Assembly (NCBI GenBank): GCA_965228735.1
Contig: OZ245838.1
Span: 4,448,001 to 4,512,000, forward strand
DNA: 64,000 bases
Source: Planctomycetota bacterium
GTDB lineage: Bacteria > Planctomycetota > UBA1135 > UBA2386
Direction: 5' to 3'
The notes under the pieces were generated by a model that was given only the letters and a program-made list of their open reading frames with translations, was not told the origin of the DNA and did no database searches. How positions within the stretch are numbered: position 1 is the stretch's first letter; each line of letters begins with the position of its first letter. The translations under genes were made by a program, and so were the position numbers. Shown one piece after another: positions 1 through 64,000 of the stretch.

Positions 1-1
1 G

Positions 2-604
2 AGTTTCGTGCTGCCGACGCAGGCACTGGGCGTCGCGACGTCGCCCGTCACGGCGCAGGTGATCGCGGACGTTCAGCTGTGGCTCGACAACCCGGCGCAG
101 AACCACGGCTGGCTCCTCAAGACCGTGGAGACGGGCAGCGGCACGGCGCGCAAGATCGACTCGCGCGAGACGACGAGCGGCATCGCGCCGACGCTGCGAG
201 TCAGCTACCTCGTGCCGAGCCAAACGGGCACGTTCGGAATCGGCTGTCCAGTCGGCGCCGCGACGTTCGGCTACGACCTCGTCGGCACGGCCGCGGGCGG
301 GCAGACGCTCACCCTCGCGATGTCCGCCGGACCGCCGGGCCAGCTCGCCGGCAACTTCCTGTCGTTCGGCTTCGTGCCCGCCGGCAACCCGATCCTGGCG
401 AGCTGTGACCTGTACCTGCCGCTCGGTCCTGGCATCGTGACCCACAGCCTGGTGACGCTGGACGCCGTCGGCAGCGGGGCTGCCCCGTTCCCGGTGCCGA
501 CCGGATTCCTCGGGCTACGAATCAACGCACAGGCCGGCGCGCTCGACCCGACGACCCCGAACGGTTTCGTCCTGAGCAACGCCGCCGTCGCGGTCCTGCA
601 GTAG
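2..604 (+). CDS. Secreted protein, DNRLRE-like domain plus C-terminal beta-rich domain (5' truncated by window edge)
   Basis: Frame is open from the window edge. ADVQLWLDNPAQNHGWLLK...SRE..PTLRVSY resembles the end of a DNRLRE domain. The protein ends in ...VLSNAAVAVLQ. Confidence 0.7.
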   Translation, partial: SFVLPTQALGVATSPVTAQVIADVQLWLDNPAQNHGWLLKTVETGSGTARKIDSRETTSGIAPTLRVSYLVPSQTGTFGIGCPVGAATFGYDLVGTAAGGQTLTLAMSAGPPGQLAGNFLSFGFVPAGNPILASCDLYLPLGPGIVTHSLVTLDAVGSGAAPFPVPTGFLGLRINAQAGALDPTTPNGFVLSNAAVAVLQ

Positions 605-648
605 GGCCGCGATCTATTGGGCCCCGATCTACTGGGCCGCGATCTACG
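604..648. repeat. 3 x 15-bp tandem repeat (gggccgcgatctaNN) between convergent genes
   Basis: gggccgcgatctatt / gggccccgatctact / gggccgcgatctacg. The third copy contains the stop codon of the minus-strand gene. Confidence 0.85.
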
Positions 649-1981
649 GCGCCGCGACGACGAGGCGCGTCTGCTCGTTGTCGAGCCCGCGCACCGTGTA
701 CTCACTGGCACCGTCTTCACCGCGCACTTCGAACTGCACCGGACCGGACGCGAGGCCGACCTCGGCCCAACCCTGCTCGTCCGCGCGCGTCACGCCGCTG
801 CGCGTGCCGTCGAGCAGCACGGCGACGTAGGCCTTGCCGACGGGTGAGCCGCTCTCGTTGGTGATCTGCAGCTTGCGGGACTGCACGGGCTCGAGGCTCA
901 GCTCGCACTCCGCGACGGCACCATCGAGCACGACTTCCTGGGCGCGTCCGACGCTGCCGCTCCAGGGGTGCGGCCGGATCTCGTAGGTCCCGTTGAGCAG
1001 CCCGGCGACCAGGAAGCGGCCGCTCGTTCCGGTCTCGCACACGCGCCGCACGCCCTCGCCACGGATGACGACCGGCACGCCTTCGAGCGGTGCGCCCTGC
1101 ACGTCGTGCAGCTGACCGCGAATCACGCCGGCCGGCGCGGTGCGCAGTTCGGGCAACGGCACGAGCCCGTGTTCGCGCTCGAACGCGACCAATTCCGACC
1201 GCGCCGCCCGCGCGTGATCGCCGGCGGTCTCGTGAACCAGCAGCCGAGCGTTCGGGCCGTAGAGCGGCAGGCTGTAGCGCCCGATCTCGTCGGTGCGACT
1301 CCAGAGCCCGGAGCCGACGGCAGTCACGAACGCGCCAGCGAGCGGCACGCCCGCGTCATCGCGGACCGAACCTTCACCGACGAGCGGCGGGGCCTGCGCG
1401 ACGACGGGCTCGATGTCCCAGGGCGCCTCGGGCTCGAGCTGGATCACGAGCGGGTCGGGCGACGTGAGGGAGGCCCGCAACCAGCGCGGGGTGTTGCCGG
1501 CGGCGTGCACGCGGAGATCGGCGAACGCCGCCTGCGGCAGCACGAGTTCGAACCGCCCTTCCGTATCGGTCTGCACCTCGGCCGCCGACTTCTCCGCGGC
1601 GGCCTGCTTCGCGCCCGCCAGGACCGACACCTTCGCCGCGTCGACCGCGAACCCGAGCGCATCGAGCACGCGACCATGCACGACGACCATCTCGACGTTG
1701 CGCGGCCTGGCCGGGGCCTGCGCCCGCACGACCGTCGGCTCGTCGGCCGGTGACTCGACCAGGCGCGCCCCAGGGCCGTTCTTCCGGGAGCCGTTCTGGG
1801 GACCATCCTCCAGTTGGGCGACCCGACTCCGGTCACCGGACGCCGTCTGGATCCGCAGATCGCCGCGCGCGATGAACACCGAGAGGACGACGGTCGCGCA
1901 CAGGACGACGAGCGCCGACGGTCGCTTCATGAAGAAACCCGCCATATGTGGAATGATACTCGACAGTGGCTGCGACGACAT
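644..1981 (-). CDS. Carboxypeptidase regulatory-like (Cna-B type) repeat protein, N-terminal membrane anchor
   Basis: Repeated G.V.D..G.P..GA.V ... TD..GRF/Y modules and a hydrophobic N-terminal segment. Confidence 0.8.
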   Translation of the reverse strand: MSSQPLSSIIPHMAGFFMKRPSALVVLCATVVLSVFIARGDLRIQTASGDRSRVAQLEDGPQNGSRKNGPGARLVESPADEPTVVRAQAPARPRNVEMVVVHGRVLDALGFAVDAAKVSVLAGAKQAAAEKSAAEVQTDTEGRFELVLPQAAFADLRVHAAGNTPRWLRASLTSPDPLVIQLEPEAPWDIEPVVAQAPPLVGEGSVRDDAGVPLAGAFVTAVGSGLWSRTDEIGRYSLPLYGPNARLLVHETAGDHARAARSELVAFEREHGLVPLPELRTAPAGVIRGQLHDVQGAPLEGVPVVIRGEGVRRVCETGTSGRFLVAGLLNGTYEIRPHPWSGSVGRAQEVVLDGAVAECELSLEPVQSRKLQITNESGSPVGKAYVAVLLDGTRSGVTRADEQGWAEVGLASGPVQFEVRGEDGASEYTVRGLDNEQTRLVVAAP

Positions 1982-2090
1982 GGGGAAAGCGACCCACTCT
2001 GTGGGCGCACTTGCACTACGCGCGTCCGCAAGCGAACGGTCCGAGAAACATCGCGCGCGCAGCGGCCACGCCGACGCCCGCCGCGTCGGG

Positions 2091-3089
2091 TCAGCGCAGC
2101 AGCCGCGGCGGCGCGACGTCGAGCTGCGTCACGAGGCCAGGGCGCGCGTCGACGACGCCGCGCAGGTTGTTCACGAGCATCGCCGCGGTCGCTTCGTCAC
2201 CCGCGATCCCGCCCTTGAACAGCAGGTGAACGGGCGGCTCGCTGTCGAGCACGATCTCGTCACGCGGTTCCGGCGCGCCGACGTACATCGACAGGTCGAG
2301 GTGCACGAGCACCTGCTGTCCGGCGCGACCGTAACCGTGGTTGCGGATGCCCGCGACCTGTCCTTCTTTCACCGTCAGGAACGGCGTCTTGTGGTCCTCG
2401 GCTGCGATCACGGGCTCGACGGTCTGGTCGATGCTGTCGACCTCGAGACCGAGGCCGCGCGCCACGAGCGCCACGGATTCGCGCATTCCGATATGGCCGA
2501 ACCGGCCGGTGGCGAGCTCCTTCTTGAACTCGGACTCGGTCAGGCCGGCGCCGACCTTCTTCTGCAGCGGCAGGCGCCGCGTCGCGGCGTCGACGACCCG
2601 CGTGCACTTCACCGACCGCGTCGTGAACGTGACCGCGGACGCCACGACGGCCACGTAGTCCATCGCGAAGCCGGGATTCACGCCCGAGCCGAGCACGGTC
2701 ACTCCAGCCGCCTTGGCCGCAGCGTCGATCGTGCCCGCGAGCTCTTCGTGCTGCAGGTCCGGAACGAGCAGCTCTTCGGCGGACGACACGACGTTGACGC
2801 CGCACGCGACCGCCGTCTGCAGCTGGTCGCCGATCGCGGGCAGGAAGCTCGACGTGCAGTGCAGGATCGCGTCGGGGCGCAGGCGCTCGAGCGCGGCCTT
2901 GGCATCCCCGTCGACGGTGACGCCCAGCGGATCCTGCCCGAGCAGTTCGCCGAGGTCGCGACCGACCTTCTCCGGGTCGACGTCGATCGCGCCGACCAGC
3001 TCGATCGACGACTTGCTCGCGGCAAGACGCGCGGCGGCGAGGCCGATCGGGCCGAGGCCGAAGGAGACGACACGCAAGGCGGAGGACAT
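2091..3089 (-). CDS. NAD(P)-dependent amine dehydrogenase, DapB-like / 2,4-diaminopentanoate dehydrogenase family
   Basis: Rossmann GLGPIG motif, GVNPGF motif, C-terminal GGIAGDEATAA. Confidence 0.75.
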   Translation of the reverse strand: MSSALRVVSFGLGPIGLAAARLAASKSSIELVGAIDVDPEKVGRDLGELLGQDPLGVTVDGDAKAALERLRPDAILHCTSSFLPAIGDQLQTAVACGVNVVSSAEELLVPDLQHEELAGTIDAAAKAAGVTVLGSGVNPGFAMDYVAVVASAVTFTTRSVKCTRVVDAATRRLPLQKKVGAGLTESEFKKELATGRFGHIGMRESVALVARGLGLEVDSIDQTVEPVIAAEDHKTPFLTVKEGQVAGIRNHGYGRAGQQVLVHLDLSMYVGAPEPRDEIVLDSEPPVHLLFKGGIAGDEATAAMLVNNLRGVVDARPGLVTQLDVAPPRLLR

Positions 3090-3102
3090 GAGCCGCAACA
3101 GG

Positions 3103-3807
3103 CTAGCGGGCCTCTGTCACGTTGCACGCTTTCGCTGGGGTCCGAATCCGGCCCGGGCGAACTCGCGAACGCGCCGCGCGGACCTGCTCGGCAAACCGGC
3201 GCGTTACCGGGTGTTCCGGCGACAACTCCGGATGGAACGCCGCCGCGAGGATCGCCCCGTGCTGCACGAGCACGGGGTCGCCGTCGCGGCGCGCGAGCAC
3301 CTCGCACGCCGGGTCCGTCACGGCGAGGACCCGCGGGGCGCGGATGAACGTGCCCGCGGTGTTCGGCGGCAGGGCGTCGGACTCGAGCGCGAACGTGCCG
3401 GAGTGCACCTGGCGGCCGTAGCCGTTGCGCACGACGTGGAGCGGCAGCAGCCCGTAGCTCGGCTGCTCGGGCTCGACGCGTTCGGCCAGCAGGATCATGC
3501 CCGCGCACGTCGCGAGGACCGGGATCCCCGACCTCAGCGCCCGACCGAGCGGCTCGTAGAGGCCCTCGACGCGCAGCAGCCGCAGCATCGTGGAGCTCTC
3601 GCCGCCGGGCAGCACGAGCCCGTCGAGGCCCGCGAGCGCCGGGGCCGTGCGGACCAGGCGTGGCGTGATGCCGAGGCGCTCGAGCGCCTTGCCGTGTTCG
3701 GCGAAGTCGCCCTGCAGCGCGAGCACCCCGACGATCGGAGCGCCCGATGTCGCGTTGCCGCGCGCGGCGCCGTGGCCGCGGCCGTCGCTGTCGCGGTCAG
3801 ATGCCAC
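3103..3807 (-). CDS. pdxT: Pyridoxal 5'-phosphate synthase glutaminase subunit
   Basis: [27 protein letters not shown] and FHPEL motifs; directly downstream of pdxS. Confidence 0.95.
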
Positions 3808-4717
3808 GGCTCGCGAGCCGCTCGTCGTCTCGGAGCGTGTCGATGTTGATGCCGACCATCGGTTCGCCGAGGCCCTGGCTGACCTCGACCAGCACCTTCG
3901 GATCCTCGTAGTGCGTCACCGCGCGCACGATCGCTTTCGCGCGCTGCTGCGGGTCGCCCGACTTGAAGATGCCCGACCCGACGAACACCGCCTCCGCGCC
4001 GAGCTGCATCATGAGCGCCGCGTCGGCGGGCGTCGCGACGCCGCCGGCCGAGAAGTTCGGCACGGGCAGCTTCTGACACTCCGCGACCCACGCGACGAGC
4101 TCGGCCGGCACGCGGTACTCGACTGCCTTCTTCTCGATGACCTTCTCGTCCTGGCCACGCAGCTCGCGGATCTGTGTCCACAACGTGCGCATGTGGCGCA
4201 CCGCTTCGACGACGTTGCCCGTGCCGGCCTCACCCTTGGTGCGGATCATCGCCGCGCCTTCGTGGATGCGCCGCAGCGCCTCGCCGAGATCGCGGCAACC
4301 GCAGACGAACGGCGTCTTGAATGGGCGCTTGTCGATGTGGAAGTGTTCGTCGGCCGGCGTCAGCACCTCGCTCTCGTCGATGCAGTCGACCTCCATCGCC
4401 TCGAGCATCTGCGCCTCGACGAAGTGGCCGATGCGCACCTTGGCCATCACCGGGATGTTCACGGCCTTCTGAATGCCGGCGATCATCTCGGGGTCGCTCG
4501 CGCGCGCGACGCCGCCGTGCTTGCGGATGTCGGCCGGCACGCGCTCGAGCGCCATCACGGCGCAGGCGCCCGCGTCCTCGGCGATCTTCGCCTGCTCGGC
4601 GTCGATGACGTCCATGATGACGCCGCCCTTGAGTTGCTCGCAGAAGCCGATCTTGCTGACGACTTCTTCAGCCGTGAAGCCGGGGACGGAACGGGGAGGT
4701 TGATTGGTCGGGGCCAT
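3797..4717 (-). CDS. pdxS: Pyridoxal 5'-phosphate synthase lyase subunit
   Basis: [58 protein letters not shown]. Start set at ATG 4717. Confidence 0.97.
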
Positions 4718-4752
4718 GATTCGAATGGGAAGAGGTCGAACGATGCGGAAGA

Positions 4753-6360
4753 TCAGAGGAACGAAGGCACGGCCGGGCCGGCCAGGATCGTGCGCGCGCA
4801 CTCGCCGAGCACGGCCATGCCGGCCGCGATCTCGGCGCTGTCCGCGCGCGTGAGGGACAGGCGCACACCAGTCGACGGGCGATCGATGGCGTAGAACGCG
4901 CGGCCGGCGACGACGCGCACGCCGCGTTCGCTCGCGAGCTCGACGAGTCGGTCGGCCTGGCCGGGCTGCGGCAGTTCGAGCCACGCGAGGAAGCCGCCGT
5001 CCGGTCTCGTGAGGCTGCAATCGGCCGGCAGGTGCCGTTCGGCCGCTTCGACGAGCGCCGCGTGGCGCCGCGCGAGTTCGACGCGCAGGTCGGTGAGGTA
5101 GGCGTCGAAGCTGCCGCGCGCGAGGAACTCGACGAGCGCGGCCTGCAGCAGTGGGCTGGTCTCGAGGTCGACGAAGCGCTTCACGGCCGCCATCGGCTCG
5201 AGCACGGACTCGGAGCCGAGCGCCGAACCGATGCGCAACGCCGGGAACAGCTCCTTGCTCACGCTCGCGACCGTGACCGTGAGCCCGCGCGGATCGAGCG
5301 AGCGCAGGCTCGGCAACGCCTCGCCACGGAACCGCAGCGACTGCTGATACTCGTCCTCGACGATGGGCACGTCGGTGGTCTTCACCAGATCGACGAGCGC
5401 GCGCCGCTGCTCGAGGTCGAGCGTGCGTCCCGTCGGGTTGTGGAACGTCGGCATCAGATAGACGAGCCGCACCCGCGGCCGCCGCAACACCGTCGCGAGC
5501 TGGTCGAGGTCGAGACCGCCGACGCCGTCGCCGTCATCCTCACGCCGCCACCGCAGCGCCACGGCCTCGAGACCGTGGGCCTCGAGCAGGCCGAACATCT
5601 GGTGATACGACGGGTCGGTCACCACGACCGCGTCGCCGGGCGCGCAGAACGTGCGCAGCGCGAGATCGAGCGCCTGCTGCGCGCCACCCGTGATCAGCAC
5701 TTCTTCGGCCGTCGTCCCCGGATCGGTCGCCTGCGCACGTTCGGCGAACGCGGCGCGCAGCTCGGGCAGACCGTTCGCCGAGCCGCCGTAGCCGAGGACC
5801 TCCGGCCCGCGGCGCAGCACCGCGTCGAGCGTCTGCCGCCATTCATCCACGGGGAAGCGCGCACTGTCGGGCAGCAGCTCCGCGAAGTTGGCGACGAGCC
5901 GCTGCCCCGACGCGAGTTCGGGCGCTCCCGGCATCGCGAGGGTGCGCTGCAGTGCCGCGGTCGCGAACGAGCTCAGCGAGCGACCACTGCGCGTTGCATC
6001 CGCGCCCGCAGAAGAACCAGCGCGCCCGTCACCCGGCCCGCCACCGGCGCCGACGTCACGCGCCCCCCCGCCACCGCGCGCAGCCCCACTGCCACCTGTG
6101 CGCGTCGACGCCACGCCTTCGAGCACGGTCGTGCCCCGACCGACGATGCCTTCGACCAATCCGTCCGCCGCGAGTCGGCGGTACGCCTCCTGCACCGTTG
6201 CGCGCGTCACACCGCACTCCCGCGCCAGGTCACGGATCGGCGGCAACCGTTCCCCGGCGCGCAGCTGCCCGCGCCGGATCGCCGACGCGAAGTAGGTCGC
6301 GATCTGGGCCGCGAGCGGCTCGCGGGCCGCGCGGTCGAGGCTCGGGAAGGAGAACGTCAT
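4753..6360 (-). CDS. MocR/GabR-family PLP-binding transcriptional regulator, probable PdxR
   Basis: GntR wHTH ([11 protein letters not shown]...TVQEAY) plus aminotransferase-I domain ([25 protein letters not shown]); adjacent to pdxST. Confidence 0.9.
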
Positions 6361-6396
6361 CGGATTCCAGGCAATGGCAGCACCGCCGCCATGGGG

Positions 6397-6441
6397 GATA
6401 TGTAGCGGACAATCTTGGCCGGTCAATCGGGACAATTTGTC
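6397..6441 (-). promoter_or_regulatory. Putative promoter and MocR operator upstream of the regulator-pdxS-pdxT unit
   Basis: Minus strand TTGACC-N16-TACATA, overlapped by ATTGTCC/ATTGACC/ATTGTCC direct repeats and a GACAAATTGTC palindrome. Confidence 0.6.
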
Positions 6442-6647
6442 TCATCGCCATTCGACCCGAACCCGCTGCGGTCAACAGCGCCGGCCGGCCGGCCGCGAGA
6501 ACTCCATTCCGTGAAGTGCTTTAGGCGCCCTTCCCGATTGTCTCACGCGCACTCGCCCATGCCATGGGCCGTTCCGCACCCGCAGTGCTGCGGAATCCGA
6601 CAGTGTCGTGGTTTCTGCCCGATAGCTGGCCAGCTCGGGAGGAGCCT

Positions 6648-7655
6648 GTGGAGAACAACACGACAACCTGGCTGGCTGCCGGATGCGCCGGCCTGACACT
6701 GACGATCGCGGTGCTGATCACCAACCTCGGCGATCAGAACCCAGCACCCGGGGCGCCACCCTCGCTCGAGGTCATCACGGCGCAGGCCGCCGCGTACCTG
6801 CCGCGGCCAGCCTCGGTGAACGTCACGCGACCGTCCGCGTCATGGCGGCACGGCCGGCACCACGCGGCAAAGGCACCGCCGGCCCCTGGCGGCGAGAGCG
6901 CCCCGCGCACCTCGGCAACGGCGGCCGACCGCGTCGCGTTCGCGCTCGGCGAGCGCGCCAAGGCCATGATCGGCGAGCGGGCCCTCGCGGGGTTCCGCAC
7001 GGCCCAGGCCGACGAGTTCGCGGTCGATTTCGCTGACTGCTCGGACCGCGACGCGGTCGAACTGCAGCTCATGGGCCGGGTCGAAGCCGGCCTGATCGGC
7101 GCCAGCCTCTCCCCCAGGGAGCTCGGCGCGGGCGCGCGCGAGGTCGCGGTCGGCCTCGAGCTCTGGGCGCTCGCGGTCGCGCGTGACTTCCCGCTCGACT
7201 CGATGTCGACGACGCAGATGCGGCAGGTGCTCACGGGTCAGGTCACGGACTGGCAGCAGTTCGGCTACGACCGCGGCCCGGTCGTCGTCGTGCTCCCGGC
7301 GGAGCGCGACCTCGCCGAGCGCGCTGCCGCGACGTTGATCCACGGCGACGCGTTCAGCCAGAAGGCCGTCCGCGTCGCCGACGACCGCGGCGTCGCCGAT
7401 CGCATCGTGCGCGACTCGGGCGCGCTCGCCGTCGTCCGCGTGAAGTCGACCGCGCCCGTCGGCATGAAGCTGCTGCAGATCGACTGGACGCCACCGACAC
7501 CGAACGCGTTCGCCTACGGCAACTACCCGTTCGGCGTGCCGCTGCACGTCATCATGGGCGGCCGCGTCACCGCGCCGGTGCAAGGCCTGATCGACTACCT
7601 GCGCTCACCCGACGGCCACGAGCACCTCGATCCGCACCTGCTGATCACCCGCTGA
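6648..7655 (+). CDS. PstS-like periplasmic-binding-domain protein with N-terminal TM
   Basis: GGAGGAG RBS before GTG 6648. QVLTGQVTDW and YGNYPFGVPLHVI...YLRSPDG match the type-2 PBP/PstS fold. Confidence 0.7.
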   Translation: MENNTTTWLAAGCAGLTLTIAVLITNLGDQNPAPGAPPSLEVITAQAAAYLPRPASVNVTRPSASWRHGRHHAAKAPPAPGGESAPRTSATAADRVAFALGERAKAMIGERALAGFRTAQADEFAVDFADCSDRDAVELQLMGRVEAGLIGASLSPRELGAGAREVAVGLELWALAVARDFPLDSMSTTQMRQVLTGQVTDWQQFGYDRGPVVVVLPAERDLAERAAATLIHGDAFSQKAVRVADDRGVADRIVRDSGALAVVRVKSTAPVGMKLLQIDWTPPTPNAFAYGNYPFGVPLHVIMGGRVTAPVQGLIDYLRSPDGHEHLDPHLLITR

Positions 7656-7692
7656 GCGCCCATTGATGGCGGCGCGCTGCGGCCACGCCGAT

Positions 7693-8469
7693 TCAGAAGC
7701 TGATGCCGCCGGCGACGAAGAAGCCGTGGAAGTCGACATCGGCGTCGAAGTCGCGACCCGAGGCCGCACCGAACGCATCCAGCACGAGGTAGCGGTAGCC
7801 GCCCATCACCTGCAGCGAGTCCGTCATCTGCCAGCGCGCGAGGGCCTCGATGTCCACGTAGCGGCCGTTCGCATCGCCGAGATCGGCCGCCATCACGCCG
7901 GCCGAGGCCGCGAGCGACACGTCACCGATGTTGGCCTCGAACTCGGCGAACGGCATCGGCACGAGCACGTCGGTCTCGACCTCGTCGCGCGCAACGCCGA
8001 CCTGGGCGCGCGTGTCGACGTTGAGGAGGCTGTAGCCGAGCTGGCCGCCGAGGCCGAGGTGGAAGTGCTCGCTGCCCCAGACTTCGTAGGTGTACGCCGC
8101 GCCGGCGGAGAGGAAGTCCATCGTCGTGTTGACCGAGGTGCCGGCCGCGATGCTGCCGAAGTCGCCGGCGAGCGTGCCCGAACCCTCCGCCTCGTAGCCG
8201 AACCCGTGGGCGTAGATGCGGTGCAGGCCGCGCTCCCACGTCGCGCGCAGGTAGGGCGAGGTCTCGCGCTCGCCGACGTTGAAGTCGTTCTCGAGGCTGT
8301 TCTGTTCGTCGTGCAGCGTCAGCGTGCCACCGGCGTTCTGCAACGCGATCTCACCGCGCCCTTCGACGAACATCGCGCCCGCGTCGACGCGGAAGACGTT
8401 CGGCGCACAGGCGGCACTCATTGCGAACAACAGAGCGAGAGCGGCGGTCGTCCTCATGACGGACAGCAT
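7693..8469 (-). CDS. Outer-membrane beta-barrel protein, predicted lipoprotein signal
   Basis: Signal peptide ending SAAC, amphipathic strands, GGYRY motif, C-terminal GGISF. Confidence 0.65.
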   Translation of the reverse strand: MLSVMRTTAALALLFAMSAACAPNVFRVDAGAMFVEGRGEIALQNAGGTLTLHDEQNSLENDFNVGERETSPYLRATWERGLHRIYAHGFGYEAEGSGTLAGDFGSIAAGTSVNTTMDFLSAGAAYTYEVWGSEHFHLGLGGQLGYSLLNVDTRAQVGVARDEVETDVLVPMPFAEFEANIGDVSLAASAGVMAADLGDANGRYVDIEALARWQMTDSLQVMGGYRYLVLDAFGAASGRDFDADVDFHGFFVAGGISF

Positions 8470-8526
8470 CCCGGATCGGCGCGATCATCGCCACTGCCGA
8501 AACCCGGTCGGGCCGCGGCAGCGCGG

Positions 8527-9363
8527 TCAGAAGCGGAAGCCGCCACCGATCACCCAGCCGTCGATCAGCCCGTCGATCGCGAAGCTCGTGTCCGACGTCT
8601 CGCCCTTGCCATCGATGTCGAGCAACCGATAGCCGGCGAACAGGTGGAGCGTCGGCAGCACGCTGACCTCGACGAGCGCCTCGATGTCGAGCAGGTCGAC
8701 CTCCGCGCCGTCGATCTCGGGGATGCTCAGGATCCCGACCTCACCGACGAAGTCGACGATCCCGATGCCGCCCTCGGCCCGCACGAGCGCCATCGGCAGC
8801 GGCAGCAGTTCGTCGATCTGCCCCTGGTTGCCGAACGTGGTCTCGGTCGCCGTCAGGTTGAAGTCGATCAGGTCGAGCCCGATGCCGGGCGACACCTTCA
8901 CGAGCCCCAGGTCGATGTCGTAGGTCAGGCTCAGCTTGGTGTTGTGGAACTCGAAGCTCGTGCGGACCTGCGAGCCCGCGGCGATCGGTCCCCACGTCGA
9001 ACTGATCGTGCCGCCGCCATCCTGCTCGAAGACCGTGGTCGAACCCGTCGCGACGAGCGACCCGAGGTCGACCTGCCCGCGCAGGAACGGCCCGACCGCC
9101 ATCGAGCCGACGCCGAGCTCCTCGTCCACGTCCTGGAACGACGACGACGGCACCCCGCCGGTCGCCGACGCGAGCGCGGCGTCGCCCTGGAACGACATCG
9201 AAGCGAATCCGACCTGGGCCGTCGCGCCGACGAACGAACACCCGCCCAGCAGGGCAGGGAGCCCGGCCCCGAGCAGGACGGTCCGGGCCAGGGCGGTTCC
9301 GGGCCATTGCGGCGCGATGCGCGCGCCGAGCGGCCGCGTCCGGGCATTCCGCTGGGGGTTCAC
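8527..9363 (-). CDS. Outer-membrane beta-barrel protein (paralogue of 7693-8469), predicted lipoprotein signal
   Basis: LLGGC lipobox, AGYRL, C-terminal GGGFRF; shares the L.PLP/PMP motif with its neighbour. Start is uncertain. Confidence 0.65.
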   Translation of the reverse strand: MNPQRNARTRPLGARIAPQWPGTALARTVLLGAGLPALLGGCSFVGATAQVGFASMSFQGDAALASATGGVPSSSFQDVDEELGVGSMAVGPFLRGQVDLGSLVATGSTTVFEQDGGGTISSTWGPIAAGSQVRTSFEFHNTKLSLTYDIDLGLVKVSPGIGLDLIDFNLTATETTFGNQGQIDELLPLPMALVRAEGGIGIVDFVGEVGILSIPEIDGAEVDLLDIEALVEVSVLPTLHLFAGYRLLDIDGKGETSDTSFAIDGLIDGWVIGGGFRF

Positions 9364-9430
9364 TCCGGGGAAATCGGCACCGGGGCCCGCCAACCTGCAA
9401 TAATCCCGGTCCACTCCGCAAATCTGCCCC

Positions 9431-10243
9431 ATGCGCCCCTCCCGCTACCTGCCCTTCGCTCTGGCCGCCGCCGCGCTGGCCACGAGCTGCACCTATCCCC
9501 GTTTCATCGCCCGTCGCACGATCACCGACACGGTCGACCTGCGCGGCGCGCAGACGCTCGCCTGCAACACGCACAACGGCGACATCACGATCCACGCCCG
9601 CCCCGAAGCGACGGCCATCCAGATGCGCGTCGAGATGTCGGTACGGGGATACACCCAGGACGAGGCCGACGAGAATCTCCGTTCACTGCGCGTCGAGCCC
9701 CGCACCGAGAACGGCACGCTCACGCTCGAGGGGTCGTACGACTCGGAGGTGCGGCGGATGTCGCCGAGCTTCTCGTTCCATCTGGACGCGCCGGAGTCGC
9801 TGATGACGAAGCTGGTCACGCACAACGGCGACATCGACCTGCAGCAGCTCGTCGGGAACGTGAACGCGGAAACGCACAACGGCAACATCGGGCTGCGCGA
9901 CATCGCGGGCGACGTGCGGCTGCACACGCACAACGGCGCGGTCGTCGCGAGCGTCGCGGCCAACGCCGTCGAGCTCGTCTCGCACAACGGCCGGATCGCA
10001 CTCGAAGTCCAGGGTGACGGCGCGCTCGACGGTTCGATCGTCACGCACAACGGCAGCGTGGAGGTCGCCGTCGCGGAGTCGCTCGGCACCGTCGTCGACG
10101 CCTACACGCACAACGGTTCGCTGCGACTCGAGCGCGGCGCGGACGGCGTCCGGATGCGCAAGCGGCACCTGCACTGCACGCTCGGCAACGGCGGTGGCGA
10201 ACTCACCGTCGAGACGCACAACGGCAGCGTGGTCGTGCGCTGA
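9431..10243 (+). CDS. DUF4097-family beta-strand repeat (putative adhesin) lipoprotein
   Basis: Lipobox ATSC; eight T/S-H-N-G repeats. Confidence 0.85.
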   Translation: MRPSRYLPFALAAAALATSCTYPRFIARRTITDTVDLRGAQTLACNTHNGDITIHARPEATAIQMRVEMSVRGYTQDEADENLRSLRVEPRTENGTLTLEGSYDSEVRRMSPSFSFHLDAPESLMTKLVTHNGDIDLQQLVGNVNAETHNGNIGLRDIAGDVRLHTHNGAVVASVAANAVELVSHNGRIALEVQGDGALDGSIVTHNGSVEVAVAESLGTVVDAYTHNGSLRLERGADGVRMRKRHLHCTLGNGGGELTVETHNGSVVVR

Positions 10244-10311
10244 ACGGCGCCGGATCGCGGCCGCCCGCTGCGCTCGTGAGCGGTGGCGGCCAGGCTCGGC
10301 CGCGGCTGCGG

Positions 10312-10335
10312 CTACTGCTACTGCTACTGCTACTG
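10312..10335. repeat. (CTACTG)x4 microsatellite at the stop codon of the NtrC-like gene
   Basis: ctactg ctactg ctactg ctactg, which reads CAG-TAG four times on the minus strand. Confidence 0.85.
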
Positions 10336-11625
10336 CAGGCGCAGCTTGTACTGCTGGATCTTGCGATACAGCGTGGCGCGGCCGATGCCGAGCAGCTGGG
10401 CGGCGCGGCGCACGTTGCCCTTCGTCGCGCGCAGCGCGCGGGACAGCAGATACTGCTCCTCTTCGTCGAACGGCCGGATCTCGTCCTCGCCGATGTCGCG
10501 GTCGAGATCTCGTTCGGCGATCGCGGGTGCCGCGGTCGGCGCGCTGCCCGACGGCGCCGGGCGCGATGCCGCGACGTGCTCGCGATCGATCGGCGCCCCA
10601 CCGGCGAGCGCGTGAGCGCGCCGCACGACGGTCTCGAGCTGGGTCACGTTCCCGGGCCACGTCATGCTCTCGAGCAGCACGAGCGCCGCGGGCGTCAGGC
10701 CGTTCTGCGGGCGGCCGGACTGCGCCGACGCGAGTTGCAGCACGGACTCCGCGATCGCGGCGATGTCCTCGACGCGTTCCTTGAGCGCCGGGACCACGAG
10801 CGGGAACGCATTGAGCCGGTAGTAGAGGTCTTCGCGGAAGTCGCCGCGCGCGATCGCCTCGGGCAGATGCGCCGCGGTCGTGGCGATGATGCGCGCCGCG
10901 CCCGCACCGCGCGGGCCGGAGCGTTCCTTGAGGTGCTTGACGAGCACGGACTGCGCCGGGCTCGGCAGCTTGTCGACGTCCTCGAGCAACAGCGTGGTGC
11001 CGCGCGCGGCTTCGAGCTGCTCGCTCATGCCACTGGCGTCGAGGTCCGCGCTGTCGGCGATGACGGCCGGGCGGTCGGCGTTGCGGCTCTTGGTGTGGAT
11101 CATGCGGGCGGCGAGTGACTTGCCCGCGCCGGCCGGGCCCTCGATCAGCACCGTGACGTCACTGTCCGCGGCGCGGCTGATGCCGCTCTGCATCCGGCGC
11201 ACGATCGGACAGTTGCCCGCGAGGGCAGAACCGGTGTGCAGGCCTTCGACGAACTGCTCGAGCCGCCGGAGCTGCGTCGTCTGCTCACCGAGTTGCAGCG
11301 CGAGCGCGACGATCACGTCGGCGGCCTGATCGAGCGCGGTGAGCGACAACGACGCCTCCCCGTCCCCGACCGCGATGGTCGGTCCCGAGAACCCGGTCGG
11401 CGCGACCCGACCGTCAGCGTCCGCTGCCTGCAGCAGCAGATCGAAGTTCTCGCCCTCCGCGCACGCCGCGTCGAACGCCGCCACGTCGGGGAAAACCCGC
11501 GGTTCGTGCCCGTGGCCCGCCGTGGTCAGCGCGTCCGCGAGCTCCCGTCCCACGTCTTGCGCGACGATGGCGACGACGGCCTTGCCCGTCGTCGCGTCCC
11601 GATTCCCGATGAGTGCTGTCGTCAT
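10330..11625 (-). CDS. NtrC-like AAA+/Fis-HTH transcriptional regulator lacking the GAFTGA loop
   Basis: GPAGAGKS Walker A, FREDLYYRLN, WPGNV, Fis HTH (NVRRAAQLLGIGRATLYRK); degenerate receiver-like N-terminus. Start may lie up to 11739. Confidence 0.85.
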   Translation of the reverse strand: MTTALIGNRDATTGKAVVAIVAQDVGRELADALTTAGHGHEPRVFPDVAAFDAACAEGENFDLLLQAADADGRVAPTGFSGPTIAVGDGEASLSLTALDQAADVIVALALQLGEQTTQLRRLEQFVEGLHTGSALAGNCPIVRRMQSGISRAADSDVTVLIEGPAGAGKSLAARMIHTKSRNADRPAVIADSADLDASGMSEQLEAARGTTLLLEDVDKLPSPAQSVLVKHLKERSGPRGAGAARIIATTAAHLPEAIARGDFREDLYYRLNAFPLVVPALKERVEDIAAIAESVLQLASAQSGRPQNGLTPAALVLLESMTWPGNVTQLETVVRRAHALAGGAPIDREHVAASRPAPSGSAPTAAPAIAERDLDRDIGEDEIRPFDEEEQYLLSRALRATKGNVRRAAQLLGIGRATLYRKIQQYKLRLQ

Positions 11626-11888
11626 TCCCGTGATTCCCGTTCTTGGATCGGCATTCGGAACCGCCGGGATGAAGCCATGTTCGGGCCGGCGGCCGACATG
11701 CCGCGCGGCCGGGGCCGTTGCAGCGATGGCAAGGCTCACGCAATCGCCGCAGAAACCTGCGGTTCGGGGTTATCCCGCAGGGGTGTTGCCGAATGCAGCG
11801 GCCCACGGATTCCGCGGTCCGGAACCGCCGACGGCGTGGCCCAGGGGCCACCGCGCCGGGCTGCGGCATGGCGATTGCGTCGCCGCCC

Positions 11889-12045
11889 GGGGATGAAGGC
11901 GGGGGGCTGAAGGCAGGGGGATGGGCGGCGGGGGAACCGGGCTGCGCTGGGGGTCGCAGCCGGGGGCGAGCTGGGGGTCGCTGCTGGGGGCGAGTCGGGG
12001 GACTCGCAGGGGATCGCCCGGGACGCAATCGAGAGGCGGGGGAGC
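11889..12045 (+). repeat. Strand-biased G-run tract
   Basis: More than ten G4-G6 runs separated by short spacers in an intergenic region. Confidence 0.7.
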
Positions 12046-12052
12046 GATCGGG

Positions 12053-12478
12053 TCAGTCGCTGAGGCGCCGCGCGAGCTCGTCGAAGTCGATCTCTTCGAG
12101 TTCGTTCTGCGAGATCGGCGTCATGTCCTTGAACTTCCGATACTCCTCGATGCTGCTCAGCTCGACATAGTCACGCGCCGTCATCTCGTTGGAGTCGGTG
12201 ACGGCCGGGCGCTTGCGATCGGCAGTCGCACCCGGGGTGGCGCGATCGAGCGTCTGCTTCGCGCGGTTGCAGATCGCGAGCGTGTTCTCGAGGTTGGAGC
12301 GGATCTTCTGCAGGCGCTCCTCGTTCGCCCCAGGAACGTCCATGCTCTTGCTGATCTTGCCGATCGCGACTTCGAGGACCGCGATGAGGCAGTTGAGCTT
12401 GGTCGTGAGACGAGCGCGATACTCGGTCGAACTCAGCGCCTGGGGGAGGTTGGGATTGTCGTTCTTGTTCGTGTCCAT
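12053..12478 (-). CDS. Hypothetical helical protein (141 aa)
   Basis: AGGAG RBS before ATG 12478, normal codon usage, non-shadow amino-acid composition. Confidence 0.85.
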   Translation of the reverse strand: MDTNKNDNPNLPQALSSTEYRARLTTKLNCLIAVLEVAIGKISKSMDVPGANEERLQKIRSNLENTLAICNRAKQTLDRATPGATADRKRPAVTDSNEMTARDYVELSSIEEYRKFKDMTPISQNELEEIDFDELARRLSD

Positions 12479-12507
12479 CGCGGAAATGCTCCTGTCGCCA
12501 GTGGTGG

Positions 12508-12524
12508 AGCACGCGACGTGCCAG
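12508..12524 (-). promoter_or_regulatory. Sigma-54 (-24/-12) promoter
   Basis: CTGGCACGTCGCGTGCT has GG-N10-GC spacing and a TGGCACG -24 element, about 30 nt upstream of ATG 12478. Confidence 0.7.
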
Positions 12525-12733
12525 GTGCCGGCAGCGCAGCATCGCGGCCATGTCATGGGCCGCTACGGTTTTGGCGCGATGAGCCTACACCCCGGCGCCG
12601 TCGCTTCGATGGGACCCCGGGGTCCGAGCCACAAGACTTCGTCCGATTCGCGCGACCGTTCGTCGGCACCCGGCCAGCCCGCCGCGGCGTTTCAGGGGCG
12701 CGGACTTTCGATGCGAACTTCCGCGACTGACCA

Positions 12734-13843
12734 CTAGCCGCCGGCTATCGACTGCCGGTAGATCTCGCGCGCGAAGTCGTCGAGGCGCCGCAGCGCACCC
12801 CGGCCCGCAACCTGGAAGGACACGCCGTCGTTCCAGAACAGCAGCACGCTCATCGCCGGATCGCGATACCGCGCGATCGTGTGCGACGGGTCGCGCTTGT
12901 CGCGCACCGGCAGGCCGCGGAACGGGTCGCCGTTCGGCGTCTCCAACAGGAAGAACGCGTCGATCCCGTCCGTGTAGGTCAGGACCAGCGACTGCCGGTT
13001 GTTGAGCGCGCTCGTCCGCAGCTCGACGCGGTCGAGGCCGTACTCGGCCGTCGCGTCACTCGGCTCGAAGACGTTGCTCGGGAACGTCATCGCCAACCGC
13101 GCCGCGTGGAAGCTGGCCATGACCACGGTCGTCACGGCGGAGTTGGTCGCGGGGCTCGTGATCACGGCGCCGGGCTGCCACGCGATCGTCTCGACCTCGG
13201 ACAGCATCCGCATGTGCGCGTCGTATTCGGCGACGTAGAGCGGCAGTTGCGTCTGACGGTCGACCTCGAGCAGCCAGATCGCCTTGTCGAACGTCCGCGG
13301 GTAGACCACGACGCGCTGCACGGCGCGGCCGATGCGCGTCGTGGTGCCGAAGTGGTGCAGCGTGTAGTTGGCCCGGGCCCGGCCGAGGTCACGCACGCGG
13401 AACGAACCGTGCCCGACGAACAGATGGCCGTAGTCGTCGTAGCTCTGCGACCACTTCAGCCACGCCGGCGAACCCTGCGGCTCGCCCTCGACGGCGAGGA
13501 ACTGCAGTTCGAAGTCCGGCTCGCTGGTCCCGTTCGCCCGCACCCGGAGCTCTTCCCGAACCGTGGTGACGTTGCCGGGTCCGCCGGTGGCGGAGTCGAA
13601 GAACCGCCGCAGCTGCACGGCCGTGTAGTTCTGCACCCGGGCCGCTTGCGTCAGCGAGTAGAACGTCGCATTGCCGCCGGCCTTCGGCGATACACCACCG
13701 GACGGTCCTACGTTCGACCCGGACACTCCGGACGTCTGCCCCACGGCCGTAGCCGCGAGACCGACCCCGCATGCGATCGCCATCGTCAACGCGACGAAGG
13801 ATCGGCGGGCGGCGCCGAGGTTCAGGGCAGTGGAACGAGGCAT
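12734..13843 (-). CDS. MucB/RseB-family periplasmic sigma-E regulatory protein
   Basis: Signal peptide; NY.L...TRIGR, VD.QT.LPL and LTYTDGI motifs; third gene of a sigma/anti-sigma operon. Confidence 0.75.
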   Translation of the reverse strand: MPRSTALNLGAARRSFVALTMAIACGVGLAATAVGQTSGVSGSNVGPSGGVSPKAGGNATFYSLTQAARVQNYTAVQLRRFFDSATGGPGNVTTVREELRVRANGTSEPDFELQFLAVEGEPQGSPAWLKWSQSYDDYGHLFVGHGSFRVRDLGRARANYTLHHFGTTTRIGRAVQRVVVYPRTFDKAIWLLEVDRQTQLPLYVAEYDAHMRMLSEVETIAWQPGAVITSPATNSAVTTVVMASFHAARLAMTFPSNVFEPSDATAEYGLDRVELRTSALNNRQSLVLTYTDGIDAFFLLETPNGDPFRGLPVRDKRDPSHTIARYRDPAMSVLLFWNDGVSFQVAGRGALRRLDDFAREIYRQSIAGG

Positions 13844-13990
13844 GACGGACGTGACGACGGAACGAGCGAGACGGGCAGGGGAAACGCTACCGTGGCGGGA
13901 GCGTGAACGACAGGTGCCGGCGTGTCAGGGTCCGGTCGACAGGCAAACGACCGGATTGCGAAACGCCGGGTTGGAAAACACGCGGACCCG

Positions 13991-14734
13991 TCATTCTCCA
14001 CCTCCGCGCCGTACGGCACGTATCGGGGAGAACTCGACGCCGGACAGGGACGTCAGGTCCGCGAAGACGATTTCGGGCTCCACTGGCGGCGGGCCGCGCC
14101 GCCCGGGATCGCGTTCCCGCGGCAGGTTGTCGCCGACGAGGACCACGTAGAGCAGCGCCGCGGCCGCCAGGCCACCCGCAGCGGCCATCGCGCCGGCACG
14201 CGCTCGTGCGCTCCGCCCGCTGGCCGCACCGGCTGCAGGCGCAGCATCGGCGGCCGCGGGACGCGCGAACACCGCGTCCCGGATCTCGCGCCATTCGGGA
14301 GCGGCACCCCGGCCGGGCGCCTGGCGCAGCCGTTCGGCGAGGTCGGCCGACAGGTCGACGGCGACGCCGTCGTCGCCACCCCCGATCGAGGCCGAATCGA
14401 CTGCTGCCAACTCATGCGGGGCCACCTCACGCGCGGCCGTCTCGCTCGCGAACGTGTCGGCGACGGCCTGCCCGAGCGGTGCTTCCTCGCACTGCTCGAC
14501 GAGCCGCTCCCGCACGGCATCGAGCAACGCCGCGGCCCGCAACTCGGACAGCGGCGCCACGGGCTCGCGCAACGCCGACTGCAGCCGCTCACGCCCGCGC
14601 AACCACTCCGCGCAGAACGCACAGTCGGCCGCGTGACGCCGGATCGCGTCGGCGAGAGGCTGACCCCCGCTCCGCAGCATGGCGCGGCAAGCGGGAGTCA
14701 GGCGGGTTTCCCCCGGGTTCGGCGCACCGGTCAT
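13991..14734 (-). CDS. Zinc-binding (ZAS) membrane anti-sigma factor
   Basis: HAADCAFC = Hx3Cx2C motif, single TM near the C-terminus, ATGA overlap with the ECF sigma gene. Confidence 0.8.
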   Translation of the reverse strand: MTGAPNPGETRLTPACRAMLRSGGQPLADAIRRHAADCAFCAEWLRGRERLQSALREPVAPLSELRAAALLDAVRERLVEQCEEAPLGQAVADTFASETAAREVAPHELAAVDSASIGGGDDGVAVDLSADLAERLRQAPGRGAAPEWREIRDAVFARPAAADAAPAAGAASGRSARARAGAMAAAGGLAAAALLYVVLVGDNLPRERDPGRRGPPPVEPEIVFADLTSLSGVEFSPIRAVRRGGGE

Positions 14735-15357
14735 CCGGCACCTCCACCCAGGGAATCGATGGCCGCGTCGCTCAGGTTCAGATGCGGGAAGCGGGTCCGA
14801 ACGAGGTTTTCGAGAGCGAGGTGGGCACGCGCAAGGCGTGATTTGACGGTTCCGAGCGAGAGCCCGAGCGTCGCGGCCAATTCGTCGTACGACATCTCCT
14901 CGAGGTAGCGCAGCGCGAGGATGACGCGCAGCTTGGGGCTGAGCATCGAGATCGCGAGCTGCACCTGATCCCCGAGTTCGCGCACCTCCGCGGAGGCACC
15001 CGGACTCTGCGTGTCGTCCTCGGGCTCGCGACCGAGGTCGGCGGTCTCGAGCGACAGCGCCGGTCGCGCGCCTTCACGGCGGCGGTGGTCGATGCTGCAG
15101 TTGACGACGATGCGGAACAGCCAGGTGCTGAAGCGGGCGCCGCCGCGGAAGTTCTGCAGCTTCCGGAACACGAGCGCGAACGCTTCCTGGAGGACGTCGT
15201 GCGCATCACTGGCCGAGCCGGTAATGCGGAACGCGATGGCGTGGACCCGATCGCGATAGCGCGTGAAGAGCTCTTCGAACGCGGCTTCGAACCCGTCGCT
15301 CTCCGGCTGCCGGCAGGCGGCAACGAGATCGGCATCGGGGTCGCGCAAAAGTTCCAC
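14731..15357 (-). CDS. ECF sigma factor (RpoE/SigW-like)
   Basis: Region 2 (DVLQEAF...FSTWLFRIVVN) and region 4 (MSYDELAATLGLSLGTVKSRLARA). Confidence 0.95.
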   Translation of the reverse strand: MELLRDPDADLVAACRQPESDGFEAAFEELFTRYRDRVHAIAFRITGSASDAHDVLQEAFALVFRKLQNFRGGARFSTWLFRIVVNCSIDHRRREGARPALSLETADLGREPEDDTQSPGASAEVRELGDQVQLAISMLSPKLRVILALRYLEEMSYDELAATLGLSLGTVKSRLARAHLALENLVRTRFPHLNLSDAAIDSLGGGAG

Positions 15358-15361
15358 GGTT

Positions 15362-15391
15362 TACAGACGGCCCGGGCGCCTCACGGGTTCC
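15362..15391 (-). promoter_or_regulatory. Putative autoregulatory ECF promoter
   Basis: GGAAC-N17-CGTCTGTA immediately before the GTG start of the sigma gene. Confidence 0.65.
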
Positions 15392-15628
15392 GCGGAATCT
15401 GGCCCACGGGAGAATCAATCCACATCCGTAACTTCCTTCTCTTCATCAGCTTCGGATGGCGGCTACGGCTTTTCCCGAGATTCCGGGCGCGCGCCGTGCG
15501 GATTCGCCCGGCGAGCCGCGAGACCGTTCGGTAGTCTCGCTGCCGGCGCGTGAGACGGCGCGCCGGGCCGGCCACACCTTGGCGACACCGGGGGCGATCC
15601 CGCGGGCCGACCCAGGTGGCGGGGCGGG

Positions 15629-16636
15629 CTAGAGCGGCCCGCCCGGCACGAGCAGGAACGTGCCGATCGACGCCAGGCACGTGGGCCCGCATTCCATGTC
15701 GTTGCAGTCCTCGCAGTCGGCATCGACGACCTCGTAGAGCGATCCACCCTGACCCTGCGCGCTGAGCTCGAGGACGAGCTCACACACCTTGTTCGAGGTC
15801 GGAAAGTTCATCGGCACCGGGCCGATGCTCTGCAGCACGTGCGAGTGCTGCCGGAACGGCACCAGCGCACACGTCACGCCGCCCACGTCGAGCAGCCGGA
15901 TGTCCGTCTGCACCACGTTGCCGCCGATCCCGGCCTGCGCGTGAATCGAACACGGCAGGAACGACTGCATGAACTGCGGCGAGAGCATCGGAATCGCGAG
16001 ATGCAGCCACGTCCCCTGCATCGCGGTCGGGCGCTCGGTGATCCGGACGCCCTGGAACGCGAGCACGTTCAGCGGGATGTGCAGACCCGGATACGCCGGC
16101 AGTTCGATCCACGACTGGAACGTCTGGATCAGGTTCGTCGTGCCGCCGACGAAGCGGAAGAACAGGTGCAGCGTCGTCGGATCGTGCTGCCGCCCCGGCC
16201 CCGGGCCGGTCATCACGGCCCGCATCTCGTGATCGAGCGGCAACGGCGCGCCGGCCGTTCGCGGCGCCCCGTACTGGACGGCCTCGACGAAATCGCTGAC
16301 GCCGTCCGCGTCCGTGTCGACGCTGTTGGGGTTCGTCATCAGCACCCACTCGACGCTGTCCGGCAGGAAGTCGCCGTCGCTGTCGGCCAGGTTGTCCTCG
16401 CCGCTCGCATGCAGCAAACGCGCGTTCGCGGCGCCGGCCGCATCATGCGGCGTCCCGTTCCTCGCCCCGTTGGAGCTCACTCCGAGCGCACTCGAACCGA
16501 AGTCGGCGCACCACATGCCCGCCGCGAGCAACGCGAGAATCGCGGTCGCGGTGGCGGTCGTCGTGAGGGGGTGGACGCGTGTCAAGTTCTGGCGGTGTCG
16601 AGGGGTCGACGCCGGGGAAGCGGGAGCGCTCTGCAT
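15629..16636 (-). CDS. Exported hypothetical protein with DxDxDG Ca-binding (TSP3-like) repeats and Cys-rich C-terminus
   Basis: DSDGDFLPD and DTDADGVSD; C-terminal CEDCNDMECGPTC; hydrophobic N-terminal segment. Start is uncertain. Confidence 0.7.
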   Translation of the reverse strand: MQSAPASPASTPRHRQNLTRVHPLTTTATATAILALLAAGMWCADFGSSALGVSSNGARNGTPHDAAGAANARLLHASGEDNLADSDGDFLPDSVEWVLMTNPNSVDTDADGVSDFVEAVQYGAPRTAGAPLPLDHEMRAVMTGPGPGRQHDPTTLHLFFRFVGGTTNLIQTFQSWIELPAYPGLHIPLNVLAFQGVRITERPTAMQGTWLHLAIPMLSPQFMQSFLPCSIHAQAGIGGNVVQTDIRLLDVGGVTCALVPFRQHSHVLQSIGPVPMNFPTSNKVCELVLELSAQGQGGSLYEVVDADCEDCNDMECGPTCLASIGTFLLVPGGPL

Positions 16637-16871
16637 GATAGCGCTGAGCGCGGTGGAAGTTTCATGCCTGTCCGGTTGCCGCCACGCACGTGGGTTCACC
16701 AGGGGGACACGGCAGCCGGAACGACAGGATATTGAACCCCAACCGCGCTCGGCTGGCAACCTCGGCACCCGCGGGAACGCCCGGAATCGTGCCTCGACCA
16801 CCGCGAAACGGCGCCGATTCGCGCGTGCAGTTGTGTTTCGGCCGAAGGCCCGATAAGACCGGGCTCGGCGA

Positions 16872-16948
16872 GCGCCCGTAGCTCAGCTGGATAGAGCGAC
16901 GGCCTCCGGAGCCGTAGGTCAGAGGTTCGAATCCTCTCGGGCGTGCCA
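16872..16948 (+). tRNA. tRNA-Arg (anticodon CCG)
   Basis: GCGCCCG acceptor stem, D-arm TAGCTCAGCTGGATAGAGC, anticodon arm ACGGC-CTCCGGA-GCCGT, T-arm GGTTCGAATCC, encoded CCA. Confidence 0.97.
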
Positions 16949-17120
16949 CTCGTGGGGTCTGCCGCGAGTTCGGCGGGCGGTCCGTCAGGCGCATCCGCCC
17001 GACCGGATTCGATGGGCGTATCGTGGTGCAATGCGCTCGAGCGCATACGCCGAACGCTCCGCGACCGTAGCGAACCGCCTCCAGCGAGGACCCAGCCCAA
17101 GCCCGACCTGGCAGCGCCCA

Positions 17121-17217
17121 GCCCAGACAACGCCGCCCAGACAACGCCGCCCAGTCAACGCAGCCCAGACAACGCCGACCGGTCAACGCAGTCCAGTCAA
17201 CCCAGACCGGCAACCCA
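17121..17217. repeat. About 7 x 14-bp degenerate tandem repeat (gcccagacaacgcc)
   Basis: Units start at 17121, 17135, 17149, 17163, 17177, 17191 and 17205. Confidence 0.85.
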
Positions 17218-17227
17218 GAACACGCCC

Positions 17228-19060
17228 ATGTCGACCGCCGTTCCCGCGTTGGATTTCTTCGTCGACGCGCGTCGCCCGGCCGCGCGCACCCTCGACGTGG
17301 TGCTCGAGTTCGACCGCGACGCGCTGGGGCCGGCCGCGGGCGGGACGGCGGTCGACGAGAACGTGGTCGACGAGAACGCGGTCGAGCTGTTCCTCGCGGT
17401 CTGGACCCCGGGCAGCTACCTGGTGCGCGAGTACGCGCGGCAGCTCTCGCGCGTCGAAGCCGAAGATGCCAACACCGGCGCCCCGCTCGCGATCGCCAAG
17501 ACGACGAAGAATCGTTGGCGGATCGACGCTGCCGGCGCGGCAACGCGGATCCGGGTGCGCTACTCGGTCTACGCCCACGAACTCACGGTGCGAACCGCCG
17601 ATGTCACCGCCGCGCACGCCTACTGGAACCAGGCGTGCGTGCTGCTATGGCCCGTCGATCGCCCGGCCCTCCCCGCCCGCCTGGCCGTCGCGATGCCGGA
17701 CGGCTGGGACGCCGAGTGCGCGCTGCTCGCCACCAAGCCGCCGGCCGGCAGCGACGCTACCGTCGCGTGGTCGATCCGCGATCTCGACGAGGCGATCGAC
17801 AGCCCGTGCCTGCTCGGCGCGTTCGATCGGCTCGAGTTCGAAGCGCGCGGCGTCCGCCACGTAGTCGCCCTCGACGGCCTCGACGGCATCCGGCCACCGG
17901 CGCGGTTCGTCGCCGACCTCACCGCGATCGTCGACGCCGCCGCCAACGTCTTCGGCGGTGCGCTGCCGTACGACGACTACGCGTTCCTCTGCCTGTTCAC
18001 CGATCGCGGCTACGGCGGCCTCGAGCACAACAACTCGTGCACGCTGCTCATGGACCGGACCGCGTTCGGTCCGCGGAGCAGCAGTCAGTACCGCCAGTTC
18101 CTCGGGCTCTGCGCGCACGAGCTGTTTCACGTCTGGAACGTCAAGCGCATGCGGCCGAGCGAGCTCTGGGAGTTCGACTACGAGAACGAGAACTACACGC
18201 GCATGCTCTGGCTCGCCGAGGGCTGGACCGCGTACTACGACGATCTGCTCGTCCGGCGCGCCGGCTGCGTCGCCGTCGAGCACTACCTCGCGGTCGTCGA
18301 ACGCAACATCGAGCGCGTCCTCGCCAACCCGGGCCGCCAGGCGCTGTCGCTCGCCGAATCGAGCTTCGACGCGTGGATCCGGCTCTATCGTCCCGACGAG
18401 AACACCCGCAACTCCTCGCAGAACTACTACGTCAACGGCGCCGTCGCCGCCATGTGCCTCGACCTAGCGATCCGCCGTCGTTCGGCCGGCGAACGCAGCC
18501 TCGACGACGTCCTGCGCCGACTCTGGCACACGTTCGAGGCCGGCCGCGGTTACGAGCTCGCCGACGTGGAAGCCGCCATCGCGGCAGTCGCGGGGCCCGA
18601 CGAAGTCGAGCTGCTGCGAGAGCTGACGCAGGGTCCCCTCGATCCGCCGTGCGTGGAGGCGCTCGCGGCGATCGGGATCACGTGCGCGATCGATCGCGGC
18701 AGCAAGCCGCAGCTCGGCGTCACGTTCAAGGCCAACACGACCGAGCTCGCGAGCATCACCGACGACACGCCGGCCGCGCGCGCCGGCCTGCACCCGGGTG
18801 ACGAGATCATCGGCATGGCGGGTCTGCGCACGACGAGCGGGCTCTGGCGCGACGTGTTCGCGGCCGTCGCGCGCGTCGGCGAACCACTGACCCTGACGAT
18901 CGCGCGCCGCGGCGTGCTGCAGGAGCTCGTGGTCACGCCCGAACCAACGACCGCGAAGGTCGGGCTCGAACTCGCGGCCGATGCGACGCCAGAACAGGTC
19001 GCCCTACGCGACGGCTGGCTGTGCACCGCGATCAAGACGCGGTCGGACGACGACATGTGA
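17228..19060 (+). CDS. M61 family glycyl aminopeptidase with PDZ domain
   Basis: WTPGSY, GGLEH, AHELFHVWNVKRMRP, LWLAEGWTAYY; C-terminal PDZ (AGLHPGDEI). Confidence 0.93.
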   Translation: MSTAVPALDFFVDARRPAARTLDVVLEFDRDALGPAAGGTAVDENVVDENAVELFLAVWTPGSYLVREYARQLSRVEAEDANTGAPLAIAKTTKNRWRIDAAGAATRIRVRYSVYAHELTVRTADVTAAHAYWNQACVLLWPVDRPALPARLAVAMPDGWDAECALLATKPPAGSDATVAWSIRDLDEAIDSPCLLGAFDRLEFEARGVRHVVALDGLDGIRPPARFVADLTAIVDAAANVFGGALPYDDYAFLCLFTDRGYGGLEHNNSCTLLMDRTAFGPRSSSQYRQFLGLCAHELFHVWNVKRMRPSELWEFDYENENYTRMLWLAEGWTAYYDDLLVRRAGCVAVEHYLAVVERNIERVLANPGRQALSLAESSFDAWIRLYRPDENTRNSSQNYYVNGAVAAMCLDLAIRRRSAGERSLDDVLRRLWHTFEAGRGYELADVEAAIAAVAGPDEVELLRELTQGPLDPPCVEALAAIGITCAIDRGSKPQLGVTFKANTTELASITDDTPAARAGLHPGDEIIGMAGLRTTSGLWRDVFAAVARVGEPLTLTIARRGVLQELVVTPEPTTAKVGLELAADATPEQVALRDGWLCTAIKTRSDDDM

Positions 19061-19076
19061 ACATGGTTCGGTATGT

Positions 19077-19331
19077 TCACTCCGAGGGCAGGCTGGAGTG
19101 GGTGCCGTCGCAGAACGGGGCATTGCCAGTCGCGCCGCACGCGCACCACACGACGGTCTGGTCCTTCTCGAGCACGACTTTGAGCGGAGTCGTGTCCGTA
19201 CCGCGATGGGTACCGTCGCACAGTGGGTAGCTCGCACTGCTGCCGCACCGGCACCACGCGTGCTTGCCGGCCGCGCAGCGCATCACGAACGGGCCGCGTT
19301 GGCGCCGGCCCGGCGGTTCTTGATCGACCAT
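19077..19331 (-). CDS. CDGSH iron-sulfur (NEET/MiNT-like) protein, two domains
   Basis: WCRCGSSASYPLCDGTH and WCACGATGNAPFCDGTH. Confidence 0.92.
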   Translation of the reverse strand: MVDQEPPGRRQRGPFVMRCAAGKHAWCRCGSSASYPLCDGTHRGTDTTPLKVVLEKDQTVVWCACGATGNAPFCDGTHSSLPSE

Positions 19332-19403
19332 GACAGCGTTGGCGTCAGACGGACACGGGGATCGTTGAGCAACAACCCCGAGGCGGGGCGCCGAACCGCA
19401 CCG

Positions 19404-20030
19404 TCAGCGGAACCGCCGCACCACACCGCGCACGACGCCGCGGATCTGCACGTTGTCGGTGAAGATGGGCTCCATGCTCGCGTTGGCCGGCTGCAGTCGG
19501 ACGAGGCCGTTGCGCTCGCGGTAGAACCGCTTGAGCGTCGCCTCTTCGTCCTCGAGCACGGCGACGACGATGTCGCCGTCGCTCGCCGTCTCGCGCCGCT
19601 CGACCACGACGAGGTCGCCGTCGTCGATGTGGTCCTCGATCATCGACTTGCCGCGCACGCGCAGCAGGTACATCTGATCGCCGGTCGGCACGAGGTCGGT
19701 GAGGCTGACCTCCTCTCGATCCTCGAGCGCGTCGATCGGCCGACCGGCCGCGATCATGCCGACGAGCGGCAGGCTCGGGATCGCCTCGGGGCCCGCCGCA
19801 TCCGGCTCCGCGTCGGGATCGTGCAGGATCGCGACCGCGCGCGCCTTGGCCCGGTCCCGATGGATCGCCCCCTTGCGATTCAGCTGGTTGAGGTGCTCGT
19901 GCACCGTGATCTTGCTCACGCCTAGCGCCTTGGCCGCTTCGTCCAGCGTCGGCGAGATGCCGCGTTCGCGCCGGTAGTCGCGGAAGTAGCGAAGCACTCG
20001 AATCTGCTTCTCCGTAAGCATCAACTCCAT
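19404..20030 (-). CDS. lexA: SOS transcriptional repressor LexA
   Basis: N-terminal wHTH (LTEKQ...SPTLDEAA), Ala-Gly cleavage site IAAGRP, Ser in GKSM, Lys in TLKRF. Confidence 0.96.
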   Translation of the reverse strand: MELMLTEKQIRVLRYFRDYRRERGISPTLDEAAKALGVSKITVHEHLNQLNRKGAIHRDRAKARAVAILHDPDAEPDAAGPEAIPSLPLVGMIAAGRPIDALEDREEVSLTDLVPTGDQMYLLRVRGKSMIEDHIDDGDLVVVERRETASDGDIVVAVLEDEEATLKRFYRERNGLVRLQPANASMEPIFTDNVQIRGVVRGVVRRFR

Positions 20031-20133
20031 GGCAGTCCCTCCCGTTCAATCGAGCAGAGGTGGATTGACGCGACTTCGGAGGTACCGCCCGACCGCAGCC
20101 ACGTCGTCATCGTGCGCACGTGTTCTGGTTCCG

Positions 20134-20469
20134 TTATGCGAACAAAGCCAGAACCACGATTGCGGCCATGAGCATACAGGATCCGATCAGCTCGATGGAA
20201 TGACGAATCCGCTTGGCTGCAAAGGCGTTGGCAGCACCGTCGTCGAACTCCGAACACCGGCTCACCGGAGCGTCTCGCCGCGGCGTCGTGTCGAGCACCA
20301 TCGGACCGCGCTCCCCAACCCGAGCAGCGGCCGGAGCACGGGCCGCAACACCGGCCCGATCACGCAACCCGTCCAGGGACCAGCGCTTGCCCTTGCCGTT
20401 CGGCAGGATGGCCGCGGTCTGCGAACGGGCGTCGGCGAACGGCAAACGGTGTTGGCGGGCGAACTTCAT
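20134..20469 (-). CDS. Small hypothetical protein with C-terminal TM helix, upstream of lexA
   Basis: 111-aa ORF ending IELIGSCMLMAAIVVLALFA, co-oriented with lexA and preceded by a promoter-like sequence. Confidence 0.55.
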   Translation of the reverse strand: MKFARQHRLPFADARSQTAAILPNGKGKRWSLDGLRDRAGVAARAPAAARVGERGPMVLDTTPRRDAPVSRCSEFDDGAANAFAAKRIRHSIELIGSCMLMAAIVVLALFA

Positions 20470-20522
20470 GGCGATCTTCCGTGGGGTTGCTGCGTGGGGA
20501 GGGACCAAAGGCTGCCCGAGCT

Positions 20523-20570
20523 GTTCGGCTCAGGTTCGGAGCAGGTTAGGGTTGTGTTCGCCAAACGCAA
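20523..20570 (-). promoter_or_regulatory. Sigma-70-like promoter overlapped by a candidate LexA operator array
   Basis: TTGCGT-N16-TAACCT overlapped by GAAC-N7-TAAC-N7-GAAC-N7-GAAC. Confidence 0.6.
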
Positions 20571-20694
20571 CCCGAATCTCGATTTCGCGAGAGCAGAATC
20601 CCCCGCCCTCCAGGGGATGGACGAAATCTTGTCCGGGGCGAACAGTTGACGCTGCCGCGCCATGCGGTCGCCTGCTTCGAAACGCCTGCTCAGG

Positions 20695-21240
20695 ATGCCA
20701 CGTCCGACCGAGGAACTGCGCGCCGACCACGCGGTCGTCGCATCCGGTCTCGCCGTGCTCGGCGCGATCGCGAATCACGTGCGCGACGGCCACGCGTTCC
20801 CGACCGACGACGCTGCCGTCGTGCTGCGGTTCCTCCGCGAGTTCGTCGTCGGTACGCACTTTCGGAAGGAGAACGAGATCGTGTGGCCGGCCATCGCGAT
20901 GCGCGCGGCCGACGCCGAGGCCACCGCCGTCGGCCAGCTCATGGCGGCGCAGGACGCGGCCCACGACCTGGTCCAGAGCCTCGTGTTCTTCTGGGAACCG
21001 GCCGGCGAGCTCACCGAGCCGGAGCGGCTCGGGTTCGCCGACACGGTCGCCGCATTGCGCGCCGCGATGGCGCAGCTCCAGGCCGACGAAGAACGGCTGT
21101 TTCTGAGCTGCGATCGCGTGGTGCCGGCCGACGACCAGCTCGACTGGTCCGAGCGGTTCGCCGAGCTCGAAGCCGAACGCGCGGTGCGGGGTGAGTGGCA
21201 GCAGCTGCTGCGGCCACTCAGCGCGCGCTGGATCGCCTGA
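20695..21240 (+). CDS. Hemerythrin-domain protein
   Basis: ELRADH...FLREFVVGTHFRKENEIVWP matches the HHE pattern; later His ligands appear degenerate. Confidence 0.75.
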   Translation: MPRPTEELRADHAVVASGLAVLGAIANHVRDGHAFPTDDAAVVLRFLREFVVGTHFRKENEIVWPAIAMRAADAEATAVGQLMAAQDAAHDLVQSLVFFWEPAGELTEPERLGFADTVAALRAAMAQLQADEERLFLSCDRVVPADDQLDWSERFAELEAERAVRGEWQQLLRPLSARWIA

Positions 21241-21283
21241 CGCCGGGCCCGCCCCGGTGTCGGTCGAGGACCGCCCGGACCCC

Positions 21284-23338
21284 CTACGGCTCGATCACCA
21301 GCTCGGCGGGCGCGCTCGCCGTGATGCCGCCGCCGCCGTCGATGACGAGACCGGCGAACGCGAGCCGCAGCCCGACCGCGTAGGGCGCCGCAACGGCCGG
21401 GATGTTGATGCCGCCCGTCGCGCGGCCGTCGCCGTCGAGGCCGCCGAGGAAGCCGGGGAAGAACGGGTTGTTCATCCCGCCGACCGCGATGCTCGTGAAG
21501 ACGTCGGCCGTGACCGGCACGGGCACGCCACTGACGATCATCCCGGGCACCGTGCCGCTGCCGCCGAGCACGAGCATGTAGACCTCGCCGGCGCGATCAC
21601 TGCCGCCGTCGACGGTGAGCGCGTGGCCGAAGCCACCCGTCGCGCTGACGCGGTCGAGCCGCGGCGTCAGCGAGACGCCGACCGGCTCGAGCGGCACGTC
21701 GAGGCGCGGCGCGAACGTCGGGTCGATCTGCACCGCGAGGTCGGCATCGACGAAGTCGGGCGTCGCGTAGAAGTGCACGTTCCCCGGCTGGCGCTTGAGG
21801 TTGATGTTCTCGAGCGACAGGCGCAGCCGGTGCCCCGCCTCGAACACGTAGCCGACGTCACCGAGCTCGATGCGCAGCCGATGACGACCCGGCGCGACCT
21901 GGCGCAACGCGGCGGTCCCCGACGTGACGAAGCGCTCCTGGTTGCCTGGTGTCACGTCGTAGAGCGCCGCCGACAGCTGGCAGTCGGTCACGTTGACGTC
22001 GACGTCGAGCTCGACCACGCTGCGGCCGAAGAGCTCGGCCGGGCCCGGCAGCGGCGATGTGTCGAACGACGCCCGCACGAGCGGGATGCGCGGCAGCACG
22101 TCGACGGGCCGCGCGCCGTGTTGCATGAACTGCAGCATGCCGTAGCCCGCCTGCACGCGGTGCTGGATCGTCGGCCCGGCCTCGACGCCGGCCGGTGCGC
22201 TCGGATCGAGCTGCCCCGCGGTCCGCAGGTAGAAGCGGCGCGACGGTGCGATCGGCCACGTCGCGCTGCGGCGGTGGCGCCAATCGGTCGTCGGGTCGAG
22301 GTAGTCGCTCGGCGCGCTCGGCAGGATCGCGACCTCGGCGAACGGTTCGACGTCGACCTGGTTGGGCTCGTTCTTGAGGAAGCGGTCGAACCAGCGTTCG
22401 GTGAAGTCGCGGCGCACCGTCGTCGCGCCGTTGCTGCCCGCAGCGCCGTGTCCGCCCGTGATCTGCACGTAGCGCGTCGGCAGGCTCACGGGCAGCGTCG
22501 CCATCGCGTCGGCGTTGACGTTCACGAAGTGCTTGCTGTCGTCGTAGGCATAGCTCACGAGCAGCGGCACCGTCGTCTGCTGCAACTGCGGCAGCAGATC
22601 GAGCGTCGGGTCGCCGGCCATCGCCGCGGCCAGCCCGGCGTAGTCGTGCGTGATCATCAGGCTCGACAGCGGGCCGTTGCTGCCTTCGTGCTCGTACGCC
22701 GAGACCACCCAGTCCGCCTTCATCAGCGCGCCGTGGAGCAGCGCGTCGGACGGGGTGTCGATGACCTGGATGTCGGTGTGGATCGCGGAGATCACCGGCA
22801 TGTGCGTCACGTGCCCGGGCACGAGCAGCGGCCGGCCCGAGTACGCTGCGGCGAGCAGCGCGTGCTTGCCGCCGCCCGACTTGCCCATGACCGCGAGGCG
22901 GCTCTCGTCGAGGCTGCTGCCGTACTGGTTCTCGGCGTAGGCGAAGATCTCGGCCATGTCCGTGAGCCGCGACGGATCGACGCGCCGGCCCGGTGGATTG
23001 AGCGTCAGCGTGACGCCGTTGTTGCCCGTGTCGTACGCGAGCGTCAGGTAGCCGTTCTTGCTGAGGCGCTCGGCGATCGATTGCACCCAGCTGCGCTTGC
23101 GGCTGCCGCCGCCGCCGTGCACCACGAGCGCGCATGGCCAGCCCGTCGCGGGCGCGGCGACCGTCGGATAGCGCACGTCGAGGCGCGTCCGGTAGCCGTC
23201 CGAGTACGTGATCAGCTGATCGGCGTCGAGCTGGATCGGGAAGCCGCCCGGCGGCACGGGTGGATCCTGCGCCAGGATCGATCCGGTGACGACGGCGAAC
23301 GTGAGAAGAGAAGACGACAACGACAAGGCGTGGGGCAT
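21284..23338 (-). CDS. Secreted CocE/NonD (S15) alpha/beta hydrolase with extra C-terminal domain
   Basis: Signal peptide, VHGGGG, nucleophile GKSGGG, PepX_C-like GYVFEAGHRLRLSL. Confidence 0.85.
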   Translation of the reverse strand: MPHALSLSSSLLTFAVVTGSILAQDPPVPPGGFPIQLDADQLITYSDGYRTRLDVRYPTVAAPATGWPCALVVHGGGGSRKRSWVQSIAERLSKNGYLTLAYDTGNNGVTLTLNPPGRRVDPSRLTDMAEIFAYAENQYGSSLDESRLAVMGKSGGGKHALLAAAYSGRPLLVPGHVTHMPVISAIHTDIQVIDTPSDALLHGALMKADWVVSAYEHEGSNGPLSSLMITHDYAGLAAAMAGDPTLDLLPQLQQTTVPLLVSYAYDDSKHFVNVNADAMATLPVSLPTRYVQITGGHGAAGSNGATTVRRDFTERWFDRFLKNEPNQVDVEPFAEVAILPSAPSDYLDPTTDWRHRRSATWPIAPSRRFYLRTAGQLDPSAPAGVEAGPTIQHRVQAGYGMLQFMQHGARPVDVLPRIPLVRASFDTSPLPGPAELFGRSVVELDVDVNVTDCQLSAALYDVTPGNQERFVTSGTAALRQVAPGRHRLRIELGDVGYVFEAGHRLRLSLENINLKRQPGNVHFYATPDFVDADLAVQIDPTFAPRLDVPLEPVGVSLTPRLDRVSATGGFGHALTVDGGSDRAGEVYMLVLGGSGTVPGMIVSGVPVPVTADVFTSIAVGGMNNPFFPGFLGGLDGDGRATGGINIPAVAAPYAVGLRLAFAGLVIDGGGGITASAPAELVIEP

Positions 23339-23584
23339 GGTAATGGCAGTGGCTGCGCGTTGGGGTTTGGCAGGGCGCCGCTTCGGTAGCAGTCGGTTCT
23401 GCGATGCGACGGCACAGCAGTGCAAGAACCAGCCGCGCCCGAACGCACGCGAAATGCGCGGCCTTGTCATCCCGGCACCGGTCCGCACAATGACTCACGG
23501 TCCTCACCGTTCGCCCACGGAGCCGGTCAGCCACGTGGCGCAACCAGGCGGTGAGTCGTGTCGCTGGTCCCACAGGTAGCGTTG

Positions 23585-24229
23585 ATGATTCTGAAGCTCA
23601 CCCGTCCGCTCGTCTTTCTGGACTTCGAAACCACCGGTCTGGACATCCAGAACGACCGCATCGTCGAGCTCGCGTTCGTCCGGCTCCTGCCCGACGGCAC
23701 GCGCGAGTCGCTCGTGCAGCGCGTCAACCCCGGCGTCGAGCTCAGCAAGGGCGCGACCAAGGTCACGGGCATCCACACGATGGACGCGACCGGCCTGTTC
23801 TGGGGCCCGCCGCTCAAGAAGTGCGGCGACAAGCTGCTCGAGTTCTTGAGCGACAGCGACATCGCGGGCTTCAACCAGATCGGCTACGACATGCCGCTGT
23901 GGGAGAACGAGTGCAAGCGGCACGACATCTCCTATGACCCGAACGGTCGTCACCAGGTCGACGTGAAGATCATCTTCAACGTCATGGAGACCGGTTGGGA
24001 CCGCTTCCTCATGGGGCCGCGCAACCTCACGGCCGCGGTGCGGCACTACTGCGGTCGCGAGCTCGAAGGCGCGCACGGCGCCGAGGCCGACACCATGGCG
24101 ACCGTCGACGTGCTGCTCGCGCAGCTGCAGCGCTACCCCGACCTGCCGCGCGACGTGCCCGGCCTCGCCCGCTGGTGCACCGAGCACCAACGCGAACTCG
24201 AGGCCTCGCAGCAATCGCAACAGAGCTGA
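23585..24229 (+). CDS. DEDDh 3'-5' exonuclease (DNA polymerase III epsilon-like)
   Basis: FLDFETTGL, GFNQIGYD, AHGAEAD. Confidence 0.92.
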   Translation: MILKLTRPLVFLDFETTGLDIQNDRIVELAFVRLLPDGTRESLVQRVNPGVELSKGATKVTGIHTMDATGLFWGPPLKKCGDKLLEFLSDSDIAGFNQIGYDMPLWENECKRHDISYDPNGRHQVDVKIIFNVMETGWDRFLMGPRNLTAAVRHYCGRELEGAHGAEADTMATVDVLLAQLQRYPDLPRDVPGLARWCTEHQRELEASQQSQQS

Positions 24230-24245
24230 GCGGGGCGAACCGCGC

Positions 24246-24689
24246 ATGGCCTGGAAGACGCAGCTGCGCTACCGCTTCGGCGACATCGACGAAGCCGGCA
24301 TCGCCTACTACCCCAAACTGCTGCACTACTTCCACTGCGCGTTCGAGGACTGGTGGAGCGACGGCCTCGGGTATCCCTACCGCGACTTCCTGCGCGGCGA
24401 CGAACTCGGGCTGCCCGCGGTGAAGCTCGAGGCCGAGTTCTTCGCGCCGGTGAAGTACGGCGACGAGCCGTGGGTGCACCTCGGCATCGGCCGACTCGGA
24501 CGTTCGGCCGTCGAGTTCCTCATGTGGATGACGCGCGGCGACGATCCGACCCCGCTGTGTCGCGCGCGGATCACGACGGCGCTCGTCGACATGGCGGCGA
24601 TGCGCGGCACGCCGTTGCCGGATGGTTGGCGCGAGCGGTTCGAGCCGTTCGTGATCGACGAGAGCGAGTTCCCGACCGCGCGAGGGTGA
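24246..24689 (+). CDS. Acyl-CoA thioesterase (4HBT/YbgC hot-dog family)
   Basis: RFGDIDEAGIAYY and FFAPVKYGD. Confidence 0.9.
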   Translation: MAWKTQLRYRFGDIDEAGIAYYPKLLHYFHCAFEDWWSDGLGYPYRDFLRGDELGLPAVKLEAEFFAPVKYGDEPWVHLGIGRLGRSAVEFLMWMTRGDDPTPLCRARITTALVDMAAMRGTPLPDGWRERFEPFVIDESEFPTARG

Positions 24690-24690
24690 G

Positions 24691-25458
24691 CTACGGGAGC
24701 TCGAACCCGCGCGGGAAGTAGCTCGCGGGGTCGACGGCCCGGACGCCGAAGACCGTCTCGACGTTCGCGGGCGCCAGGGTTTCCTGCGGCGGGCCCGAGG
24801 CGAGGATGCGGCCCTCGTGCAGCAGCGCGACGCGGTCGCAGTGCGGCGCGATGAGGTTGAGGTCGTGCGAGGCGATCGCGACGCCGTGGCCGCGATCGTC
24901 GACGACCTGGCGCAGCAGCTGGACGAGTTGCAGTGCGTGCTCGAGGTCGAGGTTGGCGGTCGGTTCGTCGAGCAGCATGAGCGGCGCCTCGGTCGCGAGC
25001 GCGCGGGCGACGGCGATGCGGCGGCGCTCGCCGCCGGAGAGCGTGGTGACGGGCCGGTCGCAGAACGTCGTGGCGTCGACAGCCGTGAGCGCACGTTCGA
25101 CCGCGTCGCGGTCAGCGGGGCCGAGCATCGACGTTCTCGGCGAGTGCGGGTAACGCCCCATCTCGACGAGCTGGCGGCCCGTGAACTCGAACGGTGAGTC
25201 GCTCTCCTGCTCGACGAACGCGAGTTCGCGCGCGCGCGCGAGCGGCTCGAAGGAGTGCACCTCGCGGCCGTGCAGCGTGACGTTACCCGCCTCCGCGCAC
25301 AACGCGCCGACGAGAAGTCGCAGCAGCGTGCTCTTGCCAGCACCGTTGCGACCAGCGAGCAGCACGAGCTCGCCCGGCATGAGCTCGAAGTCGACGGCCG
25401 CGAGCACGGTGCGATCGCCGCGCTGTACCCGGACGGAGCTGGCGGTGATCCCGTTCAC
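24691..25458 (-). CDS. Iron-chelate/heme/cobalamin ABC transporter ATP-binding protein
   Basis: GRNGAGKST, LSGGE, LLDEPTANLD, SHDLN; GTGA overlap with the permease gene. Confidence 0.93.
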   Translation of the reverse strand: MNGITASSVRVQRGDRTVLAAVDFELMPGELVLLAGRNGAGKSTLLRLLVGALCAEAGNVTLHGREVHSFEPLARARELAFVEQESDSPFEFTGRQLVEMGRYPHSPRTSMLGPADRDAVERALTAVDATTFCDRPVTTLSGGERRRIAVARALATEAPLMLLDEPTANLDLEHALQLVQLLRQVVDDRGHGVAIASHDLNLIAPHCDRVALLHEGRILASGPPQETLAPANVETVFGVRAVDPASYFPRGFELP

Positions 25459-26459
25459 AGCGCTTCTCCGCGCCGGTGCCGGGCGAGCAGGAACAGGAAG
25501 TAGGGCGCCCCGAGGATCGCGGTGACGACGCCGAGCCGGAGGTTCGCATCGGGCGGCACGGCGCGGCAGAGCAGATCGCTGAGCACGAGCAGCAGCGCCC
25601 CGATCGCGGCGGCGACGGGCAGAAGCGTCCGGTGCGCGGGACCGACGACGAGGCGCGCGAGGTGCGGCACGACGAGGCCGACGAACGCGATGCCGCCCGT
25701 GTTGGACACCGTCGCGGCGGTCAGGCCGCACGCAAACCACAGCATGCGCCGGCGCACACGCTGCGCCTCCACTCCGAGGCTGTGCGCGCTGTCGTCGCCG
25801 AGCGTCAGCAGGTCGAGGACGCGCGCGTTCGGTACGATGCCGAGCGCGAAGACGACGAAGCCGATCACCGTGATCGCGGCGTGATCCCACGTGCTGCGTT
25901 CGAGCCCACCCATGAGCCAGAACAGCACCTCGGAGCTCGCGGTGTAGTTGTCGAACGTGAACGTCACGACGAACGAGGTCAGCGCGCCGACCAACGTGTT
26001 GAGCGCTATGCCCGCGAGCAGCAACCCGGCGACGGAGAAGCGGCCGTAGCTGCCGGCGAGCACGAACACGAGCGCGGTCACGACGAGCGCGCCGACGAAC
26101 GAAGCCGCCGGCACCGCGAGGATCGACCAGCTCGCGAACCCCGCGACGATCGCGAGCGCGCCGCCGAACGCCGCGCCCGCGGACGTGCCGATCACGTCGG
26201 GCGACGCGAGCGGGTTTTTGAACGTGGCCTGCATCGTCGCGCCCGCGAGCGCGAGCGCGGCACCAGCGAAGATCGCGACGAGCAGCTGCGGCGCGCGCTT
26301 GTTGGCGAGGATGAACGAGTCGATCGCGTCGGCGTCGCCGGTCAGCCACGCGAGCAGCTCGCGCGGACCCGGTCCGGGGCCGACGCAGAGATACGCCGCG
26401 CTGGCCACGACGAGCAGGCCGAGGACGAGCCAGAACACCGCACCAGCGCGTCGCGTCAC
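25455..26459 (-). CDS. FecCD/BtuC-family ABC permease
   Basis: QATFKNPLASPDVIG, GGIAFVGLVVPH, GVVTAILGAPYF. Confidence 0.93.
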   Translation of the reverse strand: MTRRAGAVFWLVLGLLVVASAAYLCVGPGPGPRELLAWLTGDADAIDSFILANKRAPQLLVAIFAGAALALAGATMQATFKNPLASPDVIGTSAGAAFGGALAIVAGFASWSILAVPAASFVGALVVTALVFVLAGSYGRFSVAGLLLAGIALNTLVGALTSFVVTFTFDNYTASSEVLFWLMGGLERSTWDHAAITVIGFVVFALGIVPNARVLDLLTLGDDSAHSLGVEAQRVRRRMLWFACGLTAATVSNTGGIAFVGLVVPHLARLVVGPAHRTLLPVAAAIGALLLVLSDLLCRAVPPDANLRLGVVTAILGAPYFLFLLARHRRGEAL

Positions 26460-27361
26460 CGCGGCCCCCACTCGAGCAGCTGCGCCTGGATGTGCGCCAC
26501 CGCGTCGACCGCGTGGTGCGAGGTGTCGGCCAGCAGCGCCGACGGCACGAACAGCAGCCGGTCTCGCTGCACGGCCGGCAGCAGCGCGAGCCCCGCTGAT
26601 TGGGTCAGCCACGCCGGCGCCTCGTTGACCGGCGTCGTCCGCACATCGGCCGCGCTCCCGAGCACGAGCACTGCGGGGCGCCACGCGAGCACGGCTTCGA
26701 GCGACAGCTTGCGGAACGGTCCGACCCCGTTCTCGGCCGCGAGATTGCGGGCGCCGGCCGCGCGCACGACGGCGTCGAACAGGGAGTCCTGGCCGTAGGT
26801 GTGGAACGCGCCGTCGAGACTCATGAGCGCGAAGCCGCCGAGATCCTGCCCGCGTTCTGCGAGTGCATCGAGGCGCGCTTCGGTCCGCGCGACGAGTGCC
26901 GTGGCCGCGCTCTCGAGATGGCACGCGTCGCCGATCAGCCGGATGTTGTCGAGGATGACTTCGAAGCTCGTGGGGTTGGCCGGGCGCAGCACCGGCACGC
27001 CGGCCAGCTCGAGAATCGCGACGGTCTCGGCACCCGTGAACGCATCGATGATCACGAGATCGGGGCGCGCCGACAGCAGCTGCTCGGGTTCGGCGCCGAC
27101 CGCGGGCACGGCCGTGAGCTCGGCTGCGACGAGCGAATAGCGCGTGTCCTTCGCGAGCGTGTGCACCGCCGCGATGCGCTCGCGCGGCGCGATCGCGAGC
27201 AACGTCTCCGCCGCGAGCACGGAGCCGGCGACGATGCGCACGGGCGGCGTGGCCGGCCGTTCGAATTCTGTAACCGCACGGTTACACGCGATCGCGAACA
27301 GCGGCAGTGCGAGCAGCAGCGATGCGAGCGTGCGGTCGGTCGAAGAACGGCGCCAGAACAC
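26456..27361 (-). CDS. BtuF/FhuD-family substrate-binding lipoprotein
   Basis: Lipobox FAIAC, EQLLSARPDLVI, LPAVQRDR. Start is uncertain. Confidence 0.85.
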   Translation of the reverse strand: MFWRRSSTDRTLASLLLALPLFAIACNRAVTEFERPATPPVRIVAGSVLAAETLLAIAPRERIAAVHTLAKDTRYSLVAAELTAVPAVGAEPEQLLSARPDLVIIDAFTGAETVAILELAGVPVLRPANPTSFEVILDNIRLIGDACHLESAATALVARTEARLDALAERGQDLGGFALMSLDGAFHTYGQDSLFDAVVRAAGARNLAAENGVGPFRKLSLEAVLAWRPAVLVLGSAADVRTTPVNEAPAWLTQSAGLALLPAVQRDRLLFVPSALLADTSHHAVDAVAHIQAQLLEWGPR

Positions 27362-27474
27362 CCGCGCATCATGGGCGGAGCACCGCGCCAGGGCCACGAC
27401 GAGGTCGCGCGCGCCAACGCTATACTGCGATCGTTCCCCCGGGCCGCGCACTTGAAAGCGTGGCCAACTCGACG

Positions 27475-28149
27475 ATGACCCAGCGTATCCCGGAACTGCA
27501 ATCGGGCGACTGCCTGACCCGCGACGAGTTCGAGCGGCGCTACGCCGCGATGCCGCACTTGAAGAAGGCCGAACTCATCGAAGGAGTCGTCTACGTGGGG
27601 TCTCCCGTTCGACATCGCCAGCACGGGCTGCCGCATTGGCTGCTCTCGTATTGGCTCGGCGTTTTCAGAGAACGCACCAAGGGTCTGGAGGTAAGCGACA
27701 ACGCCACCGTGCGCCTCGACCTCGACAACGAGCCACAGCCCGATCTCGTGCTCGGGCTTCCCCGCCATGCGGGCGGTGGGGTGGAGGTTACCGACGACGG
27801 TTACTTCGAAGGTGCCCCTGAACTCATCGTGGAGATCACAGCAAGCTCCGTTAGCTACGACCTGCACCAGAAGAAGCGTGCGTACCGCCGAAACGGCGTG
27901 CAGGAGTACCTCGTTCACCGGACCGAAGACGGCGAGGTCGACTGGTTCATACTGAAACGAGGCAAGTACGTGCGCCAGCAAGCGGACGTCGATGGTCTGC
28001 TGAAGAGCCGCGTGTTTCCGGGCCTCTGGCTCGACGTCGACGCCTTGCTCAACGACGACCAGGAGCGACTGCGGCTCGTCGTCGAACGCGGGTGCGCGAC
28101 GCCGGAGCACGCGCGGTTCCGGGCGCACCTGCGAGGGCGTTCCGAATGA
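27475..28149 (+). CDS. Uma2-family (DUF820) endonuclease-fold protein
   Basis: AELIEGVVY, PQPD, PELIVEI, K.AYRRNGVQEY, SRVFPGL; TATACT -10-like hexamer at 27421. Confidence 0.93.
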   Translation: MTQRIPELQSGDCLTRDEFERRYAAMPHLKKAELIEGVVYVGSPVRHRQHGLPHWLLSYWLGVFRERTKGLEVSDNATVRLDLDNEPQPDLVLGLPRHAGGGVEVTDDGYFEGAPELIVEITASSVSYDLHQKKRAYRRNGVQEYLVHRTEDGEVDWFILKRGKYVRQQADVDGLLKSRVFPGLWLDVDALLNDDQERLRLVVERGCATPEHARFRAHLRGRSE

Positions 28150-28817
28150 TCTCGAGCCTTCCTTCCCTCGAGGCCGGCGACTGCCTGACCCGCGACGAGT
28201 TCGAGCGGCGCTACGACGCGATGCCGCACCTGAAGCGGGCCGAACTCATCGAGGGCGTGGTCTATCTACAGCTCCGTGTCCCGCACACCGGGCATGGCCG
28301 TCCGCACTTCGTGCTCGGAGGCTGGCTGTCGTCCTACGAACTCGAAACCCGCGGCCTCATCGCGAGCAACAGCGCCAGCGTCCGCCTCGACCTCGACAAC
28401 GAACCGCAGCCTGACCTCTTGCTCGGACTTCCCGAACAGCTCGGCGGCGCGTTGCGTATCGATGACGACGGCATCCTCGAAGGCCCGCCGGAACTGATCC
28501 TCGAGGTCACGACCAGCTCGGTCAGCTACGACCTGCATCAGAAGAAGCACGCCTACCGCCGGAATGGCGTGTGCAAATACGTCGTGCATCGTGTCGCCGA
28601 CCGCGAGGTCGATTGGTTCGTGCTCGATCGCGGAAACTACGTGCGGCAAGAACCGGACGTCGACGGACTGCTGAAGAGCCGGGTCTTTCCCGGGCTCTGG
28701 CTCGACGTCCACGCGCTGCTCACCGAGAAGCTGCCGGGCCTCCAGGCGGCGATCGCACGTGGTTGCCGCACGCCGGAGCACGCACAGTTCCGAGCCCGGC
28801 TCGCGGGGACTCCATGA
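28146..28817 (+). CDS. Uma2-family (DUF820) protein, tandem paralogue
   Basis: Same motifs as the upstream copy; ATGA overlap. Confidence 0.93.
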   Translation: MISSLPSLEAGDCLTRDEFERRYDAMPHLKRAELIEGVVYLQLRVPHTGHGRPHFVLGGWLSSYELETRGLIASNSASVRLDLDNEPQPDLLLGLPEQLGGALRIDDDGILEGPPELILEVTTSSVSYDLHQKKHAYRRNGVCKYVVHRVADREVDWFVLDRGNYVRQEPDVDGLLKSRVFPGLWLDVHALLTEKLPGLQAAIARGCRTPEHAQFRARLAGTP

Positions 28818-30019
28818 CATCCGCTCGCGCCCTCGTCGTGTTCGCGTTCCTCGCCGCGTGCATCGGCGCGCAGACCGAGCCCTCGACCACCGAACGCCCC
28901 CGCAGCAAGAAGGGGCTGCAGGTGCAGATGGTCAGCGACGCGATCGAACTCGGGATCGCACACGCGTGCCTCAACGTGCAGCTCGGACACCTCGTTCGCC
29001 GAGAGCGCGGGCGCGACGACGACATCGCGCTGCCTTCGGGCACGTTCGTGTCGGTCGACGCGCTGCGCTCGTTGGACCGGCAGGTCGCGCCGCTCACGCG
29101 CCACGGTGTCGAGCTCAACTTCATCCTGCTGGCTCGCGTCACGGGCGACGCGACGATCGATGCGCTGCAGCTCGACCCACGGTTCGACGACACGTGCCCG
29201 AACAAGCTCGGCGCGTTCCGCGTGCTCGACGCGCCGGGGCAGGAGCACTTCGGGGCCGTGATCGAAGTCCTCGCGCAGCGCTACGACAGCGCGAGCACGA
29301 TCGGCACGGTGCGCGGCTGGATCGTCGGCAACGAGGTCAACTCGCACTGGTACTGGCACAACCTCGGTGAGGCATCGGTCGACGACGTCGCCCGGGTCTA
29401 CGAGCCCGCGGTGCGGCTCGTGCACGAGATCAGTCGCCGCCACAACGACGACGCGCGCACCTACATCTCGCTCGAGCACCACTGGCACTCGCGGTACATG
29501 GGCGGCAACGCGCGGCGGTCCTGCGCGGGGCGCGCGCTGCTCGATCGCTTCGCGGCGTTGGCGAGAGAACGCGGCGACTTCCCCTGGCACGTCGCCTACC
29601 ACCCGTATCCCGAGGACCTGTTCGACTGCCGGTTCTGGGAGGACGAGACCGCGCTGCCGACGGCGGACACGCCGCGCATCACGTTCAAGAACCTCGAGGT
29701 GCTCACCGACTACCTCGCGCGCGCCGAGCTCACGTTCGATGGCCGGCCGCGCCGCGTGATCCTCAGCGAGCAGGGCTTCCACTGCAAAGCCGGCGAGCAG
29801 GGCGAACGCGACCAGGTCGAGGCGTTCCGGCGCGCGTGGGCCAAGGTGCAGGCGCTCGACGGCATCGACGCGTTCATCTACCACCGCCACGTCGATCACG
29901 CGATGGAGGGCGGCCTCCGGTTCGGGCTGTGGACGACCGCGAGGCGAACGCTCAGCTCGCCGGGCAGCAAGCGACCGCTGTGGGAGGTGTTTCGGACGAT
30001 CGACCGCGGCGAGAAGTAG
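28814..30019 (+). CDS. Secreted clan GH-A glycoside hydrolase-like protein (DUF5722-like)
   Basis: Signal peptide, WIVGNEVN (acid/base), AYHPYP, ILSEQGF (nucleophile). Confidence 0.8.
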   Translation: MTSARALVVFAFLAACIGAQTEPSTTERPRSKKGLQVQMVSDAIELGIAHACLNVQLGHLVRRERGRDDDIALPSGTFVSVDALRSLDRQVAPLTRHGVELNFILLARVTGDATIDALQLDPRFDDTCPNKLGAFRVLDAPGQEHFGAVIEVLAQRYDSASTIGTVRGWIVGNEVNSHWYWHNLGEASVDDVARVYEPAVRLVHEISRRHNDDARTYISLEHHWHSRYMGGNARRSCAGRALLDRFAALARERGDFPWHVAYHPYPEDLFDCRFWEDETALPTADTPRITFKNLEVLTDYLARAELTFDGRPRRVILSEQGFHCKAGEQGERDQVEAFRRAWAKVQALDGIDAFIYHRHVDHAMEGGLRFGLWTTARRTLSSPGSKRPLWEVFRTIDRGEK

Positions 30020-30033
30020 GCGGCAGCGATCGC

Positions 30034-31377
30034 TCAGCGACCGCGGCCGCCCTCACCCTCGTCGGGCAGGTCGAACGTCGCGGGCACGTCCTCGTTGCCC
30101 TGGACCTGCTCGGACCACGGCGCGTTCTGCAGCGCGAGCGGGCCGTACATGATGTCCTTGTCGTCCTCGGCGTCGTGCACCTTGAGCGTCACGAAGTCGC
30201 CGCCGAGCCGACTGCTGATGAGCATCTGCAGGTGCGGGCCGTTGAGCACCGGCACGCCGTCGACCTCGAGGATCACGTCGTTCTTGCCGATGCCGACCTT
30301 CTTCGCGACGCCGCCGTCGGGGGTGGCTTCGATCTTCGCGCCGGGGCCGAGCCACGCCGGCACGAACTGCACGCCGAGCCAGGCGCGCTGCAGCACCTCG
30401 CCCTCCTGCATGCGATCGAGCAGCGGCAGGATGTCGGCGATGGTCGTCGCGAAGCCGATGCCCGAGTCGTACCACTCGACGCCGGCGTTGCGGCCCGACG
30501 GCGACAGCGGCACGGCGATACCGAGCACGTTGCCCGCGACATCGATGACTGGGCCGCCGTAGTTGGCCGGTGACGTGTAGGCGTCGATCTGGATCGCGCG
30601 ACCGAACTGGCGACGCTTCGCGCTCACGATGCCGATGTGCACGGTCGGATCGTCCGCGGCGAACGTGCGCCCGAGCGCGAACGCCCACTGTCCGACCCTG
30701 ACGGTCGCGGGGTCGACGAACGTCGGCACGGGCAAACCCTCCGCCGCGATCTTGACGAGCGCGATGCCGCGGCTCGTGTCCTCACCCGCGCGCTCCGCGT
30801 GGAACGTGCCGTGGCCCGGCACGGTGACGAGGATCGTCGTCGGATCGAGATTGAGCGCGAAGCGCGAGATCAGGATCCAGCCGTCCGACGTGAGCACGAT
30901 GCCCGTCGTCCTGCCCTGCGTCTGCTGAAAGCCCGGCGCCTTGAGCAGCTTGGGCTTCTTCTTGTCCTTGTCCTCGCCCTTCTCGTCCTTCTTGTCGTCC
31001 TTCTCGCCCTCCGCGGGCTTCTGGTCGTCCGGCTTCGGATCATCGGGTTTCGGATCGGCCGGCTTCGGGTCGGCCGGCACGGGCTTCGGCCGCGGCTTGG
31101 GCGGCGCGACGCCATCCATCGGTCCGGCCTTGCCCATGTTGCGCCGCGTGCCGCCGAACGTCTCGACCGTCACGGTGAACGGCGCGGCCCGGTCGAGGGC
31201 GCGCTGCAGCACGGGCTCGAGTCGGATGAACTCTTCGGGGTCGGCGTGCTGCGCGTAGGCCACCGGCGCGGCGAACAGCGCCGCGACGCCGAGCGCCAGC
31301 CCGCGGTGTCCCAACCCGCGGTATCCCAGCCCGCGGTGTCCGAGAATGGGGCGCGAGAGCGCGTCGCTATGGTTCAT
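30034..31377 (-). CDS. Trypsin-like + PDZ (HtrA-like) protein, catalytic residues lost
   Basis: HtrA scaffold (VGQWAFALG, IQID, WLGV), but ILISRF replaces the His motif and PANYGGP replaces GNSGGP. Confidence 0.85.
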   Translation of the reverse strand: MNHSDALSRPILGHRGLGYRGLGHRGLALGVAALFAAPVAYAQHADPEEFIRLEPVLQRALDRAAPFTVTVETFGGTRRNMGKAGPMDGVAPPKPRPKPVPADPKPADPKPDDPKPDDQKPAEGEKDDKKDEKGEDKDKKKPKLLKAPGFQQTQGRTTGIVLTSDGWILISRFALNLDPTTILVTVPGHGTFHAERAGEDTSRGIALVKIAAEGLPVPTFVDPATVRVGQWAFALGRTFAADDPTVHIGIVSAKRRQFGRAIQIDAYTSPANYGGPVIDVAGNVLGIAVPLSPSGRNAGVEWYDSGIGFATTIADILPLLDRMQEGEVLQRAWLGVQFVPAWLGPGAKIEATPDGGVAKKVGIGKNDVILEVDGVPVLNGPHLQMLISSRLGGDFVTLKVHDAEDDKDIMYGPLALQNAPWSEQVQGNEDVPATFDLPDEGEGGRGR

Positions 31378-32450
31378 CTCTGGCCCTCCGGTCGCGCGGC
31401 GAGCTCCATGTCGCCGGTCATGATCTTGGTGCCGCGCTTCCACGTGAGCTTGACCGTGTCGCCGGCCGAGAACTTCTCGAGCACGGTGCGGAACTCCTTG
31501 CAGCTGCGAATGGAGTAGTCGTCGATGCGCACGATCAGGTCGTCTGGCCGCAGCTTGAGCTTGAACGCCGGCGAACCGCGCCGCACGCGATCGACGTAGG
31601 CCGGCGGCGACCGGCGCCCGGCCTTGTCGAACAGGACGACGCCGACCCACGCGGGTTCACCGGTCTTCTCCTCGACCTTGCGCCGCTTGCCGAGGATGTG
31701 GTCCTCGAGGTAGGGCAGCAGGTCGCGCACGGGGATCGCCGCGGAGAGCATCGTGTTGGTCTCCTTGCTGTCGAGCAAGCGCATGTTGAGGCCGATCCAA
31801 CGCCCGTCGAGCGTGAACAGCCCGCCGCCGTAGTGGCCCGGGTTGTTGCACGCGTCGGTCAGGATCAGGTCGCCGTCGTACTTCACGTCGTGGACGCGGT
31901 AGCGCAACGCGGTGTTCGCGCGGCCGTTGATGACGCCGAACGTCGCACTGAGCTTCTCGGAGAACTCCGCGAGCCGGAAGCTGTTGCCGACCGACACGAC
32001 GAACTGGCCGGTGCGGAACCTGCTCTCCTCCTCGGACGGCGGCCACAGCGGCACGAGCTTGCCGGCGACGAGCTGCGGATCGATCTTGAGCAGGCGGATC
32101 TTGAGCTCGGGATCCTCGGGCAGGAGCCGCGCCTGGTGCACCGAACCGTCGTAGAGCACCACGCGCGTGCGGTCCTTCTGCAGCAGGATCTGATCGATCG
32201 TGAGGATGTGTCCTTCGGCGCTCACGAGGATGCCGGTGGCGTAGCTCGTGATGCCGCGGATGCCCGACGCGCCGTGAATCTTCACGAGGCTCGGCATCAC
32301 GCCGTCGATGACCTTCTCGACCGCGGTGCGCGGCCCGCGCTGGGCGAACGAGTAGGCCTTGCCGAAGTCCTCGGTCTGGGCCACAGCATCGATCGACAGC
32401 ACCAGGACAGCGGCGATCGTCGACAGGAGTGTCGCGGTGCGGGCCATCAT
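31374..32450 (-). CDS. Trypsin-like + PDZ (HtrA-like) protein, catalytic residues lost
   Basis: GQFVVSVGN, TDACNNPGHYGGG (Ser to Tyr), ILTIDQ (no His), PDZ LRPDDLIVRID. Confidence 0.85.
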   Translation of the reverse strand: MMARTATLLSTIAAVLVLSIDAVAQTEDFGKAYSFAQRGPRTAVEKVIDGVMPSLVKIHGASGIRGITSYATGILVSAEGHILTIDQILLQKDRTRVVLYDGSVHQARLLPEDPELKIRLLKIDPQLVAGKLVPLWPPSEEESRFRTGQFVVSVGNSFRLAEFSEKLSATFGVINGRANTALRYRVHDVKYDGDLILTDACNNPGHYGGGLFTLDGRWIGLNMRLLDSKETNTMLSAAIPVRDLLPYLEDHILGKRRKVEEKTGEPAWVGVVLFDKAGRRSPPAYVDRVRRGSPAFKLKLRPDDLIVRIDDYSIRSCKEFRTVLEKFSAGDTVKLTWKRGTKIMTGDMELAARPEGQR

Positions 32451-34273
32451 TGCGGCCTCCGGAACGTCGAGTCCTGGACCTCGACTGCGGCGCTGCGCAC
32501 GAGCCGGTAGTCGAACAACGGGGTCTTGCCGTCCTTCACGACGAACAGCTCGGGGGCGCCGTCGCCCGCGACCGGCCCGACGTGGAACTCCATCTGCGCG
32601 CGGTGCAGCGGGTCGCGGAACGTGTATCCGATCGGCTCGCCCGTGATCGTCAGCCACGCCTCGCAGACGCTGCCGGCATCGCCGGGAATGACGAACCGAA
32701 AGCCCGGACGGCCGTGCACGTGCACGCCGCCGATGAGCTCCGCGTTCTGCAGGCGCTCGCGCACCTTCGCGGCCGGCCAGAGGAACGGATTGCTGCGCAG
32801 CTCACGATCGAGCCGCGCCTTCTCCTCGACGCCGAGCTGCCGCACGGTGTCGCCGTCGACCGCGAAGCCCTCGCCGCCTGCGCCGCGCACGAGCTGCAGG
32901 CCGCCGGTCGTGAGGTGCAGCCGTTCGCCGTCGCTCACGAGCTTCGTCGTGACACCTTCCCCGTCGACATACTCGAAGTGGCGTCCGCCCGGATCGTTCG
33001 TCGCTGGCGCCGTGAAGCGCGCCAGCAGCGCTTTCACGGCAAGCCGCCGGTCGATGCGGTTGGCCATGCGCGCGTCCTCGCCGTAGCCGTCCTTGCTCGA
33101 GCCGGTGTCGAGCACGGCCATCTTCACGGTGACGCGACGTTCGTCGCCGAAGCCGCCGGCCTCGAGCGACGGCCGGAAGCCGACCTCGACCCACGTGAAC
33201 GCGGGCAGCACGCCGATCATCGTCGCGAGCTGGTTGGCCGAGCGCACGTCGACGCCGTTGAACCACGTGATCTCGTCGCCGATCGACACGCCGGCCTCGG
33301 CGACGACCGCGTCGCGGTAGATCTGCTGCACGTAGACGCCGCGCTGGCGCTCCTCGCCCGTGCCCGAGTTCATGAACCACGCGCTCATGTCGAGCGTGCC
33401 GTGCTCGGCGTGGCGCCCGGCCATCATGTCGCCGAGGAAGTTCTTGATCTGGTTGCTCGCGATCGCGAACCCAACGCCGACGTTCACGCGGCCGCGGTCG
33501 CCGATCGAGATGCGGCCGTTGATGCCGATCACCTCACCCGCCTCGTTGAACAGCGGTCCGCCCGAGTTGCCCGGGTTGACCGGCGCATCGACCTGGATGC
33601 AGTCGGGGTAGACGAGCATGCGCTGGCCGCCGCCCGACTGGTACCGGTGGGTGCCCGAGACGATCCCGAACGTCACCGTCGGCGTGAAGTCGGTCGCGAG
33701 CAGGAACGGGTTGCCCATCGCGAACACGGTCTCGCCGACGAGCAGCGCGTCGCTGTCGCCGAGGTCGCAGTAGGGCCAGGTCTGACCCTCGTACTTCGGC
33801 ACGAGGCGCAGCACCGCGAGATCGCTGCCCGGGTCGATCCCGAGCACGATGCCCTCGTAGAGCTTGCCGTCGGGCATGCCGACCTTCTTGTTCTTGTAGA
33901 GGTCGGTGCCCTGCGGCCAGTGGTCGAGCCGCCACTCGTCCTTCCATGCTTCGACGAACTCGTGGAACTTCGAGTCGTCGGCGTCCGGGTGCTCCTTGCG
34001 CCACTCGTCGACGAGTTCCTGCGGCGGCTCGGGCGTATCCGGCAGGTCGTAGTCGTCATCGGCCTTGCCGACGACGTGGAAGTTGGTGAGCACGTAGCCG
34101 TGCGGATCGAAGACGACCCCGCTGCCGCCGCCCGGCGCGTCCATCGACATCACGGAGCACACCGCGGCCGCGCAGCGCTCCATGGTCTCGACCCGGCGCT
34201 GCTGGCTCTCGAGCACCGCGGCGAGTTCGGGGTCCTGCATGCCGCACAGGGCGGCTGCCATCGCGAGCATCAT
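32447..34273 (-). CDS. HtrA/DegP-like serine protease, intact triad, PDZ and C-terminal extension
   Basis: LTNFHVV (His), SDLAV (Asp), NPGNSGGP (Ser). Start is uncertain. Confidence 0.9.
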   Translation of the reverse strand: MMLAMAAALCGMQDPELAAVLESQQRRVETMERCAAAVCSVMSMDAPGGGSGVVFDPHGYVLTNFHVVGKADDDYDLPDTPEPPQELVDEWRKEHPDADDSKFHEFVEAWKDEWRLDHWPQGTDLYKNKKVGMPDGKLYEGIVLGIDPGSDLAVLRLVPKYEGQTWPYCDLGDSDALLVGETVFAMGNPFLLATDFTPTVTFGIVSGTHRYQSGGGQRMLVYPDCIQVDAPVNPGNSGGPLFNEAGEVIGINGRISIGDRGRVNVGVGFAIASNQIKNFLGDMMAGRHAEHGTLDMSAWFMNSGTGEERQRGVYVQQIYRDAVVAEAGVSIGDEITWFNGVDVRSANQLATMIGVLPAFTWVEVGFRPSLEAGGFGDERRVTVKMAVLDTGSSKDGYGEDARMANRIDRRLAVKALLARFTAPATNDPGGRHFEYVDGEGVTTKLVSDGERLHLTTGGLQLVRGAGGEGFAVDGDTVRQLGVEEKARLDRELRSNPFLWPAAKVRERLQNAELIGGVHVHGRPGFRFVIPGDAGSVCEAWLTITGEPIGYTFRDPLHRAQMEFHVGPVAGDGAPELFVVKDGKTPLFDYRLVRSAAVEVQDSTFRRPQ

Positions 34274-34337
34274 GACTGGGATTCGGGGGTTGGGCGCGCC
34301 GCCTCGCGGGGCGCGCAGCGAGATGGCCACGGCGCCG

Positions 34338-35588
34338 TCAGCGTCGCAGCACGCGGGCCTCGGCGAACGCGCAGTAGTCGCCGAGGTCGTAGTTCTTGCC
34401 GAAGTCGACTTCGAGCGCGAGGGTCTTGGCCTTGCCGAGCTCCAGGCGCACGCGCTCCGGCGGCATGCCGCGCGTGCGGCCGTCGGACTCGTACGCGACC
34501 TTGCCGTCGACGTGCACGCGGAACACGGCGTGCGCCTGCGGCCCGCCGCGGTCGTCGATGCCGATCGTCGCCTCGAAGACGTCGTACTCGCCGCCGAGGT
34601 CGAACGTGAGCCTGGTGTGCGGCACCATGCCGATCCCACGGCCGAACGTCTCGCCCGCGAGCTGGAAACCCGGGCCGGCGACGGACCGATCGACGGTCCA
34701 CGGCCACACCCGATCGAACGCGGGCGTCTGGGCGACGGTGGGCTCGAACTCGGACAGCCAGCGCAGCCGATCGCTCGCGACCGTGAGCCGCGCGAGTCGA
34801 CCGCTCGGGATCGCGACCTCGCAGCCCTCGTCGAGCCGCAGTCGCAGGTTCGCGCCGAGCGCGAGCAACCGGCCTTCGAGGTGATCACCGGTGTCACAAT
34901 CGATGGCGACGCGCGGCGGCGCCTGCTCGTCGGCTGCGAAGCCGGTATTGTTGCCGAAGACGATGCCGAGCACGTCCGCGAGTGGATACTCGATCTCCCG
35001 ATCGCGCAGCCGGAACAGCACCTTGTCGGCCTGCATGCCGGCGACGGTCACCTGGAAGCGGCGCTGCTCGCCGTCGCGTTGGACGTAGAGGAAGTCGCGG
35101 TTCTCCGGCGCGTCGTCGAGGTCGTTGCTGAACGACGCCGGTGCAGCGCGGCCCTCGCCGGCGTGCCGTACGGCGCGCAGCGTGCTGAGCGGCAGCTCGA
35201 GCGTGACCCCGACCGAGAGCTCGACGCCGAGGCGCGCGGGCTGCCCGCCGCCGGCCGCGATGCCGTGGATCTTCCGGGCGGCGAACTGCTGGCCCGAACG
35301 CAGCCACACCCGATGCGGCGCCGCCGTGTTCGCGGGCTTGACCGCATCCGGGGTGAAGCTCGTGACCTCGTCGAGCGTCAGCGTGACCGTTTCCCCCGCG
35401 GTCTGGACGGTCACGTTGCCGTCCCCGTTCGCGGTGAGCGTTCCCGTGAGCTTGCGGCCCTCGATCGTCTCGACGAGACCGACGGGGCCACCGGCGGGCG
35501 GCGCGGCCTCCTGGCTTCGCACCGCCCCCGCGACTACGGCGACGGCAGCGAGCGCCGCGACGGTGAACGCAGAACGGTCCGCGCTCAC
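34338..35588 (-). CDS. Exported protein with C-terminal NPCBM/NEW2 domain
   Basis: Signal peptide; GIGMVP..LTFDL, FEATIGIDD, L.LEVDFG, FAEARV. Confidence 0.85.
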   Translation of the reverse strand: MSADRSAFTVAALAAVAVVAGAVRSQEAAPPAGGPVGLVETIEGRKLTGTLTANGDGNVTVQTAGETVTLTLDEVTSFTPDAVKPANTAAPHRVWLRSGQQFAARKIHGIAAGGGQPARLGVELSVGVTLELPLSTLRAVRHAGEGRAAPASFSNDLDDAPENRDFLYVQRDGEQRRFQVTVAGMQADKVLFRLRDREIEYPLADVLGIVFGNNTGFAADEQAPPRVAIDCDTGDHLEGRLLALGANLRLRLDEGCEVAIPSGRLARLTVASDRLRWLSEFEPTVAQTPAFDRVWPWTVDRSVAGPGFQLAGETFGRGIGMVPHTRLTFDLGGEYDVFEATIGIDDRGGPQAHAVFRVHVDGKVAYESDGRTRGMPPERVRLELGKAKTLALEVDFGKNYDLGDYCAFAEARVLRR

Positions 35589-36631
35589 CGGCTGCCCGTG
35601 CCCGTGCCGAGCTTCTTGTAGTACTGCTCGAGCATCTTGCGGTACTGCGGCGGCAGCGAGTTCTGGATCTCGGCCTCGATCTTCTCGCGGTCGCGATCCT
35701 TCATGTCGCCCCACCGGTCGGCGAGCGTCGGCTTGGTCTTGAGTTCACCGACCGAACCGTCGCCCTCGGGGAGGCCGCTGCTGTTGGCCGGGTTCTGCGA
35801 CGGGCCGTTGCCCGACGGCGGACCGCTCGACTGCTTCTCCATCTCCTCGTACATCTCGATGAGCTGCTGCAGCTCCTCGAGGTACTTCTCCTGCTCGATC
35901 TGCACCGGCTCGTGCGTGCGCTTCTTCTTCAGATCGCGCCGCGTCTTCTTCATCCGGTCCGCGAGGTTGTGGAGCTGGCTCTCCTGCTGGCGCTCGAGCT
36001 CGAGCACCTGCTGGTGGGCCGCCGAACGGAAGCGTTCGCTGGCCTCGGGGAACCACTGCAAGAACGCCTTGAAGCGCGGGATCGCGAGGTCCGGGTACGG
36101 GATCTCGGCGAGCGACTGCGCGTAGTAGAACGCCGCTTCGGCATCGAGCGGCGAGTTGTTGATGTCCTGGCGGATGTATTCGCCGAGCACCTCGACGGTG
36201 CGCTCGGGGTCATCGCTCTCGAGGAAGACCTCGGCCAGGTGGTAGCGCACGTGCGCGCGCAGCAGGCCCTGGTCCGGCTTGGCGCCGGCCAACACCTGCG
36301 TCAGCGCGAGTGCGGCCTTCGGATCGGCGTCCTCGTGCAGCTTGACCGCCGCATCGAAGGCCGGCACCGCCGCGCGCACGAGCATGTCGGCGGCGGTCGT
36401 GAGACCGTATTCGTCGACATTGGTGCGGAACGTCTCGATCTGCTGCGCCGTCGCGCCGAGCGCGGTCGCGGCAGTCTCGAACTTCTCCTGGTCGAACGGC
36501 CGGAACGGGTTCTCCGCGATGGGCTGACCGGAGCCGCCACCCTGACCGCTGCCTTCTTGGGCGAACGCCAGGCCCGCGCTCAGCGTGAGCGCGAGCAGAC
36601 CGGTGGCGCACGTCCTCACGAGGAGGCTCAC
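35585..36631 (-). CDS. Exported TPR-like helical protein
   Basis: Signal peptide ending AFA, TPR-like helices, C-terminal WGDM...LPPQYRKMLEQYY. Confidence 0.75.
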   Translation of the reverse strand: MSLLVRTCATGLLALTLSAGLAFAQEGSGQGGGSGQPIAENPFRPFDQEKFETAATALGATAQQIETFRTNVDEYGLTTAADMLVRAAVPAFDAAVKLHEDADPKAALALTQVLAGAKPDQGLLRAHVRYHLAEVFLESDDPERTVEVLGEYIRQDINNSPLDAEAAFYYAQSLAEIPYPDLAIPRFKAFLQWFPEASERFRSAAHQQVLELERQQESQLHNLADRMKKTRRDLKKKRTHEPVQIEQEKYLEELQQLIEMYEEMEKQSSGPPSGNGPSQNPANSSGLPEGDGSVGELKTKPTLADRWGDMKDRDREKIEAEIQNSLPPQYRKMLEQYYKKLGTGTGSR

Positions 36632-38625
36632 TTGCCCTCCTCGGTGTGGTTCTCCTTGTTGAGCTTGACCGCGAGCTTGCGCATCAGCTGCTGGACGCGA
36701 CCCTGCTTGCCGGACAGCAGTCCGGCCTCGGCGTCGCCTTCGGCAGTGTGCTTGGCTTCATCGGCTTTCTCTTCGTAAGCCTTGGTCGCCTTGTTCACGC
36801 GTTCCTGGAGGTACTTCAGCATCTTGAGCTCTGCCGACACGGGCACGAGCGGCGGTTCCCCGCCTCAACCAGACCCCGTTCAACCACCGCCTTCTTTGAT
36901 CTCGATGGTCTTGCGGAGCGCGTTGATCAGGAGCTCGAGGGTGTCCTCGACCTCCTTCTGCTTGAGCTGGACGATCGTGCCGGTCTCGTAGGCGCGGCAA
37001 CGCGACGCGACGTCGTGCAGCTGCTCCTTGAGGTCCATGACGATCTCGGGGAACACGGCCGTGCTGCCCTCTTCTTCGAGCAGCTTGAGCGCGTCGCTGG
37101 CCTCGACCTCGAGGTCACCCTCGCCGGTCGCGACGAGCATGATCTTGTCCTTGAGCGCGGCCGGCAGCGACCCGTCGGCCGTGAGGACCGTCTCGCGCTG
37201 ACCGTGCAGCGTCGTCGTCGCGATCGTCAGCTCGCGCTGGATCGCGAGCATCGCCGTGAAGCGTTCTTCGAGCGCGCGCAGCACCTCGTCCTTGAGCTGC
37301 TGGCGCAGCTGGGCGAGGGCCTCTTCGAGCTCCTTGCTCGCGGCCTCGAGGTTCTCCTTGGCGTCCTGCTGGTCCTGCTTGGCCGGCTTGTACTCCTTGA
37401 GCGTGCCGGCGGCCGAGCGCTGCTGCGGCACGGCCTGCTGCACGCGCTTCTTGCCGGGCGTCGGCTGACCTTCGTTGTTCTCGTCGCCCTTCTCCGCGTC
37501 TTCCATCTTCTGGGAGAGCGTGTCCGTGGCGTGTTTGGTGTTCTCCTGGCGTTTGGCCAGTTCGTCGAACGGCAGCTTGTCGAGCTCGCGGCGAGCCTCG
37601 TCGATCATGTCGTCGAGTTCGGCGACGGTCTTCTTCAGGTTCTCGATCGCGTGGTCCTGATCCTTGAGCGCCGGCTCCGGCTGGTTGTCGCCGAGCTTCT
37701 CGCACGCCTGCCCCATCGCGCCCGCGGCCTTGCCGGCGCTCCCAGCACTGCCCTTCGACGGCTTGCCGGGTTGCGACTCGCTCGGTTCGCCAGGCTTGCT
37801 CTCGCTCGGCTCGCCGGGCTCGCTCGGCTCACCCGGCTTGCCGGGCTCACCGGGCTTCCCGGACTCACCAGCCTTCGGCTCGCCCGCCTTCGGGTCGCCG
37901 GCCTTGGCCTCGGCGTCGAGTTCGGCCTTGTCGGCCTCGAGCTCCGCGAGATCCTCGGCGAGCTTCTCGGTGTCTTCCTGCAGGTCCTTCTCCTGCTTGC
38001 CGAGCTCGTCGGTCTGGCCTGCCGCGGCCTCCATGCCGAGCTCGTTCGTCGCCGCGCGCAGCTCCTGCTGACGACGCAGCAGCTCGGCCGCCTCGGCGCG
38101 CTTCCGCTCGGCTTCCTTGATGAGCTCCTGCAGCGCTTCGACGCGCGCGGAGTCTTCCTTCTCCTCGCCCTGTTCCTGCGCCAGACGATCGACCTCCTTC
38201 TTGAAGTTCTCGAGCTGCGCGATGCGCTCGAGCAGCTTCCGCAGGTCGTCGTTGCGGTTCTGCAGGATCTCGTAGAGCTTGGTGAGCTTCTCGCGCACCT
38301 GGCCGATCTCGACGAGCGCGTCGTCCCAGCGCTCCTGCCCGAGCAGCGTGCGCACGCGCGCCATCTGCTCGTGGATCTTGGCCTCCTGCACGTACTGGCT
38401 GCCGGCCCGCAGGATGCTCGCGTCGGTCGCCGCGTTGGCGTCGGCGTCGTCCTTCTGCAGGACGAGCATCAGCTTCTGCATGCGCTCGGTGAGATCGCGG
38501 AACTTGGTCCGCGCCATCTCCTGCTTCGTGATCGCCGACGGATCCTGCGCCACGAGGGGCGGGCCGATCGGCACCATCGCCACGAACAAGAGTGCCGCTA
38601 GGGCGGCGATTCCGCGTTGCATCAT
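36628..38625 (-). CDS. Exported coiled-coil protein (DUF4175-like) with two in-frame UGA codons; candidate selenoprotein or readthrough product
   Basis: ORFs 36880-38625 and 36628-36846 share a frame and are separated only by TGA (36880-82), T-G-S-G, TGA (36865-67), G-G-E-P-P-L. The joined product is 665 aa. Confidence 0.7.
36828..36879 (-). promoter_or_regulatory. SECIS-like stem-loops immediately 3' of the in-frame UGAs
   Basis: ACGGG...GGCGG-GGAA-CCGCC...CCCGU after UGA1; GCUC-G-UGCC-CGUGUC-GGCA-GAGC after UGA2. Confidence 0.5.
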
Positions 38626-38633
38626 GGGGTCAC

Positions 38634-40886
38634 CTACTTGCCATTCTTCTTCGGCTGTTTGTCGCCCTTGTCCGGACCACCGAAGAACTCGTTCTCGGAC
38701 GCCTGAGCCTTGCCCTCGACGTCCTGAATCACGGATTCCTCTATCTTTATCACGGTTCGGAGTTCCTCCAGCAGTGCCGCGAGGGTCTCCGCCTGTTCCA
38801 TTTCTGCGAACACGGCCAACAGGCGCCGCTCGATATCGATGTAACCGTCTATCGCCGCTTTGCTTACCTCGGCTTCGCGAGTCCGTGCAAAAGTATCCAC
38901 CTGGCGCCCCGTCGTCGGGAAAGCCTCCTTGGCAACGGCCGTCAGGGGAGCCGGGATCACCCGTTCCATCTGCCGCACCTTCCCGGACTCGATCAGGCGG
39001 TTGTTCTCGTACTCCCAGAGGATGCGCTGGTAGGACTCGGCGATGAAACTCGTCCGGCGGCCGAGCGAGACCTGCTGCCGCGCCAGGGTGCGCAGCCGCC
39101 CCATCACGCGGCGCTCGCGGTCGCCGACCTTGCCCTGGTTCACGACCGCGCTGAGCTCCCTGAGCTCGAGCAGGCCGGCCTGATGTTCGGTGATGATGCG
39201 GCCGAGCTCCTGACGCTGCTCGATCTGGCGGCGCCGCAGGTCCTCGAGCAGGCGCTCGCGGGTGACGACGCGGAACGTGAGCGTCTCGCAGTAGCCGGTG
39301 TGCGGTTCACCCGGCCCGAAGTTGTCGCGAGCGCGGTAGCGCATCGACAGCGTCATGCCGGGACGGATGCGGTTGTCCGCGTGGTTCTGCGCCGGCTGCG
39401 GATTCCATTGCCGCAGATCGACCGTCGCCTCGGTCTCGTAGCGCAGCGTGTTGGTCGTCATCGCCTCGACGTAGGACGCGGCGGCGTTCTCGAACGGTGC
39501 TGGCGGCACCACGGTGTCGCTGCCCGAGTCCTGCGGCGCGTCCTCGGCGATGCGCAGCTCGACGCCGATCTCACGCAGGCCGAAGTCGTCCTTCACCTTG
39601 AGCGTGCCCGGGATGCGCGCGTGGCTCGCGATCAACGAACCGATGCCACGCAGGCGCAGGTCGACCTTGGGCGCGCGGTCGTCGCCGACGCGCAGCAGGA
39701 GCTTGGGTGGCGCGCTCGCGCCGAGTTTGTCCGTGTCGATCACGTCGATGACGAGCAGCCCCGAACTCTCGGGCACGAGCTCGCCGGAAAAGGACCGGCC
39801 GTCGCCGGCACGTGTAAGCGGATACTTGCGGTCGTCGCCGAACAGCAGGAACGCCTCGTCGATCGGCTTGTGGGAAGTGCCCGCGACGAGCAGCTTGGAG
39901 CCGCTCGGCAGCCGCAGGTCGCCCTCGGTCGGCGGCACGACGTCGTTCTCCCGTTCCATGTACTCGGGATAGACGATCTCGAGCTGCAGGTCGCCGATGC
40001 GCGGCCGTTCGACGATCGTCACCGCGAGCTCGACCGGCAGCGCGTCGCCGCCCTCGGCCCGCAGGACGACGTCCTCGAGCACGGTGTCGAGCGTGAGCGT
40101 GAACTCGCCGTCGCCCGTGGCGCTCATCGGTTCGCTACCGACGTCACCGCCCGCGAACTCGTAGTCGAGGAACACCTGCTCCGGCATCTCGCCGCTCGCG
40201 ACGATGCGCACGGTGAGCGCGTCACCCTGCGGCAGGCGCACGGCGCCCTCGGCGTCCGCGAACGACAGCGTCGTGTAGCGCGGCCAGTCGACGCTGGAGA
40301 GCAGCAGGTTGCGCTGCGCCCAGATGCCCAGCGTCGAGCCGCTGATCGCGCCCCAGACGATGAAGAACAGCAGCGTGAAGACGATCGCGGCGAAGAACTT
40401 GCCGACGCGGCCGCCGTTGATCGCGTTGCCGAACGGGATCGAGTCGAGTCGCGCCGACGTGCTGCGCACCACCTCCGACATCATGTCCGTCGATTCGATG
40501 CTCGCGGCAGCCGCTCCGACGCCGCTGCCGACGAGCCGTTGGTCGAACTGCAGCGAGCTGATGAGCGATTGTTTGATGCCGGGCGCGCGGCGTTCGACCG
40601 CGAGCGCCATCTCCTCGTCGTCGAGCGTCACCGCCATCGGCCGCACGAACCGATGGCGCACCATCCGGAACACGACGACCGCGAAGCTCAGCAGCAGCAC
40701 CGCGCGGAACGCGAACTCGAGCCGCAGGAAGCGATCCGTGATCAGCGTCGGCATCGCGTAGGCCACGAGCAGCAGACCGAACGCGCCGAGCGTCTCGATC
40801 CAGATGCCACGGCGCGCGCGCGCCCGCAGTCCGTCGAACTTGGTCCTGGCCTGGCCGAGGATCACGCCGTCTGCAGTCGATGTCAT
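38634..40886 (-). CDS. Membrane-anchored DUF4175-like protein
   Basis: Three TM segments, AVERR.P..KQSLISSLQF, P..V.L...DDFGL, C-terminal coiled coil. Confidence 0.75.
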   Translation of the reverse strand: MTSTADGVILGQARTKFDGLRARARRGIWIETLGAFGLLLVAYAMPTLITDRFLRLEFAFRAVLLLSFAVVVFRMVRHRFVRPMAVTLDDEEMALAVERRAPGIKQSLISSLQFDQRLVGSGVGAAAASIESTDMMSEVVRSTSARLDSIPFGNAINGGRVGKFFAAIVFTLLFFIVWGAISGSTLGIWAQRNLLLSSVDWPRYTTLSFADAEGAVRLPQGDALTVRIVASGEMPEQVFLDYEFAGGDVGSEPMSATGDGEFTLTLDTVLEDVVLRAEGGDALPVELAVTIVERPRIGDLQLEIVYPEYMERENDVVPPTEGDLRLPSGSKLLVAGTSHKPIDEAFLLFGDDRKYPLTRAGDGRSFSGELVPESSGLLVIDVIDTDKLGASAPPKLLLRVGDDRAPKVDLRLRGIGSLIASHARIPGTLKVKDDFGLREIGVELRIAEDAPQDSGSDTVVPPAPFENAAASYVEAMTTNTLRYETEATVDLRQWNPQPAQNHADNRIRPGMTLSMRYRARDNFGPGEPHTGYCETLTFRVVTRERLLEDLRRRQIEQRQELGRIITEHQAGLLELRELSAVVNQGKVGDRERRVMGRLRTLARQQVSLGRRTSFIAESYQRILWEYENNRLIESGKVRQMERVIPAPLTAVAKEAFPTTGRQVDTFARTREAEVSKAAIDGYIDIERRLLAVFAEMEQAETLAALLEELRTVIKIEESVIQDVEGKAQASENEFFGGPDKGDKQPKKNGK

Positions 40887-43384
40887 AGCAGGTTGAACCT
40901 CTTGCGCAGCGTCCACTCGATCGCGAGCACGATGATCAGGAACATGATCGTCGCCCAGCCGTCCCACAGCGGGTGCGGCGTGCGGAACGTGTCCGTGGCC
41001 GAACGCGACGGGATCTCGTCGAGCGCCGTCAGCAGTTCGCCCGGCGTGTTGAGCAGGCGTCCGCCCGTCGCCGCGGCGATCGCGGCGAGCTCGGAGCGAT
41101 CCATCGGACCGTCACGCTCGATCTGCGCGGCGACGACCTGGAACGTGAGCTCGACGTTCTTGCCCATCTTGCGCGCCGGTCGCACGCGATACGTGCCGAG
41201 CTGCGTCGGGCGGAACTGCAGCTCGTAGCTGCCGGGCACGCTCTCGATCGGGACGAGCTGCACGTTCTCGGTCTCGCCGCCCTCGCGTTCGACGAGGATC
41301 TCGAACGCGTCCGCGAGCCACGGCTGCAGCGCCTCGTCCTTGACGTCCGCCGTGACGAGCACGGCCTCGCCGAGGTCGACCTTCTCCGCGTTGGCCGTGA
41401 GCCGCAGTCGGCTGTTACCCGCGAAGATGCGGCCTTCGAACAGGTACCGGATGCCGTTGATCCAGAACTTCACGTAGGCGTCCATGAAGATGGAACGCCA
41501 GCGATAGGTCTCGTCCGTGCCGAGCCAGAACACGCGGCCGGCGCCGACGTTCTGCATCGCGAACATCGTCATGCCGTGGCCGTCCCGCCGGAACTTGGGA
41601 TCGGGGTTGGTGCTCTCGACGACGCTCGTCGCCGCGGCCTTGAGGCGCTTGACCGGGAACCAGAAGTGGAAGCCCGGCAGGCGCGACCACACGATGCGGC
41701 GCTTGCTCTTGTCGTCCTCGATGCGCGACACCTTCGCCGCGACGCCGTCCGCGCCGTCCGCGGCGAGCTCGTAGGGCCACGGCCGCGGGAACGCGATGCC
41801 GAAGTTGACCATCTTGCGCTGCGCGAAGTCGATGTCGGGGATGACCGGCAGCAGGTCCGCGAGCGGTGAGGTCTTGGCCTCGGGCACGAGTGCTGCGAGC
41901 GTGAACTTCTCACCGCACACCCACCACAGACCGCACCCGCCCTCGACGACGTGCGCCGCGAGGTTGTCGCAGAACGTCGACGTGAGCGTCTCCGGGTTGG
42001 GGTCGATCATCACGACGACGTCGTAGGGATCGAACTCGGACCGCGCCTCCGGCAGCTTGTCGATACGCACGCCGTCGTTGCCGTCCTGCGGGAACTTCGG
42101 ATCGGCGTTCTGCACCCAGCACGTGACGTCGATCGTCTTGTCGCGGACGAGCAGGTTGCGCAGCATCTGATACTCGAAGATCGACGCGCCGGCGACGAGC
42201 AGCACGCGCGCGCGCTCGTCGAGCACCTCGACCATCTGCACCTTGCTGTGGCGTTCGGGTGCCGGCGGTTCGCCATCCGGCGGCTCGACGACGCTGCGGT
42301 AGAGGAAACGTCCCGCGGTGTCCGACGTGAGCTCGCGCCACTCGACCGTCACCTCGGTCTGGCTGCCGCCGATCTCGACCTGTTGCGTCGCGACGGTGGA
42401 TTCGCTGCCCTTCTCGTCCGTGCGCAGCAGCCGCACCGTGACGGTCGTCGGATCGTAGCCCTGCGAGCTCACGTTGGAGCTCATCTGGAACTTGTCCTTC
42501 TGGAACACCTTCTCGGGCGCTTCGAATCGCGACAGCTCGACGGTCTGCGTCTCGGACGGATCCCCGATGCCGAGCACGAACGTGTGCGGGATCTTGCGCT
42601 GGTTGAGCAGACGCGCGACCTCGGCGCCCTGCGGCCCGGCGTTGCGGCGGCCGTCGCTGACGATCACGACCGCGGCGATCTCGGAGCTGCGGCTGCGATC
42701 GAGCGCGGTCCGCAGACTGCCGCCGAGGTTGCTGAAACGACCGTCGGCCGCGAGCTTGCTCAGGTCGAGCCGCGGTGCGGGCGGCTCGTCCGGCACGATC
42801 GGCTGTCCGTTCTCGTCGAGCGGGTTCGGCGGCGGCGGCAGCAGCGGCAGGTTCTCGAGCGCGCCGGCGAACGAGTAGAGCTGCGGCACGTTCTTGCGGC
42901 CGAGCTTTTCGACGACGGCGCCGTCCTCGTGGCCGAGCAGCGCCTTCACGAGATCGATGCGGCGCTGGCCGACCGGGTCGTCGACGCCGATCTGGCGCCA
43001 GCCGTTGCTGAGCTCCTGGACCTCGGCGCGGCGGAACGCGTCGACCTGCGTCATCGACTGCGACGAGTCGACGAGCAGGATCGTGTGGCCCGGTCGCGTC
43101 TCGCGCTTCACGGTCACGAGGTTGGGCTCGAGCAGCACGAGGATCGCGACGACGACCGCGAGGATGCGGAAGAACGCGAGGGTCGCGCGCTGCATGCCCG
43201 TGAGGTTCTTGCCGTCGCGGCGATACATCCAGCCGATCGCGATGACCGCGAGCAGCATGCCGAGCAGCACGAGCATGCCGAGGCCGCCCGTCGGGAACGC
43301 GGCGAATTCGAACTGCAGTTCGTCCCCCGGTTCGGGGGTCACGCCTTTCCAGGCGGCGAGCCAACGCAGGAAGTCGTCCATCAT
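40883..43384 (-). CDS. Membrane vWA-domain protein with glutamine-amidotransferase-like domain
   Basis: MIDAS DSSQS, VIVSDG, GAGRVFWLGTDETYRWR, C-terminal TM IEWTLRKR. Confidence 0.85.
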   Translation of the reverse strand: MMDDFLRWLAAWKGVTPEPGDELQFEFAAFPTGGLGMLVLLGMLLAVIAIGWMYRRDGKNLTGMQRATLAFFRILAVVVAILVLLEPNLVTVKRETRPGHTILLVDSSQSMTQVDAFRRAEVQELSNGWRQIGVDDPVGQRRIDLVKALLGHEDGAVVEKLGRKNVPQLYSFAGALENLPLLPPPPNPLDENGQPIVPDEPPAPRLDLSKLAADGRFSNLGGSLRTALDRSRSSEIAAVVIVSDGRRNAGPQGAEVARLLNQRKIPHTFVLGIGDPSETQTVELSRFEAPEKVFQKDKFQMSSNVSSQGYDPTTVTVRLLRTDEKGSESTVATQQVEIGGSQTEVTVEWRELTSDTAGRFLYRSVVEPPDGEPPAPERHSKVQMVEVLDERARVLLVAGASIFEYQMLRNLLVRDKTIDVTCWVQNADPKFPQDGNDGVRIDKLPEARSEFDPYDVVVMIDPNPETLTSTFCDNLAAHVVEGGCGLWWVCGEKFTLAALVPEAKTSPLADLLPVIPDIDFAQRKMVNFGIAFPRPWPYELAADGADGVAAKVSRIEDDKSKRRIVWSRLPGFHFWFPVKRLKAAATSVVESTNPDPKFRRDGHGMTMFAMQNVGAGRVFWLGTDETYRWRSIFMDAYVKFWINGIRYLFEGRIFAGNSRLRLTANAEKVDLGEAVLVTADVKDEALQPWLADAFEILVEREGGETENVQLVPIESVPGSYELQFRPTQLGTYRVRPARKMGKNVELTFQVVAAQIERDGPMDRSELAAIAAATGGRLLNTPGELLTALDEIPSRSATDTFRTPHPLWDGWATIMFLIIVLAIEWTLRKRFNLL

Positions 43385-43391
43385 GTCCTCC

Positions 43392-45698
43392 TCAGCGACG
43401 GCCGAATCGCATGGCCAGGAAAGACTCGGCCAGGAGGCCGAGCACGAGAGCGGCGGCGAGGATCTTCCAGATCTCACCTTCGCCCGAACCACCACCGAGA
43501 CCGCCATCGGCCCCGACGAACGTCACGCGATCGTGCAGCTCCTGCGGGAAGAGCCGGGTGAACGCCTTCTTCTCGAACTTCTGCAGCCGGCTCTCCGTGG
43601 CCGGCGCGTTGCGCGCGAGGATGCGCGTCTCGGGCGCGCCGTCGTGCCGCGAGAACTCGACCGCGTAGGCGCCGAGCTCGCGCAGATCGCGCATCGGCAC
43701 CACGAGCTCCCACGCGCGCTGGTCGACCGTCGGGTCGGCACTGCCGCCCGGAACGTTGCCGCCCGGAACACTGCCGCCCTGGCTCTCGCCGCCCTGGTTC
43801 TCGCCGTTACCGGCATCGCCACCGGGCGTCTCCGGCTCGGGCTCGGTCGCGGTGAACGTGCGCTCCTCTCCGTCACCGCCGAGCGCGCGCAGCGTCACGT
43901 CGGGGCGGTAGACGCCCGGGTCGAGCTCGGTGCGGTAGGTGCCGTTCGGGTCGAGGTTGTTGCCGCTGAGGTCGGGCCGGCGCGCGGACGACTTGTGCAG
44001 CTCCATCACGGCCGGCACGAAGAGTTCGGTCACCGGCAGGTTCGACCAGTGCTTGTCCGCCGTGATGGCGAACGCCGAGACCTGACCGCCGCCGCTGCCG
44101 AACGGCCGCGTCACGATCAGCGGCGGCCCCTCGGCGTCGCGGATGCGCGCGACGATCGCCGCGTCGTGGTCGAACTCGTGATCGAAGGCGATCCAGCGCT
44201 TCACGAGCACGACGTTGTTCATCAGCAGCTCGAACACCTCGCCGAGCCCGCCGCACATCGGATGGTCCTTCTTCGTGAGCACCGCGGGTTCGGGCCGGTC
44301 CGGGTCGCCGTCGACCTCGAGCAGCGGCAGCGGCAAGAGTCCCTTGCCGTCCTTCCACAGCAGGTCGTTGTAGCGCTGCACGTCGATCAGCGCGCCGCAG
44401 AACACGCCGAGGCCGCCGCCGTTCCCGACGTAGGCCTCGAGCCGCTCTGCGAACTCCTCGGTCGGCGCCTGCACGTTGCAGAGCCAGATGAAGTCGAACG
44501 GTTCGAGGTCGAGCTCACCGAGACCGGTGTCGGACACGACCTGCAGTTCGAAGCCGAACCGCTGATCGCCCGTCGGATCGTACGCGGACACGACGAAGAA
44601 CGTCTCGCCCAGGTCCTCGTCCGGGTCGCCGTCGACGAGCAGTACGCGACTCTTCTCCTTCACCTCGATCGCGAACGCGCGCGCGTCGTCGAGCGGGAAG
44701 TGCTCCGTCGTCTCGAGCCTGGCCTCGACGCGGTGGAAGCCCGCGCTGCCGAACGTGTGCGACGCCGGCAACGCCACCTTCTCGCCCGGCGCGAGCTGCG
44801 GCACGTCGAGGCTCACGCTGCTCTGACCGTTGACCTGGAACGCGATCGACGTCGGCATCGTCGCGTCGAGCCCGTGGTTCTTCACGTCGATCGCGAGCGC
44901 GACCGGCACGTTGGCCACCGCGAGTCGGTCGACGAGGCGGATGTCCGTCACGCCGAGGTTGGGATGCTGGCCGCCAACGTCGAGCACGGTGAGGTGCTCG
45001 GTCTCGGGGTTCATCGCGGCGATCGCCGTAACGAGTGCGGGCTGCGCCTGGTCGTCCGGCGTCGCGAAGTCGTACTGCCGTTGATCGCAGACGAGGTAGT
45101 ACTCGGTCCGCCCGGCTTCCTCGACCGTGCTCGCGCGCTGCTGCGCGTTGCTGAACGCCTTGCCGAGGTCGGGCGACGTCTGGCTCACGAGCCACTCCTT
45201 GAGGCCGCTGCCGATGCGCCGCGCGACGTCGGGGCCGACCTGGACCTTCCACAGGTCGGGCTCGGTGCTCTTCGTGCTGCGGACGATCGAGATGAGATCG
45301 CCCGACCGCGTCTTGCTCAGGTCGTCGGCGAGCGCGCGGACGCGATCCTGCGCGCGTTCGAACAGGCTCGCGCTGCCGCTGATCTGGGTCATCGACGCGC
45401 TGTCGTCGAGCACGACGACGTGGTGCGTGATCGACCCGATGAGCCCGCCGCCGCCGAGCTGCGGCCGCGCCACGAGGAACCCGAGCAGCAGCACCGCGAG
45501 CACGCGGAGCAACAAAACGAGCCACTGCTCCATGCGCAGGCGCTTGCGGTTGCGCTTCATCGCCTTGAGCAGGAACTCCATCGCCGCCCACTGCACCTTC
45601 TTGAAGCGCCGGCGGTTGAGGATGTGGATGATGATCGGCACCGCCGCGAGCGGCAGCGCCCAGAGCAGCATCGGATTGAGGAAAGCGAGTGCGAGCAT
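43392..45698 (-). CDS. BatA-domain / vWA membrane protein
   Basis: FLNP...PIIIHILNRRRFKKVQWAAMEFL (BatA), MIDAS DDSAS, C-terminal TM AESFLA. Confidence 0.88.
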   Translation of the reverse strand: MLALAFLNPMLLWALPLAAVPIIIHILNRRRFKKVQWAAMEFLLKAMKRNRKRLRMEQWLVLLLRVLAVLLLGFLVARPQLGGGGLIGSITHHVVVLDDSASMTQISGSASLFERAQDRVRALADDLSKTRSGDLISIVRSTKSTEPDLWKVQVGPDVARRIGSGLKEWLVSQTSPDLGKAFSNAQQRASTVEEAGRTEYYLVCDQRQYDFATPDDQAQPALVTAIAAMNPETEHLTVLDVGGQHPNLGVTDIRLVDRLAVANVPVALAIDVKNHGLDATMPTSIAFQVNGQSSVSLDVPQLAPGEKVALPASHTFGSAGFHRVEARLETTEHFPLDDARAFAIEVKEKSRVLLVDGDPDEDLGETFFVVSAYDPTGDQRFGFELQVVSDTGLGELDLEPFDFIWLCNVQAPTEEFAERLEAYVGNGGGLGVFCGALIDVQRYNDLLWKDGKGLLPLPLLEVDGDPDRPEPAVLTKKDHPMCGGLGEVFELLMNNVVLVKRWIAFDHEFDHDAAIVARIRDAEGPPLIVTRPFGSGGGQVSAFAITADKHWSNLPVTELFVPAVMELHKSSARRPDLSGNNLDPNGTYRTELDPGVYRPDVTLRALGGDGEERTFTATEPEPETPGGDAGNGENQGGESQGGSVPGGNVPGGSADPTVDQRAWELVVPMRDLRELGAYAVEFSRHDGAPETRILARNAPATESRLQKFEKKAFTRLFPQELHDRVTFVGADGGLGGGSGEGEIWKILAAALVLGLLAESFLAMRFGRR

Positions 45699-45708
45699 CA
45701 GCGAGGGG

Positions 45709-46752
45709 TCAGCGCTGGTAGATGGGGACCAAGGCGTATGGCAGCTGCAGGATCAGCAGAGCGATCGCGGTGCCGTAGACCGGCCCGACGCTGTCACCGA
45801 GCCAGCTGCCGTCCGGACGCTGCTGCTCGCGCAGCCACGACGCCATCGCGATGAAGTAGTCGGACCACTGCGAGCCGCCGCGCTGGTAGCGCGCCTGGCT
45901 CCAGTAGAGGTGGGCGTAGTAGTGGTGACCCGTGGTGTCGGTGCGCACGGCGAGCGCGCGGTCGCAGTAGCGGAACGCGGCGTCGACGAACTCCGCGTCG
46001 TCGTAGATGCCGGCGTTGTAGAACACCGCCACGCCGGCCGCGGTGATCGCCGGCCGACTGCTCGGACCGCCGCGCAGCTTGTAGCGCACGCCGCCGTCCT
46101 CGTTCTGGCAGCGGCGGACGTAGCTCACGGCGCGGTCGACGATGCGACGGTCGACGACGATGCCGGCCATGCGCGCCGCGCGCAGCGCCTGCAGCTGCGT
46201 GATCGTGACGCTGCCCTCGTCGTCGTTCTGATCCGGCCGATAGATCCACCCGCCGGCGGTCGACTGCGCTGCGGCCGTGACCGCGACGGCGCGATCGAGC
46301 GCGCGCTTGAGCCGCCGCTGCTGGTGCAGGTCCTCTTCCATCCCGTAGACCGACGCGAGCAGCAGCGTCGCGAAGCCGTGGCCGAACATCGGCACCGGGT
46401 CGTCCGGGGTGTGGATCAGACCGTTCTCACGTTCGGCACAGCCCAGGAGGAACTCGACGGCGCTGCGCACCTGCCGCCAGAAGCGACCGCGCGTCGGCGT
46501 CGAGCCGGACGCGACGAACGCCATCGCCGCGAGCGAGGTCATCGCGACCGGGTAGCCGCCCGCGTCGGCGCCGTCCGATCGCCAGCTGCCGTCCGCCGTC
46601 TGCGATCGCGCGAGCCACTCGAGCCCGTCGTCGATCGCGCGCGCCGACGCGGCCGTGACACCGGCCGGCAGACCCTGCGCCCTCGCGGGCACGGCCGTGC
46701 CCACGAACGCGAACGCCGCGACAGCGGCGCCGATGCCCAGTCGGAAACTCAC
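45709..46752 (-). CDS. Exported prenyltransferase/squalene-cyclase repeat (alpha/alpha barrel) protein
   Basis: Signal peptide; QW-like repeats WLARSQTADGSW, QSTAGGW, QNEDGG, QQRPDGSW; C-terminal PIYQR. Confidence 0.88.
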   Translation of the reverse strand: MSFRLGIGAAVAAFAFVGTAVPARAQGLPAGVTAASARAIDDGLEWLARSQTADGSWRSDGADAGGYPVAMTSLAAMAFVASGSTPTRGRFWRQVRSAVEFLLGCAERENGLIHTPDDPVPMFGHGFATLLLASVYGMEEDLHQQRRLKRALDRAVAVTAAAQSTAGGWIYRPDQNDDEGSVTITQLQALRAARMAGIVVDRRIVDRAVSYVRRCQNEDGGVRYKLRGGPSSRPAITAAGVAVFYNAGIYDDAEFVDAAFRYCDRALAVRTDTTGHHYYAHLYWSQARYQRGGSQWSDYFIAMASWLREQQRPDGSWLGDSVGPVYGTAIALLILQLPYALVPIYQR

Positions 46753-46762
46753 CGTCGGAACC

Positions 46763-47815
46763 TCACCGCTGGAAGATCGGGCAGAGGGCGTAGGGCAGCT
46801 GCAGCAGCGTCAGCGCGATCGCGGTGCCGTAGACCGTGCCGACCCCGTCGCCGTCCCAGCTGCCGTCCTTCTTCTGCTGCTTGAGCAGCCAACGCGCCTT
46901 CTTGTCGTAGTAGTCCCGCCAGTCCGAGCCGCCGCGCTGGTAGAGCGCCTGCGACCAGTAGAGGTGCGTGTAGTAGTGGTGACCGGTGTTGTCGACCGTC
47001 ACCGAGATGTGCTTCTTGCAGTAGTCGTAGGCCTTCTCGGCGAACGGCTGGTCGTCGTAGATGCCCGCGTTGTAGAGCACCGCGACGCCGGCCGCCGTGA
47101 TCGCCGGGCGACTGCCGCCGCCGGAGTTGAGGCTGTAGCGGATGCCGCCGTCGCTCGTCTGGCAGCGCTTGATGTAGTTGACCGCGCGGTCGATCGTCTT
47201 CTTGTCGACGACGATGCCCGACATGCGGCACGCGCGCAGCGCCTGCACCTGCGTGACCGTGACGCTGCCCTCGTCGCTGTTGCTGTCGGGAGTGTAGATC
47301 CAGCCGCCGGCCGAACTCTGCGCGGCGGCGATCAGACCGACCGCCTTGTCGAGCACGCGCTTGAGCCGACGCTGCTTCGTCAGATCCTCCTCCATGCCAT
47401 AGACCGACGCGAGGTAGAGCGTCGCGAAGCCGTGGCCGTACATGCTGCGCCCTTCCTCGGCCGGCACGGAGACGAGCCCCGTTCGCGGGTCCGAGTTGTC
47501 GATGAGGAACTGCACGGACTCGCGCACTTCGCGCCAGTGGCGGCCGCGCGTCGGCGTCGAGCCCGACGCGAGCAACGCCATGCCGGCGAGGCCGGTCATC
47601 GCCGCGGGGTACGAGCCGTAGCCGCCGCTGTTGCGCCATGCGCCATCAGGGCCCTGGTTGCGCGCCAGCCAACCGAGACCGCGCTGGATCGAATCGGCGA
47701 TGGCCTTGTCGACGCCGGGCGGGAAGGCGTAGTCCTGAGCGGAGAGAGCGCCCGCGCACCCGCTGATGGCAGCGGTGAACGAGAACGCGAGCGTGAGTGA
47801 GTTGCGCAGGATCAT
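46763..47815 (-). CDS. Exported prenyltransferase/squalene-cyclase repeat protein (paralogue)
   Basis: WLARNQGPDGAW, MYGHGFATLYLA, QQKKDGSW, C-terminal PIFQR. Confidence 0.88.
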   Translation of the reverse strand: MILRNSLTLAFSFTAAISGCAGALSAQDYAFPPGVDKAIADSIQRGLGWLARNQGPDGAWRNSGGYGSYPAAMTGLAGMALLASGSTPTRGRHWREVRESVQFLIDNSDPRTGLVSVPAEEGRSMYGHGFATLYLASVYGMEEDLTKQRRLKRVLDKAVGLIAAAQSSAGGWIYTPDSNSDEGSVTVTQVQALRACRMSGIVVDKKTIDRAVNYIKRCQTSDGGIRYSLNSGGGSRPAITAAGVAVLYNAGIYDDQPFAEKAYDYCKKHISVTVDNTGHHYYTHLYWSQALYQRGGSDWRDYYDKKARWLLKQQKKDGSWDGDGVGTVYGTAIALTLLQLPYALCPIFQR

Positions 47816-47826
47816 CCTGTTGCCTT

Positions 47827-50616
47827 CTATGATCTGCCTTCCATGAAGTCGTAGAGCCGCTGCTGCTCGGTCTCGTGCGCGCGCAGGTCGTTGGCGGTTT
47901 TGCACGCCTCGACGCGGCCGAGGTGCCAGCGCAGCCGCACCGGGCGAGTGTCGCACAGCGCGCCGATCTCGTCGAACGCGGCGAGCGCCGCCGCGAGGTC
48001 ACCATCCTCCGCGAGTCGGGTCGCCCGTTCGCGCACGAGCTTGAGCAGGCGCTGGCAGCCGCGTTCGCGTTCGCGCGGCGGCTGCTCCGTCGCCTCGAGC
48101 CATTGGCGCAGTGTCTTCTCCGCGCCGGCGAGGTCGCCCGCCGAGATGCGCAGGCCGGCCGCGCCCCACGGGTCCTCGGTCTCGGCCTCGCCGGCCAGCG
48201 CGATCAGCGAGCTCGCGGTGCTGAACACCTCGATGCCGCCGCGATAGCCGATGCCGAGCCACGGGCCCGATGCGACGATGTTGAACGGCAGCTGCAGCGG
48301 TTCGCTGCTCACGCCGAACTGCGGCAACCGCAGCCGCTGCATCGGCCGTTCGTTGGCCGCGTCGTACGCGAACACCTCCCCCTCACCGGGGATCAGGACC
48401 TTGTCGCCGACGACGGTCCCGCGCCCGCGACCGACGTTCTTGCGGCCGCTGATCGGCGGGATGTCCTGCGCCCACTTCACGAGCCCGCTCTGCAAACCGA
48501 CGCAGACAAGCGCTGCGTCGGAGGTGAAGAACACGTCGGTGCTCGTGCTGCCGACGATCGTCTTGAGCTTGCCGTACGGCGCGTAGCGGGTCGTGCCGTC
48601 GATGATCCACACGGGTTGGCCCGTCGCGCTGTCGAGGCAGATCGCGACGCCGCTGTCACAGCCCGCGAACACCACGAGCCCGTGTGCGACGACCAGGTCG
48701 TTCGGCAGGAACCCGGTGATCTCCGACTGGATGAACTGCGCGCCGTGGTGCTGCTGCTGCTTGGTGACGCCGCGCATCGAGGCCCGCGGCCGCAGCGGGT
48801 CGTCGCGCTCGTAACGGCGGATCCAACGCAGGTCACCGGCGAACGCGTCGACCGCGGCGAGACCACCCGCGTTGGTCAGCACGAACGCGATGCCGCCGCT
48901 GACCGCGACGGGCGTGCCGGGCGCCTTGTAGAACGGCGAGCCACCCGAGTGCAGCAACGTGTGCCACAGCGGCCGACCGGTGTTGCGGTCGATGCACTCG
49001 AGCGAGTAGATGTCGTCGCGCAGTGCGGGCAGCAGCAGACGCTCGCCGAAGATCGTCGGCGCCGCGAGGAACGTGACATCCCGCAGCCCGTTCTCGCCGT
49101 CGAGCCAATCGGACGACCGCCACTTCGGCGCCATCGTGTCGCGGTCGTAGGCCACGAGCGTCGTCGTCTTGAGCGCGGTCTCGCGCTGCGTCGGCGGCTT
49201 CTGGTAGCCGAGCAACGCGTAGCGGCGCTCCTCGTCCTCGACGGGTCGCATCACCGCGTGGTCGACCGCCGCGATGCGGATGCGCGGATAGCCCTGGCGC
49301 GGCTTGCTCGGCGCGTCGATGCCGTCGCCTTCGCTGAGCAGCAAGCCCGTGCGCGCGTCGGCGACGCGCAGCCGATAGTGATCGAAGAACAGCACGCGCG
49401 GCGGTTCGCCGACGGCCTCGCCGGGCCCGAAGCGCATCCACGAAGCCGGGCCGTAGCGATCGGCGTAGGGCATCGAGCTGTAGCGCCGGCCCTGGCTCCA
49501 GCCGGAGAACCGGTTCCGGTTCGAACTGTTCGACTTCGGATTGCGATACGGCCGCGGATCGACGAAGCGATACTGCCACAACGGCACGAGCGCTTCGATC
49601 TCGTCGCCGTCGAGTACCGAGAGCCTGGTGTCCGCGGTCGCCTCGTCGATCATCGCGATCATCTCGTCGGCGAAGATCGGCAGCTCGGGCAGGTCGCGAA
49701 CCGTCTGCAGCTCCCCGCGAATGCGCAGTGACTCGTCCGGGTGCGCCGCGGCGATCTCGCGCACGGCCTCGTGCGCGGCCGCCGTCTCGCCCGCCATGCG
49801 CAGGCAGAGCGCGATCTTGAACTTGCACCAGATCGGATCGACGTCGATGCGCGCGAGGTTGCGTTCCGGATAGATCTCGATGAGGTCGCGCAGCACCTGC
49901 ACCGCGACGCGGAAGCGCCCGGCGTGCATGAAGCGGTCCGCGAGCGCGACCATCGCGCGCCCCGCCGGCAGCGTGATGAAGAAGCGGTTGACGACCTGCT
50001 CGAGTTCGGACACCGAGCCGCTCGCGAGCGCCGCCTCGAACAACTGCCGGGCCTCGACCTCGTGCAGCGTGCGGTAGAGCTCGAGCCCCGTGTCCGGCAT
50101 CGCCGCGAGCAGCTCGTGGCAGAGCCGCCGCACCGGTCGGTAGAGCCGGCCGTCCTCGCTGAACACCGAGTTGGCCGCATCGAGCTCCGTCGCCGACATC
50201 GCGGCGCCTTTCGGCTCGTTGGCGGCGCCCTTCTTCCGGTCCGCCTGCGGCTCCTTCTGCGGGTCCTTCCCCGCGGGATCGCCGGCCTCGGACTCGCCGC
50301 CCGGCGGGGCAAACTCCTCCGAACTGCCGAGGAACTCGATCGTGCGGCCCTGGATCACGTCCTGGAGCACCTCGATCGCTGCGACGTAATTCTCCTGCTC
50401 GAGGAACGACTGCGCTCCCCGTAAGTACCTGTCCAGATTGGGGTTCTCGAGCATCCGCACCGGGATGCCGCGATCTTCATCCGGCGAGGCCGTATGTCCG
50501 ATCGCGCCGATCGGGGCAACCGCGCGCACGCGCTGGGCCAGACCAGCCGGCGCCAGCGAGAGCGCGACTGCGGCGAAGATCACTAGGAGTAGACGTCTTT
50601 GCACGGGCAGACCCAT
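47827..50616 (-). CDS. Exported TPR + PQQ-like (BamB-type) beta-propeller protein
   Basis: Signal peptide, N-terminal helical repeats, repeated D..TG...W blades. Confidence 0.8.
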   Translation of the reverse strand: MGLPVQRRLLLVIFAAVALSLAPAGLAQRVRAVAPIGAIGHTASPDEDRGIPVRMLENPNLDRYLRGAQSFLEQENYVAAIEVLQDVIQGRTIEFLGSSEEFAPPGGESEAGDPAGKDPQKEPQADRKKGAANEPKGAAMSATELDAANSVFSEDGRLYRPVRRLCHELLAAMPDTGLELYRTLHEVEARQLFEAALASGSVSELEQVVNRFFITLPAGRAMVALADRFMHAGRFRVAVQVLRDLIEIYPERNLARIDVDPIWCKFKIALCLRMAGETAAAHEAVREIAAAHPDESLRIRGELQTVRDLPELPIFADEMIAMIDEATADTRLSVLDGDEIEALVPLWQYRFVDPRPYRNPKSNSSNRNRFSGWSQGRRYSSMPYADRYGPASWMRFGPGEAVGEPPRVLFFDHYRLRVADARTGLLLSEGDGIDAPSKPRQGYPRIRIAAVDHAVMRPVEDEERRYALLGYQKPPTQRETALKTTTLVAYDRDTMAPKWRSSDWLDGENGLRDVTFLAAPTIFGERLLLPALRDDIYSLECIDRNTGRPLWHTLLHSGGSPFYKAPGTPVAVSGGIAFVLTNAGGLAAVDAFAGDLRWIRRYERDDPLRPRASMRGVTKQQQHHGAQFIQSEITGFLPNDLVVAHGLVVFAGCDSGVAICLDSATGQPVWIIDGTTRYAPYGKLKTIVGSTSTDVFFTSDAALVCVGLQSGLVKWAQDIPPISGRKNVGRGRGTVVGDKVLIPGEGEVFAYDAANERPMQRLRLPQFGVSSEPLQLPFNIVASGPWLGIGYRGGIEVFSTASSLIALAGEAETEDPWGAAGLRISAGDLAGAEKTLRQWLEATEQPPRERERGCQRLLKLVRERATRLAEDGDLAAALAAFDEIGALCDTRPVRLRWHLGRVEACKTANDLRAHETEQQRLYDFMEGRS

Positions 50617-50747
50617 TGATCCGGCGCTCGGAAGAGATACCAGCGCGCCGCTCGGCGTCAGGTTCCAGGGTCAGACGGAGAACGCGCCGAAAAACTCGAA
50701 CGTCGTTCCACGACCGAAGGATCACTGCAGAGGGATCAACGGGAAAT

Positions 50748-51887
50748 CTACGGGTCCCGGCTGGTTGCAGCGAGGCCCCCCTGGGGATTCGGGCGCCGCA
50801 GGATGCCCGACCCGAGCGCCGCGAGGACGACGGCGAGGCCCGACCAGGCCAGCACCGGCGCGACCCGCTGCACGATCCAGACAACGAGCCCGAGATAGGC
50901 CGCGCCGCCCACGACCAGCGCCCCGGCGCGCAGCCCACCCGCCCGAACCCACATCCCACACAGCGCTGGCACGCGCTCCAAGGGCACGAAGACCCACAGC
51001 AGCAGCCAGACGCGCGCGAACGGCCCGGTGTCCATCGTCGCCCACGTCATCAGGTGGAACCCGGTCGCCGCGGGCAGATAGAACCACCTGCTGCGCGGCC
51101 ACAGCAGCACGACGGGAAACGTCGTCTGGACGAAAACGGTACCAATGCTCTGCAGCTGACAGAGCCACACGTCAGCGCCGATCACGCGCGACAGCGGCCC
51201 GTCGTGGCCGAGCATGATGCCCTGCAGCGTGTAGCCGTTGAACCAGTCGAGGCCTCCGAGCAGCAGCTTGGCGAGCCCCGCACCGCAGTAGCCGAGCGCG
51301 AGCGTGAACGCCGTGAGGGTGATCGGCAGCGCCGCGACCGGCGTGGTCGGCGCGGCGGGCACCGCGGACTCGGAACGCGAACGCCAGCGGCGCCAACGGG
51401 CCACGAGGAGCGCGTCGAGCGACAGCCCGGCCGAAACTCGCGCGAACGGCAGTGCCAGAACCGCGAACGCGAGCGCCACCTTGTCGTGGTGCGGCTTGCC
51501 GAACGAATACGCGAGGCCGGTCCAGTAGAGGAATCCGACTGCGGCGATCGCGCATGCCAGGCGGCCGCACAGTCCGAGCATCGCGCACCCGAGAGCGACG
51601 AGCGTGACCGTATACACGACGTGCGCCGCCTCCGCTCCGATCGGCTGCACCCCGAGCAATTCGAAGTAGTAGATCGGCGTCCACGGTCTGGTCGGGCCAC
51701 CGTCGCTGACCGCGGCCGCGTCCGCGAACACCGGCCCGGAGTAGAGCACGACGTCGTAGAACGCGACGAACGCGATCAACGCGCGCACGGCTCCGAGCCG
51801 CGCCGCCGGAACCGGTGCGAGGAACCAGCGCTCGACCGTCTCGAACGCGCGGCCGAGCGCCGTCGGTGCAGTCACTCCGCGACTCAT
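50748..51887 (-). CDS. HTTM-domain (SdpB / vitamin-K carboxylase-like) polytopic membrane protein
   Basis: LGAVR, SFGKPHH, LSLDA, Y.GAGLAKL...DW.NG, GFHLM. Confidence 0.75.
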   Translation of the reverse strand: MSRGVTAPTALGRAFETVERWFLAPVPAARLGAVRALIAFVAFYDVVLYSGPVFADAAAVSDGGPTRPWTPIYYFELLGVQPIGAEAAHVVYTVTLVALGCAMLGLCGRLACAIAAVGFLYWTGLAYSFGKPHHDKVALAFAVLALPFARVSAGLSLDALLVARWRRWRSRSESAVPAAPTTPVAALPITLTAFTLALGYCGAGLAKLLLGGLDWFNGYTLQGIMLGHDGPLSRVIGADVWLCQLQSIGTVFVQTTFPVVLLWPRSRWFYLPAATGFHLMTWATMDTGPFARVWLLLWVFVPLERVPALCGMWVRAGGLRAGALVVGGAAYLGLVVWIVQRVAPVLAWSGLAVVLAALGSGILRRPNPQGGLAATSRDP

Positions 51888-53347
51888 TCCGTTCGGTAGT
51901 GGACCATGACCGTCGGCGCCGCGTAGACGGGACCGTTCCGCGTCAGCCGAATGCGACCGTCGACGAGCACGTAGCCGACGAAACGTGGATCGTCGCGCTG
52001 CCGCGACCGCTTCACGAGTTGCCAGAGCTCATCGCGGCGCGCATCGTCGCCGTGCACGACCTCGCCGAGGACCTGCCAGTAGCCGTCCTGGATGACGCCG
52101 ATCGCGTGCGGCTCGCGCCGCAGCCACTCGCCTGCGGCGGTCAGCGCGTAGATCCGCGCGCGATGCAACACGTCGCCTTCGTGCCAGTTCTCCGTGTACA
52201 TCGAGAACCCGACGAACGGCCAGCTGCGGCCGTAGCCGAGCGTCGCGGCGAGCAGTTGGAGGCCGACGACCGCGACCAGGGCGGTGCGAACGCCCGCGAC
52301 GATCACGCGGCGCCAGCCCGTCGCGCGTGCCGACCAGAGCGCCAGGCCGAACACGAGCAGCACGGCGCCGAACGCCAGCGGCAGCAGCGTCCGCGGATCG
52401 AAGCGGGTCGGCAGCGGCACGTGCACGCGATAGCGCGCGACGACGGTGCGCCGCAGGTCGCGATCGACGGCATGCACCTCGACGGTGTGCCGGCCTGGTC
52501 GGAGTCCGGTCAGGGCGCCGTCGATCGGCCGCAGCAGATGGTGATGCACGTTGCGTTGGCGCAACGTCGCGCCCCCTGACGCAGCGACCCGGAGTGCGAT
52601 CGGCACCGTGCCATCGCTGCTCGCGGTCACCCGACGCAGAGATGGCTGGCGCTGGGATGTCGGGCCCGGGGTTGTCGGGAACTGGGTTGTCGGGTCGGTA
52701 TCGTCGGCGACGAGTCGCGGCGGCGGGCCGCGGTCGGGACGATAGGAGAACGCACCCGTCGCGGTCTGCAGCACGAGCTTGGCATTGCTCGCGCCAGCGG
52801 TCGCGGTCACTCCGAGATAGGGTCCGGGCGGCACGCCGTCGGCTGCACCGAACGTCCGGCCGAACCCGAACCGGGCATCGACGACCCCGAACGCCCGCTC
52901 GGTGCAGAGCCACACGCGCCCGGCGGCGTCGCAGTGCACCCCGACGGGCGCGCCGGGTGGCACGCCGTCGGCCAGATCCGCGCCGTCGAGCACGAGGTGG
53001 TCGCGGTCGCAGACGAACAGGCCGCGCTCGCAAGCGACGAAAACGGTGCCGTGCGGGTGCCGCGTGAAGGCCCGGCACGCGCCCGTCGGCGCGCTGCGCG
53101 CCAGTGGCCGTCGGCCCGCCGGCGTGACCGCGACGACCTCGCCGGCGACCAGCTCCAGCACCAGGCCATCGGCGAGCGGCAACTGCGTCGGGGCCGCGAC
53201 CGCGGCGTTTGCCCCCGCCGCCAGCCGCTCGAAAGCCGCCGTTTCGCCCTCCTGGGCCGCGAGCGGTCCGGCCAGGCCGAGCGCTGCGAGGCGAATCGCC
53301 GCCCTCGCGAGCCCTCCCGGCGACGGTTTCTCTGCTCGCGTGGCCAC
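51884..53347 (-). CDS. Membrane protein with beta-propeller-like periplasmic region and WPFxxFSMY domain (HTTM partner)
   Basis: Signal-like N-terminus, ADGVP repeats, two TMs, SWPFVGFSMY; ATGA-type overlap with the HTTM gene. Confidence 0.65.
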   Translation of the reverse strand: MATRAEKPSPGGLARAAIRLAALGLAGPLAAQEGETAAFERLAAGANAAVAAPTQLPLADGLVLELVAGEVVAVTPAGRRPLARSAPTGACRAFTRHPHGTVFVACERGLFVCDRDHLVLDGADLADGVPPGAPVGVHCDAAGRVWLCTERAFGVVDARFGFGRTFGAADGVPPGPYLGVTATAGASNAKLVLQTATGAFSYRPDRGPPPRLVADDTDPTTQFPTTPGPTSQRQPSLRRVTASSDGTVPIALRVAASGGATLRQRNVHHHLLRPIDGALTGLRPGRHTVEVHAVDRDLRRTVVARYRVHVPLPTRFDPRTLLPLAFGAVLLVFGLALWSARATGWRRVIVAGVRTALVAVVGLQLLAATLGYGRSWPFVGFSMYTENWHEGDVLHRARIYALTAAGEWLRREPHAIGVIQDGYWQVLGEVVHGDDARRDELWQLVKRSRQRDDPRFVGYVLVDGRIRLTRNGPVYAAPTVMVHYRTE

Positions 53348-53453
53348 GTTCCAAGCTTACACCGGAGGGAAGTGCCGGCTCCGTCGTCCGAAACGATCCG
53401 GCCCCGGACTGAACCCAGCAGGCGCCCGACCCGATCCGTAGACTGCTCGACTC

Positions 53454-55781
53454 ATGATGCTCGCGATGCTCCACCGCCGTTGTCTTGCACTCTGCCTCGC
53501 GTTGACCCCGACGCTCGCTGCCCAAACTCCCAGCAGCCCGCCCCCCGGCGGTCAGACCACAGGCAGCACCTCGCCAGCAGGCCAAGACGGCGAATGGAGC
53601 GGTGACCGGCTCGCCACCGAGTCGCAGGGCTTTCAGAACGAGAGCCTCGTGACCAAGCTCGAGCAGATCGGCACGCTGCTCCAGAACCAGGCCGCGGCCT
53701 ACTCCGCGATCGTCGCGCGGATCCACGGCGACCACCGCGAATACCTGCTGAAGATCGATCGGCTGATCGACGAGCTGACCGACGAGCGCTGGTCCGTGCG
53801 CGAGCAGGCCGAACGCACGTTGATCGAGATCGGCGGCCGCGCCAAGGCGATGATCCTGCAGCACCGCGACGAATACGATTACGTGGAGCAACGCCTGCGC
53901 TGCGCCCGCATCCTCGACGCGCTCGCCGCGAAGGGCACCGAGCAGGAGGATCGCGAACAGCGTCTGCTGCGCGGCCTCGTCCAGACGGCGCTCTACCTGA
54001 AGCCCGAGCCACGACTGCTGCGCGCGTTGCGCAGCGCGCTCGGCCACACGGATCCGAGCGTCGTCGCGGGCGCGATTCGCGCCCTCGGCAAGCTCGGTGG
54101 CGACGACGAGGTCGGCGCCGTCGAGCAGATGCTCGAATGGAAGGGCGGCATGCACCGCACGACGACGGTCGCCGCGCTCGCCCGCATGCAGTCGGACAAG
54201 GCGCTGGCCGTCTGCGAGCGGCTGCTGACCGATCCGGCCAACGACGACACGACCGAGAAGTTCGTCATGCTGCGCGCGCTGCACTCCCGCACGGACGCCG
54301 GCGCGCAGCAGCTGCTCGGCCGGCTCGGCGCCAACAAGGACAAGCTCGTCGCTGCTGGCGCGAAGATCGCGGCCGGGGGCGGCGCCGTGACGCCGGCGCT
54401 GTTCTCGCTGCCGGACCGCAGCAAGGTCGAGGCCGGGTTCGGCGGCTTCTTCGGCGAGTCGGTGCTCGCCCACGACGGCTTCGCCGGGTTGCCGGTCGCC
54501 GAGCTCGCGTTCCAGGACGCGGACACGATCGACTTCGCGCACGACAAACAACCCGTGAGCGGCGCGCGCGTGTTCCTCAACCAGGGCAGTCTCGTGATCG
54601 GCGATGTCGTCGCCATCGATCCCGAGGGTCTGCGGCTGCGCTCCGAGATGTTCGGCGAGCTCACGCTGGCACGCGGCGAGATCCAGGGCCTCGCGCTCGA
54701 TCCGGACCTCGATCGGCTCGTGGGCGCATCCACCGATCACGACCGCATCCGGCTGCGTGACGACACGTTCCTCGACGGCCAGATCCAGGCCACGGACGGT
54801 GAGTCGATCCGCTTCGAGGACCTCGAGGGCAAGACCCAGACGGTCGAGCTCAGCAAGGTCGCGGGCATCCTGTTCACCCGCCCGCGCGTGGTGGAGACCG
54901 ACAACACGCTCTACACGCGGCTCGACCTCGTGACGGGCGAACGCCTGATCGCGTTCGTGGCGGCGGCTTCGGGCTCCGAGGTCGCGATCGTCGCGCCGCA
55001 GCTCGGCTCGGCCGTCGTGCCGCTGCAGAAGGTGCACCACCTCGAGCTCGGCGTCGGCGGCGGCGCGCTCTGGGGCTTCACGCTCGTCGCGGACTACAGC
55101 GACAACCGCGTCGTCGAGATCGACGACCAGGGTCGCATCGTGTTCGTGCTCGAGGACGTCTTCGGCGCGTGGGACGCGGAGTGCCTCGACAACGGCAATC
55201 TGCTGATCACCGAGTTCTCCGTGAGTCGCGTGCAGGAGCTCAACCGCAAGGGCGAGCAGGTATGGGTCTACGAAGAGCTGAAGAACCCGTACGACGCGGA
55301 CCGCTTGCCCAACGGCAACACGCTCATCGCCGACACGTTCGGCAGCCGCATCGTCGAGGTCAACCGCGAGGGCCAGGAGGTGTGGACCTTCGACATGAAC
55401 ATCCGGCCGTTCGACTGCGACCGCCTGCCCAACGGCAACACCCTCATCGCCGACGTGCTGAAGGACCGGGTGATCGAGGTCAGCAAGGAGGGCGAGATCG
55501 TCTGGGAGGCCAAGAACCTGCCCAACGTCCACGATGCCGACCGCCTGCCCAACGGCAACACGCTCGTGACGCTGCGCAACAAGGGCGTCGTGCTCGAACT
55601 CGACCGCGAGAGCAACGTCGTGTGGCAGATCACGAGCCTGAGCTCACCGAGCGATGCCGACCGGCTGCCGAACGGCCACACGCTCGTCGCGGAGAACACG
55701 CAGGTGCGCGAGTTCGATCGCCGCGGCAACGAGGTGTGGAAGAAGGAGACGAGCTGGGCCGTCGAGGTCAACCGCTACTGA
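53454..55781 (+). CDS. Exported HEAT-repeat + beta-propeller protein
   Basis: Signal peptide, HEAT helices (WSVREQAERTL), five DA(D/E).L.NGN.LI blades. Confidence 0.8.
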   Translation: MMLAMLHRRCLALCLALTPTLAAQTPSSPPPGGQTTGSTSPAGQDGEWSGDRLATESQGFQNESLVTKLEQIGTLLQNQAAAYSAIVARIHGDHREYLLKIDRLIDELTDERWSVREQAERTLIEIGGRAKAMILQHRDEYDYVEQRLRCARILDALAAKGTEQEDREQRLLRGLVQTALYLKPEPRLLRALRSALGHTDPSVVAGAIRALGKLGGDDEVGAVEQMLEWKGGMHRTTTVAALARMQSDKALAVCERLLTDPANDDTTEKFVMLRALHSRTDAGAQQLLGRLGANKDKLVAAGAKIAAGGGAVTPALFSLPDRSKVEAGFGGFFGESVLAHDGFAGLPVAELAFQDADTIDFAHDKQPVSGARVFLNQGSLVIGDVVAIDPEGLRLRSEMFGELTLARGEIQGLALDPDLDRLVGASTDHDRIRLRDDTFLDGQIQATDGESIRFEDLEGKTQTVELSKVAGILFTRPRVVETDNTLYTRLDLVTGERLIAFVAAASGSEVAIVAPQLGSAVVPLQKVHHLELGVGGGALWGFTLVADYSDNRVVEIDDQGRIVFVLEDVFGAWDAECLDNGNLLITEFSVSRVQELNRKGEQVWVYEELKNPYDADRLPNGNTLIADTFGSRIVEVNREGQEVWTFDMNIRPFDCDRLPNGNTLIADVLKDRVIEVSKEGEIVWEAKNLPNVHDADRLPNGNTLVTLRNKGVVLELDRESNVVWQITSLSSPSDADRLPNGHTLVAENTQVREFDRRGNEVWKKETSWAVEVNRY

Positions 55782-55812
55782 TCGCGCAACCGACTGCCGC
55801 GTCGCCGATGCG

Positions 55813-57603
55813 TCAGTCGATCACCGCCCGCAGCTCGGCCGGCACGGGCCGCCGCTTGATCACCGCGCGCACGGCCTCGACGCGCTCGGAATCGCCGTCC
55901 TCCGCGGCCTGGCTCAGCTCGAACAGCTGCTGCCGCAGCAGCGCATCCGGCCCGCCCGTCTCGGCCGCGATCGCGAACCACGGGTAGGCCGCGGCCGGCC
56001 CGTCGGTCAGCAGGACCTGCACGCCGCGCTCGTACGCGGGCCCGCGTAGCGCCGCGCGCGCCGACTCCCAGTTCGTCGCCGTCGGTGCGAGCTCGTTCGC
56101 CGCGGCGAGCTCGGCGTCGAACATCGACCACGTGTCGCGCCAGCGCTCGGGCACGTCGTCGCCGATCTCCGCGCGGAGCGCGGTCGCCGCGATCACGTCA
56201 CCGTTCTGGAAGCGCCAGAGTGCGCGTTCGTACGGCCAGTCGACGCACCACACGACGACGGCCGTCACCACCGCGATCAGCGTCGCTCCGAGCACGGCGA
56301 ACCGCAGCCGGCGGCCCGCGCGGTCGAAGCGCGCGCGGAAGTCGGTGTCCTGTTCGTAGCGTGCCATCGTCGACAGTCGCGTCGACTCGTCGGGATGCAG
56401 GCTCGCGAGCCGACCGAAGAAGTGGCGCCGCAGCGGCATGGTGCCGTTCATCACGACCTGCAGCGCGCGCGAGCACGGCCCGGCGCCGAGCGCCCGCACC
56501 GACGCGATGTCCGCCTCGAGTTCGAAACGGTGCGCGAGAGAACGCACGACGAGCCAGATCATGCCGCCGATCAAGAGGCCCGCCGCAATCTGCAGCACGG
56601 GATCCACGTCGCCGACCGGCAGCAAGCTCAACGGATGCAGCAGCAGCATCGGCAGCACGACGGCGAGCAGCATCAGCAGACCCGGGTGTCCCATGCGCGC
56701 GTGGCCGACCTCGTGGGCGACCACGCCCGCGAGCGCGTCGGCGTCCAACATGCGAACGAGCCCGTCCGTGATGCAGAGACAGCGCGACGCGGGCAGGGGC
56801 CCGACCATCATCGCGTTGATCGCCGTCATCCCGGTCGGCAGCAGCAGCACGCGCGATGGTTGGAAGCCGAGCGTCGCGGCCGTCATCCGCAGTTCGGCGC
56901 CGAGCGGCTCGGGGAAACGCGTCGACGTGCGAAATGCGAAGCGAAACAGCAGCGGCAACGTGATCGCGGCAGCCACGAGCAGCGCGAGGAAACCGACGGT
57001 GAGACCCAGGGACGTGCCGAGCACGAACGTGTAGAGCGGCCGCCACAGGGCGAGCAGGTCGAGTCCGACACCGATCAGCACCCACGGCAGCGTGACGAGC
57101 ACGACCCAGCCGAGCCGCAACCGGACCACGGGCCACAGCTCCGCGACGGTCGGGAGCGTGCGACGGGTGACACCGCGCCGGTGCGCCACTTCGATCGCGA
57201 GCTCCGTCCAGACGCTCAGCTGCGTCGCGAGCACGATGCGCGGCAGCTCGACGACGAGCAGCGGCAGCAGCAGCAGCAGCAGGGTCAACGCGTTGCTGAA
57301 TCCCACCCACTGCCAGACGAAGTCCGGCCAGCCGCCCCAGGTGAAGAGCGCCAGCACGACGAGCGGCGACGCCGAGATCGCGAGTCGTTGCAGGATCGCC
57401 GGGCCGCCGAACGTGTCGCGCCCGCGCGCGAGGTCCCAGCGCAGGAGCACGCGGCCGAGCAGCACGAGCGCGATCGGCAGCGCGAGCGCCGCTGCCGTGA
57501 GCCACAGCTGGGTCGGGTCACCGCTGCCGGCGATCGACGGGTCGAGCTCCCGCGCCCCGAAAACGACGAGCAGCCCGATCAGGAAGACGACGGGCAACCC
57601 CAC
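55813..57603 (-). CDS. M48 (HtpX/Ste24-like) membrane zinc metalloprotease
   Basis: Multiple TMs, INAM, AHEVGH, FELEAD, SLHP. Confidence 0.88.
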   Translation of the reverse strand: MGLPVVFLIGLLVVFGARELDPSIAGSGDPTQLWLTAAALALPIALVLLGRVLLRWDLARGRDTFGGPAILQRLAISASPLVVLALFTWGGWPDFVWQWVGFSNALTLLLLLLPLLVVELPRIVLATQLSVWTELAIEVAHRRGVTRRTLPTVAELWPVVRLRLGWVVLVTLPWVLIGVGLDLLALWRPLYTFVLGTSLGLTVGFLALLVAAAITLPLLFRFAFRTSTRFPEPLGAELRMTAATLGFQPSRVLLLPTGMTAINAMMVGPLPASRCLCITDGLVRMLDADALAGVVAHEVGHARMGHPGLLMLLAVVLPMLLLHPLSLLPVGDVDPVLQIAAGLLIGGMIWLVVRSLAHRFELEADIASVRALGAGPCSRALQVVMNGTMPLRRHFFGRLASLHPDESTRLSTMARYEQDTDFRARFDRAGRRLRFAVLGATLIAVVTAVVVWCVDWPYERALWRFQNGDVIAATALRAEIGDDVPERWRDTWSMFDAELAAANELAPTATNWESARAALRGPAYERGVQVLLTDGPAAAYPWFAIAAETGGPDALLRQQLFELSQAAEDGDSERVEAVRAVIKRRPVPAELRAVID

Positions 57604-58692
57604 TCAGCGTCGTCCTGCCCGCGGTCCCGTGGCTTTCGTTCGCGGTTTCGGACTGTGCTCGAGCGCGCGTTCGAGCAGCGCATCGAACCCGCTCTGCTGA
57701 CGCAGCGCATCGATCTCCGGATCGGTCTCCCACACCCGCCGTTCGACCTTGTGCGAGCTGTCGACGTCCGGGGAGGCCTGCAGCTCGACGGCCCGCCGCA
57801 GCGCCGCCATGCCGTGCTCGATCTGACCCGCGAGCGAATGCAGGCACGCCGCCCAGTACCAGTCCACGGGCTTGAGCTGCACGTCGCCGTCCTGCGCGAC
57901 CTTCTGCAGCGTGCGGTGCGTCGCGGCCGCCGCGCGGTAGTTGCGCAGCTGGTAGTGCAGATCGGCGAGCATCAACAACGTGCGAACCCGTTCGAACGCG
58001 TCGCCCTCGACGCTCTGCCGCTGCAGCTCGTCGAGCCGCGGCTGGATGAAGCGCTTCTCGCCCCACTGATAGAGCATGCACGACAGCGCCTGGCGCAGAT
58101 CGCGCGGTTCGAGCGCCTCGTCCTCGACGATCGCGACCACACCTTCGACCGTCCCTTCGTCCGGCCGCTCGGTCTGCAGATCGCGCAGCGCCGGGACGAG
58201 ATGCACGCGATGCGTGTGCGGATACCAGTCCGGAGTCTCGAGCAGCCAGCCGAAGAACAGCGTCGTGACGAACGGCCGCAGCGGCTGCAGCCCGTCGTAT
58301 TGACCGGCGTAGATCACGCCGCTGGTCGTCTGCTCCTTGAGGAACGCGAGCGCGGTCTGCGTTGCGACGCTCTTGACGCCGCGCGCGCGCGGGCTCTCGG
58401 TGTCGTCGCCGACGGCGGTCAGCTCGCGACCGAGCAGCGGCAGCCCGACCTTGCGCCTGGCCAGCATCGCCGCGACGGTCCGCTCCATGAGCTCGGGCGA
58501 CGACTGTTCGGACGCGATCCAGGCCTGCAGCGCGGCGGCCGGCTCGGGGTGCTGGGGGTCCTGCGTCGCGCTCGACTCCGACGGCGCCGGGGCTTGGGCC
58601 CGGGCCCGGGCCACGGCTGGCGCCGGCAGGCCCACGGCACAACCGACGACCGCCGCAACCAGCAGTCCAGGCCCGATGCGTGTCGCTCTCAT
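57604..58692 (-). CDS. Exported TPR-containing protein
   Basis: Signal peptide; WYWAACLHSL.G...A.L.RAV and DPEIDALR (TPR-end motif). Confidence 0.75.
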   Translation of the reverse strand: MRATRIGPGLLVAAVVGCAVGLPAPAVARARAQAPAPSESSATQDPQHPEPAAALQAWIASEQSSPELMERTVAAMLARRKVGLPLLGRELTAVGDDTESPRARGVKSVATQTALAFLKEQTTSGVIYAGQYDGLQPLRPFVTTLFFGWLLETPDWYPHTHRVHLVPALRDLQTERPDEGTVEGVVAIVEDEALEPRDLRQALSCMLYQWGEKRFIQPRLDELQRQSVEGDAFERVRTLLMLADLHYQLRNYRAAAATHRTLQKVAQDGDVQLKPVDWYWAACLHSLAGQIEHGMAALRRAVELQASPDVDSSHKVERRVWETDPEIDALRQQSGFDALLERALEHSPKPRTKATGPRAGRR

Positions 58693-58701
58693 GCCCCCCT
58701 T

Positions 58702-59376
58702 CTAGTCGCTCGCCGGGAACGGCAACAGTGGCCCGCTGCCAGGGCGTGAACCGAACGCCGCTGCCATGAGCTCTTCGACCGCCACGGCAATGCGCGCTTC
58801 GGTGTCGAGCGTGTCCGCGACGAGCACCGACGCGCGCAGCTCCGAGCCGGCGAACGACGCGTCCAGCGCCCGCACGTACTCGTGCACCGCGGCCTTGCTC
58901 GCGAGGTAGTTCGCCGCGACGTCCTTGCCCACCCCCACGGCGGCGCTGCCGACGAACGTGATCGTTCCCCGCCCCCGGCGCCGCATCCCGGGCAACGCCG
59001 CCCGGACGAGCGTCGCGCCGGACAGCAGGTTGGCCTCGACGAGCTCCGCGAGTTCGCCCGCCGGCTCCTGCCCGACGGCCGCCGTGCGGAACGCGCCGGC
59101 CGTCGAGACGACCGCGGTGAGCGGCCCGAGCGCGTCGTTGCAACCCTTGACGAAGCCGGCCGCGGCCTCGGAATCCTGCGCGCCGACGACGCCGACGAGC
59201 AGCCGCTCCGCGCCGACGTCGGCGAACCGTTCCCGGACCTTGTCGACCTGCCACGGCCGCCGCACGGCCGCGGCGAGCCGGTGCCCGTCCGCGAGCACGC
59301 GGCGCGCGAAGGCAGTGCCGAGCTGGCCGGTCACCCCGGCCAGCAGCACGACCTGATTCGAATCGGTGGTGCTCAC
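58702..59376 (-). CDS. SDR-family oxidoreductase
   Basis: AGVTGQLG, FVGS, YLASK. Confidence 0.88.
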   Translation of the reverse strand: MSTTDSNQVVLLAGVTGQLGTAFARRVLADGHRLAAAVRRPWQVDKVRERFADVGAERLLVGVVGAQDSEAAAGFVKGCNDALGPLTAVVSTAGAFRTAAVGQEPAGELAELVEANLLSGATLVRAALPGMRRRGRGTITFVGSAAVGVGKDVAANYLASKAAVHEYVRALDASFAGSELRASVLVADTLDTEARIAVAVEELMAAAFGSRPGSGPLLPFPASD

Positions 59377-59402
59377 GCGTCGTCAGCGGAGTGGTCGTCC
59401 GA

Positions 59403-59978
59403 TCAGAAGCTGACCTTCACGTTCTGGCGTTCTGCGGCGACGTCGATCTCGAAGAACTCGGCCTGCTTGAAGTTGCCGAATCCCGCGACGATGTTGCCCG
59501 GGAACTGCTCGATCGCGTTGTTGAAGCGCATCGCGGCGTCGTTGTAGGCCTGGCGCGCGAAGCCGATCTTGTTCTCGGTCGACGTGAGCTCTTCCTGCAG
59601 CTTGAGCATCGTCTGATCGGCCTTGAGGTCGGGGTAGTTCTCCGACACGGCGAACAGGCGACCGAGCGTCTGGGTCAGCACGCCCTCGGCCTTCATCAGC
59701 TCACCGATCTTCTCCGCGTTCTTGAGGTCGACGCAGGTCTGGCGCGCCTGGATCACGGCCTCGAGCGTTTCGCGCTCGTGGTTCATGTAGCCCTTGGCCG
59801 TCTCGACGAGGTTGGGGATCAGGTCGTAACGCCGCTTGAGCTGGACGTCGATCTGGCTCCACGAGTTCTTCGTTTCGTTGCGCCGCGCCACGAGCCCGTT
59901 GTAGGTCGAAATCACCCAGAAGATGACGATGAGCGCGATGACGGCGATGACGATGACGGCGATCCAGAGTGGTTCCAT
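59403..59978 (-). CDS. lemA: LemA family protein
   Basis: N-terminal TM, WSQIDVQLKRRYDLIPNLVE, ENYPDLKA, TENKIGFARQAYN. Confidence 0.96.
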   Translation of the reverse strand: MEPLWIAVIVIAVIALIVIFWVISTYNGLVARRNETKNSWSQIDVQLKRRYDLIPNLVETAKGYMNHERETLEAVIQARQTCVDLKNAEKIGELMKAEGVLTQTLGRLFAVSENYPDLKADQTMLKLQEELTSTENKIGFARQAYNDAAMRFNNAIEQFPGNIVAGFGNFKQAEFFEIDVAAERQNVKVSF

Positions 59979-60006
59979 GGGGCGTTCCTGACAGAAAAGG
60001 GCCGAT

Positions 60007-60846
60007 CTACTTCGTGGCCGACGGCGGCAGCGGAATGTCGCCGCGGTAGACCATTCGCGCCGGTCCTTCGATCCTAGGGACTGGCCCGTCGAGAAGCACG
60101 CGGAGCACGCCGCCGCGCAGCGAGACCGCGATCTCGTGGGCCGAGACCCGGCCCGACACGAGCGCCGCCTTGGCCGCCACCGCGGCGCCGGTGCCGCACG
60201 CCAGCGTCTCGCCGCTGCCGCGTTCGAACGTGCGCTGGTCCAGCCGATCCGGCCCGGTCACGGCGACGAACTCGACGTTCACGCCACCCGGGAAGTTCGG
60301 GTGTTCTTGCATGGCGGCGCCCACCGTCTCGACGGGCGCGGAATCGACGTCGTCGACGAACACCACCGCGTGCGGATTGCCGGCATCACCGGCGTGGTAG
60401 CTGACGTGCTGACCGCAAACGTCGAGTTCGCGTTCGGTGAGCACACGCACGTCCCCCATCGCGGTCCGCACGAGGTCGCCGCCGAGCAGCTCCACGGCGC
60501 GCGGCCCGGCATCGGTCTCGACCTCGAATGCGACCTCACGCACGTGCCCTTGCCGCTGCGCGAGCAGCGCGAGACAGCGCAGGCCGTTGCCACACATCGC
60601 GCCGCGCGAACCGTCGGCGTTCCACATGACCATCCGCACCGCGCAGCTCGAGCTCGGCGCCATCACGATGAGGCCGTCGGCGCCGATCCCGAAGTGGCGA
60701 TCGGACCAGCGGCGCGCGCATTCCGACCCGAGCTCGAGCGGGAAGTCGTTCTGCAGTGCGTCGACGTAGACGTAGTCGTTGCCCGCGCCCTGCATCTTGA
60801 AGAACGGGATCGTCGGCCCGCCGCTGGTCGCGTGTCGGTCACTCAT
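60007..60846 (-). CDS. dapF: Diaminopimelate epimerase
   Basis: KMQGAGNDY, GIGADG, MCGNG, GNPHAV, ERGSGETLACGTG. Confidence 0.96.
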   Translation of the reverse strand: MSDRHATSGGPTIPFFKMQGAGNDYVYVDALQNDFPLELGSECARRWSDRHFGIGADGLIVMAPSSSCAVRMVMWNADGSRGAMCGNGLRCLALLAQRQGHVREVAFEVETDAGPRAVELLGGDLVRTAMGDVRVLTERELDVCGQHVSYHAGDAGNPHAVVFVDDVDSAPVETVGAAMQEHPNFPGGVNVEFVAVTGPDRLDQRTFERGSGETLACGTGAAVAAKAALVSGRVSAHEIAVSLRGGVLRVLLDGPVPRIEGPARMVYRGDIPLPPSATK

Positions 60847-62225
60847 CGCAGTTCGATCCGGTCGCGCTTGCTCGGCACGTGCACCTCGCGGAAGCCGGCG
60901 TCGAGCAGGCGCTGCGCGTGCGCTTCGGCCGGCTCGTCCTCGCCGTGCACCACGAACACCTGTTTACAACGGTCGACGAGGTGGCGCGACGCTTGCATGA
61001 GCTCGCTGTAGTCGGCGTGGGCCGAGAACCCGCCCATCGACCGCACCTTGCAGCGCACGGGGTACTCCTCGCCGTAGATCCGGACGGTGTCCGCGCCGTC
61101 GCGGAGCTTGCGACCCAGCGTGCCGTGCGCCTGGAACCCCACCATCAGGACGCAGTCCTCGCGGCGCCCCACCGTGTTGCGCAGGTGATGCAGGATCCGG
61201 CCCGACTCGCACATCCCGGACGCCGACAGGATGACGCCGCTGCGTTGACCGTTGAGCGACTTGCTCTCCTGCACGTCCGCGACGTAGCGCACGCCGTCGA
61301 AGAAGAACGGGCTGTGGCCCTTCTCGAGCAGCGCCTTCGTCTCGTCGTCGAAGAGCCCGGGATGCCGCGCCATGATCTTCGTCGCGTTCGTGCTCATCGG
61401 CGAGTCGACGAAGATCGGGATCTGCGGCAGCTGGCGCTCGTGCATGAGCTGACCGAGGAAGAGCACGACGGACTGCGTGCGCCCGACGGAGAACGCGGGG
61501 ATGACGATGCGGCCACCGTCGCGCATCTCTTCTTCGACGATCCCCGCGAGCTCCGTCATCATCGCCGGGCGCGCGTCGTGCAGACGGTCGCCGTACGTCG
61601 ATTCGGTGATCAGCGCATCGCATTCCGGGATGCGGTCGGGATCGCGCAGGATCGGCAGATCCTTGCGGCCGTGATCGCCCGTGAACACGATGCGCCGTTG
61701 CCGGTTCGCAGCGTCGACGTCGAGGACGACGATCGCGGCCCCCAGGATATGGCCGGCGTCGATGAACTCGACGCGCACCTGCGGGTCGATCGTGAACGAC
61801 TCGTAGTACGGTTTCGGCCGCAGGAGTCGCAGCGTGCGCTCGACGTCGTCCGCGGTGTAGAGCGGCTCGTAGTCGTGGCCACGCTTCCGCAGATGCCGCG
61901 CGTCCTGCGCCTGGATGTGCGCCGAATCGAACAGCATCATCCGCAACATGTCGGCGGTCGCGTCCGTGCACCAGATCGGCCCGTCGAAGCCCTCCTTCAC
62001 GAGCTTCGGCAGACAACCCGAGTGATCGATGTGCGCGTGGCTCAGCACGACCGCGTCGATCGACCCGGGATCGAACGGCAGATTCCGGTTCTGTTCCTCC
62101 GCGACGCGCCGCGGCCCCTGAACGAGTCCGCAGTCCAGCAGGACGCGTTTGTCGCCGACCTCGACGAGGTGCTTGCTGCCGGTGACGTGCCGTGCCGCGC
62201 CGAGGAACCGGATGGCGATCGTCAT
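60843..62225 (-). CDS. MBL-fold beta-CASP ribonuclease (YSH1/TTHA0252-like)
   Basis: VTGS, SHAHIDHSG, AGHILG, ESTYG, SGMCESGRILHH, FSAHAD, VHGE. Confidence 0.93.
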   Translation of the reverse strand: MTIAIRFLGAARHVTGSKHLVEVGDKRVLLDCGLVQGPRRVAEEQNRNLPFDPGSIDAVVLSHAHIDHSGCLPKLVKEGFDGPIWCTDATADMLRMMLFDSAHIQAQDARHLRKRGHDYEPLYTADDVERTLRLLRPKPYYESFTIDPQVRVEFIDAGHILGAAIVVLDVDAANRQRRIVFTGDHGRKDLPILRDPDRIPECDALITESTYGDRLHDARPAMMTELAGIVEEEMRDGGRIVIPAFSVGRTQSVVLFLGQLMHERQLPQIPIFVDSPMSTNATKIMARHPGLFDDETKALLEKGHSPFFFDGVRYVADVQESKSLNGQRSGVILSASGMCESGRILHHLRNTVGRREDCVLMVGFQAHGTLGRKLRDGADTVRIYGEEYPVRCKVRSMGGFSAHADYSELMQASRHLVDRCKQVFVVHGEDEPAEAHAQRLLDAGFREVHVPSKRDRIELR

Positions 62226-62231
62226 CGTGGT

Positions 62232-62579
62232 CTACAAGCGCACGACGACGGTGCGCGAGGTCGACAGCAGCGGCAGCAGGAGCGGCGCGAGCAGAACGTC
62301 GTAGAACCCGTAGCTCGTTTCGATGCTGTAGCTCGTGAGGTTCCCGGCCATCCGTCGCGCATCGACCTCGTTGAACTGCACGAACCCGAACAGCCAGTAG
62401 TACTGCCGTTCGACGACGACCTCCGAACCGGTCGCCCCGAGACCGACGTTGTGGGTGTGGGTCACGCACCCGGAAGCGCCCGTCGTCGCCACGACGGCCA
62501 GCAGGAGACCGAGAGTCCGCAGACCCGAGATGAGCGTTCGCACGACGCCCGGAGTACCGTGCCGCGCCGCGCGCGCCAA
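62232..62579 (-). CDS. Bor/Iss-like small lipoprotein
   Basis: Lipobox ASGC, QYYWLFG, C-terminal SRTVVV. Start is uncertain. Confidence 0.65.
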   Translation of the reverse strand: MARAARHGTPGVVRTLISGLRTLGLLLAVVATTGASGCVTHTHNVGLGATGSEVVVERQYYWLFGFVQFNEVDARRMAGNLTSYSIETSYGFYDVLLAPLLLPLLSTSRTVVVRL

Positions 62580-62581
62580 CC

Positions 62582-64000
62582 TCAGGACCGGATTTCCTGC
62601 AGCGCTGCCCCGAGCGCGCGCAGCGCCATGTCGATGTCACCCTCGGTCAACACCATGGGCGGCTTGATCTTGAGCACGTTGTCGAACGGTCCGTCGGTGC
62701 TCAGCAGAACGCCGTTGTGCCGCACTCGGTTGACGATCGCCCTCGCCACTGCGGGCGCCGGTTCGCGACTCTCCCGATCCGCCACGATCTCGACGCCGAG
62801 GAACAGGCCGACACCGCGCACGTCCCCGATCACGGCATGCTCCCGCTGCAGCTCCTGCAACCCACGCATGAACCGTTCGCCGAGCCTGGCCGCGCGATCG
62901 ATGAGGCGCTCGTCCTCGATCACGTCGAGCACGGCGTTGCCGATCGCGCACGACACGGGATTGCCGCCGAACGTCGCGAAGAACTCCATCCCGTTCGCGA
63001 ACGACCGCGCGATCGCCCGCGTCGTGACCACGGCTGCCATCGGGTGGCCGTTGCCGATCGGCTTGCCGAGCACGACGACCTCGGGAACGACGTCCTGCAG
63101 TTCGAACGCCCAGTAGCCGCGGCCCGTGCGCCCGAACCCGACCTGCACCTCGTCCGCGATGCAGATGCCGCCGTGCTCACGAACGTGCTCGTAGGCGCGC
63201 TCGAGATAGCCCGGCGGCGGCACGAGCTGACCGCCGCACGACAGGAGTGACTCGCAGAGGAGGCCGGCGATCGGCCGTTCGCTCGCGGCGATCACGCGCC
63301 CGATCGCGTCGCCGTAGGCCTGCCCCGCGGCGCGGTCGTTGGTGCGGTGCGGGCCGCGATAGACGTCGGGGTTGGGCGCGACGTGCACCCAGGGCTCGGG
63401 CTCACCGGTGCCGCCCTTGCCCATGAACTTGTACGGGCTCAACGCGATCAACGCCGACGTGTGGCCGTGATACGCGCTGTCGAGGACGATCATGTCACGC
63501 CGGCCCGTGTGGGCCCGCGCGAGCCGCAGCGCGAGCTCGTTCGCCTCGCTGCCCGAGTTCACGAGGAAGCAGGTATCGAGCTCGTCCGGCAGCGTCGCAC
63601 ACAGACGCTCCGCGTAGTCCGTGAGCGCGCGGTAGAGGTAGCGCGTGTTGGTGTTGAGTTGCGCCATCTGCCGCTGCCCCGCAGCGACGACGTGCGGATG
63701 GCAATGACCGACGTGGCAGACGTTGTTGACGAGGTCGAGGTGCGGCCGACCATGCTCGTCGATCAGATACTGACCGCGGCCGCGCACGACCTGCAGCGGT
63801 TCGTCATAGGCGACCGACAACGCCGGGTTGACGTGCCGCCGGCGGCGCGCGAGGAGGTCGTCCTTCGACGGCGCCGACGCCGACCGTTCGCCGTCGCGGC
63901 CGGATCCGACCGCGTCGGCGAACGCGCGCGACCCGGCTGCGGGCGACAGCGCCGACAGCTCGTCCAGGGCCGCCACTGCCGGCGCCTCCGAGACGAACCA
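62582..64000 (-). CDS. Class-III PLP aminotransferase / phospho-lyase (AGXT2L/PHYKPL-like), 5' truncated
   Basis: NNVCHVGHCHP, NSGSEANELA, IADEVQVGFGR, LGKPIGNG, KIKPPM. Frame stays open to the window edge. Confidence 0.92.
   Translation of the reverse strand, partial: WFVSEAPAVAALDELSALSPAAGSRAFADAVGSGRDGERSASAPSKDDLLARRRRHVNPALSVAYDEPLQVVRGRGQYLIDEHGRPHLDLVNNVCHVGHCHPHVVAAGQRQMAQLNTNTRYLYRALTDYAERLCATLPDELDTCFLVNSGSEANELALRLARAHTGRRDMIVLDSAYHGHTSALIALSPYKFMGKGGTGEPEPWVHVAPNPDVYRGPHRTNDRAAGQAYGDAIGRVIAASERPIAGLLCESLLSCGGQLVPPPGYLERAYEHVREHGGICIADEVQVGFGRTGRGYWAFELQDVVPEVVVLGKPIGNGHPMAAVVTTRAIARSFANGMEFFATFGGNPVSCAIGNAVLDVIEDERLIDRAARLGERFMRGLQELQREHAVIGDVRGVGLFLGVEIVADRESREPAPAVARAIVNRVRHNGVLLSTDGPFDNVLKIKPPMVLTEGDIDMALRALGAALQEIRS

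Follow-up and report, generated by a model that had tools for sequence, protein, structure and literature searches.

Two in-frame UGA codons, very likely read as selenocysteine, in an uncatalogued helical protein of a planctomycete Bat-like operon

The window analysed here, by which we mean the whole 64,000-nucleotide stretch of planctomycete DNA, contains a 665-codon open reading frame that raises the question of how a gene can hold two in-frame TGA codons, at codons 582 and 587, and stay otherwise intact. Translation bears out the preliminary description of two in-frame UGAs, in the context IKEGGG(UGA)TGSG(UGA)GGEPPLVPVSAELKM, and of a frame that continues to a TGA overlapping the GTG of the next gene (Table 1). 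Judged from sequence comparison, both TGAs are real and both very likely encode selenocysteine (Sec), and we hold Sec insertion at UGA1 and UGA2 with high confidence. No other letter was found at either codon in contigs (rather than raw reads) of four runs from four studies; in three of them the contigs cover the entire stretch and could be almost the same as the source of the DNA. In one RNA run, 0.06 of the words were contained. The locus could otherwise be a pseudogene, an artefact of sequencing error or a pair of genes, the second restarting downstream of the stops, and in-frame GTG and ATG codons do lie 21-69 nt behind UGA2, but none is preceded by a clear RBS, as had been noted for the distal fragment. 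Moreover, the letters are identical in the four studies, the stops found in orthologues are all TGA (67 of 67) and confined to one 12-codon loop, and the Cys orthologues are fused. This conservation refutes such accounts, to which we assign practically no probability, in keeping with the earlier judgement that decay or sequencing error is unlikely.

Table 1. Features of the selenoprotein gene and its operon (positions are those of the window)
Feature	Position	Strand	Remarks
Selenoprotein gene (predicted exported, helical, 665 aa)	36628..38625	minus	translation of minus strand
UGA1, codon 582, putative Sec (U582)	36880..36882	minus	linker TGA in 53/87 orthologues; Cys in UGA-free ones
UGA2, codon 587, putative Sec (U587)	36865..36867	minus	G001 and L291 share this spacing; L297 has Cys here
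Hairpin 1: 5 bp, GGCGG/CCGCC, loop GGAA 20 nt behind UGA1	36851..36864	minus	candidate SECIS for UGA1 or spacer stem
Hairpin 2: 8 bp, one bulge, loop CGUGUC	36828..36850	minus	candidate SECIS for UGA2, possibly both
PQQ-like beta-propeller/TPR protein, first gene of the operon	47827..50583	minus	
Squalene-hopene-cyclase/prenyltransferase-like alpha-toroid protein 1	46763..47815	minus	
Alpha-toroid protein 2	45709..46752	minus	63% identical to protein 1
BatA N-terminal double-TM, vWA, CARDB protein	43392..45698	minus	
833-aa protein	40883..43384	minus	weak BatD match only
~745-aa protein	38634..40865	minus	no family match
348-aa protein	35585..36631	minus	GTG overlaps selenoprotein's final TGA; no family match
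NPCBM-domain protein	34338..35522	minus	
Three trypsin-PDZ (HtrA-like) genes	30034..34273	minus	GNSGG and TNFH motifs only in first

Conserved TGA or Cys at the two positions had been proposed as support for Sec, and both are found among 87 orthologues of the family: the Gly loop carries TGA in 53 (two TGAs in 14), Cys only in 26 and neither in 8. In these orthologues, which are kin and hence not independent, in-frame stops number 67 in 1044 linker codons versus 0 in 18,140 other codons, all of them TGA, so the TGA pair is not a product of chance. Cys counterparts exist at both places, with HCxxC at the place of U582 in P0040 and U-x4-C at that of UGA2 in L297. The same comparison bears on the regulated readthrough previously raised, in which a leaky or selenium-sensing stop would yield two functional products, one of 581 and one of 665 residues. 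In favour of two isoforms, every UGA is subject to competition between termination and Sec insertion, and truncated forms (P0114-P0121) are carried in databases. These records, however, are gene-caller products, the hairpins discussed below track UGA position across orthologues, and the Cys and thiol-free orthologues are all full length, with no TAA or TAG cutting any of them short at the loop. Behind the UGAs, E157, Q165, T172 and A210 (numbering of the 223-aa domain) are invariant in 48 sequences. Full-length Cys orthologues and invariant residues behind the UGAs together weaken the isoform account, which we regard as very improbable. Genome-wide reassignment of TGA was also considered and is ruled out, with TGA terminating 73 of the 84 orthologue regions read (3 are cut by contig ends).

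The genes selA, selB, selC and selD, which the preliminary description had singled out, are all present in the genome: selA, selB and selD give matches above cut-off, tRNA-Sec (selC) scores 76.6 bits, and selD carries a TGA of its own. Each of the 53 genomes with a TGA-form orthologue has selA, selB or tRNA-Sec. The machinery is, however, also present almost throughout the family (selA in 85 of 91 genomes, selB in 83 of 91) and in 10 of 10 genomes tested outside it; a control group of Sec-less genomes, sought in the family and these 10, was not found. A genome-wide Sec screen missed the site of this very gene, showing the screen to be incomplete. Conserved TGA, Cys counterparts, the Sec genes and SECIS-type hairpins thus all support the claim of a dual-selenocysteine protein.

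Hairpins had been described after each UGA, and both fold with those stems, loops and distances, the loop of hairpin 2 lying 23 nt behind UGA2 and 38 nt behind UGA1. The lower stem ACGGG/CCCGU ascribed to hairpin 1 does pair, but it begins at +1 behind UGA1 and draws on nucleotides of the hairpin-2 loop, which makes this lower stem and hairpin 2 mutually exclusive. We scored the published bSECIS consensus (Zhang and Gladyshev), as reproduced in PMC13188914, Fig. 2, with our own script, not bSECISearch. The rule is satisfied at both UGAs of this gene and behind 65 of 67 orthologue UGAs, versus 28.1 expected from synonymous recoding, and at 5 of 48 Cys control anchors versus 8.6 expected; held-out metagenome loci gave 21 of 22 UGAs versus 2 of 17. 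Its background in the genome is 22-24%, and it recovers only 20 of the 31 other Sec candidates there, the remaining 11 being without a G-loop. Rare codons are fixed where a hairpin is required (Ala GCA in 11 of 16 distal-UGA genes, 0 of 33 UGA-free genes), and hairpin 1 of single-UGA genes shows a U-A/C-G exchange with 25 of 25 paired. Folding energy by itself is unremarkable (the 14-nt hairpin has z -3.2, the four longer stretches -0.7 to -2.0), and hairpin 2, being nearly invariant, shows no covariation. A per-sequence stem-energy test (p<=0.05) did not separate UGA (5 of 67) from Cys (9 of 81), the hairpin-2 region also attains a folding energy of at most -8 kcal/mol in 19 of the 34 genes that have no UGA, and an Rfam search returned no SECIS match (one chance match, E 4).

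One hairpin per UGA, as originally proposed, holds in this gene but is the exception among double-UGA genes. The G-loop is restricted to the distal hairpin in 15 of 17, the exceptions being this gene and L291, and the distal hairpin is likewise the only rule-meeting one in 6 single-UGA genes, at 34-38 nt from the first UGA. This suggests that one SECIS may serve both UGAs. Each UGA could instead have its own SECIS in all double-UGA genes, with the SelB of this lineage tolerating A-rich loops; both hairpins of this gene and L291 satisfy the rule, the U-x3-U group retains the hairpin-1 stem through compensatory changes (at 2 of 5 pairs), and the 11 other Sec candidates noted above likewise do without a G-loop. 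The distal-only pattern speaks against this, as do hairpin-1 loops that vary freely in those same 15 and 6 genes (AAGAA, CAAGC, AAAGC, UCACC, GCAA), and we consider a separate SECIS for every UGA a minority possibility. We lean towards hairpin 2 serving UGA2 and being able to serve UGA1, with hairpin 1 a SECIS here and a mere spacer stem in most double-UGA relatives. The combined proposal, in which a single SECIS of an undescribed family serves a pair of UGAs separated by 12-18 nt and the diselenide loop is the redox-active part of a Bat-type envelope complex, is less likely than not; the first UGA would then be reached from 37-38 nt because the codon-encoded spacer hairpin folds out.

The product very likely belongs to a selenoprotein family that has not been catalogued, whose members are predicted to be exported and all-helical and to be encoded in an envelope operon of planctomycetes, catalogued families being the NCBIfam 20.0 models and PMC13188914, Table 1. 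A signal peptide was recognized by eye at about residues 1-26, followed by a Pro/Gly/Glu/Ser-rich linker (about 243-293) and a conserved C-terminal helical domain (443-665). The structure predicted for the C-terminal 223 aa is an all-helix bundle (pLDDT 90), with two helices behind the loop at about 90 and the sole run below 50 in the loop, and shows no thioredoxin fold with UxxC or CxxU at a helix start. A fold search found only general four-helix bundles, from which no function follows, the top one (Z 12.4, with 140 residues superposed at rmsd 2.9) being a de novo design (residues 1-142 only). For the 665-aa protein, Pfam yielded no family, NCBIfam 20.0 nothing over cut-off (best E 0.0009, an SMC-like model, 18 of 300 bits) and a PDB sequence search nothing under E 0.24, and the protein is absent from a 2026 table of 119 selenoprotein families. 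PF13779 occurs in 13% of the members of the nearest Atlas cluster.

The gene sits in a conserved Bat-like operon. Its vWA/CARDB protein has a BatA N-terminal domain (PF07584, 68.8 bits; TIGR02226, 79 bits) and a weak vWA match, and the 833-aa protein has a paralogue in a MoxR operon (C1:329399-326979). A paralogous operon in the same genome combines MoxR, a DUF58-like gene and a selenoprotein paralogue with a Q-rich linker; of the 7 MoxR genes in the genome none lies in the window. The other operon genes hold no second in-frame TGA across 55 loci, the listed stops being off-frame or outside true genes, and an identity look-up of five window proteins found only the 348-aa neighbour on record, where it carries no name.

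We therefore propose, with good confidence, one 665-codon gene in which SelB and tRNA-Sec would read both UGAs as Sec, placing two selenols on a flexible Gly loop of a predicted exported all-helical protein; from sequence we infer that this loop is likely a thiol/selenol redox or cross-linking arm of a Bat-like envelope complex. A fixed catalytic site is disfavoured by the variable thiol spacing (CxC, CxxC, CxxxC, CU, UxxC, U-x3-U, U-x4-U and U-x5-U). A mid-protein Cys accompanies two loop Cys in 53 of 61 proteins, one in 8 of 21, none in 0 of 13, and is found in 0 of 12 double-UGA loci. In distant homologues the loop is a Q/G-rich linker, and we see about an even chance that in this family it acquired first Cys and later Sec and makes Se-Se, Se-S or S-S bonds that can be reversed; these would lie inside the loop in two-Sec forms, whereas Cys forms would link to a second Cys near residue 293, where the middle linker ends, or to another subunit. 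With 8 of the 87 orthologues devoid of a thiol in the loop, the role would be accessory. Alternatively, Sec may be inserted and the loop bind a soft metal (Cu, Zn, Hg) through His, Cys and Sec without redox cycling. His stands just ahead of Sec in many orthologues (GHU, CGHU), CU dyads occur, three or four Cys are available counting the middle Cys or CxC, and CU and UxxU are found in listed metal-binding selenoproteins (PMC13188914, Table 1). Ligand spacing and number vary widely, however, with single-Sec and single-Cys forms, a loop modelled as disordered and no ligand in those 8 orthologues, and we think metal binding unlikely.

The protein would place a selenol or thiol on a subunit of a Bat-like operon and add a selenoprotein family that lacks a redox fold and that databases wrongly record as truncated. 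Forms with two Sec occur at three points of the tree. Within a single bacterial family, orthologues alternate between Sec, Cys and thiol-free states, a natural series for asking what favours the exchange of Cys for Sec and how bacteria decode UGAs that lie close together. Like bacterial selenoproteins with a SECIS inside the ORF, the gene has a UGA with a Cys counterpart, selA/selB/selC/selD in the genome and a hairpin whose short loop, 16-37 nt downstream, has G(G/U) near its start; unlike them, it places Sec at shifting positions in a disordered low-complexity loop of a helical bundle, and in most double-UGA genes the first UGA lies up to 38 nt from the loop with a second stem between. A UxxxxU motif in a Gly linker of such a protein had been set apart from familiar selenoprotein families, but that spacing is listed for TsoB (NF045694), a rhodanese/DsbD fusion with two Sec (PMC13188914, Table 1); TsoB is unrelated. 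The UxxU metal-binding protein NF041115 and Prx-like UxxU proteins also have two Sec few codons apart, yet neither they nor TsoB are matched by this sequence, which has no thioredoxin, rhodanese or HMA fold. The coiled-coil DUF4175 proteins (PF13779) are weakly matched by two orthologues out of 16 (22.4 and 21.6 bits, below the 27.3-bit cut-off; E 4e-5 and 6e-5) but not by this protein, and no Sec form of them is described in the literature searched. Bat and MoxR-DUF58-vWA operons share with this one the BatA N-terminal and vWA domains, TPR, exported partners and, here, tight packing, whereas this operon lacks MoxR and DUF58 and adds alpha-toroid, NPCBM and HtrA-like genes. The parts of PMC3557215 consulted mention no Sec subunit in Bat systems and report that the periplasmic redox role proposed for Bat proteins is unsupported in Leptospira; if our reading is true, the diselenide loop would be the kind of element that this old proposal was missing.

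Our findings indicate that the window gene is very likely a two-selenocysteine (Sec) member of an uncatalogued selenoprotein family. The frame is as the preliminary description had read it, with 665 codons, in-frame TGA at codons 582 and 587 (residues IKEGGG*TGSG*GGEPPLVPVSAELKM) and a terminal TGA that overlaps the GTG of the downstream gene. Both in-frame TGA codons are real; their letters are unchanged in the contigs (not raw reads) of four of four runs from four studies, three of which cover the entire window and are possibly almost identical to the source, while the fourth spans 36765-36915. The C-terminal 223 residues are matched in 88 of the 91 genomes of the bacterial family. Among the 87 orthologues retained (genome G094, with a paralogue only, was left out), the loop holds one TGA in 39 (19 genera), two in 14 (3 genera), Cys only in 26 (17 genera) and neither in eight. 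All in-frame stops of these orthologues are TGA (67/67), and they fall within 1044 loop codons, versus none in the 18,140 other codons. The proposed check for Cys or a conserved TGA at the two positions supports Sec, with TGA in the loop of 53/87 orthologues and, in a database homologue (P0040), a Cys that aligns precisely with the first of them (HCxxC). The loop motifs seen were CU, HUxxC, CxHU, UxxC, U-x3-U, U-x4-U, U-x5-U, CxC, CxxC and CxxxC; loop Cys is present in 92 of 111 parsed full-length homologues from the protein collection, and the short protein records listed (8/8) terminate at the loop. In a tree built without the loop (FastTree, midpoint root, some nodes weak), Sec, Cys and thiol-free forms are intermixed, as judged without a formal test, and two-Sec forms occur at three places. 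Across the phylum, the domain was found in 194 of 301 genomes sampled. The loop of more distant loci (17, plus 27 further, including one repeat and two unparsed) is Q/G/S-rich, with Cys in three and stop codons in none, and among the loci read Sec use looks confined to this bacterial family. CxxC closes the same loop in one distant homologue outside the family (L241, genome G341).

The Sec machinery on which a dual-Sec protein would depend is all present in the source genome (one contig, 7.19 Mb, 93% complete), namely tRNA-Sec (ARAGORN and RF01852, 76.6 bits), selA (454 bits), selB (337 bits, model positions 2-578) and selD (367 bits), the last with an in-frame TGA of its own. Screening with a codon model produced 136 raw readthrough candidates; 31 of them were picked by eye as Sec sites, and an NCBIfam scan of 20 Sec candidates matched 11 to redox or metal-binding families, three above the model cut-off. 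With these Sec genes and many candidates, the source genome is therefore a heavy Sec user, and its selenoproteome is large for a planctomycete; the relatives that carry a name are MAGs of uncultured Planctomycetota. At least one of selA, selB and tRNA-Sec occurs in 53/53 TGA-carrier genomes, but also in almost all non-carriers; selA was found in 85/91 and selB in 83/91 family genomes, and Sec machinery in 10/10 genomes tested outside the family. Besides the window gene, this incomplete screen yields at least about 31 Sec candidates, mostly thioredoxin-like, peroxiredoxin, deiodinase-like, MsrA-like, ArsC-like and HMA-like. In three FG-GAP repeat proteins Cys comes directly after an in-frame TGA (U-C-x4-PQFVD), and all share a hairpin whose AGUUC loop lies at 19 nt; the accessible part of a 2026 review table (PMC13188914) holds no FG-GAP repeat Sec family. 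Of the further candidates with four other Sec motifs, the four that were scanned matched no NCBIfam model and one has a weak Thioredoxin_7 match; two other genes carry two UGAs.

Features of the window (window coordinates) and of the source genome (G000:C1)
Feature	Coordinates	Strand	Remark
Bat-like operon, twelve genes	50583-30034	-	PQQ/TPR, two alpha-toroid, BatA-vWA, two unknowns, probable selenoprotein, unknown, NPCBM, three HtrA-like
Probable selenoprotein gene	38625-36628	-	TGA at 36882-36880 and 36867-36865
Three trypsin-PDZ genes	30034-34273	-	consecutive
Two Uma2 genes	27475-28817	+	tandem; putative restriction endonuclease
tRNA-Arg(CCG)	about 16872-16948	+	genome 4464872-4464948
Paralogous Bat-like operon	G000:C1:334115-312675	-	L346-L347
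FG-GAP repeat TGA proteins	G000:C1:3065085(+), 5872224(-), 406817(-)		L201, L202
HPLGCT-U, DEFC-U, DGFA-U, VPGMW-U candidates	G000:C1:4855623(-), 3484699(+), 7087946(-), 2546238(+), 5497385(+), 3235945(+)		L210, L217, L199, L215
Tandem HMA-like protein	G000:C1:2561-1929	-	L213; two UGAs; no family match
VPGUxxT type 2 protein	G000:C1:6694873-6693398	-	L212; two UGAs; above its cut-off

With high confidence, we propose that Sec would be inserted at both codons 582 and 587 in a SelB-dependent manner. The bacterial SECIS consensus, in the accessible text of the 2026 review (PMC13188914), is a loop of 3-9 nt with G and then G/U at its first two positions, 16-37 nt from the UGA; we applied this loop pattern with a stem of at least 5 bp and folding from +10. 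The rule is satisfied behind 65 of 67 UGAs versus 5 of 48 Cys codons in UGA-free orthologues; from synonymous recoding of these peptides, 28.1/67 and 8.6/48 would be expected, and the genome background is 22-24%. Applied unchanged to 31 new metagenome loop sequences (80 loci, less 42 duplicates and 7 without the motif), it held for 21/22 UGAs and 2/17 Cys. It recovers only 20/31 native Sec candidates of the source genome; UGA and Cys sites could not be told apart by stem energy alone, and an Rfam search for SECIS gave no match. In single-UGA genes, the rare codons GGT and CCA form a stem of 6 bp capped by the loop GGUCA/GGUCC; this stem shows a U-A/C-G exchange and is paired in 25/25 sequences, a count inflated by kinship. 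The codons of hairpin 2 are fixed in distal-UGA genes (Ala GCA 11/16 versus 0/33), and the covariation suggested as a check on this hairpin was not found.

Both hairpins of the window gene fold as first claimed and satisfy the rule, the proximal with GGAA at 20 nt and the distal (hairpin 2) with CGUGUC 23 nt from the second UGA and 38 nt from the first. The lower stem ACGGG/CCCGU originally assigned to the proximal hairpin, however, competes with hairpin 2 and starts at +1, where we infer that the decoding ribosome would keep the RNA open. L291 is the other double-UGA gene in which both hairpins meet the rule; in the remaining 15/17, mostly from one genus, the rule holds for the distal hairpin alone, at 34-38 nt from the first UGA, as also in six single-UGA genes (G002, G028, G029, G069, L294 and L309). 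Distal-only genes retain the proximal stem, with both-sided changes at 2/5 pairs (2 of the 10 distinct rows in another register), and have a variable proximal loop without an early G. On balance, we favor a distal SECIS able to serve both UGAs, with the proximal stem shortening the path; the titles and abstracts returned by our searches offered no bacterial precedent for one SECIS serving two UGAs.

The window protein matched no Pfam or NCBIfam family, and a relation to DUF4175 is a weak lead. By eye, its N-terminus resembles a signal peptide that ends at an invariant Gln. The AlphaFold2 model of the last 223 residues (48 sequences; pLDDT 90, pTM 0.84) has seven helices, with the Sec loop as a long non-helical segment and the sole run below pLDDT 50; two long helices C-terminal to it (pLDDT about 90) contain four invariant residues, and a fold search with this domain matched general helical bundles. 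The gene is the seventh in a tightly packed operon whose core order is kept in 55 loci, up to contig ends, and no MoxR gene lies within the window. The complete paralogous operon has MoxR and a DUF58-like gene, the latter called from its sequence, at its head and includes a 990-aa paralogue with a Q-rich loop without Cys. Only the first trypsin-PDZ gene of the window retains catalytic motifs; the other two look like pseudo-proteases. Near residue 293, where the middle linker ends, a second Cys (Ser in the window protein) tracks the loop thiols, being present in 53/61 proteins with two loop Cys, 8/21 with one and 0/13 with none, and in 9/19 single-UGA versus 0/12 double-UGA loci, kin that are not independent. 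The selenols may sit on a flexible exported loop and make reversible Se-Se, Se-S or S-S links, by which the envelope complex would be tuned or protected, a proposal we judge to be evenly balanced. Its main rival, that the loop binds metal, seems to us unlikely. According to the accessible text of PMC3557215, Bat proteins had been suggested to act by reducing periplasmic proteins or by exporting reducing power, and Leptospira mutants gave no support for this redox role.

Literature searches returned no description of the selenoprotein family, nor do the accessible parts of PMC13326102, PMC12013277, PMC4807772 and bioRxiv 2022.07.06.499078 hold one, and it is absent from Table 1 of the 2026 review (PMC13188914) as accessible. 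Although the two proteins do not match each other, the window protein has the same U-x4-U spacing as that entered for TsoB in the accessible part of the review table (PMC13188914).
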